The notes under the pieces: model-generated
The model's input: only the letters and a program-made list of their open reading frames with translations
What the model was told of the DNA's origin: nothing
Databases searched by the model: none
Shown: positions 1 to 32,000 of the stretch, piece after piece
Position numbering within the stretch: the stretch's first letter is position 1
Layout: every line of letters starts with the position of its first letter
Position numbers and translations under genes: made by a program
Origin: Candidatus Nanoarchaeia archaeon
GTDB lineage: Archaea; Nanobdellota; Nanobdellia; CSSed11-243R1
Direction: 5' to 3'
Length of the DNA: 32,000 nucleotides
NCBI GenBank assembly: GCA_028713895.1
Contig: JAQTNH010000001.1
Location: 61,847-93,846 of the forward strand

Positions 1-2
1 GC

Positions 3-818
3 ATGACTGAGAAGCTGATTAGAGGATATGAAATTGCCAAAAAAGTTTATGATGCAGACTACTTAGCAGTGAGATTAGTAACGGGATTTCATGCAACTAA
101 AATAGAAGCAGAACTTAATTCTTATGTTATCAACAACAAAATTGAATATTCCGAGCAGGATGTTTCTGATTTGGTTGAATATCTCAACATGAACGATTTT
201 GATGATGAAACCGAGAAGATGGGGGTTTACGTTGGCTCTTTGATTTCAATACTTACAGAAAAGAACGAGAAGCTCGGAAAACGGACTATAATCAAGATTC
301 CTGAAAATCGTTTGGATTATCTTGGAGAGTATTGCAGAAAGTTTGATGTTATCAAAGTAGGAGTGAATTACGGAACTGAAGTTTTTAGAGTTGCAAGAAA
401 AGGCAACCTTCTTTATGTTGAAGACTGTAAAGGCAATAGCTTTGCTCAAGACGCCGGTTGTATCAATGGGGATGTTAAAACAATTGTCGGAGTTAATGTA
501 AGTGGGGATTGGTTTGCTAAGAATGCCAGCCAGTTTAATGGAAAGGTTGGTGTGGTTGCAGGTATGAATGTAAGCGGGAGCGGGTTTGCTCGTATTGTTG
601 GCGAAGATGGTGAACGTGTTGAAGCTATTATTGGGGTGAATGTAACCGGCAACAATTTTGCTTTTGGTGCTGAATTCAAGGATGGGCCTGTCGGCAAGAT
701 TTTGTACAACTCACGCGAAGCAGACATTGGGTACAACAGGGTAATCGAAGGCCTAAACAGGGAATATAATCTTGGTCTAAAGAAAGTAAAAGTGCGAAAA
801 GAACGGAGTGAATCCTGA
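3..818 (+). CDS. Uncharacterised repeat protein, paralog 1 of a tandem triplet (conserved ~150-aa N-domain plus 3 copies of a ~24-aa repeat)
   Basis: ATG at nt 3; upstream context is outside the window, so 5' completeness is unproven. Aligns by eye over its full length with the next two genes (DLVEY..GKRTIIKIPENRLDYLG..CRKFDVIKVGVNYG..VF..A.KGNLLYVEDC). Stop TGA 816-818 overlaps the next ATG. No signal peptide or TM. No family recognised. Confidence 0.75.
   Translation: MTEKLIRGYEIAKKVYDADYLAVRLVTGFHATKIEAELNSYVINNKIEYSEQDVSDLVEYLNMNDFDDETEKMGVYVGSLISILTEKNEKLGKRTIIKIPENRLDYLGEYCRKFDVIKVGVNYGTEVFRVARKGNLLYVEDCKGNSFAQDAGCINGDVKTIVGVNVSGDWFAKNASQFNGKVGVVAGMNVSGSGFARIVGEDGERVEAIIGVNVTGNNFAFGAEFKDGPVGKILYNSREADIGYNRVIEGLNREYNLGLKKVKVRKERSES
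453..674 (+). repeat. Intragenic tandem repeat, 3 x ~72 nt (24 aa) in paralog 1
   Basis: aa 151-224: GCINGDVKTIVGVNVSGDWFAKNA / SQFNGKVGVVAGMNVSGSGFARIV / GEDGERVEAIIGVNVTGNNFAFGA. Confidence 0.8.
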
Positions 819-1720
819 TGACCCTCGCGGCACAGGTCAACTTTGGATTAGAAGAACTCGCAGGAATAGACTGTGGAGTAAAGAGAAAAGAACTGTACAA
901 TGAACAGAGCATGATTGAAAAGCTGATGAATGCTTATTACAAAAAGGATGAGTCTCATCTTAAATTGAATTACAATGAACAAAATATTGCTGACCTGGTT
1001 GAGTATGCTGGAATGCAGGAATATGATGGTGATGACTCAAAAAGATGCGGAATCTATGTGGGCGAACTTATTACAAATCTTACTGAAAAGAACGAAAAAC
1101 ATGGGAAACAGACAATAATTGACATACCTGAGAATAGGCTGGACTGGCTTGGAAGTGAATGCAAGAAATTTGATGTCGTCAGAATAGGAGTTAATTATGG
1201 AGACCATGTTTTTGAATATGCAAACAAAGGCAACCTGCTTTATGTTGAGGATTGTGAAGGATCATGGTTTGCTGAGGGGTTTGGTAACGATGGTGGAAAA
1301 GTTGGTGCGATTGTCGGAATCAAGGTAGGAGGATCTTGGTTTGCTGAATTTGCAGGCAATTTGGGCGGAAAAATCGGAGCTATTGTCGGAGTTAATGTAA
1401 AAGGCGGCTGGTTTGCTGCGAATGCCGGCAATGATGGCGGGAAAGTTGGTAATGTTATTGGGAATAATGTAAGCGGAAATCTGTTTACTCAGTATGCCAG
1501 TTCTTACGGCGGAAATATTGGAAATGTTGTAGGAGTGAATGTAAGCGGGGACGGGTTTGCCGATATTGGTGCTGGCTGTAATATTGGAAAGATTGGCAAG
1601 ATTCTTGTAAATTCACGCAATGCAGATATTGAATATAACAGAATCGTTGAGAGGCTGAATAATGAATATAATCTTAATCTAAAAAAAGTAAAAGTAAGAA
1701 AAGAACGGAGTGCGTCTTGA
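818..1720 (+). CDS. Uncharacterised repeat protein, paralog 2 (N-domain plus 4 full repeats and a degenerate cap, basic tail KKVKVRKERSAS)
   Basis: ATG 818-820 shares one nt with the upstream TGA (TGATG). GGAG at 805-808. Same N-domain and repeat consensus G-x-x-G-G-K-[VI]-G-x-[IV]-V-G-V-N-V-x-G-x-x-F-A as paralog 1. Confidence 0.8.
   Translation: MTLAAQVNFGLEELAGIDCGVKRKELYNEQSMIEKLMNAYYKKDESHLKLNYNEQNIADLVEYAGMQEYDGDDSKRCGIYVGELITNLTEKNEKHGKQTIIDIPENRLDWLGSECKKFDVVRIGVNYGDHVFEYANKGNLLYVEDCEGSWFAEGFGNDGGKVGAIVGIKVGGSWFAEFAGNLGGKIGAIVGVNVKGGWFAANAGNDGGKVGNVIGNNVSGNLFTQYASSYGGNIGNVVGVNVSGDGFADIGAGCNIGKIGKILVNSRNADIEYNRIVERLNNEYNLNLKKVKVRKERSAS
1283..1570 (+). repeat. Intragenic tandem repeat, 4 x 72 nt (24 aa) in paralog 2
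   Basis: aa 156-251: GNDGGKVGAIVGIKVGGSWFAEFA / GNLGGKIGAIVGVNVKGGWFAANA / GNDGGKVGNVIGNNVSGNLFTQYA / SSYGGNIGNVVGVNVSGDGFADIG. Confidence 0.85.
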
Positions 1721-2742
1721 TGACCCTTGCAGCACAAGTAAAATTTGGTCTTGAAGAGCTTACTGGGATAGATTCAGGATTAAAAAGAAAGGGAATAATC
1801 AAGGATAGTTTGTTAGAAAAACTGATTGAAGCGCAAAAAAAATGTGATGACTCCTATCTTAGATTGGGATACAATGAGCAGGATATTACAGAATTGGTTG
1901 AATATGCTGGAATGCAGGAATATGATGACAAAGAGTCTGAAAAATGCGGGGAATACATAGGCAGACTCATAACAAATCTCACTAAAGAGAACGAGAAACT
2001 TGGAAAAAGGACAATCATTGAGATTCCTGAGAACCATTTGGATTGTCTTGGGTTATATTGTCGTAAATTTGACATTGTCAAAATTGGAGTCAATTACGGA
2101 AATGATGTTTTTAGAGGCGCAAAAAAAGGCAACCTTCTTTATGTTGAACGATGCGAAAGGGATAATTTTGCTTATTTTGCTGGCTGTGATGGTGGTAATA
2201 TCCGGATAATCGCTGCAAAGGAAGTCAATGGAAAGGGATTTGCGGATTTTGCTGGAAGCAGGGGTAATGTTGACGTGATTGCTGCGAAAGAGGTCAATGG
2301 AGTCTGGTTTGCATGGTCTGCTGGAGAAAAGGGTGGCAACGCAGGGATGATTGTTGCAAAAGAGGTCAATGGGGGAAGGTTTGCAGAGTTTGGTGGATTC
2401 AAAGGCAATGTTGGAATAATCGCTGCAAAAGAAGTTAATGGGAACGAATTTGCAAACAATACTGGAGACGAGGGTTATGTCAGAATAATTGCTGCAGAAA
2501 TGGTTAATGGAAACGATTTTGCAGCAGGTGCTAAAAGTGTTGAACACATTTACAAGTGTGGGGAAAAAGCAGCGGAAGTTTATGTTAATGCTATGAAAAA
2601 AGCCAGAGATGAACTCGCAAAGTATAATATTGACTGGGGACTAAAATTCAAGAAAATTAAGATAATCAAAAAAATAAAAGAAACTGCCTTCTTTAAAAAA
2701 GAAGGTAAGCTGCCAAGAAAAATTATTCTACCTCAACGGTGA
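1720..2742 (+). CDS. Uncharacterised repeat protein, paralog 3 (N-domain plus 5 repeats of variant unit I-I-A-A-K-E-V-N-G-x-x-F-A, distinct Lys-rich C-terminus)
   Basis: The track starts at TTG 1717. I prefer ATG 1720 because it recreates the junction TGATGACCCT seen at 816-825. The N-domain is conserved with paralogs 1 and 2. The C-terminal ~70 aa (KFKKIKIIKKIKETAFFKKEGK) is unlike the other two. Confidence 0.8.
   Translation: MTLAAQVKFGLEELTGIDSGLKRKGIIKDSLLEKLIEAQKKCDDSYLRLGYNEQDITELVEYAGMQEYDDKESEKCGEYIGRLITNLTKENEKLGKRTIIEIPENHLDCLGLYCRKFDIVKIGVNYGNDVFRGAKKGNLLYVERCERDNFAYFAGCDGGNIRIIAAKEVNGKGFADFAGSRGNVDVIAAKEVNGVWFAWSAGEKGGNAGMIVAKEVNGGRFAEFGGFKGNVGIIAAKEVNGNEFANNTGDEGYVRIIAAEMVNGNDFAAGAKSVEHIYKCGEKAAEVYVNAMKKARDELAKYNIDWGLKFKKIKIIKKIKETAFFKKEGKLPRKIILPQR
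2182..2532 (+). repeat. Intragenic tandem repeat, 5 x 69-72 nt (23-24 aa) in paralog 3
   Basis: aa 156-272. The repeat is also visible at DNA level (ataatcgctgcaaaggaagtcaatgg / gtgattgctgcgaaagaggtcaatgg / atgattgttgcaaaagaggtcaatgg / ataatcgctgcaaaagaagttaatgg / ataattgctgcagaaatggttaatgg). Confidence 0.85.
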
Positions 2743-4108
2743 GCACGTTTGAGGATTCCTGCCTTTCAACGCCCTTTGCATCCTTGTACTCAACTGTGGT
2801 CGGCGGGAAGTTCATGTTCCCGAGGACCTCTACGCTTGTGCGCACTTTGTAGCTGAAGATTCTCTCTTCCTTTGGCTTCAGGTGCTCGAGCTCCCATTTC
2901 ACTGCCTTCTGCCTGTCCTTTGTCGTCACTGTGCCAGGCACTGTGCCGAATTCCCGGATTTCCTTGATGAACGCAGGAAGGAAGTCGTAAATCTTCACGT
3001 TCTTCATCTCGCCATTTGTAAGGTTCTTGACGTGAACCTGAAGCTTCAGGTCCATGAATCCTGCGTGGCGCCTGTAATCAACAAGCTCCTTCTTTATTTC
3101 CATCTTGCGCGTGAAATACCAGACTGCAATCACAGCAAGTATTATCACGAACGGAATCGCGATTATCGGGACATAGGTTATTTTGTAGCCGACTGTTGTT
3201 GCCTGCCCTGCAGGAACTGTTATCTGCCATGAAACTGTTTTCCCGTCATATGTGTATCCTGCTGTGCGGTCGTCCACAAGATATTTTTCAAGCCCTGAAA
3301 TTGCTGAAGTTATTGTGCAGGCTGCATCTCCTGTGCCTGCGTTGTTAACATCTGCTGAATATGTTCTTCCCAGAAGCCCGCTCTTTGCATTCTCAGTGAC
3401 TGTGCAGGTTGAAAACTCAGGCACATTGAACACCCCTTTTGTGTCAAGGTAAGTGTCCTGCATGATTATCCTGAGCGTGTAATTCAAATTTCCAATTGAG
3501 TTGTCAGGAAGTTTCAGCCCTGAAATCCTGTACTCGTTCGTGCCCTTAAGCACCTTGATTATTGGCAGCGCTCCGAAATCAAAATCAGAAATTAATGAAA
3601 CTGTGCCTGTTGGCTCGGTTTCTGTGGGGTTTGTCAGTGAAAAAACAATGTCAAACGCATTCCGCGGGTCAATTGCCGAGGGTTCGGTTCGCAAATCTGT
3701 CAGCCTGACATTTGAAAATTTGTATGCCCTCCCGGGTGTTGGAAGAATATTTGCGTCAAGAATTACCGAATAGTTGTATTTTACCCCGTCCTTATCAAAA
3801 AGAATCGGCTTGATGAACAAAGTTCCGGGAGTGGTGCCGTACGGGATTGTGTACAGGATATCAACGTCCTGCGTCTGTCCAGGGTCGATTGTAAAGTGGG
3901 ACGGATTCATGTCTGCCGCAAGGAAAATGCTTATGTACAGAGATTCGTCGCCATTGTTCTGGAATGTGACAAGGTAATGGAGAATGTCCCCTTCTTTGCC
4001 TTCACGGTCCAGGTACTCTGTGCCGTGTGTTAGTTGAGCATTGGCGTAGCCGAATGCTGCGATTAATAATATAGCTAAAACGATTAACTTTGATTTTACC
4101 CCTACCAT
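2723..4108 (-). CDS. Secreted, membrane-anchored surface protein with CARDB/NEW3/DUF11-like beta-sandwich signatures (COG1470-like)
   Basis: I prefer the internal ATG at 4108 (MVGVKSKLIVLAILLIAAFGYANA|Q, a signal-peptide-like N-terminus) because a TATA-like box at 4131-4140 is centred ~27 nt upstream. Second TM IIAIPFVIILAVIAVWYF. Motifs YLVTFQNNGDESLYISIFL..IDPGQTQDVDILYTIP and HVKNLTNGEMKNVKIYDFLP. The 3' end overlaps paralog 3 by 20 nt (convergent). Confidence 0.6.
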   Translation of the reverse strand: MVGVKSKLIVLAILLIAAFGYANAQLTHGTEYLDREGKEGDILHYLVTFQNNGDESLYISIFLAADMNPSHFTIDPGQTQDVDILYTIPYGTTPGTLFIKPILFDKDGVKYNYSVILDANILPTPGRAYKFSNVRLTDLRTEPSAIDPRNAFDIVFSLTNPTETEPTGTVSLISDFDFGALPIIKVLKGTNEYRISGLKLPDNSIGNLNYTLRIIMQDTYLDTKGVFNVPEFSTCTVTENAKSGLLGRTYSADVNNAGTGDAACTITSAISGLEKYLVDDRTAGYTYDGKTVSWQITVPAGQATTVGYKITYVPIIAIPFVIILAVIAVWYFTRKMEIKKELVDYRRHAGFMDLKLQVHVKNLTNGEMKNVKIYDFLPAFIKEIREFGTVPGTVTTKDRQKAVKWELEHLKPKEERIFSYKVRTSVEVLGNMNFPPTTVEYKDAKGVERQESSNVLTVEVE

Positions 4109-4130
4109 ATCTAACTGTATTGCATAATAG

Positions 4131-4140
4131 TTTATAAATT
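4131..4140 (-). promoter_or_regulatory. TATA-like box for the 4108 surface-protein gene (leaderless spacing)
   Basis: tttataaatt, centred ~27 nt from ATG 4108. Confidence 0.45.
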
Positions 4141-4160
4141 TGTTGAAATACGGCTTTAAC

Positions 4161-4172
4161 AAAATTAATAAC
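4161..4172 (+). promoter_or_regulatory. TATA-like box for the GT2 gene (leaderless spacing)
   Basis: aaaattaataac, centred ~29 nt upstream of ATG 4195. Confidence 0.4.
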
Positions 4173-4194
4173 CAAAAAGAGACATTGTAATGGC

Positions 4195-5352
4195 ATGGCA
4201 GGAGTGATTTTCGGGTTTGTGCTGTTTTTGCTTGTGATTATTGCCACGTTTTTCTCACTGGTGAATGTCCTGACTGCGCTGGCAGGATTAAAACCTGCAA
4301 GGAATTACAGTGCGTACCAGCCAAAAGTCTCGGTGATTGTGCGCTCGTGGAATGATGATGCTGTGATTGAACGCTGCATAACAAACCTTTTGGAGCAGAA
4401 CTATCCCTCGGATAAATTTGAGGTGATAATAGCGGATGACAGCACAGACGACAAAACAAAGGACATCTGCGAGAAATTCAGTGACATACGATATGTAAAA
4501 GTCCCGCACAAGGAACTGAAAGCGGAAATCATTGACTATGTGATAAACAACTGCGCAGTCGGGGAGCTGATTGCAGAGACTGATGCTGATGCAGTGGCAG
4601 ACAAAAACTGGCTTGCAGAGATTGTAAAGCCTTTCCAGGACAGGAGCGTTGCAGGAGCAACAGGGCCTGTGGTTGCGGGCAACTGGAACAGCCTGATTGC
4701 AGCCACACGGGCAATCGAGGACTTCTGGCATTTCTGCTCAGGAGCCGGCGGAAGATACAGCCTTGCAAAAGCAGGGATAATTTACGGCGGAAACAAGGCA
4801 TACAGGAAATCGGCGTGGATGGAAGTCGGAGGGCACCCTACAAAGACAATGGCTGAAGACGCTGAGATATCAATGAAGTTTGTAGAGAAAGGCTACAAGG
4901 TTGTTTTTGCCAGGAATGCGCTTGTCATGCAGGAGGAAGTCGGGACAGTCAAACAATACCTGAGCGAAAGAAAACGCTGGACAAGCGCGGATTTTGCAGT
5001 CTGGAACAAGTACGGCAATATAATAAAAAGCAACATGCTGCATCACTTTCTGCTGATGTCAAACTTTTCAATGGATGCATGGCTTTTCTTCTCATGGCTG
5101 TTCATCTGGTTCGAGCCGCTTTTCATAATACCGCTTTTACTGAGCCTGATTACGCTTTGGATTGGATTTGCAGAGTACAAAGCAAGGCTTGGGTTCTACC
5201 TGTTCGCAGGCGCGTACACAATACTTAACCCGCTGCTCCAGACGCTCGCCATTCTCGGAGTGCTCAAGGACAGATATTTCGGCTCTGGAGTGAAGTGGGA
5301 CAAGGTTTGGCACCACCAGATTCCGCTAAAGTGGCCTGTGAAAAAAATATAA
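4195..5352 (+). CDS. Membrane-bound family 2 glycosyltransferase (processive-type architecture)
   Basis: N-terminal TM, then VSVIVRSWND..LEQNYP..FEVIIADDSTDD (GT2 DxD region) and ETDADAV. ERKRW sits where the Q-x-x-R-W motif is expected. Several C-terminal TM segments. Confidence 0.85.
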   Translation: MAGVIFGFVLFLLVIIATFFSLVNVLTALAGLKPARNYSAYQPKVSVIVRSWNDDAVIERCITNLLEQNYPSDKFEVIIADDSTDDKTKDICEKFSDIRYVKVPHKELKAEIIDYVINNCAVGELIAETDADAVADKNWLAEIVKPFQDRSVAGATGPVVAGNWNSLIAATRAIEDFWHFCSGAGGRYSLAKAGIIYGGNKAYRKSAWMEVGGHPTKTMAEDAEISMKFVEKGYKVVFARNALVMQEEVGTVKQYLSERKRWTSADFAVWNKYGNIIKSNMLHHFLLMSNFSMDAWLFFSWLFIWFEPLFIIPLLLSLITLWIGFAEYKARLGFYLFAGAYTILNPLLQTLAILGVLKDRYFGSGVKWDKVWHHQIPLKWPVKKI

Positions 5353-5392
5353 ATATGGAAGTCTACAACAATTCTATATTGAGGTGCTTAAA

Positions 5393-5638
5393 ATGATTAA
5401 AAAACAGGAGATTATCGTGTATTCCACGCCTACATGCCCGTTTTGCGTGCGTGCAAAGGATTTTCTTAAGAAAAACAAATTTCAATTCAAGGAAATAAAT
5501 GTTGCCGAGGACCATGAAGCAGCGCAGTTCATGATTGAAAAAACCCAGCAGATGGGAGTGCCTGTGATACAGATTGGAAACGAATTTGTAACAGGCTTTG
5601 ATGAAATCAAGCTGAAAATACTTCTGGGGCTCAAATGA
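5393..5638 (+). CDS. Glutaredoxin/NrdH-like small redoxin (CPFC active site)
   Basis: YSTPTCPFCVRAKDFL..GVPV. I prefer ATG 5393 (the track starts at GTG 5384) because GAGGTG at 5381-5386 is a Shine-Dalgarno-like site 6 nt upstream. Confidence 0.8.
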   Translation: MIKKQEIIVYSTPTCPFCVRAKDFLKKNKFQFKEINVAEDHEAAQFMIEKTQQMGVPVIQIGNEFVTGFDEIKLKILLGLK

Positions 5639-6306
5639 GAATAGCTGTAGAATCGCGGAGAGAGAACAGCATTGCAGAGACGCTGAAGCGGTTAGGGCAC
5701 AAAGTCACGGGCTGGAACCCCGAGCTTGTTGTCGCATTCGGCGGAGACGGAACATTTTTGCGAGCAGAGAGGATTTATCCAAACGTGCCAAAACTGTTCA
5801 TCTACAGTTCAGAAACATGCAAGTCATGCTGCGTGAATGATGTTGAAAATATTCTCCAAAAAATTCCGGGGCTGAAGTTCAGGGAAGAGATGAAGCTTGA
5901 TGCTGTAATACACGGAAAGAGGATTTCTGCGCTGAACGAGATAAATGTCCACTACAACCCGCCGCGGGCGCTGCGCTTTGATGTGCGGATAAACGGCAAG
6001 CTTATGGCAGAAAATGCAATAGGGGACGGTGTTGTTGTTGCGACACCTTTCGGCGCTTCTGCTTATTTCCACTCGATAACAGGGAGAAGGTTCACGAAAG
6101 GCATTGGAATCGCATTCAACAACCTGACAAAGAAAATGCGGGCAATTATTGCAAAAGAGAACTCTGAAATCGAGATTATTGTGAAAAGGGAAAACGGGAT
6201 TGTTGCGTGGGATGACTCGCTGAAAACAATACCCATAAAAGAAGGGGACATTATTAGGATACACAAGGGCGCGCCTGTAAAGGTGTGCCTGTTCAAGAAG
6301 GCATGA
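5635..6306 (+). CDS. nadK: NAD kinase
   Basis: GGDGT motif (VVAFGGDGTFLRA), NEINV, GDGVVVATPFGASAYFHS. ATGA overlap with the upstream stop (5635-5638). Short form (223 aa). Confidence 0.8.
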   Translation: MRIAVESRRENSIAETLKRLGHKVTGWNPELVVAFGGDGTFLRAERIYPNVPKLFIYSSETCKSCCVNDVENILQKIPGLKFREEMKLDAVIHGKRISALNEINVHYNPPRALRFDVRINGKLMAENAIGDGVVVATPFGASAYFHSITGRRFTKGIGIAFNNLTKKMRAIIAKENSEIEIIVKRENGIVAWDDSLKTIPIKEGDIIRIHKGAPVKVCLFKKA

Positions 6307-7217
6307 AAATGGAATACGATGTCATAATAATCGGCGGGGGTGTTGCAGGACTTTCTGCAGCCCTGCAGGCAAAACGCTTCAACCTCAACACGCTTGTGAT
6401 TGCAAAAGAAATCGGCGGGCTGCTGAACATACCCAACCCAGTTGAAAACTATCCGGGGCTGGGCGCTACAACAGGGATGGAGATAATCAAAAAAATCAGG
6501 CAGCACGCAGAAAAATTCAAGCCTGAAATAAAAGAGGAAACTGTAATTGACTGCAAAAAAAATGGGAATGTTTTTGCTGTAAAAACAGAGAATTCCGAGT
6601 ACCATGGAAAATCAATTGTATTCGCAACAGGCTCGGACAGGAGAAAACTTGATGTTCTGGGAGAGAAAGAACACGCCGGGAAGGGAGTGAGCTACTGCGC
6701 AAGCTGTGACGGAGCGCTGTTCAGGAACAAGACTGTTGCAGTGGCAGGCGGGAATGACTCGGCTGCAAAGGAAGCGCTGCTTCTCACCCAATATGCAAAA
6801 AAAGTTTACATAATCTACCGCGGGGAAAAAATCCGCGCAGAGCCGATGCTTGCCGGGCAGGTTGAAAAGAACCCAAAAATTGAGATAATAACAAACACAA
6901 ACATCAGGCAGATAAACGGAAAGATTTTTGTTGACAGCATCATCCTTGACAGGGCATACAAAGGCAGCACTGAAATGAAAATTGACGGCTTGTTTGTTGA
7001 AGTGGGGCATATCCCCTCGTCAGTGCTTGCTGCCGAGCTCGGCGTAAAGCTGAACGAAGCAAAAGAAATCATGGTTGACAGGGAGTCAAAAACAAATGTC
7101 CAGGGCATATTCGCCGCAGGCGATGTCACAGACAGCGGCTGGAAGCAGGCAATAATCGCTGCAAGCCAGGGAAGCTTTGCAGCCTTCAGCGCGTATAAAT
7201 TCGTAAAAACAAAATAA
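6303..7217 (+). CDS. trxB: Thioredoxin-disulfide reductase
   Basis: YDVIIIGGGVAGLSAA (FAD), redox-active CASC (SYCASCDGALF), VAVAGGNDSAAKEA (NADPH), FAAGDV. ATG 6303 overlaps the nadK stop (ATGA). Confidence 0.9.
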   Translation: MKMEYDVIIIGGGVAGLSAALQAKRFNLNTLVIAKEIGGLLNIPNPVENYPGLGATTGMEIIKKIRQHAEKFKPEIKEETVIDCKKNGNVFAVKTENSEYHGKSIVFATGSDRRKLDVLGEKEHAGKGVSYCASCDGALFRNKTVAVAGGNDSAAKEALLLTQYAKKVYIIYRGEKIRAEPMLAGQVEKNPKIEIITNTNIRQINGKIFVDSIILDRAYKGSTEMKIDGLFVEVGHIPSSVLAAELGVKLNEAKEIMVDRESKTNVQGIFAAGDVTDSGWKQAIIAASQGSFAAFSAYKFVKTK

Positions 7218-7221
7218 AGAA

Positions 7222-7581
7222 TCAGACATAAATCGATATGTAATTGTCTGGAAACTGGATTAATCTTGCTTTTTCAGGGTTTGCGAAGCTCTTTAAAGTG
7301 GCTGCTTTCCCGTCAACATCCCATGTGTAGAAGCTTGCCCTGCGATGCACATATCCCAGGATAATTTTCATGGCATCCTCTTCTGTTAATTCGCTTTTGC
7401 TTTCAAAACGAAAAGTCGGGCCAATTTGCATGGCATCATTAGGCACATTTGGAATGCTTTTAAATTCTGTTTCAAATGGCCGGACCTGTCCAGATTCAAT
7501 CAATTTGTTCAAAAGACCCTTGTCCTTGTCATAATCTACAATTATTTCTTTTAGGTTGTAATCTGTAGTAAGTGTTGCCAT
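7222..7581 (-). CDS. Hypothetical protein (119 aa)
   Basis: I prefer the internal ATG at 7581 (MATLTTDYNLKEI...). TTTATAAA at 7604-7611 is centred ~26 nt upstream, and the longer ORF would run into the porB 3' end. No motif recognised. Confidence 0.55.
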   Translation of the reverse strand: MATLTTDYNLKEIIVDYDKDKGLLNKLIESGQVRPFETEFKSIPNVPNDAMQIGPTFRFESKSELTEEDAMKIILGYVHRRASFYTWDVDGKAATLKSFANPEKARLIQFPDNYISIYV

Positions 7582-7603
7582 AAAGAAAGAAACTGTTAAA
7601 CAC

Positions 7604-7611
7604 TTTATAAA
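7604..7611 (-). promoter_or_regulatory. TATA-like box (TTTATAAA) for the 7581 gene
   Basis: Palindromic TTTATAAA ~26 nt from the ATG, lying between the porB stop and that ATG. Confidence 0.45.
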
Positions 7612-7625
7612 GGTTACTAATAGAA

Positions 7626-8567
7626 TCAGATTTTTTCTTCGGCTTTGTTTACGCACTCGCGCTCAGCAACCAATTCCTTGTTCTGCTTGTCAAGGTGCAT
7701 CTGGATTTCTGCAATGTCTGCATCTGTCAGGTGCTTGAACCTGCCCTGTTTTGCAAGATAATTCTTGACAGGCAAACCCTTTGGCTGTATATTGAGCGTG
7801 AATTTCCCGTTCTCAATCTCGTAAACAAGCCACATGCCTGTGTCAACTGCGAGCCGTGCAAGCTCGACTGAAAGGCTTGAATCATACTTCCAGGTGAGCA
7901 CGCAGGGAGTTAGAACATTGATGAATGAGGGGCCGTCGAATGTGAATGACTTCTTGATTTTATTGAACAAGTCAAGAGGATATGCAGTCGAGGCGGTTGC
8001 GATGTAAGGTATCTTATGCGCCGCAATAATCTCTGTCAATGGCTTTTTTTCAACTTCCTTGCCGTGAATTATTTTTCCGATTGGTGTTGTTGTTGTCCAG
8101 GCGTGCTTTGGAGTTGCGCCAGACTGCTGCGAACCTGTGTTTGCGTATGCTTCGTTATTATAGCAGATGTATGTGAACTTGTCTCCGCGCTCAAATGCGG
8201 CAGAGATTGCCCCGAAGCCGATGTCATAAGTTGCGCCGTCTCCGGCAATCACGACAATGTTGTGTTTTGCGCGGGTGCCCTGGGCTGCAAGTGCAGCGTG
8301 AATGCCTGATGCAATTGGCGCTGCGTTCTCAAATGCTCCGTGAACCCATGGCAGGCCCCATGATGTTGTGGGATACTTGGTTGAAACAACTTCCATGCAG
8401 CCGGTTGCGTTTACAATGATAGAATCTTTTCCTGCTGCTTTAGTAATCATGCGCATTGTTATTGCAGGACCGCATCCAGCGCAGGCACCGTGCCCGCTGT
8501 GGAAGAACTCTTCCAGCGGAAGCCCGCGGATGTTTCCTGGTTTCCAGTCGTCTGATTTACTTGCCAT
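7626..8567 (-). CDS. porB: 2-oxoacid (probably pyruvate):ferredoxin oxidoreductase, beta (TPP-binding) subunit
   Basis: GHGACAGCG, VVIAGDGATYDIGF (TPP GDG motif), NNEAYANTG. The track start is TTG 8576, and ATG 8567 (MASKSDDW) is preferred. Substrate is inferred only from the G-D-A-B gene order. Confidence 0.8.
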   Translation of the reverse strand: MASKSDDWKPGNIRGLPLEEFFHSGHGACAGCGPAITMRMITKAAGKDSIIVNATGCMEVVSTKYPTTSWGLPWVHGAFENAAPIASGIHAALAAQGTRAKHNIVVIAGDGATYDIGFGAISAAFERGDKFTYICYNNEAYANTGSQQSGATPKHAWTTTTPIGKIIHGKEVEKKPLTEIIAAHKIPYIATASTAYPLDLFNKIKKSFTFDGPSFINVLTPCVLTWKYDSSLSVELARLAVDTGMWLVYEIENGKFTLNIQPKGLPVKNYLAKQGRFKHLTDADIAEIQMHLDKQNKELVAERECVNKAEEKI

Positions 8568-8619
8568 ATTTGTCAACCCACATCAGAACCACCTGCCGGT
8601 TCCGATACCTCCTGCATCC

Positions 8620-9711
8620 CTACTTCCCGTAATTATCAACCCACAATTCTTTTTCTTTTGATTTGAGAATCATCTGCAAGTCTTCGAGGCGAATGTCGCG
8701 TCCGCCAAGCCCCATGACTGCTGAGCGCGCCTGCGGAACAACTGCCTTTACTTCCATGTGCAAAGGCGCTCCTGCTCCGTATGAATAGGCGCGGTCAACC
8801 ACAACAACATCCTTTCCCCTGCATGCTTTTTCTATCTGGCTGAACGGGAACGGGCGGAAGCATCGCACATGAATCACGCAGGCTCCGGTGAGTTTTGCTG
8901 TTTCAGCTGTGGTTCCCTGGCAGATTATCACCTGCTTTGCAGACGGATTAAATATTTCAACCATCCCATCGCCATACTCTCGCCTGAACATTTTTCCATA
9001 ACGCTTGTTCTCTTCTGAAATAATCTTAGCTGCTTCTTCGTGCGCATCCTTCAGCTGGTGCTTGAATTCCATGTATGTATCAGTAAAACCAACAGGGCCG
9101 AATGTCATTGGCTTGTTTGTATCCAGCTGGTATCTTATCTTGAATTTCGGGAGATAACCGCTGACTTCGGTTTTTGAGAGGATGTCAGCAGGCTCAAACA
9201 TGTGCGACAGGGTGTAGCCGTCCATTATAACCATGACTGGAAGGCGCGCTTTCTCTGCGATTGCAAATGCCTGGATTGTTGTGTCAAAAACAGCCTGTGT
9301 GTTTCGGCAGTGCAATTGTATCCAGCCTGTGTCGCGTGCATCCATCACATCAGAATGGTCGCCCCAGATGTTCAACGGCGCAGCAAGCGCGCGTGCAGCA
9401 ACACCAATCACTGCCGGCAGCCGCAGTCCTGAAATAATCGGGAGGACTTCGTGCGCAAGCGCCAATCCCTGCGAACTTGTTGCTGTGAATGAGCGCGAGC
9501 CTGCGAGAAGCGAGCCTATGAGAGTGGACATCATTGAATGTTCGGATTCTGTGCGGATGATTTTTGCCTTCAGCTCGCCGTTGTTAACGTGATTTGCAAG
9601 CTCCTCCATTATATGCGTCTGGGGCGTGATTGGATAAAGAGGAATAACCTGCGGCTCGCAAAGCTTGACTGCTTCAGCCATTACAGCGGATGCCTCTGCT
9701 ATTCGCTTCAT
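8620..9711 (-). CDS. porA: 2-oxoacid:ferredoxin oxidoreductase, alpha subunit
   Basis: MKRIAEASAVMAEAVKLCEPQVIPLYPITPQTHIME is typical of the alpha N-terminus. ATG 9711 forms an ATGA overlap with the porD stop and follows GGGAGG. The longer track ORF (to 9750) would overlap porD. Confidence 0.85.
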   Translation of the reverse strand: MKRIAEASAVMAEAVKLCEPQVIPLYPITPQTHIMEELANHVNNGELKAKIIRTESEHSMMSTLIGSLLAGSRSFTATSSQGLALAHEVLPIISGLRLPAVIGVAARALAAPLNIWGDHSDVMDARDTGWIQLHCRNTQAVFDTTIQAFAIAEKARLPVMVIMDGYTLSHMFEPADILSKTEVSGYLPKFKIRYQLDTNKPMTFGPVGFTDTYMEFKHQLKDAHEEAAKIISEENKRYGKMFRREYGDGMVEIFNPSAKQVIICQGTTAETAKLTGACVIHVRCFRPFPFSQIEKACRGKDVVVVDRAYSYGAGAPLHMEVKAVVPQARSAVMGLGGRDIRLEDLQMILKSKEKELWVDNYGK

Positions 9712-10007
9712 TTTTCCTCCCTCTGCATCATTATTGCCTTGACTGGACATTCTTTTGCGCAGATGCCGCAGCCCTTGCAGTAATCATAATTTATCTCGAA
9801 CCTGTGCTTGTATTTCTTGTTCTCGGTTTCTTTTTTGAGCATGAAGCAGTTATCAGGGCAGAAGTTCCAGCAGATTCCGCAGCGTATGCATTTCTTCTGG
9901 TCAAGGCATGGCTTGTAAGTGCGCCAGCTGCCTGTCTTGTTTGCGCCTGTGCTTGCTGGAGTTACAACAACTGCGCCTTCAGTGAGTTTTGTTTTTTCAG
10001 CCTTCAT
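9708..10007 (-). CDS. porD: 2-oxoacid:ferredoxin oxidoreductase, delta (2x[4Fe-4S] ferredoxin-like) subunit
   Basis: CIRCGICWNFCP and CKGCGICAKECP cluster motifs. ATGA overlap with the porG stop (10004-10007). Confidence 0.85.
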   Translation of the reverse strand: MKAEKTKLTEGAVVVTPASTGANKTGSWRTYKPCLDQKKCIRCGICWNFCPDNCFMLKKETENKKYKHRFEINYDYCKGCGICAKECPVKAIMMQREEK

Positions 10008-10567
10008 ATTTTCAGACTTCCTTTTTCAGGTAATGTTTTGTCATATGCGACTTTTGCTGATTTTTTGTTCGCTTCAATAACTTTTGCGCCCTTGTCGCTC
10101 CACGCCTCTTCAATTGCCTTGTAGAGTGATTCAGGCTTGCAGAGTTTTGTAAGCCCGGCAAATGCGCCAGCCATGGGAACATTGAAGAACGGCTTGCCTG
10201 TTGCGTCAATCGCGATTTTCGTAGCATCGATTGTACGGACTACGCAGGCTTTTGGAAGCTTGAAATCTTCAGGCTTATTTTTTGTGTTGATGATTACAAG
10301 CCCTGCGCTCTTCAGCTTTTCAAAATATTCCTTTACAAGCGTGACATCAAGGATTATGAAAACATTCGGGTTGTACACCTGGTCGTAGCGTATGATTGGC
10401 TTTTTGTCAACCCGCACAGACGCCATTGCAGGGCTTCCGCTGCGCTCGATTCCATACATCGGGAAAGCCTGCGTGTGATATCCCTCATTGAAAAGTGCGC
10501 TTGCAAGAACAAATGACAATGAGACAACTCCCTGTCCGCCCCTGCCCAATAGTTTTATCTCAAGCAT
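10004..10567 (-). CDS. porG: 2-oxoacid:ferredoxin oxidoreductase, gamma subunit
   Basis: LLGRGGQGVVSLS..AFPMYGIERSG is typical of the gamma subunit. First gene of the operon. Confidence 0.85.
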   Translation of the reverse strand: MLEIKLLGRGGQGVVSLSFVLASALFNEGYHTQAFPMYGIERSGSPAMASVRVDKKPIIRYDQVYNPNVFIILDVTLVKEYFEKLKSAGLVIINTKNKPEDFKLPKACVVRTIDATKIAIDATGKPFFNVPMAGAFAGLTKLCKPESLYKAIEEAWSDKGAKVIEANKKSAKVAYDKTLPEKGSLKI

Positions 10568-10588
10568 GAATAATCGAGTAATTATTGA

Positions 10589-10597
10589 TATTTATAG
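10589..10597 (-). promoter_or_regulatory. TATA-like box for the por operon (leaderless spacing)
   Basis: Minus strand ctataaata, centred ~26 nt upstream of porG ATG 10567. Confidence 0.45.
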
Positions 10598-10598
10598 T

Positions 10599-10808
10599 TT
10601 ATTCGCCGTACTTTCCGAAGTTAAAACCCAATGAGAAACCAAGCGCTATCAGCCCATAGCTCCAAAGCGCAAGCCCTGACAGCGTCTTTGCCATATCACC
10701 GCTTAAGAACAAAAACAGGCCAGAACCCATAAGAAAAATGCCAGTAAGAGCGAACAGGATAAAGTGAGGATCTGTCAGTTCTCTCTTCCATTTGTTCTGC
10801 GTTTTCAT
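10599..10808 (-). CDS. Small membrane protein (2 predicted TM helices)
   Basis: FILFALTGIFLMGSGLFLFL and LALWSYGLIALGFSLGF are hydrophobic segments. No family recognised. Confidence 0.5.
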   Translation of the reverse strand: MKTQNKWKRELTDPHFILFALTGIFLMGSGLFLFLSGDMAKTLSGLALWSYGLIALGFSLGFNFGKYGE

Positions 10809-10856
10809 GCTTTGATAAAGGAAATGTTAAAATATAAAGGTTGAGTAGAATGTTGG

Positions 10857-11807
10857 ATGCACAGGACACTGCTTGTTTTGCTGGCAATTGCATTTGCATT
10901 AGGATGCACAGGCTATAATCCGACGCAGGGGGCGGCTGAAGAAAATGTCACGTTGAGAATGAACGCGGCAGTCCCTGAACATGAAATGCAGCTGAATATT
11001 TCTTACCCGCTGCTGTATGAAAACCCGGTATGGAGCCACATGCCAATAAAAATTTACATTGACAGCGAAACCTCGCAGAACATAAGCTGGTTCAGCGAGA
11101 ATGTCATGGAGTACACGCGCAAAGGGATTGCAGAGTGGGAAAACGCAACAGGCGGACTGGTTTCTTTTGAAGAGATTACAAGCCCTGATGAAGCAGACAT
11201 AACAGTCTACTGGAACAAAAACATGGGGGAATCCGGAGGCGGAGTAAAGATAGGGGAAGCAAGACCATCTTATGTTGTTGATACTGGGTATTACAGCCTG
11301 ATTTCAGGAGGAACGATAACCCAGACACCATACACAACTTCCTGTGTAAACAAAGTGATTGCAACGCATGAAATCGGGCACATGCTCGGCTTGGACCACA
11401 ATGACAACGGGAAAAGCATAATGTACCCTTATGCATGGTGCTATCAGACAATCACTCCGGACATTGTTGATGCGCTTGAAAAAATTTACAACACTCCTGT
11501 TGAGGATAATACGGACATAGTCATGCTAAATGCCAGCGCAACAAGGCACGGGAGCTATGTTGATGCAGAAATTTACATTGCAAACAGGGGGGCTGCTGAC
11601 ACTCCTGCAACAAAACTTTCAGTTGTTGTGAATGACAGGGTTGTGCAGGAATTTGATGTTAAACCGCTGTCCGGCGGAATGTCAAGCGTGCTGAAATTCC
11701 AGAACGTGCATGTTGACGAAGAGTTTGATTCAGTGCAGCTTGAGCTCAACAGGGACAGGCTGTTCAATGAACTGTTCTATGACAATGATATTGCTGTCTT
11801 GAGTTAA
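10857..11807 (+). CDS. Matrixin-like (metzincin) zinc metalloprotease, putative lipoprotein, C-terminal CARDB-like domain
   Basis: HEIGHMLGLDH (HExxHxxGxxH) followed by the Met-turn SIMYP. N-terminus MHRTLLVLLAIAFALGC|TG (lipobox-like). C-terminus AEIYIANRGAADTPATKLSVVVND. TATA-like aatataaa at 10831-10838. Confidence 0.8.
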   Translation: MHRTLLVLLAIAFALGCTGYNPTQGAAEENVTLRMNAAVPEHEMQLNISYPLLYENPVWSHMPIKIYIDSETSQNISWFSENVMEYTRKGIAEWENATGGLVSFEEITSPDEADITVYWNKNMGESGGGVKIGEARPSYVVDTGYYSLISGGTITQTPYTTSCVNKVIATHEIGHMLGLDHNDNGKSIMYPYAWCYQTITPDIVDALEKIYNTPVEDNTDIVMLNASATRHGSYVDAEIYIANRGAADTPATKLSVVVNDRVVQEFDVKPLSGGMSSVLKFQNVHVDEEFDSVQLELNRDRLFNELFYDNDIAVLS

Positions 11808-11852
11808 GTTTATAATCAAAAATAACATTTAAAATTAAGAGGTTGAGATTAG

Positions 11853-12158
11853 ATGGGCTTCATGAAAGGATTTATATTGGCGGGAGCGTTTATAGCACTG
11901 ACAATTGCATTCGGAAGAAACAGCCTTCAAACTGCAATACCTGGACTCGTAGTTCTGTTTATGTTTGGTATGGTTGGCGGCAAATTTGGCTTGATACCAG
12001 GACTGGGATACGTACTTGCATTTGTTGCGCAGTTTTTAATAGGGGGTATACCACTCATTGGCTCATTTTTAATGAATAATGTCATGACGTGGGGAATTGG
12101 TTCAGTCGTTGTAGCAGTATTTTCTGGGGCTGATATTTTTATGGGCGAAAAGTCCTAA
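11853..12158 (+). CDS. Small membrane protein (3 hydrophobic segments)
   Basis: GAGGT at 11840-11844 precedes the ATG. Gly- and hydrophobic-rich sequence. No family recognised. Confidence 0.55.
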   Translation: MGFMKGFILAGAFIALTIAFGRNSLQTAIPGLVVLFMFGMVGGKFGLIPGLGYVLAFVAQFLIGGIPLIGSFLMNNVMTWGIGSVVVAVFSGADIFMGEKS

Positions 12159-12170
12159 TTTTTTCTTTTT
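12159..12170 (+). terminator. Oligo-T tract (archaeal-type terminator candidate)
   Basis: ttttttcttttt lies immediately after the TAA at 12156-12158. Confidence 0.4.
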
Positions 12171-12281
12171 GTTAAACCGCAAGGCTTTAAAAGGGATTAT
12201 TTTAAGATGTATCATGGTTGAGCCCAAAATAGAAGAAATTACCAAAAACCTGCAGAGAACAGTGGAAAAGATTATGATGCA

Positions 12282-12569
12282 ATGCCAAGCATAGGCGCAA
12301 AACTGAGCGAACCAGAGGCATTAACGCAGGAGCTAATAGGCTGGGCGATTTTCCATAAAATCCCTGGCAATCTTGTTTCCAACAGCCAGTTTTATTTTTT
12401 GTATAACACAGAAATAAATGTTTATTCCAGCAGCGCAATCGCTTTAAAGGATACAGAAAATTTTGATGATGCGGCACAGCATATAATGAGCTACCTTGTT
12501 AAGAGAGACGAGGTATACGCCAAATATCTGTGCCCTGAGAGGATTCTTTTTCAAGAAATACAAACGTAA
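12282..12569 (+). CDS. Hypothetical protein, possibly the 3' part of a frameshifted gene
   Basis: 95-aa ORF with no motif recognised. A 26-codon ORF (12208-12288, MVEPKIEEITKNLQRTVEKIMMQCQA) ends just inside it in another frame. Confidence 0.3.
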   Translation: MPSIGAKLSEPEALTQELIGWAIFHKIPGNLVSNSQFYFLYNTEINVYSSSAIALKDTENFDDAAQHIMSYLVKRDEVYAKYLCPERILFQEIQT

Positions 12570-12614
12570 GCTGCCTGAAAAGAGCCATATTACTGGACAT
12601 AGTGGACAACACCC

Positions 12615-12629
12615 TAAATAATAATAAGG
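12615..12629 (+). promoter_or_regulatory. TATA-like box for the LAGLIDADG gene
   Basis: ctaaataataataag, centred ~28 nt upstream of ATG 12650. Confidence 0.4.
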
Positions 12630-12649
12630 TCTTAATGCTTTATCTTTAA

Positions 12650-13933
12650 ATGAGAGCTTGGCATTTATGGGATTTTTCCCCAAACTTATTTACAATATCA
12701 TTAAATGATGAATTCATCGATTGTCTTAAAAATAAATTAAATAAGACTTCTTTTTATAAATTAGGAAAAAATATAAATTTAAATTATGTGTGTATACACC
12801 AAGCCTTTAACAGAAATAGATTCCCTTTATACATCATTCTAAAAATATGTAACTTTTTGAAAATTAACTATAAACGATTGGAGGAAAATGTTATATCATT
12901 TACATGTTACAATGGAAAAAATAGAGTAACTCTTCCAGTATTGCCAATTATCGAATCTAATGAATTGTATGAATTAATTGGACATCTATTAGGAGATGGG
13001 TATCTATCTAAAAAACTTGGCCAAATGAGCAATTATACGAATACGTCAAAAGAGCTGATTGGCAGGTTTATATTTTTGATAAATACGGTTTTTGGAAAAG
13101 TACACGTAGGTGTATATCATGATAAACGGTTTAATGCTGATACGATAGGTATACCCAAAGCATTAGAATTTATTTTATTTGAAATGTTTCCTGAATTAAA
13201 AGAAGGAAAAATGCCGCAAAATCTACTTGGATCACATCTACAATTTGCCTCTTCATTTATTAGCGCATTTGCAGATGACGAATCTTGCGTAACAACATCT
13301 GCGATAGTTTTAACTTCTATCAACAGATTACTGCTTTTAGACATAAAGAAACTTTTACTAAGTAGACTAGGATTCAGCGAAGATACAGTTACAGAAGTAA
13401 AAGCAAAAAAGAATCTATTTATATTGTCCATTAAAGGTAAGGGATTAAAAAAATTTAGCGAAGCGGTAGGTTTTGTACATCCGCAAAAACGAGAGGATTT
13501 ACTGTTTGAAATAGAAAGGAAAAACGCCAATAACAAGCCTAAAAGTGCGGGGCAAATCAAAGCAAAAATAACTCAGCAGCTGAATCTGCCAAAAACATCC
13601 AAGGAATTGTCCATAGTATTAAAAATCCAAAGACAGAATATAAGTAAGCACTTAAGGGAATTAAATAGTAAAGGTTATGTAGGAATACACTCTATTTCCA
13701 AATACAAAGTTCCGAAATGGATAAAATTAAAGGAGTTTATCCCTTTAACAGACAATTATAAAAATAATATCTTAAATCTTTTATTGACTAAGCGAGATTT
13801 AAGAACAAAGCAAATATCTGATTATCTAGTATTAAGCACGGATGAGACACTAAGATACTTACATCAGCTGAGAATCTCTGACAAAGTGTTTTATAAAGTC
13901 ATAGGGAAAACATATTATTGGGCGTTAAAATGA
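12650..13933 (+). CDS. Free-standing LAGLIDADG homing-endonuclease-like protein with HTH/winged-helix modules
   Basis: Motif 1 LIGHLLGDGYL and motif 2 FISAFADDES, with the acidic residue retained in both. C-terminal wHTH-like segments TSKELSIVLKIQRQNISKHLRELNSKGYV and LRTKQISDYLVLSTDETLRYLHQL. No Hint/intein blocks. Strongly AT-rich. Confidence 0.75.
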   Translation: MRAWHLWDFSPNLFTISLNDEFIDCLKNKLNKTSFYKLGKNINLNYVCIHQAFNRNRFPLYIILKICNFLKINYKRLEENVISFTCYNGKNRVTLPVLPIIESNELYELIGHLLGDGYLSKKLGQMSNYTNTSKELIGRFIFLINTVFGKVHVGVYHDKRFNADTIGIPKALEFILFEMFPELKEGKMPQNLLGSHLQFASSFISAFADDESCVTTSAIVLTSINRLLLLDIKKLLLSRLGFSEDTVTEVKAKKNLFILSIKGKGLKKFSEAVGFVHPQKREDLLFEIERKNANNKPKSAGQIKAKITQQLNLPKTSKELSIVLKIQRQNISKHLRELNSKGYVGIHSISKYKVPKWIKLKEFIPLTDNYKNNILNLLLTKRDLRTKQISDYLVLSTDETLRYLHQLRISDKVFYKVIGKTYYWALK

Positions 13934-16089
13934 ATATTGAAGAACTTGAGAAATTCGGGATATCCATGAAAATTGTAGAGCTGTTTAAAGAAGAAAGAAT
14001 TTTACGATTAAATCCTCCACAACAAAAAGCAATACAGACCGGATTGTTTGATGGTAAAGATATAGTCGTAGCATCTCCAACGTCTTCAGGCAAATCAATG
14101 ATTATGACTTTAGCCTTTATAAAGAACTTATTGTCTGAAGGCGGAAAGGCAATTTATATTTCTCCACTGAAAGCATTAGCAAGTGAAAAGTATGAATATT
14201 ATAAAAACTTGTTCAAAGAATATCCGCTTAAAGTTGCAATTAGCACGGGTGATTTTGATTCTTTTGATAGAGGGTTGGCTAATAACAATATTTTGATATT
14301 AACTGTAGAGAAACTTGATAGTTTGATTCGTCATAACATTCCATGGTTGAATGAAATCAAAGTTATAATTATAGACGAAATACATCTTTTGGATGACGCG
14401 AACAGAGGGCCTACACTTGAAGTCCTGATTACGCGCCTGAAAAACTTCTGCCCAAAGGCGCAGCTTATTGCGCTGTCTGCTACAATCTCAAATGCAGATG
14501 AGATTGCAAAATGGCTCGGCGCAGAACTTGTGAAAAGCGATTATCGTCCAGTTGAACTGCATGAGGGAGTTTACATAAACGGCGAGCTTGACTTTGGCGG
14601 TAAAATTGAGAAGCTGAAGGGCAAGTCAGATGTTCCGGAAATCAGGATTCTTGAAGACACGCTTGCAAAGAACAAGTCAATGCTGCTTTTTGTTTCGAGC
14701 AGGCGCAATGCAGAAGGCTGCGCAAAGAAATGCGCTGACACAGTTGCTGCAAGCCTGAATGCTGAGGAGAAAAAAGAACTGGAAGCGCTGAGCAAGGAAA
14801 TTCTTGATGTTCTTGAAACACCGACAAAGCAGTGCGAGGATTTGGCAGAGTGCGTTAAAAGCGGAGTTGCATTCCATCATGCTGGCTTGGTTGCGAAACA
14901 GCGCAGCCTGATTGAAAATGCATTCCGAAGCAGACTCATTAAAATAATTTGTTGCACTCCAACTTTGGCCGCGGGCTTAAATTTACCTGCATTCCGCGCT
15001 GTTGTGCGGGATTTGAAGCGATTTGACTCGGAGGAAGGAATGGGATTCATTCCTGTGCTGGAGTTTAAGCAAATGTGCGGCAGAGCAGGTAGGCCAGGCT
15101 TGGATGACTCAGGACAAGGAATCGCGATTGCAAAGACAGTGAAGGAAGCAGAGGAGATTCGTGAAAAGTATATCAAAGGTATTCCAGAAGATGTTTACTC
15201 AAAACTGTCAGTCGAGCCTGTGCTGAGAATGCAGATTCTCGGACTGATTTCAACCGGAGAAATAATCGACAGGAAATCGCTGATGGGATTTTTTGCAAAA
15301 ACATTTTATGCTGTCCAGTACAAGAACCTTGACAGGATTGAAAACAATCTTGACAAGATAATGAACGAGTTAATTGGCTGGGGATTCATAAAACCTGAGG
15401 GTCAGAAGCTTCTTCCCACGCTGATTGGAAAGCGAGTTGCCGAGCTTTATATTGACCCGTACTCTGCGCACAAAATAATGGAGGCGCTGAAGAAATCAAA
15501 CCAGGAGCCGCTTTACTACATCCACACAATATGTTCGTGCGTTGAGATGCGCCCGCTGCTTTACATCTCCTCGAAGGATTTTTCTGAACTGCAGCAGAAG
15601 TCGCTGAAGTTTGATGATGTGCTTCCTGAGGCGCCGTCTGCATGGGATGTTGATTATGAAGTATGGTTCCGCGCAATCAAGACAGCTTTCATGCTGAATG
15701 ACTGGATAGGGGAAAAGAACGAGGCACAGCTGTTTGATGAATATCACGAAACTCCTGGAATGCTGAAGAACAGGCTGAACAATGCTGACTGGATGCTTTA
15801 TTCCATGGGCGAAATTGCAGGACTGCTCAAGAGAAAAGAGGACCTGACTCCCTTGCGAAAGCTGCGGATAAGGATGAAATACGGCGCAAAGGAAGAGCTG
15901 CTCAATCTTCTGCGGTTCGAGGGAATCGGAAGAATCAGGGCGCGAAAGCTTTACTTCAGCGGAATCAAGAGCGTTGTTGATGTAAAGAAAATCGCATATG
16001 AGAAGCTCTCTGACTTAATCGGGCCAAAGATTGCAAAGAAGCTCAAGGACCAGGTTGTCAGCGAGGAGCAACAGAATTTGGGACAATAA
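13930..16089 (+). CDS. hel308: Hel308/Ski2-like superfamily 2 DNA helicase
   Basis: Motif I SPTSSGKS, II DEIH, III SAT, IV-V HHAGL and TPTLAAGLNLPA, VI QMCGRAGRPG. C-terminal HhH-like LRFEGIGRIRARKL. ATG 13930 (the track starts at TTG 13918) forms an ATGA overlap with the upstream stop. Confidence 0.9.
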   Translation: MNIEELEKFGISMKIVELFKEERILRLNPPQQKAIQTGLFDGKDIVVASPTSSGKSMIMTLAFIKNLLSEGGKAIYISPLKALASEKYEYYKNLFKEYPLKVAISTGDFDSFDRGLANNNILILTVEKLDSLIRHNIPWLNEIKVIIIDEIHLLDDANRGPTLEVLITRLKNFCPKAQLIALSATISNADEIAKWLGAELVKSDYRPVELHEGVYINGELDFGGKIEKLKGKSDVPEIRILEDTLAKNKSMLLFVSSRRNAEGCAKKCADTVAASLNAEEKKELEALSKEILDVLETPTKQCEDLAECVKSGVAFHHAGLVAKQRSLIENAFRSRLIKIICCTPTLAAGLNLPAFRAVVRDLKRFDSEEGMGFIPVLEFKQMCGRAGRPGLDDSGQGIAIAKTVKEAEEIREKYIKGIPEDVYSKLSVEPVLRMQILGLISTGEIIDRKSLMGFFAKTFYAVQYKNLDRIENNLDKIMNELIGWGFIKPEGQKLLPTLIGKRVAELYIDPYSAHKIMEALKKSNQEPLYYIHTICSCVEMRPLLYISSKDFSELQQKSLKFDDVLPEAPSAWDVDYEVWFRAIKTAFMLNDWIGEKNEAQLFDEYHETPGMLKNRLNNADWMLYSMGEIAGLLKRKEDLTPLRKLRIRMKYGAKEELLNLLRFEGIGRIRARKLYFSGIKSVVDVKKIAYEKLSDLIGPKIAKKLKDQVVSEEQQNLGQ

Positions 16090-16091
16090 TA

Positions 16092-16697
16092 TTATTGCTC
16101 TATTTCGTTTTTTTCCAAATAAGGACACTTTTTGCATCTATGTTTTAGAACTTCTGCAAGAGGTTTATAAAAAGGTTCGGATACAGCCATCATGTTCAAT
16201 ACCTGATACGCTTTGTGCCTGCAATAAACTGCCGCCTCAGCTTTCTCTTTTTGTTTGCTCAGTACGCTATATTCAGTCATTGATTTAACAAGAGCATTTG
16301 CTTCAACATTTTTTGGTATCCCTATTTCAGTTTCAGCTATTTTTTGACACTGTTCTAAAATGCCCCCAAGTTTGAAGCTGTCTTCAAAAGAGGGTATTTC
16401 ATCTTTTGAATTAGATTTTTTGAATATTTCTTCGCCAATTTTTGCTATATCTGAATAGATACTATACAGATCCTTGCCTATGATGCCTATAATGTATTTT
16501 TCATCGTCTTCTAAATCTTTTTTCCAAAGTCCCCAAAGTTCTGCTGCTTGTTTTTTGGTACTTATACTGCCTAACTCTTTGATAGCTATAATGCCCACTG
16601 TTTTTTCGACAATTTCCATTAAAACAGAATCCAAAGTAAAACACATTGCTTTCTTTGCGTCTACTGCAAAAACAGGCAGTTCATCTGAGCTTTTCAT
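16092..16697 (-). CDS. Hypothetical protein (201 aa), AT-rich ORFan
   Basis: Uninterrupted ORF convergent with hel308 (2-nt gap). TATA-like ctttatatacc ~37 nt upstream. C-terminal HRCKKCPY. No family recognised. Confidence 0.55.
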   Translation of the reverse strand: MKSSDELPVFAVDAKKAMCFTLDSVLMEIVEKTVGIIAIKELGSISTKKQAAELWGLWKKDLEDDEKYIIGIIGKDLYSIYSDIAKIGEEIFKKSNSKDEIPSFEDSFKLGGILEQCQKIAETEIGIPKNVEANALVKSMTEYSVLSKQKEKAEAAVYCRHKAYQVLNMMAVSEPFYKPLAEVLKHRCKKCPYLEKNEIEQ

Positions 16698-16774
16698 AGT
16701 ATCCCTTTTTGATTACTACTTATTAGTGGTATATAAAGCTTTCTTTTGTGCAAAAGAGAGCAGACAAAGCTGGA

Positions 16775-17452
16775 TTAGTGCGTTATTTTTGATTCCTCAA
16801 CAAACATCTTAACGAAATTTATCATGTATTCGGACTTTTCTTTGACCATCTCTTTTGCAGTTTTTGTATGCAGCCTCTGGTAAACCTCCACTGCATGCCT
16901 GTATACATTGTGTATTGCGCTCTTTTTTCCAGAGTCAACATCATCAAATGACAGGGAGGGGACGTAAAGAGGCGTATGTGCATTTGTGCAGTATTCTATA
17001 ATGCGGGCAATTCCTATTGCGCCCAAGCCAAGAATTGAATCAGCATCCTGCAGATACCAAATCTCCCGCTTTTCAGTTGGAGTTTCCCTGCCGCGCATGA
17101 ATGGCTTTGTATCATCATGCAGCAGTATTGCCTCAAGGACAGCCTCTATCTTTTCGTTGGGAAATCCTACTTGAGGCAGGATATCTTGTGCACATTTTTT
17201 GCTGCGTTCAGGATGATGCACCTGTTTCGGGTCATCAGGGTCAAGAAACGCATACCCTGTGTCATGGAACATGCAGCCTGCGTAGACAACTTCCATGTCA
17301 ACCTCAACGCCCTCGCCTTCATCTATTCTCTTTGCCAGCCCCCAGACATCTTTGTGATGCTGGAAATCATGGCCAAAATTCGGGCTTTGAAGGATTAGCC
17401 TGACTGCGTCTTCCAGTTTATCCATATAATCCCAGTTGTAATTATTTACCAT
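16775..17452 (-). CDS. HD-domain metal-dependent phosphohydrolase
   Basis: The H..HD..D pattern: GHDFQHHKDV, MFHDTGY, LLHDD, LQDADS. I prefer the internal ATG at 17452 (MVNNYNWDYMDKLEDA) because the 30 extra N-terminal codons of the track ORF look non-coding. Confidence 0.8.
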   Translation of the reverse strand: MVNNYNWDYMDKLEDAVRLILQSPNFGHDFQHHKDVWGLAKRIDEGEGVEVDMEVVYAGCMFHDTGYAFLDPDDPKQVHHPERSKKCAQDILPQVGFPNEKIEAVLEAILLHDDTKPFMRGRETPTEKREIWYLQDADSILGLGAIGIARIIEYCTNAHTPLYVPSLSFDDVDSGKKSAIHNVYRHAVEVYQRLHTKTAKEMVKEKSEYMINFVKMFVEESKITH

Positions 17453-17542
17453 TATTATCCCCAGAACCCCACCAGAGTTATGGTTAAAACCTGCATTTAT
17501 TAATCTTGCTTTTAAACAGAAGATACTAAAAATCAGTGACAC

Positions 17543-17553
17543 AAAATTTAAAT
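17543..17553 (+). promoter_or_regulatory. TATA-like box for the 17577 gene
   Basis: aaaatttaaat, centred ~29 nt upstream of the ATG. Confidence 0.4.
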
Positions 17554-17576
17554 GGGACGTTTGGATATGTTATATT

Positions 17577-17981
17577 ATGAAAAAGCTCCCTTTCGATCTT
17601 GTTTCAAAGCTAAGCTATTTTTATACCACTCCAGACAAGGAATGGGACAAAAAGGATACAAAACTGTTCTATGATATTACACGGATTATTTCAAAAGATG
17701 GCACATATGTCCAGGATGATACATCTATGAACTCGTGGACTAAGCGAAGCAAGCGCAAAATAAAACCGCCTAATTATCTGGAAAGGGCTGTGCTTGACAG
17801 CTGTTCTGAACTGAATAAGTTCAGAACTATCCAGAACCCTGACAGCATTTCCTGCGAACTAACAAAGAGCCGGCTCGTATGTATTAAAACAAAAGATGAA
17901 GGCGGCATAGTCGGAGCTTATTTTATAGGTTTTGGAGAGCTAGAAGAAAAACTTAGAGAGGCATATTCTAAAAAGAAGTAA
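17577..17981 (+). CDS. Hypothetical protein (134 aa), AT-rich ORFan
   Basis: ORF with leaderless-type promoter spacing. No motif recognised. Confidence 0.55.
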   Translation: MKKLPFDLVSKLSYFYTTPDKEWDKKDTKLFYDITRIISKDGTYVQDDTSMNSWTKRSKRKIKPPNYLERAVLDSCSELNKFRTIQNPDSISCELTKSRLVCIKTKDEGGIVGAYFIGFGELEEKLREAYSKKK

Positions 17982-17988
17982 TAATTAA

Positions 17989-18111
17989 TGGGGCTGGAGA
18001 GATTTGAACTCTCGACCACACGCATTTCAGGACTTTTCTTTCGCTGGCGTTTCTTTTCGCAAAAGAAAGGCCGCCCCAAGCGCGCATTCTACCAAGCTGA
18101 ACTACAGCCCC
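17989..18111 (-). tRNA. tRNA-Pro (anticodon GGG) with a 49-nt intron; no encoded CCA
   Basis: Hand-folded. Acceptor GGGGCUG/CAGCCCC, U8 A9, D-arm GUUC-AGCUUGGUA-GAAU (G18 G19). Anticodon stem CGCGC/GCGUG, loop UU-GGG-G..U, variable UGGUC. T-arm GAGAG-UUCAAAU-CUCUC, discriminator A. 74 nt mature plus 49 nt intron gives 123 nt. Confidence 0.85.
18025..18073 (-). other. tRNA intron at the canonical 37/38 position
   Basis: The sequence between G37 and U38 is CGGCCUUUCUUUUGCGAAAAGAAACGCCAGCGAAAGAAAAGUCCUGAAA. It contains a perfect 8-bp hairpin UUUCUUUU-GCG-AAAAGAAA (18050-18068). Exact splice boundaries are inferred from the cloverleaf. Confidence 0.7.
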
Positions 18112-18177
18112 GTTTAATAAATAAATCTAATTTTGCTCTTAAAAAGGTTTTTAATGTAATAATTCCTTTAAAAAGAC

Positions 18178-19407
18178 ATGAAAATCCCTTTAATGAAAAG
18201 AGGACAGGACAGGGGATATGCTGTACCATTGATTCTGCTCGGGTTTTTAGGCGTGTTTCTCCTGTACATAATATTAGTTTACCCATCTGAGCGCGCAAAG
18301 CTGCTCAACATAGACACTGATAATGGAGAAGAGGTTTCGCCGTTAGGGGAAGGAACCGAGGTTCTTTACAGCAGCGGAGAGCGTTTTGAAGTCGGCAGGG
18401 CGGTTGGAAGCGAGGTTTTCAGCTGGAAACTCAACAATGCAATCGTAAGCCATGCTGCTGTGCCAAAAACTCTTGACTCCACAGCAAACAGGGTGATGTC
18501 TGCAACGCTTGTGAGCTCGGACACAGAATCTTTCAGCGCAAACAATCTTAATCTCGCAAACACAAAAGATGTTGTTGTAAAACTTAACATTGAATCAATA
18601 AAGGGAAACCCAAAAATACAGATTATACTCAACAAGACAATGATTTATGAAAAAGCCGCGGCAGCAGGAGAGACAAACATCCGGATACAGCCGGGGCTTC
18701 TTGATGAAGACAGCAACCCGATATATGTGAAGGTGCTTCACCAGGGAGCTGCATTCTGGAGCGTGCAGTCAGTCAGTTTCAACTCTATAAATATTGACCA
18801 GTATTATTACGACCCTGAAAACTCAATAAGCCCGCAAAATGTGATAATTTCCGAGAACAATTACAGGGGCAGCAGAGTGAACCTTATATTCAATGTCACG
18901 AGCGCTGTAACAGACGGGGAGCTTAACATAGCAATCCAAAAGCCAGGAGCAGCGAAGACTGTTGTATGGAGCGGAGCTCCAGAACTCGGGGTTGCAACAG
19001 CTTCATTTGACATTGACCAGATTGGAATCGGGGAAAACATAATCTCATTTGAGGCAAAGAAAGGCGGAGAGTACGCAATTGCGAACACAACACTGAAGTT
19101 CTTCGCTGAGAGCCAGCCTCCTGCAATAAAAACATATTCCTTTGACATTGAAGCCTCAAAACTGTATTCAGGCAGGGTTATAATGCTCGGCGTGAAAGTT
19201 GACAGGATAATTGAGCCAGGCTCATTGTTCTTCACAGTAGGAGCAAGCCCGCTGTCCTATTACTTCCCGTCAGCAGACATAGCTTCAGGAGCATGGAGCT
19301 ACACGCAGCTTGACAAAGGAAAGCTAAAGGAGCTCGGGAACAAGATAATACTTGACTCTGTCAACGGACGCTTCAGCATAAGCGGATTGATGATAATATT
19401 AAAGTAA
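18178..19407 (+). CDS. N-terminally anchored extracellular protein, first gene of the surface operon
   Basis: N-terminus MKIPLMKRGQDRGYAVPLILLGFLGVFLLYIILVY. The alternative ATG 18193 fits TTTAAAAA at 18165-18172 as a leaderless start. Sequons NKT, NVT, NTT. No family recognised. Confidence 0.7.
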   Translation: MKIPLMKRGQDRGYAVPLILLGFLGVFLLYIILVYPSERAKLLNIDTDNGEEVSPLGEGTEVLYSSGERFEVGRAVGSEVFSWKLNNAIVSHAAVPKTLDSTANRVMSATLVSSDTESFSANNLNLANTKDVVVKLNIESIKGNPKIQIILNKTMIYEKAAAAGETNIRIQPGLLDEDSNPIYVKVLHQGAAFWSVQSVSFNSINIDQYYYDPENSISPQNVIISENNYRGSRVNLIFNVTSAVTDGELNIAIQKPGAAKTVVWSGAPELGVATASFDIDQIGIGENIISFEAKKGGEYAIANTTLKFFAESQPPAIKTYSFDIEASKLYSGRVIMLGVKVDRIIEPGSLFFTVGASPLSYYFPSADIASGAWSYTQLDKGKLKELGNKIILDSVNGRFSISGLMIILK

Positions 19408-19423
19408 GGTGAAAGGTGACTAA

Positions 19424-21004
19424 GTGCCTCCAGTAAAGTTTTTTGCGAATTTAGCAGGGAAAGCAACAAAATTCGGGAGTAATGTGACTTCTAAAGCCAG
19501 CGCTGGAATGCAAAAATACCAGCAGGCAAAGCAGGCTGCTTCCCCGTATCTTGAAAAAGCTGAAGCTGCAAAAAACTGGGTCGGAGGAAAAGCAAGCGCA
19601 GTTAAAGGCGGGGTTGTTGCGGGCGCTGCTGCAGGCGGAAGATATTATGGCGCTGTGAAAGATGCAGGGCACAGGATGTTCGGAGGGCTCAGCATATTCA
19701 AGGGAGTCGGGCCTGTAATCGGGATTTTCCTCATAATTCTCCTTATCATGGTGGTGTTCTGGTTCATGAGCAAAGGCGGGCTCCAGGCAACAGGAGGGAG
19801 CGAGTACACCGCTGAAAAGCAGACTGAAACATTGTTCCAGAATGTATGGATACGCCGCGTAGAAGACTGGTTTGCAAACCCGTTCGGGGTGCGCGCAACA
19901 TCTGGCGAATATGAGGAAACATCCACAACATCGCCGACAACATCAACTGCCCCAAACCAGGCGTTCACTGTCGAGATAAAAACAACGCCCAGCATAGTTC
20001 AGTATAATACAAACGGAATCACTGCGGTCATAACAACAAAGAACGAGGGAACAACCATAATAAAAGAACTCAAACTTAATATCACTTCAGAACAGCCGGC
20101 TGGAAAATGCCTCAGATTTGACACGCTGCCAGCAGGCTGCAGCCCAGTTGTAGCCGGAGAATACATCTGCAATATAAGCGATGTTTACCCGCTGTCTTCA
20201 AAACAACTTGTGATTTCAGGCGGATACATTGATGAAACCTGTGTCGGTGACACATTCGGAACTTCTTTTGACCCTGCAATACCTGTGTCTGTTTTTGTAA
20301 ATGTAAAGGGCAGCACATATTATCCTGCGTCCTCAAGGCTTGCTGTTGAGCGAATAAAAACAGCTTACGGCACTCTGCTGATACAGAACTCGCTTCTCAT
20401 GCAGCAGCAGCGCGGGGCAATTTACCAGACAGGCACAGCGCTGACTCTTGACATGGATGCTGGAGAACAGCCAATCCTTGACAGTGTTGACCAGGGCGGG
20501 CTTTTATTCAGCTGGACAAATGTGGGCAACGGCAAGATGGACTCAACCAAAAACCCGTTCCTTTTCATAGTAACTCCAGACAGCTTTGGGCAGTGCATAT
20601 TCCAGGGATTAGGTTCAACACAATATGAGTACACGCTGGGCCAGAGTGTTGATGTTGTATGCGACAACACTGCTGTGCTTGGAAGCAAGTACAAGTGCAT
20701 AGTATGTGATGCTTCACTGCAAACTTCATGGTGCCAGGAAGGCAATCCAGTGTACCAGCAGATAGAGAAGAGCGCTGGAAGCATAAAAGAAAGCTTTGAC
20801 TGGGCATGCGGACTTGTAGGAAACGGCTATCATGTCTGCGCAACAAACGGGCTCACACAGGAGTTCGGCCTGATGACATGCCCTCTTGTGTTCACAGAAC
20901 CAATAAATGCAAACAGGATTACAAGGTATGTAACTGCGGTTGCATTGTACCCATACGTAGTTGAAGCGCCATACTCAACAGTGCAGGCATTCAGACAGGT
21001 GTAA
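19424..21004 (+). CDS. Single-pass membrane protein: ~95-aa K/A/G-rich N-terminal tail, TM, Thr/Ser linker, CARDB-like segment, Cys-rich ectodomain
   Basis: GTG start 4 nt after GGTGA (19415-19419). TM VGPVIGIFLIILLIMVVFWFM. Linker TSTTSPTTSTAP. ITAVITTKNEGTTIIKELKLNITSE. 12 Cys, all after the TM. Confidence 0.7.
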   Translation: MPPVKFFANLAGKATKFGSNVTSKASAGMQKYQQAKQAASPYLEKAEAAKNWVGGKASAVKGGVVAGAAAGGRYYGAVKDAGHRMFGGLSIFKGVGPVIGIFLIILLIMVVFWFMSKGGLQATGGSEYTAEKQTETLFQNVWIRRVEDWFANPFGVRATSGEYEETSTTSPTTSTAPNQAFTVEIKTTPSIVQYNTNGITAVITTKNEGTTIIKELKLNITSEQPAGKCLRFDTLPAGCSPVVAGEYICNISDVYPLSSKQLVISGGYIDETCVGDTFGTSFDPAIPVSVFVNVKGSTYYPASSRLAVERIKTAYGTLLIQNSLLMQQQRGAIYQTGTALTLDMDAGEQPILDSVDQGGLLFSWTNVGNGKMDSTKNPFLFIVTPDSFGQCIFQGLGSTQYEYTLGQSVDVVCDNTAVLGSKYKCIVCDASLQTSWCQEGNPVYQQIEKSAGSIKESFDWACGLVGNGYHVCATNGLTQEFGLMTCPLVFTEPINANRITRYVTAVALYPYVVEAPYSTVQAFRQV

Positions 21005-22185
21005 TGATGAAAAAAGAAATTATAACCATCGGACTCTGCATGATTTTTGTAAGCATGATTCTAGGATGCTCATTCCTCGGCGGAGGCTCAAAAAATGAAA
21101 CCAAGCTCACAGTGGAGCAGGGAATCGGTGTTGTAGGAACTTTGAATGTTGACGAGCTCAACCCAGGGCTTGACGGATACATTTCCCTGACAGTGCGAAA
21201 CAACCTTGGCGGAGAAAGCGCAAGCAAGGTTTATGTTTCGCTGGATAATGTTGAGCCTTTCAAGATTTTCGAGTGCGGCGCATTCCATAATGTCTCGTCT
21301 GAAATAAGGGACTGCACAGGAGAATTCTCGCTTGACAAATACCTGCCGTACAGGAGCCATGGAGAAAGCAAGATGTTCCCTGGACAGGAACTGCAGTTCT
21401 ACTGGAGGCTGAGAGCGCCGTCAAAAACAGAGATATCAAACATTGCACTGCGCCACCCGATTTACTATGATTTGGAATATGATTACAGGACAACTTTTAC
21501 GCAGAACATAATATTCATGTCACAGCAGGAAGTCCTGCGACGAAGACAGGCTGGAGAAACATACCAGGTTGAAGGGGAGGCAAGCAGCGGAGCAGGTGAA
21601 TTAAGAGTCACCGGAGCAACGCAGCAGCCAGTCACATACCAGTTCATGAACCCCTCAGACATAACAACAACTGAAAGCGAATTCCCGTTCTCGCTCAGCT
21701 ATGCTGTAACGAACGAGGGCAAAGGGCTGCCGCTGTCGGATGTTGTTGTTTTGGTTGAACTTCCGCGCGGCAAGTTTGATTCAGCCAAAAAGGACATTGT
21801 GGCAGACAATGAAACAATGTCGCAGTACGGCTGGATGAAGTTCAAAGACATGGAAAGCGAGGGAACCAACTGCAGCACAGGCTCAGGCGAAAAAAACTGC
21901 TCAACATGGATACAGGAAACATACGGCAATGAGTTTAACTCATTGTTCGGAACGGCAATAACAGAAGACAGGCTGCTTGTAAAAATTGTGAAGCGCACTG
22001 ACTTCATAAACGAGTTTTCACTGTACCTTCCGCTCAAGCTGGTTGCAGGAGACAGGACAAGCGGGATGACTGCACTGAAAAACCTCCAGATTCCGATACA
22101 GATATACGGATTCAAAATGCACAATATGTACAGGTATTTCACAGAAGGAAGCTCGGAAATAGCGGTATTCCCTGTGAGAGTTTAA
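21004..22185 (+). CDS. Putative lipoprotein with CARDB-like domain
   Basis: MMKKEIITIGLCMIFVSMILGC|SFLGGG (lipobox). GYISLTVRNNLGGESASKVYVSL..PGQELQFYWRLRAPSKTE. AGGTG at 20997-21001. The ATG overlaps the upstream TAA (TAATG), and a second ATG at 21007 is equally possible. Confidence 0.7.
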   Translation: MMKKEIITIGLCMIFVSMILGCSFLGGGSKNETKLTVEQGIGVVGTLNVDELNPGLDGYISLTVRNNLGGESASKVYVSLDNVEPFKIFECGAFHNVSSEIRDCTGEFSLDKYLPYRSHGESKMFPGQELQFYWRLRAPSKTEISNIALRHPIYYDLEYDYRTTFTQNIIFMSQQEVLRRRQAGETYQVEGEASSGAGELRVTGATQQPVTYQFMNPSDITTTESEFPFSLSYAVTNEGKGLPLSDVVVLVELPRGKFDSAKKDIVADNETMSQYGWMKFKDMESEGTNCSTGSGEKNCSTWIQETYGNEFNSLFGTAITEDRLLVKIVKRTDFINEFSLYLPLKLVAGDRTSGMTALKNLQIPIQIYGFKMHNMYRYFTEGSSEIAVFPVRV

Positions 22186-22245
22186 ACAGCAAAATGGTTA
22201 TAATCACCAATTATATTAAGAATAATAATTAAAGGAGGTCAAAAA

Positions 22246-23094
22246 ATGAAGAGATTAGCATTTATGGCAGTAGCATTGTTTGCACTGATATTTGCCCTTG
22301 GATGCACTGGCGGTGATAAAACCGAAGAAGCCGGTACAGGACAAGGCTACTCGATGACAGTATCTCCGACTGACACGATAACAGGGAGCCCTGTTACAAT
22401 TGACTTGAGGCTTGAAAACATATTCGACAAGGACATGACAGGTGTCACTGTACGAATGAAGGATGTCTCGTCAATATACAACAAGGACGGAGAACTGACG
22501 ACAGGAACAACAATAATCAAGGGACAGACATACCCAGTAATAATGACGCTGTCTTCGGACAGAGCCGGAACAATTTCTGGAAAACATGTTGAAGTCTGCT
22601 TTGACTATGACACAGAGTATTACTTTGACATAGGGCTCAAATCAAAGTCACAGGCAGCAGAAGAGCTTGCTGTTGAAAGCGGAGCATCAAGCGGACCGCT
22701 TGGAGTCGCAGTAGTCGGGCTTGAAAATGTTTTCTATGAAAACTTGAAAGGCACCGGAGCACTTACACTGTCAAATGAATGGCAGGGAACGATAAAAGAG
22801 ATTAAATCTGTCTCAGCAGAATTCCCAGTCGGGAGCTATGTCCGCAGCGGAGCGATATCAATCTCAGGATGCACAGGAACAACAGCTGGCGGAGTAACGA
22901 CAGTCAAGAGCACAGACACAGGATGCAGCATTTTGAGCAATGATGTGGCAATAGCAAACGGACTGACTCTCAGAACAGAAGTCGATGTTAACGCAACACA
23001 GACAGCCCTGACAGTCGAGAGAACAGTTGGAAATGTAATCTACAACTATTGCTATGACATTGACTTGCCAACGTTGACAATCAAATCGGTGTAA
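22246..23094 (+). CDS. Putative lipoprotein with CARDB-like domain
   Basis: MKRLAFMAVALFALIFALGC|TGG (lipobox). AGGAGGT at 22233-22239, 6 nt before the ATG. SPVTIDLRLENIFDKDMTGVTVRM. Confidence 0.7.
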   Translation: MKRLAFMAVALFALIFALGCTGGDKTEEAGTGQGYSMTVSPTDTITGSPVTIDLRLENIFDKDMTGVTVRMKDVSSIYNKDGELTTGTTIIKGQTYPVIMTLSSDRAGTISGKHVEVCFDYDTEYYFDIGLKSKSQAAEELAVESGASSGPLGVAVVGLENVFYENLKGTGALTLSNEWQGTIKEIKSVSAEFPVGSYVRSGAISISGCTGTTAGGVTTVKSTDTGCSILSNDVAIANGLTLRTEVDVNATQTALTVERTVGNVIYNYCYDIDLPTLTIKSV

Positions 23095-23098
23095 TAAG

Positions 23099-24259
23099 AT
23101 GAAAGGGAAAACTTTTTTTCCATTTTTTTTATTTTTTATTTTCTTAGTGGTATTTATTCTCGGATGCAGCAGTTTTGGCGGTGACGGACTCAGCAAGCAG
23201 ACAACAGCTGCAAAATTCTCAAAAGGAGTATTCAACAGCACAATTCTTATAAACGGCGCTGAAAAAACAGAGCTCACTCTTACAAACAGGCAGCCGGCAG
23301 AGATAGGCTTGTTTGTAAAGAACCAGGGCCCGAATGACATCAACAATGTCAATATACGCGCAATAGGCTGCGTTGACATTGATTCCTCGCAGTCAACAAA
23401 GAGCGTGGTGCAGAAAGGAACCACGGATTATTTCAGCTGGAGCATACGCGCCCCTGAGCTCGGGACAAGCGAAAGCTTCTCCTGCCCGCTTATACTGCGA
23501 GCATGCTTTGAAGAGACATCAAACGGATACATGGAGCTTGTCGTTGTAAACGAAACATATTCAGAAGCTCCAAGCACCCCGAATTTCTACTACAAAAGCG
23601 GGATATTCACTATTGAGCCAAATTTCGGGGCTTTCAGGATAATAAATGATTTGAAAAGCGACCCTGATGTGCTTTACGGCACATTAAAAATCAAGAACAC
23701 AGGCAGCGGATGGATTGATTACCTGAACCAGACAGAGGAGTCTGACCTTGAGATAAACAAAATCAAAAAAATAAACATGACAATTGATTCCTCAAGCGCG
23801 CTGGAGTTCTACAAAATCGGCGATATAAGCAAGGCAAGCGGGTCTGCGATTTATTCGTATGTCACAACAGGCAGTGCACAGTCATCGCATTGCGACAGCG
23901 ATATGGGAGACGGATATGAAACCACAATAAACGGGCACAGCGCATACTGCAGGTATGTGAGAGACTGCACTGACGGAAAATTCTATGAATGCTGGCATGA
24001 CTCTGCATGGCAAAAATTATATGTCATCAGCCTGGATGGAAAAAAGCTTAATCTTGCATCAGGCGCACTTGACATCGGAAGCTCGGATTACAATTATTTC
24101 CTCAGCCTGATTGGCGGACAGGAGCTCAGCATCTATCTGGGGATATTCGCGCCGCAATATCCAGCCAAGGATATATCATATGATATGGTTGACTACACAA
24201 TAGAAAGCGGATACTGCATTGATCTGGCATCCCTCAATGTGCACCTGACTGGCAGGTAA
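23099..24259 (+). CDS. Putative lipoprotein with CARDB-like domains
   Basis: MKGKTFFPFFLFFIFLVVFILGC|SSFGG (lipobox). GGTG at 23088-23091. AEIGLFVKNQGPNDINNVNIRAIG..YFSWSIRAPELGTSE. LYGTLKIKNTGSGWIDY. 8 Cys after the lipobox Cys. Confidence 0.7.
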   Translation: MKGKTFFPFFLFFIFLVVFILGCSSFGGDGLSKQTTAAKFSKGVFNSTILINGAEKTELTLTNRQPAEIGLFVKNQGPNDINNVNIRAIGCVDIDSSQSTKSVVQKGTTDYFSWSIRAPELGTSESFSCPLILRACFEETSNGYMELVVVNETYSEAPSTPNFYYKSGIFTIEPNFGAFRIINDLKSDPDVLYGTLKIKNTGSGWIDYLNQTEESDLEINKIKKINMTIDSSSALEFYKIGDISKASGSAIYSYVTTGSAQSSHCDSDMGDGYETTINGHSAYCRYVRDCTDGKFYECWHDSAWQKLYVISLDGKKLNLASGALDIGSSDYNYFLSLIGGQELSIYLGIFAPQYPAKDISYDMVDYTIESGYCIDLASLNVHLTGR

Positions 24260-24330
24260 AATAATTCTTTTGGAAACCGAGGGTTCCATGATTGCATATA
24301 TAATATAGGCGGAAAATAAACAAAAAGAAA

Positions 24331-25026
24331 TTATCCTGATAATGTAAAGTCATACCACCACGGGCGGGCTTCTTTGATGAAATCTCCAGTCTCTGCATCA
24401 TACTGCTCAGTGATTGTTGCATTCATCGGGAAGACTCCAAGAAGTTTTCGCTGCTCAATTGCATAGTGCGCGTAAACTGCCTTGCCGTTTGATTCCTCAA
24501 GCTTAAGCCCCACTGATTCGCGCTTCTCTGTCATGTTCTGCCCGCGCTCCTGCACTTTTTCCATTATCTGCGAAGGGGCTGCGTTGACTTCAGTGGCGCC
24601 GACAAACATCTTTCCGTTCTGAAGATGCAGTTCAGCTGTGTTAACAATAACAGTTCCATCCTGGATTACAATTGTGTTGAAGTTTGGCGTGACTGTTACT
24701 GTCTTTCCCTGAATCCCAACTGTGATTACTTTTCCAACTGCGCTTTCAAGCTCTGTCTCTGTTACAATCGCTGCAGGCAGCACTCTGACATCATCTGAAA
24801 CCGCATTCATGTCCTCTGCGCTAATCTGCCGCTCCTGGAACAGCTTATGTATTGTCGGGCTGTCCTCTACAACAGGTTCAGAAACCAGTGTCGGCTGCGG
24901 CGCTGGAACCGCCTCTGCGAATACCGGAGTAGTTATTATGCTTGATGCCGAGTTATCTGTGTTTGCAGATGCAAATGGAATCATAAACAGAACCAAAAGT
25001 GCCGCTAAAGATAGTTTAGTATTCAT
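24331..25026 (-). CDS. Secreted protein, possible PepSY-like C-terminal domain
   Basis: Signal peptide MNTKLSLAALLVLFMIPFASA|NT. C-terminus LEESNGKAVYAHYAIEQRKLLGVFPMNATITEQYDAETGDFI resembles the PepSY pattern (G..VY.V....V.VDA.TG.V). GGAGG at 25034-25038 lies 7 nt upstream. Confidence 0.6.
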   Translation of the reverse strand: MNTKLSLAALLVLFMIPFASANTDNSASSIITTPVFAEAVPAPQPTLVSEPVVEDSPTIHKLFQERQISAEDMNAVSDDVRVLPAAIVTETELESAVGKVITVGIQGKTVTVTPNFNTIVIQDGTVIVNTAELHLQNGKMFVGATEVNAAPSQIMEKVQERGQNMTEKRESVGLKLEESNGKAVYAHYAIEQRKLLGVFPMNATITEQYDAETGDFIKEARPWWYDFTLSG

Positions 25027-25047
25027 CGCATTGCCTCCGTTATATTA

Positions 25048-25830
25048 TTAGAAGAAGGCGCGCCTAAAGAAGTTAACGGTTGCGCTGTCAGACTCTTCAG
25101 CCCATTCTTTCTTTTCATGGAAGCCGTGGTCAGCCCCCTCAATTGTTATGAGCTTTGAGACTGGTGGAATCTTTGAATAAAGAACTGAGTCCTCATACGG
25201 AACATAGGTGTCCTTGTTTCCGTGGATGAACAGCACAGGAATGCGGATGTCTTTCAGTACCTTGTGAGGCTCAATCTCAAGCATTTCCTTAAAAATCGCC
25301 TTGCCAAGGCGGAATTTTCTTTCGCCAACTTCGAGATATCCCTTTTCATTCAAATGATTCATCTGTTCAGGCCCAAAATTTTCTTTCGGCCATGGAAGCT
25401 CTGGATTAAGAAAACCATGATAATCAATGACTGCATTCCAAAGGCACAATGCTTTGATTATATCCTGATGTTCAGCAGTATACAGAAGGGAGGAACCTCC
25501 GCCAAATGATGCTGCGCAGATTCCAAAACGCTCGTAGCCGAGCTTCTGCAGGAACTTTACTGCGCTTTCAACGTCTGTTTTCTCGCCGGTTATTGTCAAA
25601 TCAATTGAATTACCCTGGCTTTCTCCATGCCCCCTGAAGTCAAAGCGGAAAACAGCCAGGCCAACTTCCGCAAGCTTATGCGCAAGTTCTGTAAACATGC
25701 CGCCCTCATCCTTGTCAACAGTAATTCCGTGGCAGAGAACTATGCAGTCCTTTGTTTCAATCTCAGGGTGAGTGAGAGTTCCGGCTAGCTCAAGTTCCCC
25801 GCTTTTGAATTTGTGCTTTTCTTCTCTCAT
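25048..25830 (-). CDS. Alpha/beta-fold hydrolase (dienelactone hydrolase/S9-like)
   Basis: VLCHGITVDKDEG, nucleophile elbow ICAASFGGG, FIHGNKDTYVP, GADHGF (catalytic His region). Confidence 0.8.
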   Translation of the reverse strand: MREEKHKFKSGELELAGTLTHPEIETKDCIVLCHGITVDKDEGGMFTELAHKLAEVGLAVFRFDFRGHGESQGNSIDLTITGEKTDVESAVKFLQKLGYERFGICAASFGGGSSLLYTAEHQDIIKALCLWNAVIDYHGFLNPELPWPKENFGPEQMNHLNEKGYLEVGERKFRLGKAIFKEMLEIEPHKVLKDIRIPVLFIHGNKDTYVPYEDSVLYSKIPPVSKLITIEGADHGFHEKKEWAEESDSATVNFFRRAFF

Positions 25831-25862
25831 GTATTAATCAACTCTAGAAGCCATTAAAAAGA

Positions 25863-27620
25863 TTACTCATTCCTGATGCTGTTCCTAAGGATTCCCTCGA
25901 CAGTCTCGTCAGCATCATAGTAAAGCAGTTCATGCGCAAGGCTTGAATCCGCTCCTATTACCTCGTGGTAAAGGTTGTTTAACATTGTTTTGAGTTTTCT
26001 AAGCTCTTTTATGGTATATGTCATGCCTTGGAGTTGTTTAGTTTCAACTACTGTCGTTTCATGTATCTCTTTTGCGAACTCAGGTCTGCCGTGCTTTGTT
26101 CCAAGCGCTTTCCTGTTAATCCCGCCATAAGCTTCATTGATAGCCTTTAGCTGGCGCACAGTTGCAATCTGGCCCAGGTTCCTTGTTTCCTTTTTTGAAA
26201 GAGGTTCATCATCAAAATATCTTGTACGGACTCCAACACGTTCAATCTCTCTTGGATTTAGTTCCAGATATCCTTCGCTGTCAAAATTAAAATTAATCTC
26301 CTGAGCAGTATTCCCAAATATTGCGGGATAGAAAAGCGGTATATCTGTCATGTTAAACGCCCTGGTAATATTTTTTGTGGCCTGTCGCATAGTTTCATTT
26401 ATTTCTCTGGATTTATTACCATAAAATATGTCCCTGCTCCTGTTATTGTTGGCGTTGATTGCATTATGTTTCATGGTTTTTACATTTTCATCACTTAGAT
26501 CAGGGCATTCAATGAAACAGTGCCTTCCATTTGTAAACTTCTTTATGTCCCTGAATAACTGTTCAGTCATTTCATAAAGCTTAACACGATTTAGGGGTCC
26601 GTTGGTTTGCTCTACGCGCATATTGCGTCGTCTTGATTCGTATTCATCTGTATTGAATTTTGTATCCTCCCAGCCCTTATTTTCGTTAATTTTAATTATG
26701 AAATCATATATATCTTCGTAGTCCACGTATTGGTTTGACTTAAGTATTGAAAAAACAGACTCCCTGTCGCATAAAAATTCTGATTGAATGTCCTTATAGG
26801 ATACTGATTTGTCTTTATCGTTTTCCTGAATTTTTTGCACATAGGATTTTAGTTGATTCCAATTCTTAAAATTCTTGAAAAAATCGGGTTCTGAAAAACC
26901 CAAATAGTACGGAAATTCTTTCATTTTTGCAGCCGTGTAAAATGTCAATTCTTCAGGCCATATCTCGGATACGATATCATCATTAAAAAAGGGATCTGTA
27001 ATATTTCCAAGCCCTCTATTGTTAAGATTGAAATTAAAGTATCCTATACCAGTTATTCCATGTTTTCTTATTACAGTTTCGTCCTCGCCTGTGTGCACAC
27101 ATTTTTTGAAAAACTCAAGGAACCTCTTCTTGTTTTCGTCCTTTGAAAACCTTTCGCTCAGTCCGTATATGCTGTCATCTGCAACAAAAGCAAGCACCGC
27201 CTTGTTCTCTTTTGCGTATTCCTTCCACTGTTCAAGGTTGTCAAGTATTTTTTCTTCCCCGCACTCGCCTTTTTTGATGTTATATAACTGCATTGATTTC
27301 AGAAGATAGTGCAAATCATCAACCACAACAAGAACTGGTTTTCTATTGTCCTTGGTTTTTTCAAGAAGAGTGTACTCAACACTGGCTTTTTTAATCAGTT
27401 TTTTCTTGTCAAGAGCATAAAGTTCAATTGGTATTTCTTTTGCAAGCAGCCTGAACAGATGGGTTTTTCCGACTCCCCTGTCCCCTGTGACAAGCTTTGT
27501 TTCATAATCCTTGAAAAGGGGGGTAAACATATAAGTTGCAGGGACTCCTTCGAAGCAGTCGCTGATTGAATTGTCATACTCTGCCCTGCATAATTTTTCA
27601 AGCTTGCTCTCTAAAGCCAT
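25863..27620 (-). CDS. Orphan P-loop NTPase (AAA/ORC-like N-terminal ~190 aa) with ~400-aa uncharacterised C-terminal region
   Basis: Walker A TGDRGVGKTHLF, Walker B PVLVVVDDLHYL, AVLAFVADDS. Own TATA-like box (27653-27661) and GGGTG before the ATG. AT-rich relative to both neighbours. Confidence 0.75.
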   Translation of the reverse strand: MALESKLEKLCRAEYDNSISDCFEGVPATYMFTPLFKDYETKLVTGDRGVGKTHLFRLLAKEIPIELYALDKKKLIKKASVEYTLLEKTKDNRKPVLVVVDDLHYLLKSMQLYNIKKGECGEEKILDNLEQWKEYAKENKAVLAFVADDSIYGLSERFSKDENKKRFLEFFKKCVHTGEDETVIRKHGITGIGYFNFNLNNRGLGNITDPFFNDDIVSEIWPEELTFYTAAKMKEFPYYLGFSEPDFFKNFKNWNQLKSYVQKIQENDKDKSVSYKDIQSEFLCDRESVFSILKSNQYVDYEDIYDFIIKINENKGWEDTKFNTDEYESRRRNMRVEQTNGPLNRVKLYEMTEQLFRDIKKFTNGRHCFIECPDLSDENVKTMKHNAINANNNRSRDIFYGNKSREINETMRQATKNITRAFNMTDIPLFYPAIFGNTAQEINFNFDSEGYLELNPREIERVGVRTRYFDDEPLSKKETRNLGQIATVRQLKAINEAYGGINRKALGTKHGRPEFAKEIHETTVVETKQLQGMTYTIKELRKLKTMLNNLYHEVIGADSSLAHELLYYDADETVEGILRNSIRNE

Positions 27621-27680
27621 ACGTGCACCCTATATGTTAGAAGAAAATGTCTGTTTATAAGTTTTACTACTTAAAGATAG

Positions 27681-30155
27681 TTAAAACTCGCCGAGACTCT
27701 TTTGTTTGGTCGGCTTGCCCAATGTCAAGTCTTTTGGAAACTCAGGAACCCCGTATTCGCCGTCATAGCCTGGCTTGACTGTGACTTTTCCCTCTCTGTT
27801 AAGCATGATTGCCTTTGCAAGGCGGCGGTCAACATGCTGGCACAATTCCTCTTCCTTGGCATCCAGTAGAATGTGAAGCTCGTTCGGGAACTTTGCCATC
27901 AACGCATCAAAGACTCTGCTGACTGTCTTAGTGCCGACTGCTGTAAGATAGATTGCGGAAATAATTTCCTGAAGCGGAAGAATTGACTTGAAAGGGATTG
28001 CGTGCGCTGGCTTGAATCCTTCTGGGCGGTCAGCAAGCTCCTCAACGCGGTGCTCTACCCCGATGGTCAGCCCTTTGTGGCATTTCGGGCAGATATCCTT
28101 TTGCGCAATAGATTCTTTTGGCGACAAACAAATGTTGCAGGCACGGTGTCCGTCGTAGTGGTATTTGCCATAAAGCGGCGAGGTTTCAATCGTGTAAAGG
28201 AACTCGGATTTGTTTTTTGTCTTGATTGCATTGAGCATTGATTTAAGAGAAGGCTTTGCGAGCTCGAAGACATTTGCTTCCCTTCCAAGGCGGTTCGGCC
28301 AGGGAGAGTGGCAGTCGCTGTTGCTTATGCAGCAGAACCTGTCAAGCTGTGACAGACGCCAGTTCATCGCAGGGTCCGACGAAAGTCCGGTTTCGATTGC
28401 ATGAATGTGCCTGATTGAATCCCCAAAGCATTCCTCTGCTGAGTTGAACCCTGACTCAGAGCCGAACATTGAAAACCAGGGGGTCCAACAGTTATGGACT
28501 GTCGCAAATTCGGTTACATAAGAATTGTCATCCTCTACTTCAAGATTGTATACTAAACCATCATAATCTTCGAATTTAATTGTTCTTATCGGAAGATAGG
28601 CATAATTTTTGTCAATCCATCCATGCTTCATTGCTTTCTTATTAACAAATTTTCTGAAACATTTTTCTTTCAACATATCGTAATCTTCTTCAAAAAAGGA
28701 TAAGTTAGAAAAAACGATTGTGTCATTTACTGTTTTAATTGTTCGCCCCTTAGTAATATGTTTTCGCATATTAAATTTTTCAGCGGTTTCAACACCTATT
28801 GAAGGTATTATACCCAATTTAAGGCAAATCATTTTCATTTGATTTGCCAGTTTGCGTGAAACTGTATATCCTGTATCCCCCCTCCACCATCCGCGCAATA
28901 TTTCAGCTATTTTAGGGTCTGGTAATAATATCATCCAATCAGGGATACATTTGTTCCATGCTCGCGAGCCATCTGTATAAAACAATTGTTTAAACAGTTC
29001 ATTTAAAATATGAGAATAAAACACAATATCCATCTGATTTTCACGTCTATTATCTATCTTAAATGAAGTTACACCAAAACTTTCTTTCATAAACATTATT
29101 ACTTCATTCGCATATTCTTTCTCTTTAGCATGAAAACTGAAACCTACTGCTTCATTTCTTACTAAGTAACCTTCTGCGATATAATAACCTGCTAAACGGC
29201 AAAAATTATTGTTAATTTGAATTGTGTTATGTATCATGTTTTTTTTATTTTTGGATTTTTGTGGCAAAATTTTGTCAGAATCAGATAGTTTACAGTTAAC
29301 CAGTTTATTTAGTTTTATAGAATCCACATCTTTTATTTCAATTGGTCGAGGATACAATAAAAAGTCTCCAACTTCAAGATTTTTTGCCTGAACCCATTCG
29401 GGTTTGTAGCCACTGTAATATTTTCGCTTGCATTCCATGCGCTGAGAACATAAAGGTTTACATACGCCTTTAATCCAAGAGCACTTTTTAAGACTTTTAA
29501 TTACAAAAAAAGGATGTTCTGGTGTTGTTGTTAGACCCTCTCTAAAATACCAAGGAACAATTTTATGAACTTTTCCAGAATAGTTTCGAGTATAAACCTG
29601 TTTTATTGTTTTGAATCTACATTTATGTGTTAAGACTTTGTCTCCAATCTGTACTTCTTTTATTTTTTTGTCATCGGGATTACAATGTAAAATTGTGTCA
29701 GGCAATAAACAATGCGCGGGGAAAATAAAGTTGTCCTTGTTGATTTCCATAACTTTCTCAACGAATTCCGGGGTTGGGATATTAAAGATTGGCCTGCCGT
29801 CGTAGTCCACTCTCCCTCTTGTCTTCAACCACTCTGTGATTTGCTCGGCTGTCTCAATGTCCGGCGAGACAATGCAGTGATGCACGCGGTAGCCTTTTCC
29901 ATTCTGCGTGTAAATGAGAGAGACTTCTGTGCTCGGGACAAAATTCATTCCGTTGTGCACATAGAATCCTGTTTCGCTGTCTAGCTTCAGCAGGCGCTTC
30001 ATGTCAGCCATCTGGCTCGGATGGGTGTAATCGCCTGTGCCAAGAAGATTGAGCCCCTTCATCTTTGCGTATTTTGAAAGGCTGTCAATGTTCATGTCAG
30101 GAGAGGTTGCCCTGCTGTATCTGGAATGAATGTGCAAATCAGCAACGAGTTTCAA
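27681..30155 (-). CDS. endoQ: EndoQ-like PHP-domain endonuclease with Zn ribbon, interrupted by an intein
   Basis: N-terminus MKLVADLHIHSRYSRATSPDM..LGTGDYTHP (PHP). After the intein, CWTPWFSMFGSESGF..HAIETGLSSDP. Zn ribbon CNIC..CPKC. The exteins sum to 417 aa. TTG start 4 nt after GGTGA (30160-30164), which overlaps the PAC2 stop. Confidence 0.75.
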   Translation of the reverse strand: MKLVADLHIHSRYSRATSPDMNIDSLSKYAKMKGLNLLGTGDYTHPSQMADMKRLLKLDSETGFYVHNGMNFVPSTEVSLIYTQNGKGYRVHHCIVSPDIETAEQITEWLKTRGRVDYDGRPIFNIPTPEFVEKVMEINKDNFIFPAHCLLPDTILHCNPDDKKIKEVQIGDKVLTHKCRFKTIKQVYTRNYSGKVHKIVPWYFREGLTTTPEHPFFVIKSLKKCSWIKGVCKPLCSQRMECKRKYYSGYKPEWVQAKNLEVGDFLLYPRPIEIKDVDSIKLNKLVNCKLSDSDKILPQKSKNKKNMIHNTIQINNNFCRLAGYYIAEGYLVRNEAVGFSFHAKEKEYANEVIMFMKESFGVTSFKIDNRRENQMDIVFYSHILNELFKQLFYTDGSRAWNKCIPDWMILLPDPKIAEILRGWWRGDTGYTVSRKLANQMKMICLKLGIIPSIGVETAEKFNMRKHITKGRTIKTVNDTIVFSNLSFFEEDYDMLKEKCFRKFVNKKAMKHGWIDKNYAYLPIRTIKFEDYDGLVYNLEVEDDNSYVTEFATVHNCWTPWFSMFGSESGFNSAEECFGDSIRHIHAIETGLSSDPAMNWRLSQLDRFCCISNSDCHSPWPNRLGREANVFELAKPSLKSMLNAIKTKNKSEFLYTIETSPLYGKYHYDGHRACNICLSPKESIAQKDICPKCHKGLTIGVEHRVEELADRPEGFKPAHAIPFKSILPLQEIISAIYLTAVGTKTVSRVFDALMAKFPNELHILLDAKEEELCQHVDRRLAKAIMLNREGKVTVKPGYDGEYGVPEFPKDLTLGKPTKQKSLGEF
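28491..29711 (-). mobile_element. Full-length intein (407 aa) with LAGLIDADG homing endonuclease domain
   Basis: Begins C149 (FPAH|CLLPDTILHC, block A). Block B LTTTPEHPFFV. LAGLIDADG motifs LAGYYIAEGYL and LRGWWRGDTGY. Block F VYNLEVEDDNSYV. Ends ATVHN|C556 (block G plus the +1 Cys). In-frame 1221 nt, much more AT-rich than the exteins. Confidence 0.85.
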
Positions 30156-30159
30156 AAAA

Positions 30160-30164
30160 TCACC
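30160..30164 (-). promoter_or_regulatory. Shine-Dalgarno-like GGTGA for the TTG-initiated endoQ
   Basis: The minus strand reads TAGGTGATTTTTTG: PAC2 stop, SD, 4-nt spacer, TTG. Confidence 0.5.
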
Positions 30165-30952
30165 TAGCCTATGTAATGAGTAGGAGTTGCTTCCTGCGGC
30201 AGGTTAAAGCGCTTGATAAGCTTTTTCTTCAGAACATCCTTCTTTGCGGGGATTCCGGTTGTCATTGTGCGTATGTCTGCGCGTATGTCATTCAGGGAAA
30301 TCTTGATGTTCAGATATTTTACAAGCGTTTCAAGGATTGATTCCGCTGCAAAAAGCCCGATTGCGCGAGGGTCAGCGCTTGTTTCTGCCAGAAGCGCGAA
30401 GCCCTTCATCTTTTGGATTTTTCCAAGCGAAAGCATGAGCCCTGCCGCTCCGACAATAACAACTGCGCCTTTCCTGTCAAAGCGCACGCCTATTTTCTGG
30501 AGTTTTGAAACGTAATCCTTGTCTGTGACTGCCCCGAAAACAGGAGGCTTTCGGATTGACTGCTGGGCGTTGATTCCGCCGAGAGTTATGATTTCTTTTG
30601 TTCCAAGCTCTGCTGCGAGGTCAACAAGGTATTTTGAAAAGTTATAGCTGGCTTTCTCGTTTCCAGGCTGCGCGTCTCCGATAAGGAAGATTGCGTCGCG
30701 CTCGCTCGGCTTCTTTGCCTTGTACCAGTAGAGCTCAAGCTTGGGCATTTCAACTGTCTTGTCGTCATTTACAAAAACAGAGTTGGGGAAATACACTGAG
30801 TATATTGTCGCATATTTTTTTGCCTTGAGCTTTTCAACAAGAAAGTCAACTGCAATGCGGGCGACATTACCTATCCCAGGAAGCCCCTCTATAAGAACAG
30901 GATTTTTCAGCTTTGGCGCTGCGCTGTGTTTTATAATCTCAAATTCCTTCAT
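30164..30952 (-). CDS. PAC2-family (proteasome assembly chaperone-like, COG1938) protein
   Basis: NPVLIEGLPGIGNVARIAVDFLVEKL is typical of the family N-terminus. ATGA overlap with the nop10 stop. The conserved archaeal neighbourhood with aIF2a and nop10 supports the call. Confidence 0.65.
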   Translation of the reverse strand: MKEFEIIKHSAAPKLKNPVLIEGLPGIGNVARIAVDFLVEKLKAKKYATIYSVYFPNSVFVNDDKTVEMPKLELYWYKAKKPSERDAIFLIGDAQPGNEKASYNFSKYLVDLAAELGTKEIITLGGINAQQSIRKPPVFGAVTDKDYVSKLQKIGVRFDRKGAVVIVGAAGLMLSLGKIQKMKGFALLAETSADPRAIGLFAAESILETLVKYLNIKISLNDIRADIRTMTTGIPAKKDVLKKKLIKRFNLPQEATPTHYIG

Positions 30953-31125
30953 AACAATCCCTTTTCCTGCAGAATTTTCCGCTTTTCCTGCCTTCGGTAT
31001 TTCGCAAGCCTGTCTTCAGGAGAATATTTCGGGGGCGAGCGCGATTCTGTGTGCGCCCCGCATGCGCATTTCTCCTTCAGCATGTATTTGCTGCATGATG
31101 TGCAGTATCTTATCTTGTCAGGCAT
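30949..31125 (-). CDS. nop10: H/ACA RNP protein Nop10 (58 aa; not in the supplied ORF track)
   Basis: Hand translation: MPDKIRYCTSCSKYMLKEKCACGAHTESRSPPKYSPEDRLAKYRRQEKRKILQEKGLL. It has the Zn-ribbon CxxC..CxC and the PPKYSPED..YRR signature. The start overlaps the aIF2a stop (TGATG) and the stop overlaps the PAC2 start (ATGA). Confidence 0.85.
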   Translation of the reverse strand: MPDKIRYCTSCSKYMLKEKCACGAHTESRSPPKYSPEDRLAKYRRQEKRKILQEKGLL

Positions 31126-31919
31126 CAGATTTCCTCTTTTACCGCAAAGTCAAGCTTGTTCTGCTTTGCCAGAGTTTTCATCTGCTCGATTATTTCCTTC
31201 ATCTGCATGTCTGCCTGCTTGTAATTCTTTGCGGTTATGTCAAATGTGTAGTTCGGTGCAGAGATGTAATGAAGAACCAGCTGTATCTTTTTTTCCGCTG
31301 CAAAACTGATTATTTTTGAAAAGAATTCTGAAAGTTTTGTCACTCCGTCCGGAAGGAAAGAGCTCAGGTCAAATGAATTTGACTTCTTCACGCTGATTGC
31401 TGCGAGCTGGTCATTAATCTGATTTGAAAGCTCGGTTTTCCACGGTTCAGGAATATCCAGCTCTGAGATTGCCGCTGTGCCGTCTGCCTTCACAGTCTCG
31501 TAAAACTCTATCAGCGAGCCAAACTGCTCAATGAGTTTTATGCCCATCATCTGCAGGAATTTTATTTTGTCCTGCTTCAGCTTCTGCGCGATTATTTCAA
31601 TGAGCTTTTCAACGCGAATCTCTGTTTTTTCATCGTTGAGTTTTTTTGTTTTCTCTGAATTTGTGACCCTTTTAAGCGAAACATCAATCAGGCCGCGCTC
31701 CTTGTTGGTCTGAAGAACCTTGCAGACTATCTTTTTGCCCTCGTTTATGTGCTCTTTTATGTTCCGCACCCAGCGCGAAGAAACCTCGGAGACGTGGAGC
31801 ATTGCCTCTGCATTCTCATATTCATCAAGGATAACAAAGGCTGCATGGGGCAGGATTTTCTTTACAGTGCAGATAACCAGTTCCCCGTCTTCAGGCATTC
31901 CATGCTTCTTAAAAAACAT
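31125..31919 (-). CDS. eif2a: Translation initiation factor aIF2 alpha subunit
   Basis: N-terminal S1 domain PEDGELVICTVKKILPHAAFVILDEY..EAMLHVSEVSSRWVRNIKEHINEGKKIVCKVL, with the alpha-helical and C-terminal domains following. Confidence 0.9.
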   Translation of the reverse strand: MFFKKHGMPEDGELVICTVKKILPHAAFVILDEYENAEAMLHVSEVSSRWVRNIKEHINEGKKIVCKVLQTNKERGLIDVSLKRVTNSEKTKKLNDEKTEIRVEKLIEIIAQKLKQDKIKFLQMMGIKLIEQFGSLIEFYETVKADGTAAISELDIPEPWKTELSNQINDQLAAISVKKSNSFDLSSFLPDGVTKLSEFFSKIISFAAEKKIQLVLHYISAPNYTFDITAKNYKQADMQMKEIIEQMKTLAKQNKLDFAVKEEI

Positions 31920-31941
31920 AAATTCAGAAACTGAATATAGT

Positions 31942-31950
31942 CTTATAAAG
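31942..31950 (-). promoter_or_regulatory. TATA-like box for the aIF2a-nop10-PAC2-endoQ operon
   Basis: Minus strand ctttataag, centred ~27 nt upstream of ATG 31919. Confidence 0.45.
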
Positions 31951-32000
31951 GTTTCTTACTGCATTCGGGGTTAGTGACAAAAAGGTTATAAGGCATTATT

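Follow-up and report, generated by a model that had tools for sequence, protein, structure and literature searches.

Which proteins do the three consecutive paralogous genes at this locus encode, and what might they do together with their neighbours? The genes occupy the first 2,742 positions of a stretch of 32,000 nucleotides (the window) from a Candidatus Nanoarchaeia archaeon (contig JAQTNH010000001.1, positions 61,847 to 93,846). The paralogs constitute an undescribed DPANN family encoded in tandem arrays, next to genes for a dedicated ATPase and a peptidase-like adaptor whose probable task is to handle them.

Organisation of the locus

An earlier analysis of the letters alone (the sequence-only reading) had described the three genes as a triplet touching the window edge, and had suspected further copies upstream. 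We found a fourth paralog, A (277 aa, two repeat units), directly upstream, which makes the array a quadruplet. With the triplet at its 3' end, an operon of six genes encodes, in this order, a MoxR-type AAA+ ATPase, a protein with an HExxH motif and a vWA domain, and paralogs A, B, C and D; the first two genes lie upstream, outside the window. All six genes of this locus (L001) share a strand and either overlap by 1 nt or are separated by no more than 28 nt, and a TATA-like element (TTTATAAA) is found in the 149 nt that precede the ATPase gene. A Fic gene lies upstream.

Paralog B (P0004, PHC66_04975) is truncated by the window edge. Its residues 29-300 are encoded at positions 1..818 (+ strand; family HMM E-value 2e-74), and the ORF of the gene within the window spans 3..818 (+). 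The ATG at nt 3 corresponds to Met30 of the 300-aa protein, which in fact starts 85 nt upstream of the window edge. The protein has three full 24-aa units in register (residues 178-249; 447..662, +) and a basic tail, KKVKVRKERSES. The start codon of paralog C (P0001, PHC66_04970; 300 aa; 818..1720, +) overlaps the stop codon of paralog B. This protein begins with an N-terminal tag, MTLAAQVNFGLEELAGIDCGVKRKEL (residues 1-26; 818..895, +), predicted to be disordered (pLDDT 30-46), which is followed in the AF2 model by a helical domain with the family motif LTEKNxxxGK.T (residues 32-94; 911..1099, +). We rejected a P-loop interpretation of “GKRT”, which differs from GK[ST]. The predicted solenoid (residues 100-264; 1115..1609, +), delimited from the AF2 strands and the register of the units, has four clean 24-aa units (residues 153-248, nt 1274-1561), preceded by two cryptic coils and closed by a degenerate one. 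A C-terminal helix (residues 267-284, from the AF2 model) and a basic tail complete the protein (1616..1717, +).

Paralog D (P0006, PHC66_04965) has 340 aa when counted from the ATG at 1720 (1720..2742, +; ORF 1717/1720..2742). It carries five units of 23-24 aa with the variant IIAAKEVNG (residues 152-268, nt 2173-2523). Its C-terminus is basic, but longer than and different from that of the first two window genes, which both end in the tail KKVKVRKERS(E/A)S that the sequence-only reading had pointed out. The paralogs are 43-55% identical. Both gene junctions in the window are stop/start overlaps of the form TGATG, in line with the translational coupling proposed for the three genes.

A 24-residue repeat with a predicted solenoid fold

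The numbers of units previously counted in the three window genes (3, 4 and 5 tandem copies of 23-24 aa) were recovered in register, and their periodicity is strict: the best periods are 24, 24 and 23 residues in paralogs B, C and D (z = 18, 40 and 30, autocorrelation against 500 shuffles). Across the nine clean units of paralogs A-C, positions G15, V18, G20 and F23 are invariant, and N17, G8 and A24 nearly so. A unit HMM built from the window proteins did not detect units in distant members, for which an autocorrelation test was used in place of this HMM; the period of 24 residues was found in 112 of the 157 family members. The number of units climbs from 2 to 3, 4 and 5 along the operon (paralogs A-D). 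Such a gradation was rejected as a general rule, as protein lengths show no trend in an array of 21 genes. TRF identified no DNA-level tandem repeat over the repeat region, which suggests that the repeats are old, and on this result we rejected a recent expansion or slippage.

The AF2 model of paralog C (pLDDT 86, pTM 0.84) shows a disordered N-terminal peptide, a helical domain, and then periodic strands (residues 100-106, 120-126, 137-146, 161-170, 185-194, 209-218, 237-242 and 262-264). There is one strand of 7-10 residues per 24 residues; pLDDT exceeds 90 across residues 100-220, and strands are spaced by exactly 24 residues. As modelled, the core of the paralog is a regular beta-solenoid-like architecture of coils stacked at a fixed period. 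The region of about 150 aa that had been taken for a shared N-terminal domain is indeed shared, but it is not a single domain: it comprises the disordered peptide, the helical domain and the two cryptic, degenerate coils of the repeat. The suggestion of a beta-solenoid fared similarly. The predicted structure is regular and periodic, but Foldseek searches of the model against the PDB and BFVD gave no significant match to a known solenoid or to any other structure (best matches E > 0.8), the best-ranked solenoid-type matches being FhcC (E 1.8) and polygalacturonases (E 5-10).

The family was unrecognised in the sequence-only reading and stayed so in ours: sequence and profile searches with the paralogs gave no matches in Pfam, NCBIfam, PADLOC, PHROGs or the PDB. 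The repeat had also been set apart from the LbH hexapeptide, the pentapeptide repeat and bactofilins, and hmmscan agrees, with no match to Bactofilin (PF04519), Hexapep, Pentapeptide or LRR models in the three window proteins (E ≤ 10) or in 10 distant members (E ≤ 1). The paralogs do resemble bactofilins, LbH, pentapeptide and pectate-lyase-like beta-helices and LRR in their periodic coil, their small and beta-branched residues, their fixed Asn and aromatic positions, and their disordered termini. They differ by the period of 24 residues, where bactofilins have about 18-20, LbH 6/18, pentapeptide repeats 5/20 and LRR 20-29 with LxxLxLxxN, and by the absence of Pfam matches and of a significant Foldseek match.

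A conserved N-terminal tag

The tag has around 25 residues, with a core Φ-x-x-L-x-G-Φ and usually acidic residues nearby. The core motif occurs near the N-terminus of 125 of the 152 full-length members. How strongly the tag is conserved relative to the rest of the protein varies between arrays. In an array of 20 paralogs it is by far the most conserved region (pairwise identity 77/63%, vs 15-55% elsewhere), and the solenoid region within one array shows just 15-30% identity among paralogs, against 63-77% for the tag. In the operon of the window it is about as conserved as the helical core (72% and 70-77%, respectively), and at a further locus (L011) its 44% is above most of the protein but below the helical core (50-54%). 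Codon identity is not elevated in the window tag, where the fraction of identical codons is 0.50 as in other regions. This points to selection acting on the peptide and not on the DNA, and led us to reject gene conversion as the source of the conservation.

Known signals do not account for the tag. A class III (pilin-type) signal peptide was rejected for its L-K-G-I motif, which is followed by charged residues and not by a hydrophobic helix. A double-glycine leader of the bacteriocin type (LEELAGIxxG) was set aside, given proteins of at least 300 aa and the absence of a C39/ABC exporter nearby. We also rejected a secreted or membrane protein, since there is no hydrophobic segment: the window proteins had been described as devoid of signal peptides and transmembrane segments, and with a maximum Kyte-Doolittle mean of 1.17 over 19 residues they appear cytoplasmic.

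The MoxR-type ATPase and the HExxH-vWA protein

The first gene of the operon encodes a MoxR-type AAA+ ATPase of 493 aa (L001:2289-3770, same strand as the paralogs). It matches the Pfam profiles AAA_3 (PF07726, 42.5 bits, cutoff 27) and AAA_5 (30.7 bits, cutoff 22), whereas its bpMoxR score of 15.6 bits is under the cutoff of 27. Walker A (GESGTAKT, residue 73) and Walker B ((M)VIIDEINR, residue 141) motifs are present, and the top PDB sequence match is the MoxR structure 2r44_A.

The second gene encodes a protein of 587 aa (L001:3799-5562, same strand as the paralogs), identified from its motifs and from AF2 and Foldseek. The MIDAS residues of its C-terminal vWA domain (D382-x-S384-G385-S386, T448 and D509) are invariant in eight homologs and are kept in a distant ortholog (CAZJZJ010000016.1). 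The AF2 model had 31 PDB matches in Foldseek at E ≤ 1e-3 (probability 0.96-1.00), and the matches listed are vWA-domain proteins or complexes that contain one: NorD (in the NorQ-NorD complex), copine BON1, TFIIH p44, Rpn10, TRAP and vWF A3. The pLDDT of the domain is just ~70, and no Pfam VWA sequence match was found, the best being DUF58 (E 0.066) and VWA_2 (E 0.2), each in one of eight members. The N-terminal motif H68-E69-x-G71-H72 is also invariant in eight homologs. It is placed by the model in a helix (58-74) after three strands (21-25, 31-34 and 39-42; pLDDT ~85), and the invariant D107 is a candidate third zinc ligand. There was no Pfam peptidase match, and the Foldseek matches of the model are dominated by the vWA domain. 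The N-terminal domain is putatively zincin-like, from its invariant HExxH and predicted secondary structure only.

NorQ-NorD, CbbQ-CbbO, RavA-ViaA and ATV p618-p892 likewise pair a MoxR-type ATPase with a vWA protein that has a complete MIDAS (DxSxS..T..D), encoded by adjacent genes. These pairs further share with our system a dedicated client in the same operon, and our vWA model matches the vWA domain of NorD. Here, however, the ATPase is extended at its C-terminus by ~250 residues, an N-terminal HExxH domain is joined to vWA, and the clients would be 1 to at least 21 tagged repeat paralogs instead of a metalloenzyme. “Metallopeptidase + VWA-like” proteins of COG3864/DUF2201 also adjoin MoxR genes, and have the same HExxH-then-vWA architecture, but Pfam DUF2201 models did not match our protein. 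The pair of group 2.2 jumbo phages has a MoxR gene followed by an N-terminal HExxH fused to vWA (Iyer et al. 2021, PMC7824862); ours differs in its cellular archaeal context and its client family, and no sequence similarity to phage records was detected. Ternary conflict systems combine MoxR, vWA and a fast-evolving third protein (VMAP, iSTAND, beta-propeller or FtsH), with a proposed capture of an unstructured peptide by the MIDAS (Kaur et al. 2020, PMC7159879). Our third component is unrelated to these, consisting of a helical domain and a 24-residue solenoid, and is tandemly multiplied; no effector domain besides HExxH is fused to the vWA protein, and the system belongs to DPANN archaea, whereas multicellular bacteria carry the conflict systems. 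The paralogs, which lack Pfam and PADLOC matches, do not join that class by its third components. We found no literature on the three-component system or its role.

Distribution in DPANN archaea

Using the alignment of the vWA protein alone as a query we found seven loci, all with the three-part linkage, and in all seven the vWA gene is adjoined by members of the family. Paralogs, ATPase and vWA protein are linked as well at L011, L020 and CAZJZJ010000016.1. In the latter, at least 21 paralogs follow the ATPase (34% identity, E 7e-104) and the HExxH-vWA protein (40% identity), which retains HEFGH and DSSGS. The exception is L010, where a single member lies beside a split ATPase gene and the vWA gene is absent. 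The number of tandem copies ranges from 1 to at least 21 across genomes. Carriers are nearly all Woesearchaeota/Nanoarchaeia, and the family is restricted to the DPANN lineage. Outlier records labelled “Methanosarcinales” and “Brevinema” may stem from mis-binning or from horizontal transfer. In several genomes the flanking genes encode core cellular functions (PFOR, NAD kinase, PCNA, primase, GINS, ribosomal proteins).

Possible functions of the system

We propose a three-component system of MoxR ATPase, HExxH-vWA protein and tagged paralogs in which the window genes encode the clients, a model to which we give an even chance. It builds on the gene linkage, the domain identities, the conservation of the tag and the periodic fold. 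In each client, a disordered tag would lead into a small helical domain; 24-residue coils would then form a parallel solenoid of variable length, with a C-terminal helix or tail behind it. The exposed tag would be captured by the MIDAS metal of the vWA domain, by the adjacent HExxH domain, or by both, and might be clipped at the HExxH site. The MoxR hexamer would spend ATP to remodel or release the client, which would gate its folding, its activation or its assembly with other paralogs; the product may be a hetero-oligomer or filament, or else a diversified binding set. While MoxR remodels a client, MIDAS sites are described as binding one of its acidic residues or an unstructured peptide in it (PMC9976466; PMC7159879). 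In jumbo phages, MoxR and metallopeptidase-vWA pairs have been proposed to process structural proteins and to assist in assembly (PMC7824862), and p618/p892 of ATV function in assembling a filament-containing tail (PMC7824862; PMC4124505). Several points count against the client model. Subunits of a single fixed structure would not usually vary so widely in copy number, neither the vWA nor the HExxH domain is visible to Pfam at the sequence level, and L010 combines a single member with a split ATPase and no vWA gene. Also, to our knowledge, MoxR proteins are not classical tag-threading unfoldases.

The variation in array size, together with a solenoid that diverges within an array while the tag is conserved and with the restriction of the family to DPANN, is what one might see if the paralogs were a diversifying array of recognition or effector proteins. 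These would bind, by a variable solenoid face, partners in conflicts with viruses or in the dealings of an episymbiont with its host cell, and the peptidase-vWA/AAA+ pair would process the tag as a signal for activation, sorting or export. A comparable logic is seen in effector export by tag, protease and AAA+ protein, or in ternary systems of MoxR and vWA, which with their variable third component are established predicted conflict systems (PMC7159879). We regard this as a realistic but minority possibility, given that PADLOC had no matches, that the paralogs have no recognisable effector domain (nuclease, TIR, caspase etc.), and that the bpMoxR score is below its cutoff. Moreover, synonymous sites are saturated, which with the lack of a DNA-level repeat indicates that the paralogs are old; signal peptides are absent, as is secretion machinery nearby, and the neighbours are housekeeping genes. 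In a rather unlikely extension of these ideas, a DPANN-specific pathway of tag, peptidase-vWA and AAA+ protein would mature, sort or deliver a large diversifying solenoid family (e.g., effectors or sensors at the interface with hosts or viruses), and the N-terminal peptide would be an address label that can be cleaved off and that co-evolves, genome by genome, with the processing machine.

The sequence-only reading had suggested a hetero-oligomer or filament. In its strict form, the solenoid paralogs would stack end to end into a cytoskeletal or scaffold filament, as bactofilins do, independently of the upstream genes. The regular core between disordered or basic termini and the translational coupling of the paralogs are compatible with this, yet such independence fits poorly with their strict linkage to the genes for the ATPase and the vWA protein, and in the AF2 model the helical domain and the C-terminal helix may cap both ends of the solenoid. 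Bactofilin coils have a period of roughly 18-20 residues, and not 24, and there is no Pfam bactofilin match. A short conserved N-terminal peptide is also found in bactofilins, which are beta-helical polymers (PMC12448750), but the tag described here is charged and not membrane-targeting in character. We consider self-assembly of this kind distinctly unlikely.

A structural module derived from a virus or mobile element, i.e., a provirus or a cassette for virus assembly of the type seen in jumbo phages and in Acidianus two-tailed virus, is highly improbable and was rejected: viral MoxR and (peptidase-)vWA pairs are known (PMC7824862; PMC4124505), GC is slightly lower at window positions 1-2000 (0.39 vs ~0.45) and the Fic gene lies upstream, but relatives are absent from IMG/VR viral contigs and from 50,697 phage records, neither the paralogs nor the vWA protein match PHROGs, capsid, terminase and integrase genes are absent, and the flanks in several genomes are core cellular genes.

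Implications

Both the protein family formed by these paralogs and its 24-residue solenoid repeat are new. The paralogs also belong to a new MoxR-vWA system with clear boundaries, whose client and candidate recognition tag are legible in the sequence itself; this is rare, as the substrates of MoxR proteins are mostly unknown. Capture or cleavage of the tag by the HExxH-vWA adaptor is a directly testable hypothesis, and the system could become a tractable model of client selection by MoxR/vWA machines. In some DPANN genomes, which are ~1 Mb long, tandem copies of this family take up more than 25 kb, so the genes probably matter to a lifestyle that is poorly understood. If the address-label pathway were true, it would amount to a novel type of protein-handling system and offer a new way into the biology of DPANN archaea and their hosts.

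A tandem family of predicted solenoid proteins at the end of a six-gene operon

We analysed the three genes at window 1-2742 (locus tags PHC66_04965-04975), part of a Candidatus Nanoarchaeia (DPANN) MAG. The ORFs lie on the + strand at 3..818, 818..1720 and 1717/1720..2742, and at the junctions each stop codon overlaps the next start codon (TGATG), in agreement with the translational coupling noted in the sequence-only reading. The proteins (43-55% pairwise identity) each conserve a KGNLLYVE(D/R)C motif N-terminal to in-register units of 23-24 residues. As that reading had counted, genes 1, 2 and 3 have three, four and five units, with best self-similarity periods of 24, 24 and 23 (z = 18, 40 and 30 against 500 shuffles). 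The unit consensus is x-x-A-G-x-x-G-G-K-V-G-A-I-V-G-V-N-V-S-G-x-W-F-A, where G15, V18, G20 and F23 are invariant among the nine clean units of paralogs A-C (B, C and D being genes 1-3, and A lying upstream). TRF found no DNA-level tandem repeat in the repeat region, and codons are identical at only about half of the residues identical between paralogs; the repeats are therefore old, and so are the gene duplicates. The Kyte-Doolittle mean never exceeds 1.17 in any 19-residue window, hence the proteins have neither signal peptide nor TM segment, as previously noted. The basic tail KKVKVRKERS reported for two of them belongs to genes 1 and 2.

The upstream region was inspected in Logan contig L001, which matches the window exactly across 10.8 kb. 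Gene 1 is cut by the window edge: the full gene starts 85 nt before the window and encodes 300 aa, of which the ATG at nt 3 is Met30. It directly adjoins paralog A (277 aa, two units), which confirms the suspicion that further copies lay upstream. Farther upstream come the gene of a 587-aa protein and, before it, that of an AAA+ ATPase (493 aa), separated by no more than 28 nt; 5' of the ATPase gene is a 149-nt intergenic region with a TATA-like TTTATAAA. The triplet thus forms the last three genes of a six-gene operon. Clean 24-aa units increase by one per gene from A (2) through B (3) and C (4) to D (5) along L001:5564-9223 (window 1-2742 and upstream); this may be chance or lineage-specific, since a 21-gene array described below lacks such a length trend. 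Just upstream of the operon (L001:99-1025) are a Fic-domain gene and two small minus-strand genes without assigned function, found only in this genome. A convergent gene at window 2723-4162 (-) shares 20 nt with the 3' end of paralog D; its product (461/479 aa) has a predicted TM helix and a DUF11 domain. The gene is probably unrelated, because it is not conserved beside the system in other genomes.

Predicted fold and extent of the family

The AF2 model of paralog C, built from a 9-sequence alignment (pLDDT 86, pTM 0.84), has a disordered segment (residues 1-26), helices (32-94), strands (100-106, 120-126, 137-146, 161-170, 185-194, 209-218, 237-242 and 262-264) and a C-terminal helix (267-284). 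With one strand per 24 residues across the clean units, the protein is predicted to be a regular solenoid-like stack, as the periodic unit had suggested. The shared N-terminal part was recognised correctly; it is not a single domain in the model, where its strands already include two degenerate coils.

A word-indexed search retrieved only nine relatives, and an exhaustive profile search 169 cluster representatives at E≤1e-3 (62 at E≤1e-10). All source-named members are Candidatus Woesearchaeota or Nanoarchaeia, and ten distant members had no Pfam hit. The period is family-wide: 24 was best in 112 of 157 members and 23 in 26 (median z 15).

A shared N-terminal tag

The first residues carry a family-wide Φ-x-x-L-x-G-Φ motif (median start position 7), present in strict form in 125 of 152 members; among aligned members L reaches 73%, G 74% and I/L/M 90%. 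Pairwise identity in the 20-gene array (first 40 columns) was 77% and 63% in the tag against 15-55% in the rest of the protein, making the tag by far the most conserved part. The corresponding values were 72% and 42-77% in the window operon, where only the helical core equals the tag, and 44% and 11-54% in locus L011, where the core is slightly above it. Lineages have their own versions: FGLEELAGI, LRLPGLDGMLPG and (F/L)xE(L/M)(S/T)GIEKRE. In the tag of the window paralogs, the fraction of identical codons (0.50) is the same as elsewhere; selection therefore acts on the peptide. Disordered in the AF2 prediction, common to all paralogs of one genome and different between genomes, the tag has the features expected of an element recognised by a co-evolving partner that the paralogs share.

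The ATPase and the vWA protein

The ATPase matches Pfam AAA_3 (42.5 bits, cutoff 27), with Walker A GESGTAKT and a MoxR-type Walker B, VIIDEINR; its nearest solved relative is the MoxR structure 2r44. The 587-aa protein had no Pfam hit. In an alignment of eight homologs its HExGH is invariant, as is D-x-S-G-S ... T ... D, a complete MIDAS site. Its AF2 model (mean pLDDT 66; about 85 in the N-domain and 70 in the C-domain) gave 31 Foldseek matches in the PDB at E≤1e-3, and those listed were all vWA-domain proteins or complexes with one, including NorD of the NorQ-NorD complex. In the model, the HExxH lies within a helix after a three-stranded sheet, the same order as in zincins. We obtained no fold or profile match for the N-domain, so its assignment as a putative peptidase rests on motif and topology.

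Conserved linkage across genomes

In CAZJZJ010000016.1 (28.8 kb), ATPase and HExxH-vWA genes precede 20 complete and one truncated paralog, with 4-nt overlaps. Its ATPase is 34% identical to that of the window operon (E 7e-104) and its HExxH-vWA protein 40%, retaining HEFGH and DSSGS. This contig (L017/L008; at least 21 paralogs) belongs to a deposited MAG named 'uncultured Methanosarcinales archaeon', possibly because a Woesearchaeota partner was mis-binned. The order is ATPase, two paralogs, vWA and seven paralogs in L011, and ATPase, vWA and three paralogs followed by PCNA, primase, GINS and ribosomal genes in L020. A close relative (L019) shares the 1-nt-overlap arrangement of the window operon. 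A JGI contig has at least 16 same-strand genes in tandem, similar in size to family members and without Pfam hit, membership being confirmed for the queried gene only. As an independent test, we searched GTDB species genomes using only the vWA protein as query: family members adjoined the vWA gene in all seven loci recovered, one having 9 + 10 paralogs around it. Two loci stand apart. In the first, L010:8876-11056, one member (P0022) with intact N-tag follows an AAA+ gene apparently split into 99-aa and 290-aa ORFs, with no vWA gene nearby; it may be a decaying copy.

The second is a divergent ATPase-member-vWA trio (L018, DYKD01000001.1) with bacterial-type neighbours (LPG synthase C-domain, NifS/NifU, GlmS, class-I GAPDH) in a MAG named Brevinema andersonii; its member has 585 aa and a hydrophobic TM-like stretch at its end. 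Searches of IMG/VR and phage genomes yielded no relatives, and housekeeping genes flank the system, which is therefore chromosomal.

Other features of the window

An Rfam tRNA match at 17989-18111 (-) (52 bits, 123-nt span) probably represents an archaeal tRNA with an intron; bacterial-mode ARAGORN found no tRNA in the window. The end of a 427-aa LAGLIDADG-type ORF at 12650-13933 (+), in a low-GC island (0.32-0.34; 12001-14000), overlaps the beginning of a Hel308-like archaeal helicase (13918-16089); the ORF may be a homing-endonuclease insertion. The 824-aa ORF at 27681-30155 (-), with weak sub-threshold Pfam matches to Intein_splicing (33.6 bits, cutoff 35.8) and LAGLIDADG_3, may encode an intein-containing host protein; a 585-aa AAA-family ATPase (25863-27620, -) adjoins it. 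Consecutive same-strand ORFs of 409, 526, 393, 282 and 386 aa at 18178-24259 (+), four of which were scanned without Pfam match at E≤1e-4, are another block of DPANN genes without assigned function.

A proposed client-tag-chaperone system

MoxR-vWA pairs and peptidase-vWA fusions are already known kinds. Neither Pfam, NCBIfam, PADLOC and PHROGs nor the papers searched describe the third component (a new family with a solenoid of 24-residue coils), the N-terminal tag common to its members, or the way it is multiplied in tandem in DPANN archaea; the impression of an unrecognised family was thus justified.

In characterised MoxR/vWA pairs, an acidic client residue is the sixth ligand of the MIDAS metal, the vWA protein contributes further specificity through its N-domain, and ATP hydrolysis by the MoxR ring remodels the client via the vWA domain (PMC9976466; PMC13036017). 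MIDAS capture of an unstructured peptide was proposed for ternary systems (PMC7159879). A MoxR and metallopeptidase-vWA pair has also been noted in jumbo phages, where its proposed role is the processing and assembly of structural proteins (PMC7824862), and ATV p618/p892 have a role in development of the filament-containing tail (PMC4124505).

The main rival is that the paralogs are a diversified recognition or effector set, which we consider rather unlikely. Their number is large and variable and their coils diverge fast, which fits such a set better than a hetero-oligomer or filament; coupled expression and solenoid architecture are consistent with the latter as end product. By analogy with the MoxR/vWA pairs above, we propose a client-tag-chaperone system, a reading we hold to be evenly balanced: the vWA/HExxH adaptor would capture the tag and possibly clip it, and the solenoid protein would then be released by the ATPase, either active or competent to assemble.

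What the first reader, a model, noticed from the sequence alone, without database searches (positions are those of the whole stretch)
12615..14400. Free-standing LAGLIDADG/wHTH gene translationally coupled to hel308, with a sharp GC step inside hel308
The 427-aa protein has both LAGLIDADG motifs with the acidic residues kept (LIGHLLGDG, FISAFADDE), plus three HTH-like modules. It has no Hint blocks and has its own TATA-like box. Its TGA overlaps the hel308 ATG (ATGA at 13930-13933). Hand-counted GC of 60-nt lines runs 30% (starting 12901), 30% (14101), 23% (14281) and 33% (14341). It then jumps to 52% (14401), 47% (14461) and 50% (15001). The first ~470 nt of hel308, through motifs I to II (DEIH at ~14374-14385), therefore shares the A/T-ending codon style of the endonuclease gene. 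The rest of hel308 looks like the core genome. This is what a free-standing homing endonuclease gene arriving with a co-converted stretch of its target gene from an AT-richer donor would leave. Alternatively the protein is a domesticated HEG-derived regulator of hel308.
Basis: partly seen in the sequence, partly recalled or inferred. Interest (0 to 1): 0.65.

Follow-up and report, generated by a model that had tools for sequence, protein, structure and literature searches.

The report
Mobile endonuclease gene invading hel308
A selfish DNA-cutting-enzyme gene has inserted between the promoter and start codon of the DNA-repair helicase gene hel308 in a tiny (DPANN) archaeon, overwriting the first 153 codons with foreign AT-rich sequence; relatives show both filled and empty versions of the site.

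Summary
A 1.78-kb low-GC block (12615-14390, GC 0.30 against about 0.45) covers a 427-aa LAGLIDADG/winged-helix ORF and hel308 codons 1-153. The hel308 GC3 change-point is at codon 153 (0.27 to 0.51) and exceeds all 2000 permutations.

- Ten of ten lineages carrying a close homologue have it directly 5' of hel308, or of a split hel308-N gene, with the same ATGA overlap.
- The relatives closest by the rest of hel308 lack the gene and share gene neighbours with the HEG-carrying loci (L012/L014 for the window, L020 for L001). L020 is a clean empty site for L001.
- Hel308 residues 1-150 and 161-719 give conflicting trees (100% against 90% bootstrap).
- Synonymous divergence from the other HEG-bearing lineage is about 0.1-0.4 inside the block and saturated outside it.
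- The same 3' junction (codons about 150-162) recurs in L022 and L007.
- The active-site residues GDG and DDE are invariant, and dN/dS is 0.1-0.2.

One correction: the "own TATA box" lies just downstream of the resident hel308 promoter element, which HEG-less relatives also have. The gene sits behind that promoter.

This is a previously undescribed archaeal free-standing LAGLIDADG homing element. Cleavage itself is untested.

The parts
12589..12618 (+). Resident hel308 promoter element ATTACTGGACATAGTGGACAACACCCTAAA, which serves as the upstream homology arm
   Evidence: The same element lies about -62 to -33 from the HEG ATG in the window and L001. It lies at the same distance from the hel308 ATG in HEG-less L020, L012 and L014. 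TGGACAAYACCC occurs once per locus, and twice in L001-type loci. GC here is host-like.
12619..12649 (+). 5' junction and cassette leader (AATAATAAGGTCTTAATGCTTTATCTTTAA) containing the TATA-like run
   Evidence: The window and L001 stay alike here, whereas L001 and the empty-site L020 diverge right after CCCTAAAGA. The maximum-likelihood start of the low-GC block is 12615.
12650..13933 (+). Free-standing LAGLIDADG homing endonuclease gene, 427 aa. Domains: N-terminal helical module (residues 1-95), double-motif LAGLIDADG core (about 96-292; GDG 115-117, DDE 209-211), wHTH 1 (about 300-360), wHTH 2 (about 366-427)
   Evidence: Pfam LAGLIDADG_3 and HTH_5. AlphaFold2 pLDDT 90. The top Foldseek PDB matches are the TliVMA and PI-PfuI intein endonuclease domains and I-DmoI (target TM 0.71). 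GDG and DDE are invariant in 13 homologues. dN/dS is 0.1-0.2. GC 0.30, GC3 0.26.
13930..13933 (+). ATGA: the HEG stop codon TGA overlaps the hel308 start codon ATG
   Evidence: Read directly from the sequence. The same 4-nt overlap is seen in L001, L004, L007, L008, L009 and L016. Adjacent coordinates are found in L022, L026 and L027.
13930..14388 (+). hel308 codons 1-153 (motifs I, Ia, Ib, II): imported, co-converted part of the helicase gene
   Evidence: GC3 is 0.27. Identity is 87% to HEG+ L001 but 48-55% to the relatives closest by the C-terminal part. In the N-terminal tree the window and L001 group at 100% bootstrap. pS against L001 is 0.15-0.7 here and 0.75-0.97 downstream.
14299..14313 (+). 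Motif Ib codons LTVEK: a signature of HEG-linked alleles and a candidate immunity or target polymorphism
   Evidence: All six HEG-linked helicases first aligned, plus L016, have LTVEK. Most HEG-less Hel308 and split N-fragments have TTSEK, CTTEK or VTAEK. LTVEK without the HEG occurs in L015 and L017.
14374..14391 (+). Motif II codons DEIHLL: the last cassette-type signature (HLL against HML/HVL in HEG-less relatives)
   Evidence: Residue-level alignments.
14389..14410 (+). 3' crossover interval (codons about 153-160)
   Evidence: The GC3 change-point is at codon 153. L153 is the last cassette-type residue. From about residue 159 the sequence is identical to HEG-less P0018 and P0019 for some 20 residues. 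The same position recurs in L022 (codon about 150) and L007 (codon 162).
14389..16089 (+). Resident (vertically inherited) part of hel308: end of RecA1, RecA2, winged helix, domain 4, HhH
   Evidence: GC3 is 0.51. Residues 223-719 are 71-75% identical to HEG-less P0017, P0018 and P0019 but 64% to L001. The C-terminal tree groups the window with L012/L014 at 90%. Pfam finds DEAD, Helicase_C, Helicase_dom4_arc and HHH_5.

Best explanation
The 427-aa ORF is a free-standing, monomeric double-motif LAGLIDADG homing endonuclease gene. It carries extra DNA-binding modules: one N-terminal helical module and two C-terminal winged helices. It lives at one genomic address in DPANN (Woesearchaeota/Nanoarchaeota-like) archaea, between the hel308 promoter and the hel308 start codon.

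Shown here:
- The unit [about 30-nt leader + HEG + first ~153 codons of hel308] is compositionally foreign.
- It is phylogenetically discordant with the rest of hel308.
- It is shared between lineages whose resident hel308 parts have saturated synonymous divergence.
- It is absent from the closest relatives, which share gene neighbours with the HEG-carrying loci.
- It replaced the ancestral 5' end; it was not added beside it.

Inferred:
- The enzyme cuts HEG-less hel308 alleles inside the 5' coding region. The most likely position is between motif Ib and motif II, roughly window 14290-14395.
- The break is resected and repaired from a HEG+ copy.
- The upstream crossover uses the conserved promoter element. 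The downstream crossover uses the highly conserved stretch just after motif II.
- The HEG-linked allele (LTVEK, DExHLL) is the uncleavable version and therefore always travels with the HEG.
- Sitting behind the hel308 promoter with an ATGA stop/start overlap lets the element be expressed while hel308 stays expressed.
For: Composition:
- The low-GC block is 12615-14390. The GC3 step at codon 153 exceeds all 2000 permutations.
- The HEG has GC 0.26-0.34 in hosts of GC 0.28-0.50.

Fixed address:
- Ten of ten close-family lineages have the HEG directly 5' of hel308 or split hel308-N. These are the window, L001, L004, L007, L008, L009, L016, L022, L026 and L027.

Presence and absence:
- L012, L014 and L020 lack the HEG.
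- L020 and L001 share 89-94% nucleotide identity on both flanks. Identity is only 39-71% over the first ~1260 nt of hel308 and 89-100% after that.

Mosaic structure:
- Identity tables and sliding profiles.
- Conflicting bootstrapped trees.
- pS is 0.1-0.4 across 13235-14350 and saturated beyond 14400.
- No leftover copy of the old 5' end is present.

Recurrent 3' junction:
- L022 hel308-N has GC3 0.29 before and 0.58 after codon 153. Its sliding GC jumps at codon 150.
- L007 has a change-point at codon 162, p = 0.026.
- A longer tract, to about codon 420, is seen in L001. Variable tract length is what double-strand-break repair predicts.

Enzyme:
- GDG and DDE are invariant.
- The fold matches I-DmoI and intein endonuclease domains.
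- dN/dS is 0.1-0.2.
- One copy has a nonsense codon, as expected from the HEG decay cycle.

Precedent and control:
- In phage T4, free-standing endonucleases cut hundreds to thousands of bp from their own gene, and flanking DNA is co-converted (PMC2988022).
- A bona fide LAGLIDADG intein in the same window is a similar low-GC island.
Against: - No cleavage assay exists. The target site is inferred only from allele signatures and junction positions.
- LTVEK alleles occur without the HEG (L015, L017). That signature may therefore be partly lineage-specific rather than immunity-specific.
- The auxiliary catalytic lysines could not be assigned with confidence.
- L001 alone shows no significant GC3 step.
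- The window and L001 cassettes are 74% (HEG) and 87% (N-terminus) identical, so no recent donor has been sampled.
- No viral or plasmid vector was found.
- The three contigs carrying the window's mosaic protein are 100% identical and may derive from the same reads.
Confidence: 0.72

Rival explanations
1. Domesticated nuclease or regulator partner of Hel308 (WhiA-like, or a repair nuclease working with the helicase). In this reading the protein is a host factor encoded in an operon with hel308. It is exchanged horizontally together with a co-adapted N-terminal helicase piece because the two proteins interact.
For: - The LAGLIDADG + HTH architecture resembles WhiA, which is Foldseek rank 29 and aligns over 305 columns.
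- The ATGA coupling is strictly conserved in all lineages.
- Purifying selection is strong.
- A specific promoter element sits next to the gene and its wHTH domains could bind it.
- I-TevI is a precedent for a homing endonuclease that also acts as a repressor (PMC3384342).
Against: - WhiA-type domestication goes with loss of the acidic catalytic residues (PMC3384342). Here they are invariant.
- The gene is rare: 14 clusters against thousands of Hel308 clusters. It is absent from the closest relatives.
- The promoter element also exists in HEG-less genomes, so a host factor must serve it.
- The co-transferred segment ends at codon ~153, inside the RecA1 domain, or at ~420 in L001. It is therefore not a protein-domain unit.
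- One copy carries a nonsense codon.
Confidence: 0.14
2. Ordinary homologous recombination or horizontal transfer of a hel308 5' segment that happens to carry an inactive or hitch-hiking LAGLIDADG ORF. In this reading the nuclease does not drive the transfer.
For: - hel308 in this clade is highly mosaic even away from the HEG. P0016 changes its nearest relative again at about codon 415-420, and P0019 is mosaic too.
- No cleavage data exist.
Against: - The association between the HEG and the imported N-terminal type is ten of ten lineages.
- The 3' junction recurs in independent lineages.
- The active-site residues are invariant and dN/dS is low over a family that has diverged to about 40% identity. 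This argues that the nuclease function is maintained.
Confidence: 0.1
3. Metagenome assembly chimera: reads of an AT-rich relative were joined to this genome at conserved hel308 motifs.
For: - The window comes from a metagenome-assembled contig.
- The 3' junction lies in a highly conserved motif.
- The NCBI MAG contig begins only 119 nt upstream of the HEG.
Against: - Two junctions would be needed, with a return to host-like DNA that shares gene neighbours with relatives upstream.
- An identical structure appears in three assemblies.
- The same architecture and junction occur in unrelated samples: L001 in ENA, JGI and Logan assemblies, plus L022 and L007.
Confidence: 0.03

Closest known systems
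Free-standing homing endonucleases of T-even phages (SegF, SegG, MobE; 'intronless homing')
   Same: - The gene lies outside any intron or intein, next to a conserved gene.
- It is inherited together with a co-converted tract of the neighbouring gene.
- The inferred cut site lies hundreds of bp from the endonuclease gene, with a resistant linked allele (PMC2988022).
   Different: - Those enzymes are GIY-YIG or HNH proteins in phage genomes. This one is a LAGLIDADG enzyme with winged-helix modules in a cellular archaeal chromosome.
- It is inserted between a promoter and a start codon and is translationally coupled to the target gene.
- Cleavage here is not demonstrated.
Archaeal monomeric LAGLIDADG enzymes: I-DmoI (rRNA intron) and intein endonuclease domains (PI-PfuI, TliVMA)
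   Same: - The double-motif fold is shared: Foldseek target TM is about 0.7 to I-DmoI, and the best E-values are to the TliVMA and PI-PfuI endonuclease domains.
- The acidic residue at the end of each motif is conserved.
- NCBIfam aligns residues 79-341 to the intein part of RpoA''.
   Different: - There is no intron and no Hint or splicing domain.
- It has about 95 extra N-terminal and about 130 extra C-terminal residues that form HTH or wHTH modules.
HO endonuclease of yeast (free-standing and LAGLIDADG, intein-derived, with an added DNA-binding domain)
   Same: It is a free-standing chromosomal LAGLIDADG nuclease with appended DNA-binding modules that drives gene conversion (PMC3384342).
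   Different: - HO keeps Hint remnants and is a fixed host function for mating-type switching.
- This gene lacks Hint blocks, is sporadic, and behaves as a selfish element.
WhiA/DUF199
   Same: It has a LAGLIDADG scaffold followed by a C-terminal HTH, and it is a structural match.
   Different: [quoted passage not shown] Here the acidic residues are invariant and the distribution is patchy.
Hel308 inteins (for example cluster P0030, 1222 aa)
   Same: This is another LAGLIDADG selfish element exploiting the same host gene in related archaea.
   Different: The intein sits in motif V (window residue about 347). It is spliced at the protein level and is unrelated to the 5' junctions described here.

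Membership tests
LAGLIDADG homing endonuclease (monomeric, double-motif) | [quoted passage not shown] | tested here: met
   - Pfam LAGLIDADG_3 at 1.6e-6.
- The AlphaFold2 model has pLDDT 90 with the expected order of elements.
- Foldseek matches I-DmoI with target TM 0.71 and probability 1.0.
LAGLIDADG homing endonuclease (monomeric, double-motif) | Acidic metal-binding residue at the C-terminal end of each LAGLIDADG helix | tested here: met
   G115-D116-G117 and D209-D210-E211 are invariant in 13 homologues that have diverged to 28-74% identity.
LAGLIDADG homing endonuclease (monomeric, double-motif) | Auxiliary basic residues in the active site (I-DmoI K43 and K130 equivalents) | tested here: inconclusive
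   Conserved K/R residues exist near the expected positions. No residue-level structural superposition was available to assign them.
LAGLIDADG homing endonuclease (monomeric, double-motif) | Site-specific double-strand cleavage of a long target | not testable with these tools
   This needs a biochemical assay.
Free-standing HEG with intronless homing | Not embedded in an intron or intein | tested here: met
   - It is a separate ORF with its own start and stop codons.
- No Hint or intein-splicing hit was found.
- No Rfam intron was found in 11500-18500.
Free-standing HEG with intronless homing | Patchy presence at one conserved genomic address, with empty sites in close relatives | tested here: met
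   - Ten of ten carriers have it directly 5' of hel308.
- Empty sites are L012, L014 and L020. L020 is 89-94% identical to L001 in the flanks.
Free-standing HEG with intronless homing | Co-conversion of flanking target-gene sequence with variable tract ends | tested here: met
   - GC3 step.
- Discordant trees.
- pS profile.
- Tracts end at codon ~153 in the window, L022 and L007, and at ~420 in L001.
Free-standing HEG with intronless homing | The endonuclease cuts the HEG-less allele and spares the HEG-linked allele | not testable with these tools
   Only candidate signatures exist: LTVEK and DExHLL against TTSEK and DExHML.
Intein | Hint splicing blocks and in-frame insertion in a host protein | tested here: not met
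   - No Intein_splicing or Hint hit was found.
- Foldseek alignments to inteins cover only the endonuclease domain.
- The protein starts MRAW and ends WALK, and it is a separate ORF.
WhiA/DUF199-type domesticated LAGLIDADG regulator | Loss of catalytic acidic residues, and universal vertical conservation | tested here: not met
   The acidic residues are invariant. The distribution is sporadic.
Hachiman (HamA-HamB) defence pair | A HamA (DUF1837) nuclease next to a HamB helicase, as a dedicated accessory system | tested here: not met
   - The HEG has no defence-family hit beyond weak wHTH matches.
- The helicase matches HamB models only over the SF2 core.
- The helicase aligns end to end with Hel308 models and has domain 4 and HhH.
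Hel308 (the target gene) | SF2 motifs plus archaeal helicase domain 4 and a C-terminal HhH domain | tested here: met
   - Pfam finds DEAD, Helicase_C, Helicase_dom4_arc and HHH_5.
- NCBIfam PRK02362 covers residues 1-715 at 3.5e-229. The score of 763 bits is below the 887-bit equivalog cut-off.

The most novel reading that the evidence does not exclude
The hel308-linked genes may be only the best-resolved branch of a large, unannotated archaeal family of free-standing 'HTH-LAGLIDADG-wHTH' genes. The representative search found 415 clusters at 50% identity, and every member whose source name was checked is called 'hypothetical protein'.

In this reading these genes park at the 5' ends of housekeeping genes, or inside their operons, and capture the host promoter. 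They then drive recurrent segmental replacement of those genes across DPANN and other archaea. This could be a main cause of housekeeping-gene mosaicism, and perhaps of gene splitting, in these reduced genomes.

A sharper version is that the winged-helix modules bind the ACTGGACA promoter element. The element would then both regulate and depend on hel308 expression, placing it part-way to domestication.
Probability: 0.3. Interest if true: 0.72.

Novelty: new variant of a known kind. Interest (0 to 1): 0.56.

Why it matters
- Free-standing homing endonucleases with co-conversion are textbook for phage T4, where they are GIY-YIG or HNH enzymes. To my knowledge they have not been described as LAGLIDADG genes resident in archaeal chromosomes. 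Library searches found no paper linking LAGLIDADG genes with Hel308, and none among the DPANN/homing-endonuclease hits listed appears from its title or abstract to describe such an element.
- The locus offers natural filled, empty, decaying and differently converted alleles of one site. That makes homing in uncultivated DPANN archaea directly testable.
- A core repair helicase is being rebuilt piecemeal by a selfish element. This matters for using such genes as phylogenetic markers and for interpreting GC islands in MAGs.
- The enzyme family, with long targets and modular wHTH add-ons, is a possible source of new rare-cutting nucleases.

Tried and rejected
- Cassette carrying its own helicase fragment: I first read the 223-224-aa DEAD-only ORFs downstream of some homologues (L004, L008, L009) as cassette cargo. 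This was rejected. RecA1-only hel308-N genes of about 220 aa are very common in Woese/Nanoarchaeota, so these are split host genes.
- Link to the Hel308 intein: the intein of P0030 lies in motif V, at window residue ~347. It is not at either junction.
- Relation to the intein in the same window (27681-30155): there is no significant similarity beyond the motif.
- Leftover ancestral hel308 5' fragment or target-site duplication in the window: none was found by tblastn. The repeats flanking the block are short and look like chance matches.
- RNA elements or introns in 11500-18500: only a tRNA was found.
- Defence-system reading: PADLOC gives only SF2-core HamB matches for the helicase and nothing meaningful for the HEG.
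- Viral or plasmid-like vector: there is no relative in IMG/VR or in INPHARED phages.
- ACTGGACA as a general promoter word: it is not enriched in the window, with 3 matches against 0.8 expected and 6 of 100 shuffles reaching 3. The longer element is specific to the locus.
- L017's upstream 310-aa ORF as a decayed HEG: it shows no similarity.

Full report
**1. The observation**

- The window has 43% GC. Its best Hel308 matches are DPANN archaea labelled Woesearchaeota or Nanoarchaeota.
- ORF 12650-13933 (+) encodes 427 aa. It has LIGHLLGDG at residues 109-117 and FISAFADDE at residues 203-211.
- Pfam finds LAGLIDADG_3 and an ArsR-type HTH and no Hint domain.
- Its TGA stop overlaps the hel308 ATG in ATGA at 13930-13933.
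- hel308 (13930-16089, 719 aa) has the full Hel308 architecture.
- GC in 300-nt windows is 0.24-0.34 from 12601 to 14400 and 0.45-0.48 after that.
- The maximum-likelihood low-GC segment is 12615-14390.
- The GC3 change-point inside hel308 is codon 153, with 0.27 before and 0.51 after. Its log-likelihood ratio is 15.4, against a maximum of 10.8 in 2000 permutations. It falls three codons after DEIH.
- HEG-less hel308 genes of relatives show no such step.

**2. The protein**

- An AlphaFold2 model built on 13 homologues is confident, with pLDDT 90.
- The core, about residues 96-292, is a double-motif LAGLIDADG fold. Its best PDB matches are the endonuclease domains of the TliVMA and PI-PfuI inteins and I-DmoI (target TM 0.71). 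WhiA also matches.
- Two C-terminal winged helices, about 300-360 and 366-427, are supported by profile matches to ArsR/SmtB and Zα domains.
- The N-terminal helical module is supported by the model only.
- GDG 115-117 and DDE 209-211 are invariant across homologues down to 28% identity.
- dN/dS is 0.1-0.2.
- The family is small: 14 clusters at 90% identity. It is embedded in a wider set of 415 clusters at 50% identity, mostly about 370 aa. Members whose source names were checked are called 'hypothetical protein'.

**3. A fixed address**

- Every close homologue whose context could be read lies directly 5' of hel308. The ATGA overlap was read directly in seven lineages. The other three show adjacent coordinates consistent with it.
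- In the window, L001 and L007 the downstream gene is full-length hel308.
- In L004, L008, L009, L016, L022, L026 and L027 it is a 223-224-aa RecA1-only ORF.
- Such split hel308-N genes are common in these archaea whether or not the HEG is present. They are host genes, not cargo.

**4. Empty sites**

- The window's nearest relatives by the C-terminal part of Hel308, P0017 (L012) and P0018 (L014), have no HEG.
- L012 shares the neighbouring M10 peptidase gene and a ~410-aa gene with the window. L014 shares the ~410-aa gene.
- L020 is an empty site for L001. The flanks are 89-94% identical.
- L001 additionally holds a PIN-like/RHH gene pair, the HEG, and a diverged first ~1260 nt of hel308. Identity over that stretch is 39-71%, then 89-100%.

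**5. The promoter**

- A 30-nt element, ATTACTGGAnAnAnTGGACAAnACCCTAAA, lies at the same distance from the HEG ATG in the window (12589-12618) and in L001. It lies at that same distance from the hel308 ATG in HEG-less L020, L012 and L014.
- It occurs once per locus, and twice in L001-type loci.
- L001 and L020 diverge right after CCCTAAAGA. This corresponds to window ~12619, four bases from the composition-based block start.
- The HEG therefore sits behind the resident hel308 promoter.
- A shorter ACTGGACA element also precedes the HEG in L004, L008, L022, L026 and L027.

**6. The mosaic helicase**

| Window Hel308 residues | Identity to L001 (HEG+) | Identity to P0017, P0018, P0019 |
|---|---|---|
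| 1-153 | 87% | 48-55% |
| 154-222 | 86% | 78-90% |
| 223-719 | 64% | 71-75% |

- P0017 and P0018 were confirmed HEG-less by their loci. P0019's locus was not read, and it counts as HEG-less only because its N-terminus is of the HEG-less type.
- In neighbour-joining trees, residues 1-150 put the window with L001 at 100% bootstrap, inside the group that holds the other HEG-linked helicases.
- Residues 161-719 put the window with L012/L014 at 90%, and L001 with HEG-less P0022 at 82%.
- Synonymous difference between the window and L001 is 0.1-0.4 over 13235-14350. It is saturated (0.75-0.97) beyond 14400. It is also high (0.6-1.0) in the 5' half of the HEG. The cassette is therefore itself mosaic.
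- The last cassette-type residue is L153. From about residue 159 the window is identical to HEG-less relatives.
- No remnant of the replaced 5' end exists.

**7. Recurrence**

- In L022, where the host GC is 0.49, the HEG has GC 0.34. The split hel308-N gene jumps from GC3 0.29 to 0.58 at codon ~150-153.
- L007 has a change-point at codon 162, p = 0.026.
- L001's tract runs to about codon 420. Upstream of that point it is nearly identical to P0019, and downstream to P0022.
- The pattern is a common minimal 3' end just past motif II, with occasional longer tracts. That fits double-strand-break repair from a break in the hel308 5' region.
- In phage T4, free-standing endonucleases cut hundreds to thousands of bp from their gene and co-convert the interval (PMC2988022).
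- HEG-linked alleles share LTVEK (motif Ib, 14299-14313) and DExHLL (14374-14391). HEG-less alleles mostly have TTSEK-like and DExHML/HVL. I propose these as the immunity polymorphisms.
- The signature is not exclusive. L015 and L017 have LTVEK without the HEG.

**8. Life cycle**

- Intact copies, a copy with one in-frame stop (L016) and empty sites coexist. This matches the gain-decay-loss cycle of homing endonuclease genes.

**9. Rivals**

- A WhiA-like domesticated regulator is disfavoured by the retained catalytic residues, the patchiness and the non-domain tract ends (PMC3384342).
- A Hachiman-like defence pair is rejected.
- Plain recombination with a passive ORF cannot be excluded without biochemistry, because hel308 is mosaic elsewhere too.
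- An assembly chimera is unlikely. It would need two junctions, the structure is identical in three assemblies, and the architecture recurs in unrelated samples.

**10. Verdict**

- This is a new, unannotated archaeal variant of free-standing ('intronless') homing: a LAGLIDADG enzyme with wHTH modules, parked behind the promoter of hel308 and translationally coupled to it.
- Shown: foreign composition, a fixed address, empty and filled sites, segmental replacement with recurrent junctions, and a conserved active site.
- Inferred: that the enzyme's own cleavage drives the transfer, and where it cuts.

Noticed in passing
window 27681-30155 (-), low-GC core 28501-29700: An 824-aa TIGR00375/PHP-family protein carries a LAGLIDADG intein, with Intein_splicing, LAGLIDADG_3 and PT-HINT hits. 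The intein is a GC 0.30-0.33 island between exteins of GC 0.48-0.50. It is a second AT-rich LAGLIDADG invader in the same window. It is not detectably related to the free-standing gene.
   Followed up: partly
window 17989-18111 (-): Rfam finds a 123-nt tRNA at 52 bits, which is probably intron-containing. ARAGORN reports no tRNA anywhere in the window.
   Followed up: no
window 10857-19404 compared with L012, L001, L014 and L020: hel308 is inverted relative to its neighbours. In the window its 5' end faces the M10 peptidase gene and its 3' end faces the ~410-aa gene at 18178-19404. In L012 the reverse holds, and in L001, L014 and L020 the ~410-aa gene is divergent from the hel308 5' end. The inversion breakpoint must lie between 12158 and 12589. 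Any link to HEG arrival is unknown.
   Followed up: partly
L001 5163-5974: The 35-nt hel308 promoter element is present twice, at about 5165-5201 and 5940-5974. The two copies flank a PIN-like 151-aa ORF and a 90-aa RHH ORF (a VapBC-like pair) that is absent from the empty site L020.
   Followed up: partly
P0135-P0254; L004, L008, L009, L016, L017, L022, L026, L027: hel308 is split in many Woesearchaeota/Nanoarchaeota-labelled genomes. A stand-alone RecA1-only ORF of about 220 aa ends at the same position (…GVYLDGE.xF). The C-terminal part is not adjacent.
   Followed up: partly
P0016 (L001 7284-9458), P0019, P0022: L001's Hel308 is a three-part mosaic. Residues 1-150 are cassette-type, 150-415 are 92-100% identical to P0019, and 420-724 are 92-100% identical to P0022. 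P0019 is itself mosaic relative to both. The second junction lies at the end of RecA2.
   Followed up: partly
P0030 (1222 aa): A related Hel308 carries a LAGLIDADG intein inserted in motif V (TPTL|…|GVNLP), at window residue about 347.
   Followed up: yes
L035 3120-5824; L037 3159-5962: Distant relatives of the HEG, LAGLIDADG_3 proteins of 329-337 aa, are wedged with overlapping stops and starts between a glmU-like nucleotidyltransferase gene and glmS. This occurs in two unrelated contigs. It is a possible second example of operon-embedded free-standing LAGLIDADG genes.
   Followed up: partly
L023 808-3065; L028-L030 3483-5977: LAGLIDADG + HTH_5 proteins of 382-394 aa, 26-29% identical to the HEG, lie convergent with a radical-SAM gene. 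This is seen in a Hadarchaeota-labelled MAG and in JGI contigs.
   Followed up: no
L016 2-895: This HEG copy is 71% identical to L008's and has a single in-frame stop (…LVGF*EENL…). The gene caller split it into 113-aa and 160-aa ORFs. The downstream hel308-N is intact.
   Followed up: yes
L019 (GCA_028713185.1, JAQTPB010000005.1): This MAG contig starts at window position 12531, only 119 nt upstream of the HEG. A contig break here may reflect strain heterogeneity at the junction or the inversion point.
   Followed up: no
window 13745-13930 (HEG residues 366-427): The best PDB sequence matches of the last winged helix are Zα (Z-DNA-binding) domains of PKZ, ADAR1 and ZBP1, at E = 7e-4. ArsR/SmtB repressors rank just below.
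   Followed up: no
L021 = L004 (CAYVNN010000003.1): The record is titled 'uncultured Methanosarcinales archaeon'. However, the locus has 28% GC, a split hel308 and DPANN-like content, so the label looks doubtful.
   Followed up: no

Follow-up and report, generated by a model that had tools for sequence, protein, structure and literature searches.

The question raised by this locus is what a set of five adjacent genes, all encoding membrane-tethered envelope proteins and none resembling an enzyme, contributes to the Candidatus Nanoarchaeia (DPANN) MAG that carries it, a tiny archaeon of the symbiotic type. The window, which is the whole stretch of 32,000 nucleotides that was analysed, contains the five ORFs (g1 to g5) on the + strand at 18178-24259 as a single co-directional cluster, and all features of the operon described below lie on this strand. 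The gaps between the genes are, in order, 16, -1, 60 and 4 nt, which agrees with the tight packing described in an earlier note on this DNA, and the five genes form one operon. A BRE/TATA-like element (AAAAAGG TTTTTAAT, 18141-18155), read directly from the sequence, is centred about 27 nt 5' of the g1 ATG and presumably acts as the promoter; an A/T-rich TATA-like box is found equally far from the g1 start in 9 of the 9 loci examined. Given this short distance, the g1 mRNA is probably leaderless or near-leaderless. Each internal gene has its own ribosome-binding site, as the note had also claimed: two GGTGA Shine-Dalgarno-like sites precede the GTG start of g2 (19408-19419), a GGTG site for g3 lies within the 3' end of g2 (20998-21001), and g4 and g5 have AGGAGGT (22233-22239) and GGTG (23088-23091), respectively. 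The T-rich tract TTCTTTT (24265-24271) just 3' of the g5 stop is a possible oligo-T archaeal terminator, and the gene downstream of g5 is convergent.

The module is resident in this lineage. The GC content of the five genes (0.44-0.48) falls inside the range of the remaining window, in line with the host-like composition noted earlier, and no phage signature was found at the module and no convincing PHROGs match for g1-g5. Eight further genomes, all distinct, keep the order g1-g5, with 25-65% identity (loci L003, L005/L011, L006, L008, L009, L014 from Ca. Tiddalikarchaeum, L015 and L016), so the arrangement is not due to chance. The chromosomal slot is constant, with Hel308 on one side and PAC2-Nop10-eIF2alpha-S27e-L44e on the other, and is common to at least two orders of Nanoarchaeia; the g2-g3 overlap of -1 or -4 nt recurs in the window, L006, L014 and L015. 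These comparisons show that the gene order is conserved in relatives, bear out the claim that the module is no recent import, and indicate vertical inheritance of a lineage-specific system. Identity to orthologues is 39-65% for g1 and g3 compared with 45-71% for Hel308, PAC2 and eIF2alpha, and 30-45% for g5, the fastest-evolving member, compared with 51-71% for the flanking housekeeping genes. Such a moderate acceleration suits a structural core component better than a host-specific adhesin, which would change fast.

The first protein, g1 (18178-19407; 409 aa, pI 5.4, without Cys), consists of a short, basic N-terminal stretch, one hydrophobic helix and some 370 aa of ectodomain. Its single hydrophobic segment is N-terminal (residues 11-38), and the helix identified by Kyte-Doolittle scan (YAVPLILLGFLGVFLLYIILVY, 18217-18282) is followed by a YPSERAKLL motif that is conserved in the g1 orthologue alignment A2 (11 sequences, 61% mean column identity). 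The earlier description of g1 as an N-terminal anchor holds for this segment, but not as a plain anchor, since a class III (prepilin)-like signal, MKIPLMKRG followed by Q (18178-18207), precedes the helix. The motif [KR][GAS]Q stands ahead of the helix in 11 of the 11 A2 sequences, Q10 being invariant, and is also present in the distant orthologues of L014 (MNRGQVAV) and L015 (MKKGQIAV). Among 156 ORFs of at least 150 aa from nine loci, the motif with its helix is confined to g1 orthologues, and it agrees with the published EppA processing sites KGQV, KGQI, KGQL and RAQI (PMC4371748). The g1 signal is thus better described as EppA/Epd-type class III (prepilin-like), with cleavage as a prediction only. 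No relatives of g1 were found in Pfam, NCBIfam or the PDB, and g1 is unrelated in sequence to the other four proteins, hhalign comparison with g2-g5 giving a probability of at most 3%.

Three of the remaining products, g3 (21004-22185, 393 aa), g4 (22246-23094, 282 aa) and g5 (23099-24259, 386 aa), are the lipobox proteins that the note had recognised. The lipoboxes are ILGC in g3 (21058-21069; G21 and C22 at least 90% conserved in alignment A1), ALGC in g4 (22294-22305; G19 and C20 invariant) and ILGC in g5 (23156-23167; G22 and C23 invariant), and [GAS]C follows the n- and h-regions in 41 of 44 g3-family sequences and in all nine sequences each of g4 and g5. Lipoproteins have been reported as prevalent in DPANN archaea, with the lipobox consensus [LVI][ASTVI] at -3/-2 (PMC12462473). 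The n-region, h-region and conserved G-C of g3-g5 match those of the AliA/AliB-dependent archaeal lipoproteins, although the -3/-2 residues (IL, AL) depart from the strict consensus and the mature domains fit no described lipoprotein family; the three proteins are presumably anchored via lipid at the lipobox Cys. The same three elements, n-region, h-region and conserved G-C lipobox, are present in an M10 protease encoded elsewhere in the window (10857-11807). The g3 family counts 67 representatives in a set of 1.84 billion proteins and ranges from 368 to 1321 aa across lineages, being expanded to 870-1321 aa in some. The AlphaFold (AF2) model of g3 (pLDDT 92.5, pTM 0.85) shows beta-sandwich domains in tandem, connected by two strands some 25 residues long, together with a helical insert, and its Foldseek matches are generic Ig-like ones only (TMq <=0.22).

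The second gene, g2 (19424-21004, 526 aa), starts with GTG, and its stop codon shares 1 nt with the start codon of g3. It encodes the probable membrane base of the proposed complex. As had been described, the protein is single-pass, with one transmembrane segment at about residues 86-122 after a cytoplasmic tail of about 85-95 aa; in the model the helix (residues 96-116; 19709-19774) ends in a juxtamembrane WF..GG(L/G)Q motif, of which G118, G119 and Q121 are invariant among orthologues (A3). The tail (19424-19708) had been proposed as a link to the cell interior. It is Gly/Ala/Lys-rich and of low complexity, has pLDDT <50 over residues 1-96, cannot be aligned between orthologues and varies in length, and extra transmembrane segments stand in for it in L005, L009 and L014-L016. 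Such a disordered and variable tail is poor evidence for that link. The ectodomain (38-50% identity to orthologues) has as its domain 1 an Ig-like beta-sandwich of the CLIPPER/DUF11/CARDB type (19961-20326) with an invariant N207-x-G209 and pLDDT of about 87-93 over residues 180-300. The Cys-rich C-terminal domain (20327-21001) is the best conserved stretch of g2, its invariant columns in A3 including the motifs TYYP.SSRLAVERI, QPILD, FLFIVTP, C-x-x-C-D, HVCATN and ALYPY. The g2 model as a whole is confident in part only (mean pLDDT 59.5), the C-terminal domain being moderately confident.

With signal peptides removed, hhalign paired g3 with g4 at 90%, g3 with g5 at 95% and g4 with g5 at 98%, which identifies these proteins as paralogues at the profile level. 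The C-terminal domain of g2 is collinear with g3 (E 2e-4, probability 45%), and the set of paralogues probably has a fourth, distant member in the ectodomain of g2. In the first ectodomain of all four, an hxhxNxG strand motif contains an Asn that is invariant or nearly so (g2 N207, g3 N66, g4 N58, g5 N75). The note had read it as a CARDB/NEW3-type signature, and the conserved Asn and Ig-like models uphold the strand motif and the fold. The motif is likewise shared with CARDB (PF07705) and DUF11-CLIPPER (PF01345) domains, and g2 domain 1 superposes on the CLIPPER domain 9ifr (TMt 0.60, rmsd 3.9 A, probability 1.00). Membership in CARDB itself was rejected: no Pfam CARDB HMM matched any of the five proteins at E<=1, and their profiles gave a negative result against the genuine CARDB domain that the window itself encodes. 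The second domain, two very long strands and a shared Y-x-Y C-terminal strand are peculiar to the g2-g5 family. No enzymatic family in Pfam or NCBIfam matched g1-g5 at E<=1 and neither the g2 nor the g3 model has an enzyme fold, in keeping with the lack of enzymatic motifs remarked on before. The suggestion of novelty also stands, in that searches of Pfam, NCBIfam, PHROGs, PDB sequences and, for the g2 and g3 models, Foldseek returned no characterised homologue of g1-g5 and no description of the five-gene module was found in the literature searched. N-glycosylation sequons had been called frequent. Their density in g1-g5 is 2.3 times the figure for eight cytoplasmic proteins encoded in the window, but the count (16 in 1996 aa) differs by no more than one or two SD from shuffles of the same composition, and they are not enriched beyond composition.

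Taken at a probability of about 0.45, our preferred reading is that the module is a heteromeric scaffold of the envelope, or a platform for adhesion, that is tethered to the membrane and vertically inherited in Nanoarchaeia. One transcript from the conserved TATA-like promoter would yield five exported proteins in a fixed order, the tight or overlapping junctions, notably g2/g3, favouring matched stoichiometry. The g2 protein would form the integral-membrane base; g3, g4 and g5 would be exported by their lipobox signal peptides and presumably lipid-anchored by an archaeal AliA/AliB-type pathway, while g1 would enter the membrane through its prepilin-type (class III, +1 Gln) signal-anchor and then be clipped by a peptidase of the EppA/PibD type or else kept as an anchor. 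The ectodomains, which comprise two Ig-like beta-sandwich domains over about 250-400 aa and have no catalytic fold, may assemble into a heteromeric protein layer close to the membrane, a scaffold between membrane and outer surface that could double as a cell-contact platform. The note had put forward an S-layer or sheath assembly or a cell-cell attachment apparatus, both of which are hypotheses. Archaeal S-layers with a membrane anchor (SlaA/SlaB and the DPANN candidates NEQ300, Micr_00292 and MJ1_0160) are similar in having exported, acidic, Ig-like-rich proteins (pI 4.6-5.4 for g1 and g3-g5) that are co-encoded with a membrane-anchored member. In contrast, the module consists of five small proteins, each tethered N-terminally, without sequence similarity to these systems. 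In cultured DPANN, each protein proposed as an S-layer candidate is a single one of >900 aa (bioRxiv 10.1101/2023.10.27.564410), a size of lattice protein that the module lacks, which makes it unlikely that the module is itself the S-layer lattice.

What counts against a scaffold is the resemblance of the folds, in Foldseek, to bona fide adhesins (the MSCRAMMs ClfA/B and FnBPA, Bap, Esp, CLIPPER) and the great length of g3 in some lineages, which is typical of outward-facing adhesins. Together with matches to integrin legs, the variation of g3 and the rapid evolution of g5, these features would also suit a host-attachment apparatus, in which g3 (and g5) are outward variable binders on a g2 base that dock the episymbiont on its host. 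Such a role agrees with the DPANN lifestyle, and Ig-like or lectin-like proteins of the cell surface have been suggested as DPANN attachment factors (bioRxiv 10.1101/2023.10.27.564410). We nevertheless consider it doubtful, because strict single-copy synteny and moderate conservation over orders are atypical of host-specific adhesins, no domain recognisable as a binding domain, such as a lectin or pectin-lyase, was found in g1-g5, and five short, membrane-tethered proteins have limited reach.

The signal of g1 raises a different and distinctly improbable role, that of a minor pilin or a large adhesin of pilin-like type, processed by an EppA-type peptidase, as part of an Epd-type (TFF system 1) filament or of a bindosome-like pseudopilus, with g2-g5 as the membrane-side assembly or anchoring complex. 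TFF system 1 has been reported in DPANN, Epd clusters include large proteins that combine class III signal peptides (SPIII) with adhesin domains, and g1 shares with the Methanococcus Epd pilins a short basic N-terminus, [KR][GA] at -2/-1, the +1 Gln and a hydrophobic helix of about 22 residues. Unlike those pilins, g1 has a large ectodomain, lacks the QxSxExxxL/DUF361 motif, has Pro instead of Glu at +5 and matches no pilin or archaellin family or PDB pilin. In the window copy (DRG) and its closest relatives a polar insertion of 2-3 residues (DRG/GTG/SG) separates the Gln from the helix, L016 has KRGT in place of the motif, and no TFF ATPase, platform protein or peptidase is encoded within +-10 kb at any locus. 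Very unlikely, in our view, is a short surface fibre formed by head-to-tail donor-strand exchange of the lipoprotein paralogues from g2, of the TasA/AbpX or type-V-pilus kind. AbpX polymerises by chaperone-free donor-strand complementation, and it supplies the two best PDB sequence matches of the g3 profile, in the first sandwich domain (9sj2_C, E 0.031; 9rhp_A, E 0.2); these E-values are non-significant, however, and the g4 and g5 profiles do not reproduce the match. A conserved N-terminal ETKL..QG.GV segment of g3 that is not modelled as a strand would suit such exchange, but the monomer was modelled completely and with confidence, and no open groove was reported in it. The fimA-E and mfa1-5 operons of Bacteroidia type V pili are formally analogous, being five-gene lipoprotein operons with paralogous two-domain beta-sandwich subunits, whereas the Nanoarchaeia organism has no outer membrane, the operon encodes no maturation protease, and AbpX, TasA and FimA/Mfa structures are absent from the top 50 Foldseek PDB matches.

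Beyond what the earlier note contained, the paralogy of g3-g5 with the probable distant kinship of g2, the prepilin-like motif of g1 and the unconserved, disordered tail of g2 are new. The five genes make up a good, though unproven, candidate for a core complex of the envelope or of attachment.

The module at 18178-24259 is a conserved operon of five plus-strand genes (g1-g5) that encode N-terminally tethered, non-enzymatic proteins with Ig-like ectodomains. The ORFs lie where the earlier note had placed them: g1 (18178-19407, 409 aa), g2 (19424-21004, 526 aa, GTG start), g3 (21004-22185, 393 aa), g4 (22246-23094, 282 aa) and g5 (23099-24259, 386 aa). They are separated by 16, -1, 60 and 4 nt, with tight or overlapping junctions, above all that between g2 and g3. 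The internal genes have sites of their own, as had been claimed (GGTGA twice, GGTG, AGGAGGT and GGTG, 3-16 nt 5' of the g2, g3, g4 and g5 starts). No GGTG- or AGGAGGT-type site precedes g1, and a BRE/TATA-like element, AAAAAGG-TTTTTAAT, is centred ~27 nt 5' of its ATG; a TATA-like box stands at an equal distance from the g1 start in all nine of the loci compared. The g1 mRNA is probably leaderless. A leaderless first gene followed by internal genes with Shine-Dalgarno sites is the usual layout of archaeal operons. The 3' end of g5 is followed by a T-rich tract and then by a convergent gene (24331-25026, minus strand) for a 231-aa protein that is secreted and has a cleavable-looking signal peptide. 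The conservation of this protein extends to the closest relative only (L006, 35% identity), and it is outside the conserved module. On the opposite strand, 67 nt upstream of g1, lies a tRNA-Phe(GAA) gene (17989-18111) with an intron of ~49 nt; it was missed by default ARAGORN and found by Rfam (52 bits) and by ARAGORN in intron mode.

The order g1-g5 was checked in related genomes and is kept, at 30-65% identity, in five closer loci (L003, L005/L011, L006, L008 and L009). It was also detected by HMM in the far more distant L014, L015 and L016, the first of which belongs to Ca. Tiddalikarchaeum anstoanum (order Tiddalikarchaeales), and the order g2-like/g3/g4-like is kept on two short contigs (L012, L013). 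All the long loci have the module between a Hel308 helicase gene and a PAC2-(Nop10)-eIF2alpha-S27e-L44e-GINS-primase block, and this common slot and order mean that it is a resident of the genome, present in single copy and inherited vertically across at least two orders. The GC content of g1-g5 (0.44-0.48) is inside the range of the remaining window. The view that the module is resident rather than imported is thus upheld by synteny and composition, and both stand against recent horizontal import or a provirus, which we reject. The wider content of the window (an intron-containing tRNA, Hel308-type helicase, PAC2, Nop10, eIF2alpha and inteins) agrees with an archaeal origin, and a protein identical to g2 is present in a MAG labelled Candidatus Nanoarchaeia archaeon (GCA_028713185.1), of the DPANN (Nanobdellati). 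Module proteins diverge somewhat faster than their neighbours: identity in the five closer loci is 39-65% for g1 and g3 and 30-45% for g5, compared with 45-71% for housekeeping genes.

At E<=1e-3, only 67 of 1.84 billion cluster representatives belong to the g3 family, and all members that carry names are Nanoarchaeota or Nanoarchaeia. A further profile search for homologues of g2 yielded an unchanged set of 10 proteins. The distribution of the module is underestimated, because a genome scan with g1 found only four species representatives. Its make-up varies between lineages. L005/L011 have an extra 544-aa ORF without a Pfam match between g1 and g2 (L005 8327-9961), Ca. Tiddalikarchaeum has an extra 114-aa two-TM ORF (L014 7833-8177), g3 is enlarged to 870-1321 aa in some lineages, and the g2 homologues of L014-L016 have 3-7 predicted TM segments.

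The surroundings of the module in the window show several features of their own. The region 12650-17981 is locally rearranged when compared with every related locus: Hel308 (13918-16089) here points the same way as the module and is divergent elsewhere, a free-standing LAGLIDADG/HTH ORF (12650-13933) adjoins the helicase gene, and the stretch from the helicase gene to g1 contains four insertions (a 201-aa ORF, an HD-domain protein, a 134-aa ORF and the tRNA). A minus-strand gene for a 585-aa AAA-ATPase-like protein (25863-27620) has a counterpart in none of eight related loci and may be inserted or accessory. Next to it (27681-30155, minus strand) is an 824-aa MJ0043_C-family protein interrupted at about residues 153-516 by an intein with a LAGLIDADG domain; the orthologue in L006, of 397 aa, is without the insertion. 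Three tandem paralogous ORFs of 271, 300 and 341 aa (3-2742, plus strand; mutual identity 48-53%) have no Pfam match and no hydrophobic N-terminus. Surface proteins are also encoded at two other places in the window: a DUF11-containing protein whose N-terminus has a hydrophobic segment (2723-4162, minus strand) and an M10 (matrixin-like) metalloprotease with the lipobox ALGC and a genuine CARDB domain (10857-11807, plus strand).

None of the five module products matched a family at E<=1 in Pfam, none had a meaningful match in NCBIfam or any in PHROGs, and PDB profile searches with the g1-g5 alignments gave sub-threshold matches only. Pfam likewise returned no family for 36 members of the g3 family and nothing informative for nine long ones, and one distant member of 1102 aa matched DUF11 and Ig domains. 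In comparisons of the profiles with one another, signal peptides removed, hhalign gave probabilities of 90% for g3 and g4, 95% for g3 and g5 and 98% for g4 and g5, in collinear alignments of nearly full length; g3, g4 and g5 are paralogous. The g2 ectodomain is collinear with g3 over 296 columns (E 2e-4, 45%) and is probably a fourth paralogue, judging by this profile match. The control comparisons of g1 with g2-g5 did not exceed 3%. Common to g2-g5 are the Asn of an hxhxNxG motif, a central YY/CFDY strand and a C-terminal Y-x-Y strand. Together, the profile comparisons and common strands indicate that the module consists of one unrelated protein, g1, and four paralogues, the fourth of which, g2, is only probable.

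The AlphaFold model of g3 (pLDDT 92.5, pTM 0.85) has a signal helix, a flexible linker, beta-sandwich domains and a helical insert, with two strands of ~25 residues (149-173 and 365-388) predicted to tie the beta-sandwich domains together. Foldseek searches of PDB and BFVD matched it to generic tandem Ig-like proteins only (TMq <=0.22), among them integrin alpha legs, factor XIII barrels, complement MG domains, FnBPA/ClfA-type adhesins, RbmA and DUF11 proteins. The model of g2 is confident only at residues 180-300 (pLDDT ~90), a sandwich that superposes on the CLIPPER/DUF11 domain 9ifr with TMt 0.60 and rmsd 3.9 A. The C-terminal half of g2 holds its most conserved motifs and seven invariant Cys, including one C-x-x-C. 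The top Foldseek matches included no class II fusogen, pilin, TasA or enzyme fold, and an enzyme fold was absent for both modelled proteins, g2 and g3. The proposal that the proteins carry CARDB-type sandwiches holds in part. The Asn of hxhxNxG is invariant in g2 (N207), g4 (N58) and g5 (N75) and at least 90% conserved in g3 (N66), and the modelled fold is a seven-stranded Ig-like sandwich. However, the CARDB (PF07705) and DUF11 (PF01345) HMMs matched none of g1-g5 at E<=1, and hhalign of the g3-family alignment against the genuine CARDB domain of the window gave a probability of 0.14%. Proteins g2-g5 are like CARDB/DUF11 proteins in kind, in motif and fold, but without a family HMM match.

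The means of tethering differ among the proteins. Three had been described as lipobox proteins, and the G-C pair is near-invariant in g3 (41/44 sequences) and invariant in g4 and g5 (9/9 each). The best PDB matches of the g4 profile are to the signal regions of lipoproteins (6all_A, E 0.008). The residues at -3/-2 of g3, g4 and g5 (IL, AL and IL) fit looser lipoprotein patterns. They are outside the strict [LVI][ASTVI][GAS]C consensus quoted in PMC12462473, where lipoproteins are reported as prevalent in DPANN. The module would add a family of archaeal lipobox proteins, with lipidation predicted from sequence. The tail of g2, proposed as a link to the cell interior, did not bear this out. It is Gly/Ala/Lys-rich, disordered (pLDDT <50) and unalignable among orthologues, with 2-7 predicted TM segments in its place in other lineages, and it looks like a variable membrane anchor rather than a signalling domain; being unconserved and disordered, it was rejected for a signalling role. 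The N-x-S/T sequons, described as frequent, number 16 in 1996 aa and do not exceed what is predicted from composition.

The N-terminus of g1 has a short basic stretch, the pattern [KR][GAS]Q and a helix of ~22 hydrophobic residues (KKGQYAVPVILIG in the consensus, MNRGQVAV in L014 and MKKGQIAV in L015). The pattern occurs in all 11 sequences of the g1 orthologue alignment, with the Gln invariant, and in L014 and L015, while L016 has KRGT instead; among 156 ORFs from nine loci it is confined to g1 orthologues. In form it corresponds to the sites at which pilins that depend on EppA, the class III (prepilin-type) signal peptidase, are processed, namely KGQV, KGQI, KGQL and RAQI, in which the +1 Gln is required (PMC4371748). 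An Epd-type system 1 of the type IV filament family (TFF) has been reported in DPANN. The window copy of g1 differs from a canonical pilin in having DRG inserted after the Gln (Q-DRG-YAVPLILL), whereas most other orthologues begin the helix at +2, and the consensus has Pro at +5 where a canonical pilin has Glu. No pilin or archaellin family was matched in Pfam or NCBIfam, and the g1 profile had no PDB match at E<=0.4, solved pilins included. A TFF ATPase, platform protein or prepilin peptidase was found neither in the window nor within 10 kb on either side of the related loci. The DRG insertion, the +5 Pro, the KRGT of L016 and the lack of a pilin-family match or linked TFF gene count against a canonical pilin. 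Class III signal peptidases may have in g1 a substrate of a new class.

We favour, at a probability of about 0.45, a reading in which the g1-g5 products form a membrane-proximal heteromeric envelope scaffold and possibly a contact platform. The proteins would assemble in roughly equal amounts, with g2 as the putative integral base, g3-g5 lipid-anchored and g1 inserted by its prepilin-type signal-anchor. That the module forms the S-layer lattice itself is unlikely, since the candidate S-layer proteins of DPANN are single proteins of >900 aa (bioRxiv 10.1101/2023.10.27.564410). We regard as improbable a type IV filament for which the module supplies an accessory or tip complex, a reading to which the g1 signal points and from which the lack of linked TFF genes detracts. 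We give least credence to a donor-strand-exchange fibre of the TasA/AbpX or type V kind. The g3 profile matched AbpX weakly (E 0.031 and 0.2), but this lead was demoted because it was not reproduced with the g4 and g5 profiles or by fold search, in which TasA and AbpX were absent from the top 50 matches of g3. No type V pilin (two-domain FimA/Mfa) ranked in the top 50 PDB matches that Foldseek gave for g3 and g2.

A dedicated host-attachment adhesin complex is rather unlikely as an account of the whole module. A bolder form of the scaffold reading, which we regard as doubtful, is that g1-g5 constitute a single ancient envelope machine of the whole class Nanoarchaeia, in which a prepilin-type g1 would join a hetero-tetramer of the paralogous membrane- or lipid-tethered beta-sandwich proteins g2-g5 as the principal membrane-proximal scaffold and/or host-docking organelle. 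If true, such a five-protein machine has no counterpart described in any cultured archaeon.

The suggestion that the operon encodes only envelope proteins agrees with our results, as all five products are tethered and without an enzymatic family match, and so does its description as uncharacterised. None of the five families is described, no characterised system of this composition was found, and literature searches gave no account of the operon. The module is built from parts whose kinds are already known (lipobox proteins, CARDB/DUF11-like Ig domains, a class III-like signal), and it is not categorically new because its folds and anatomy demand no new principle. If the products are only generic surface Ig-like proteins, the module would be chiefly useful as a phylogenetic and synteny marker of the clade. 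Little is known at the molecular level of the structures that DPANN use for their envelope and for host contact; up to 2023, experiments had determined neither an S-layer protein nor an attachment protein for them (bioRxiv 10.1101/2023.10.27.564410). The module offers a concrete target: one locus, in at least two Nanoarchaeia orders, that encodes only surface-tethered proteins of no annotated family, one of them with a pilin-type signal.
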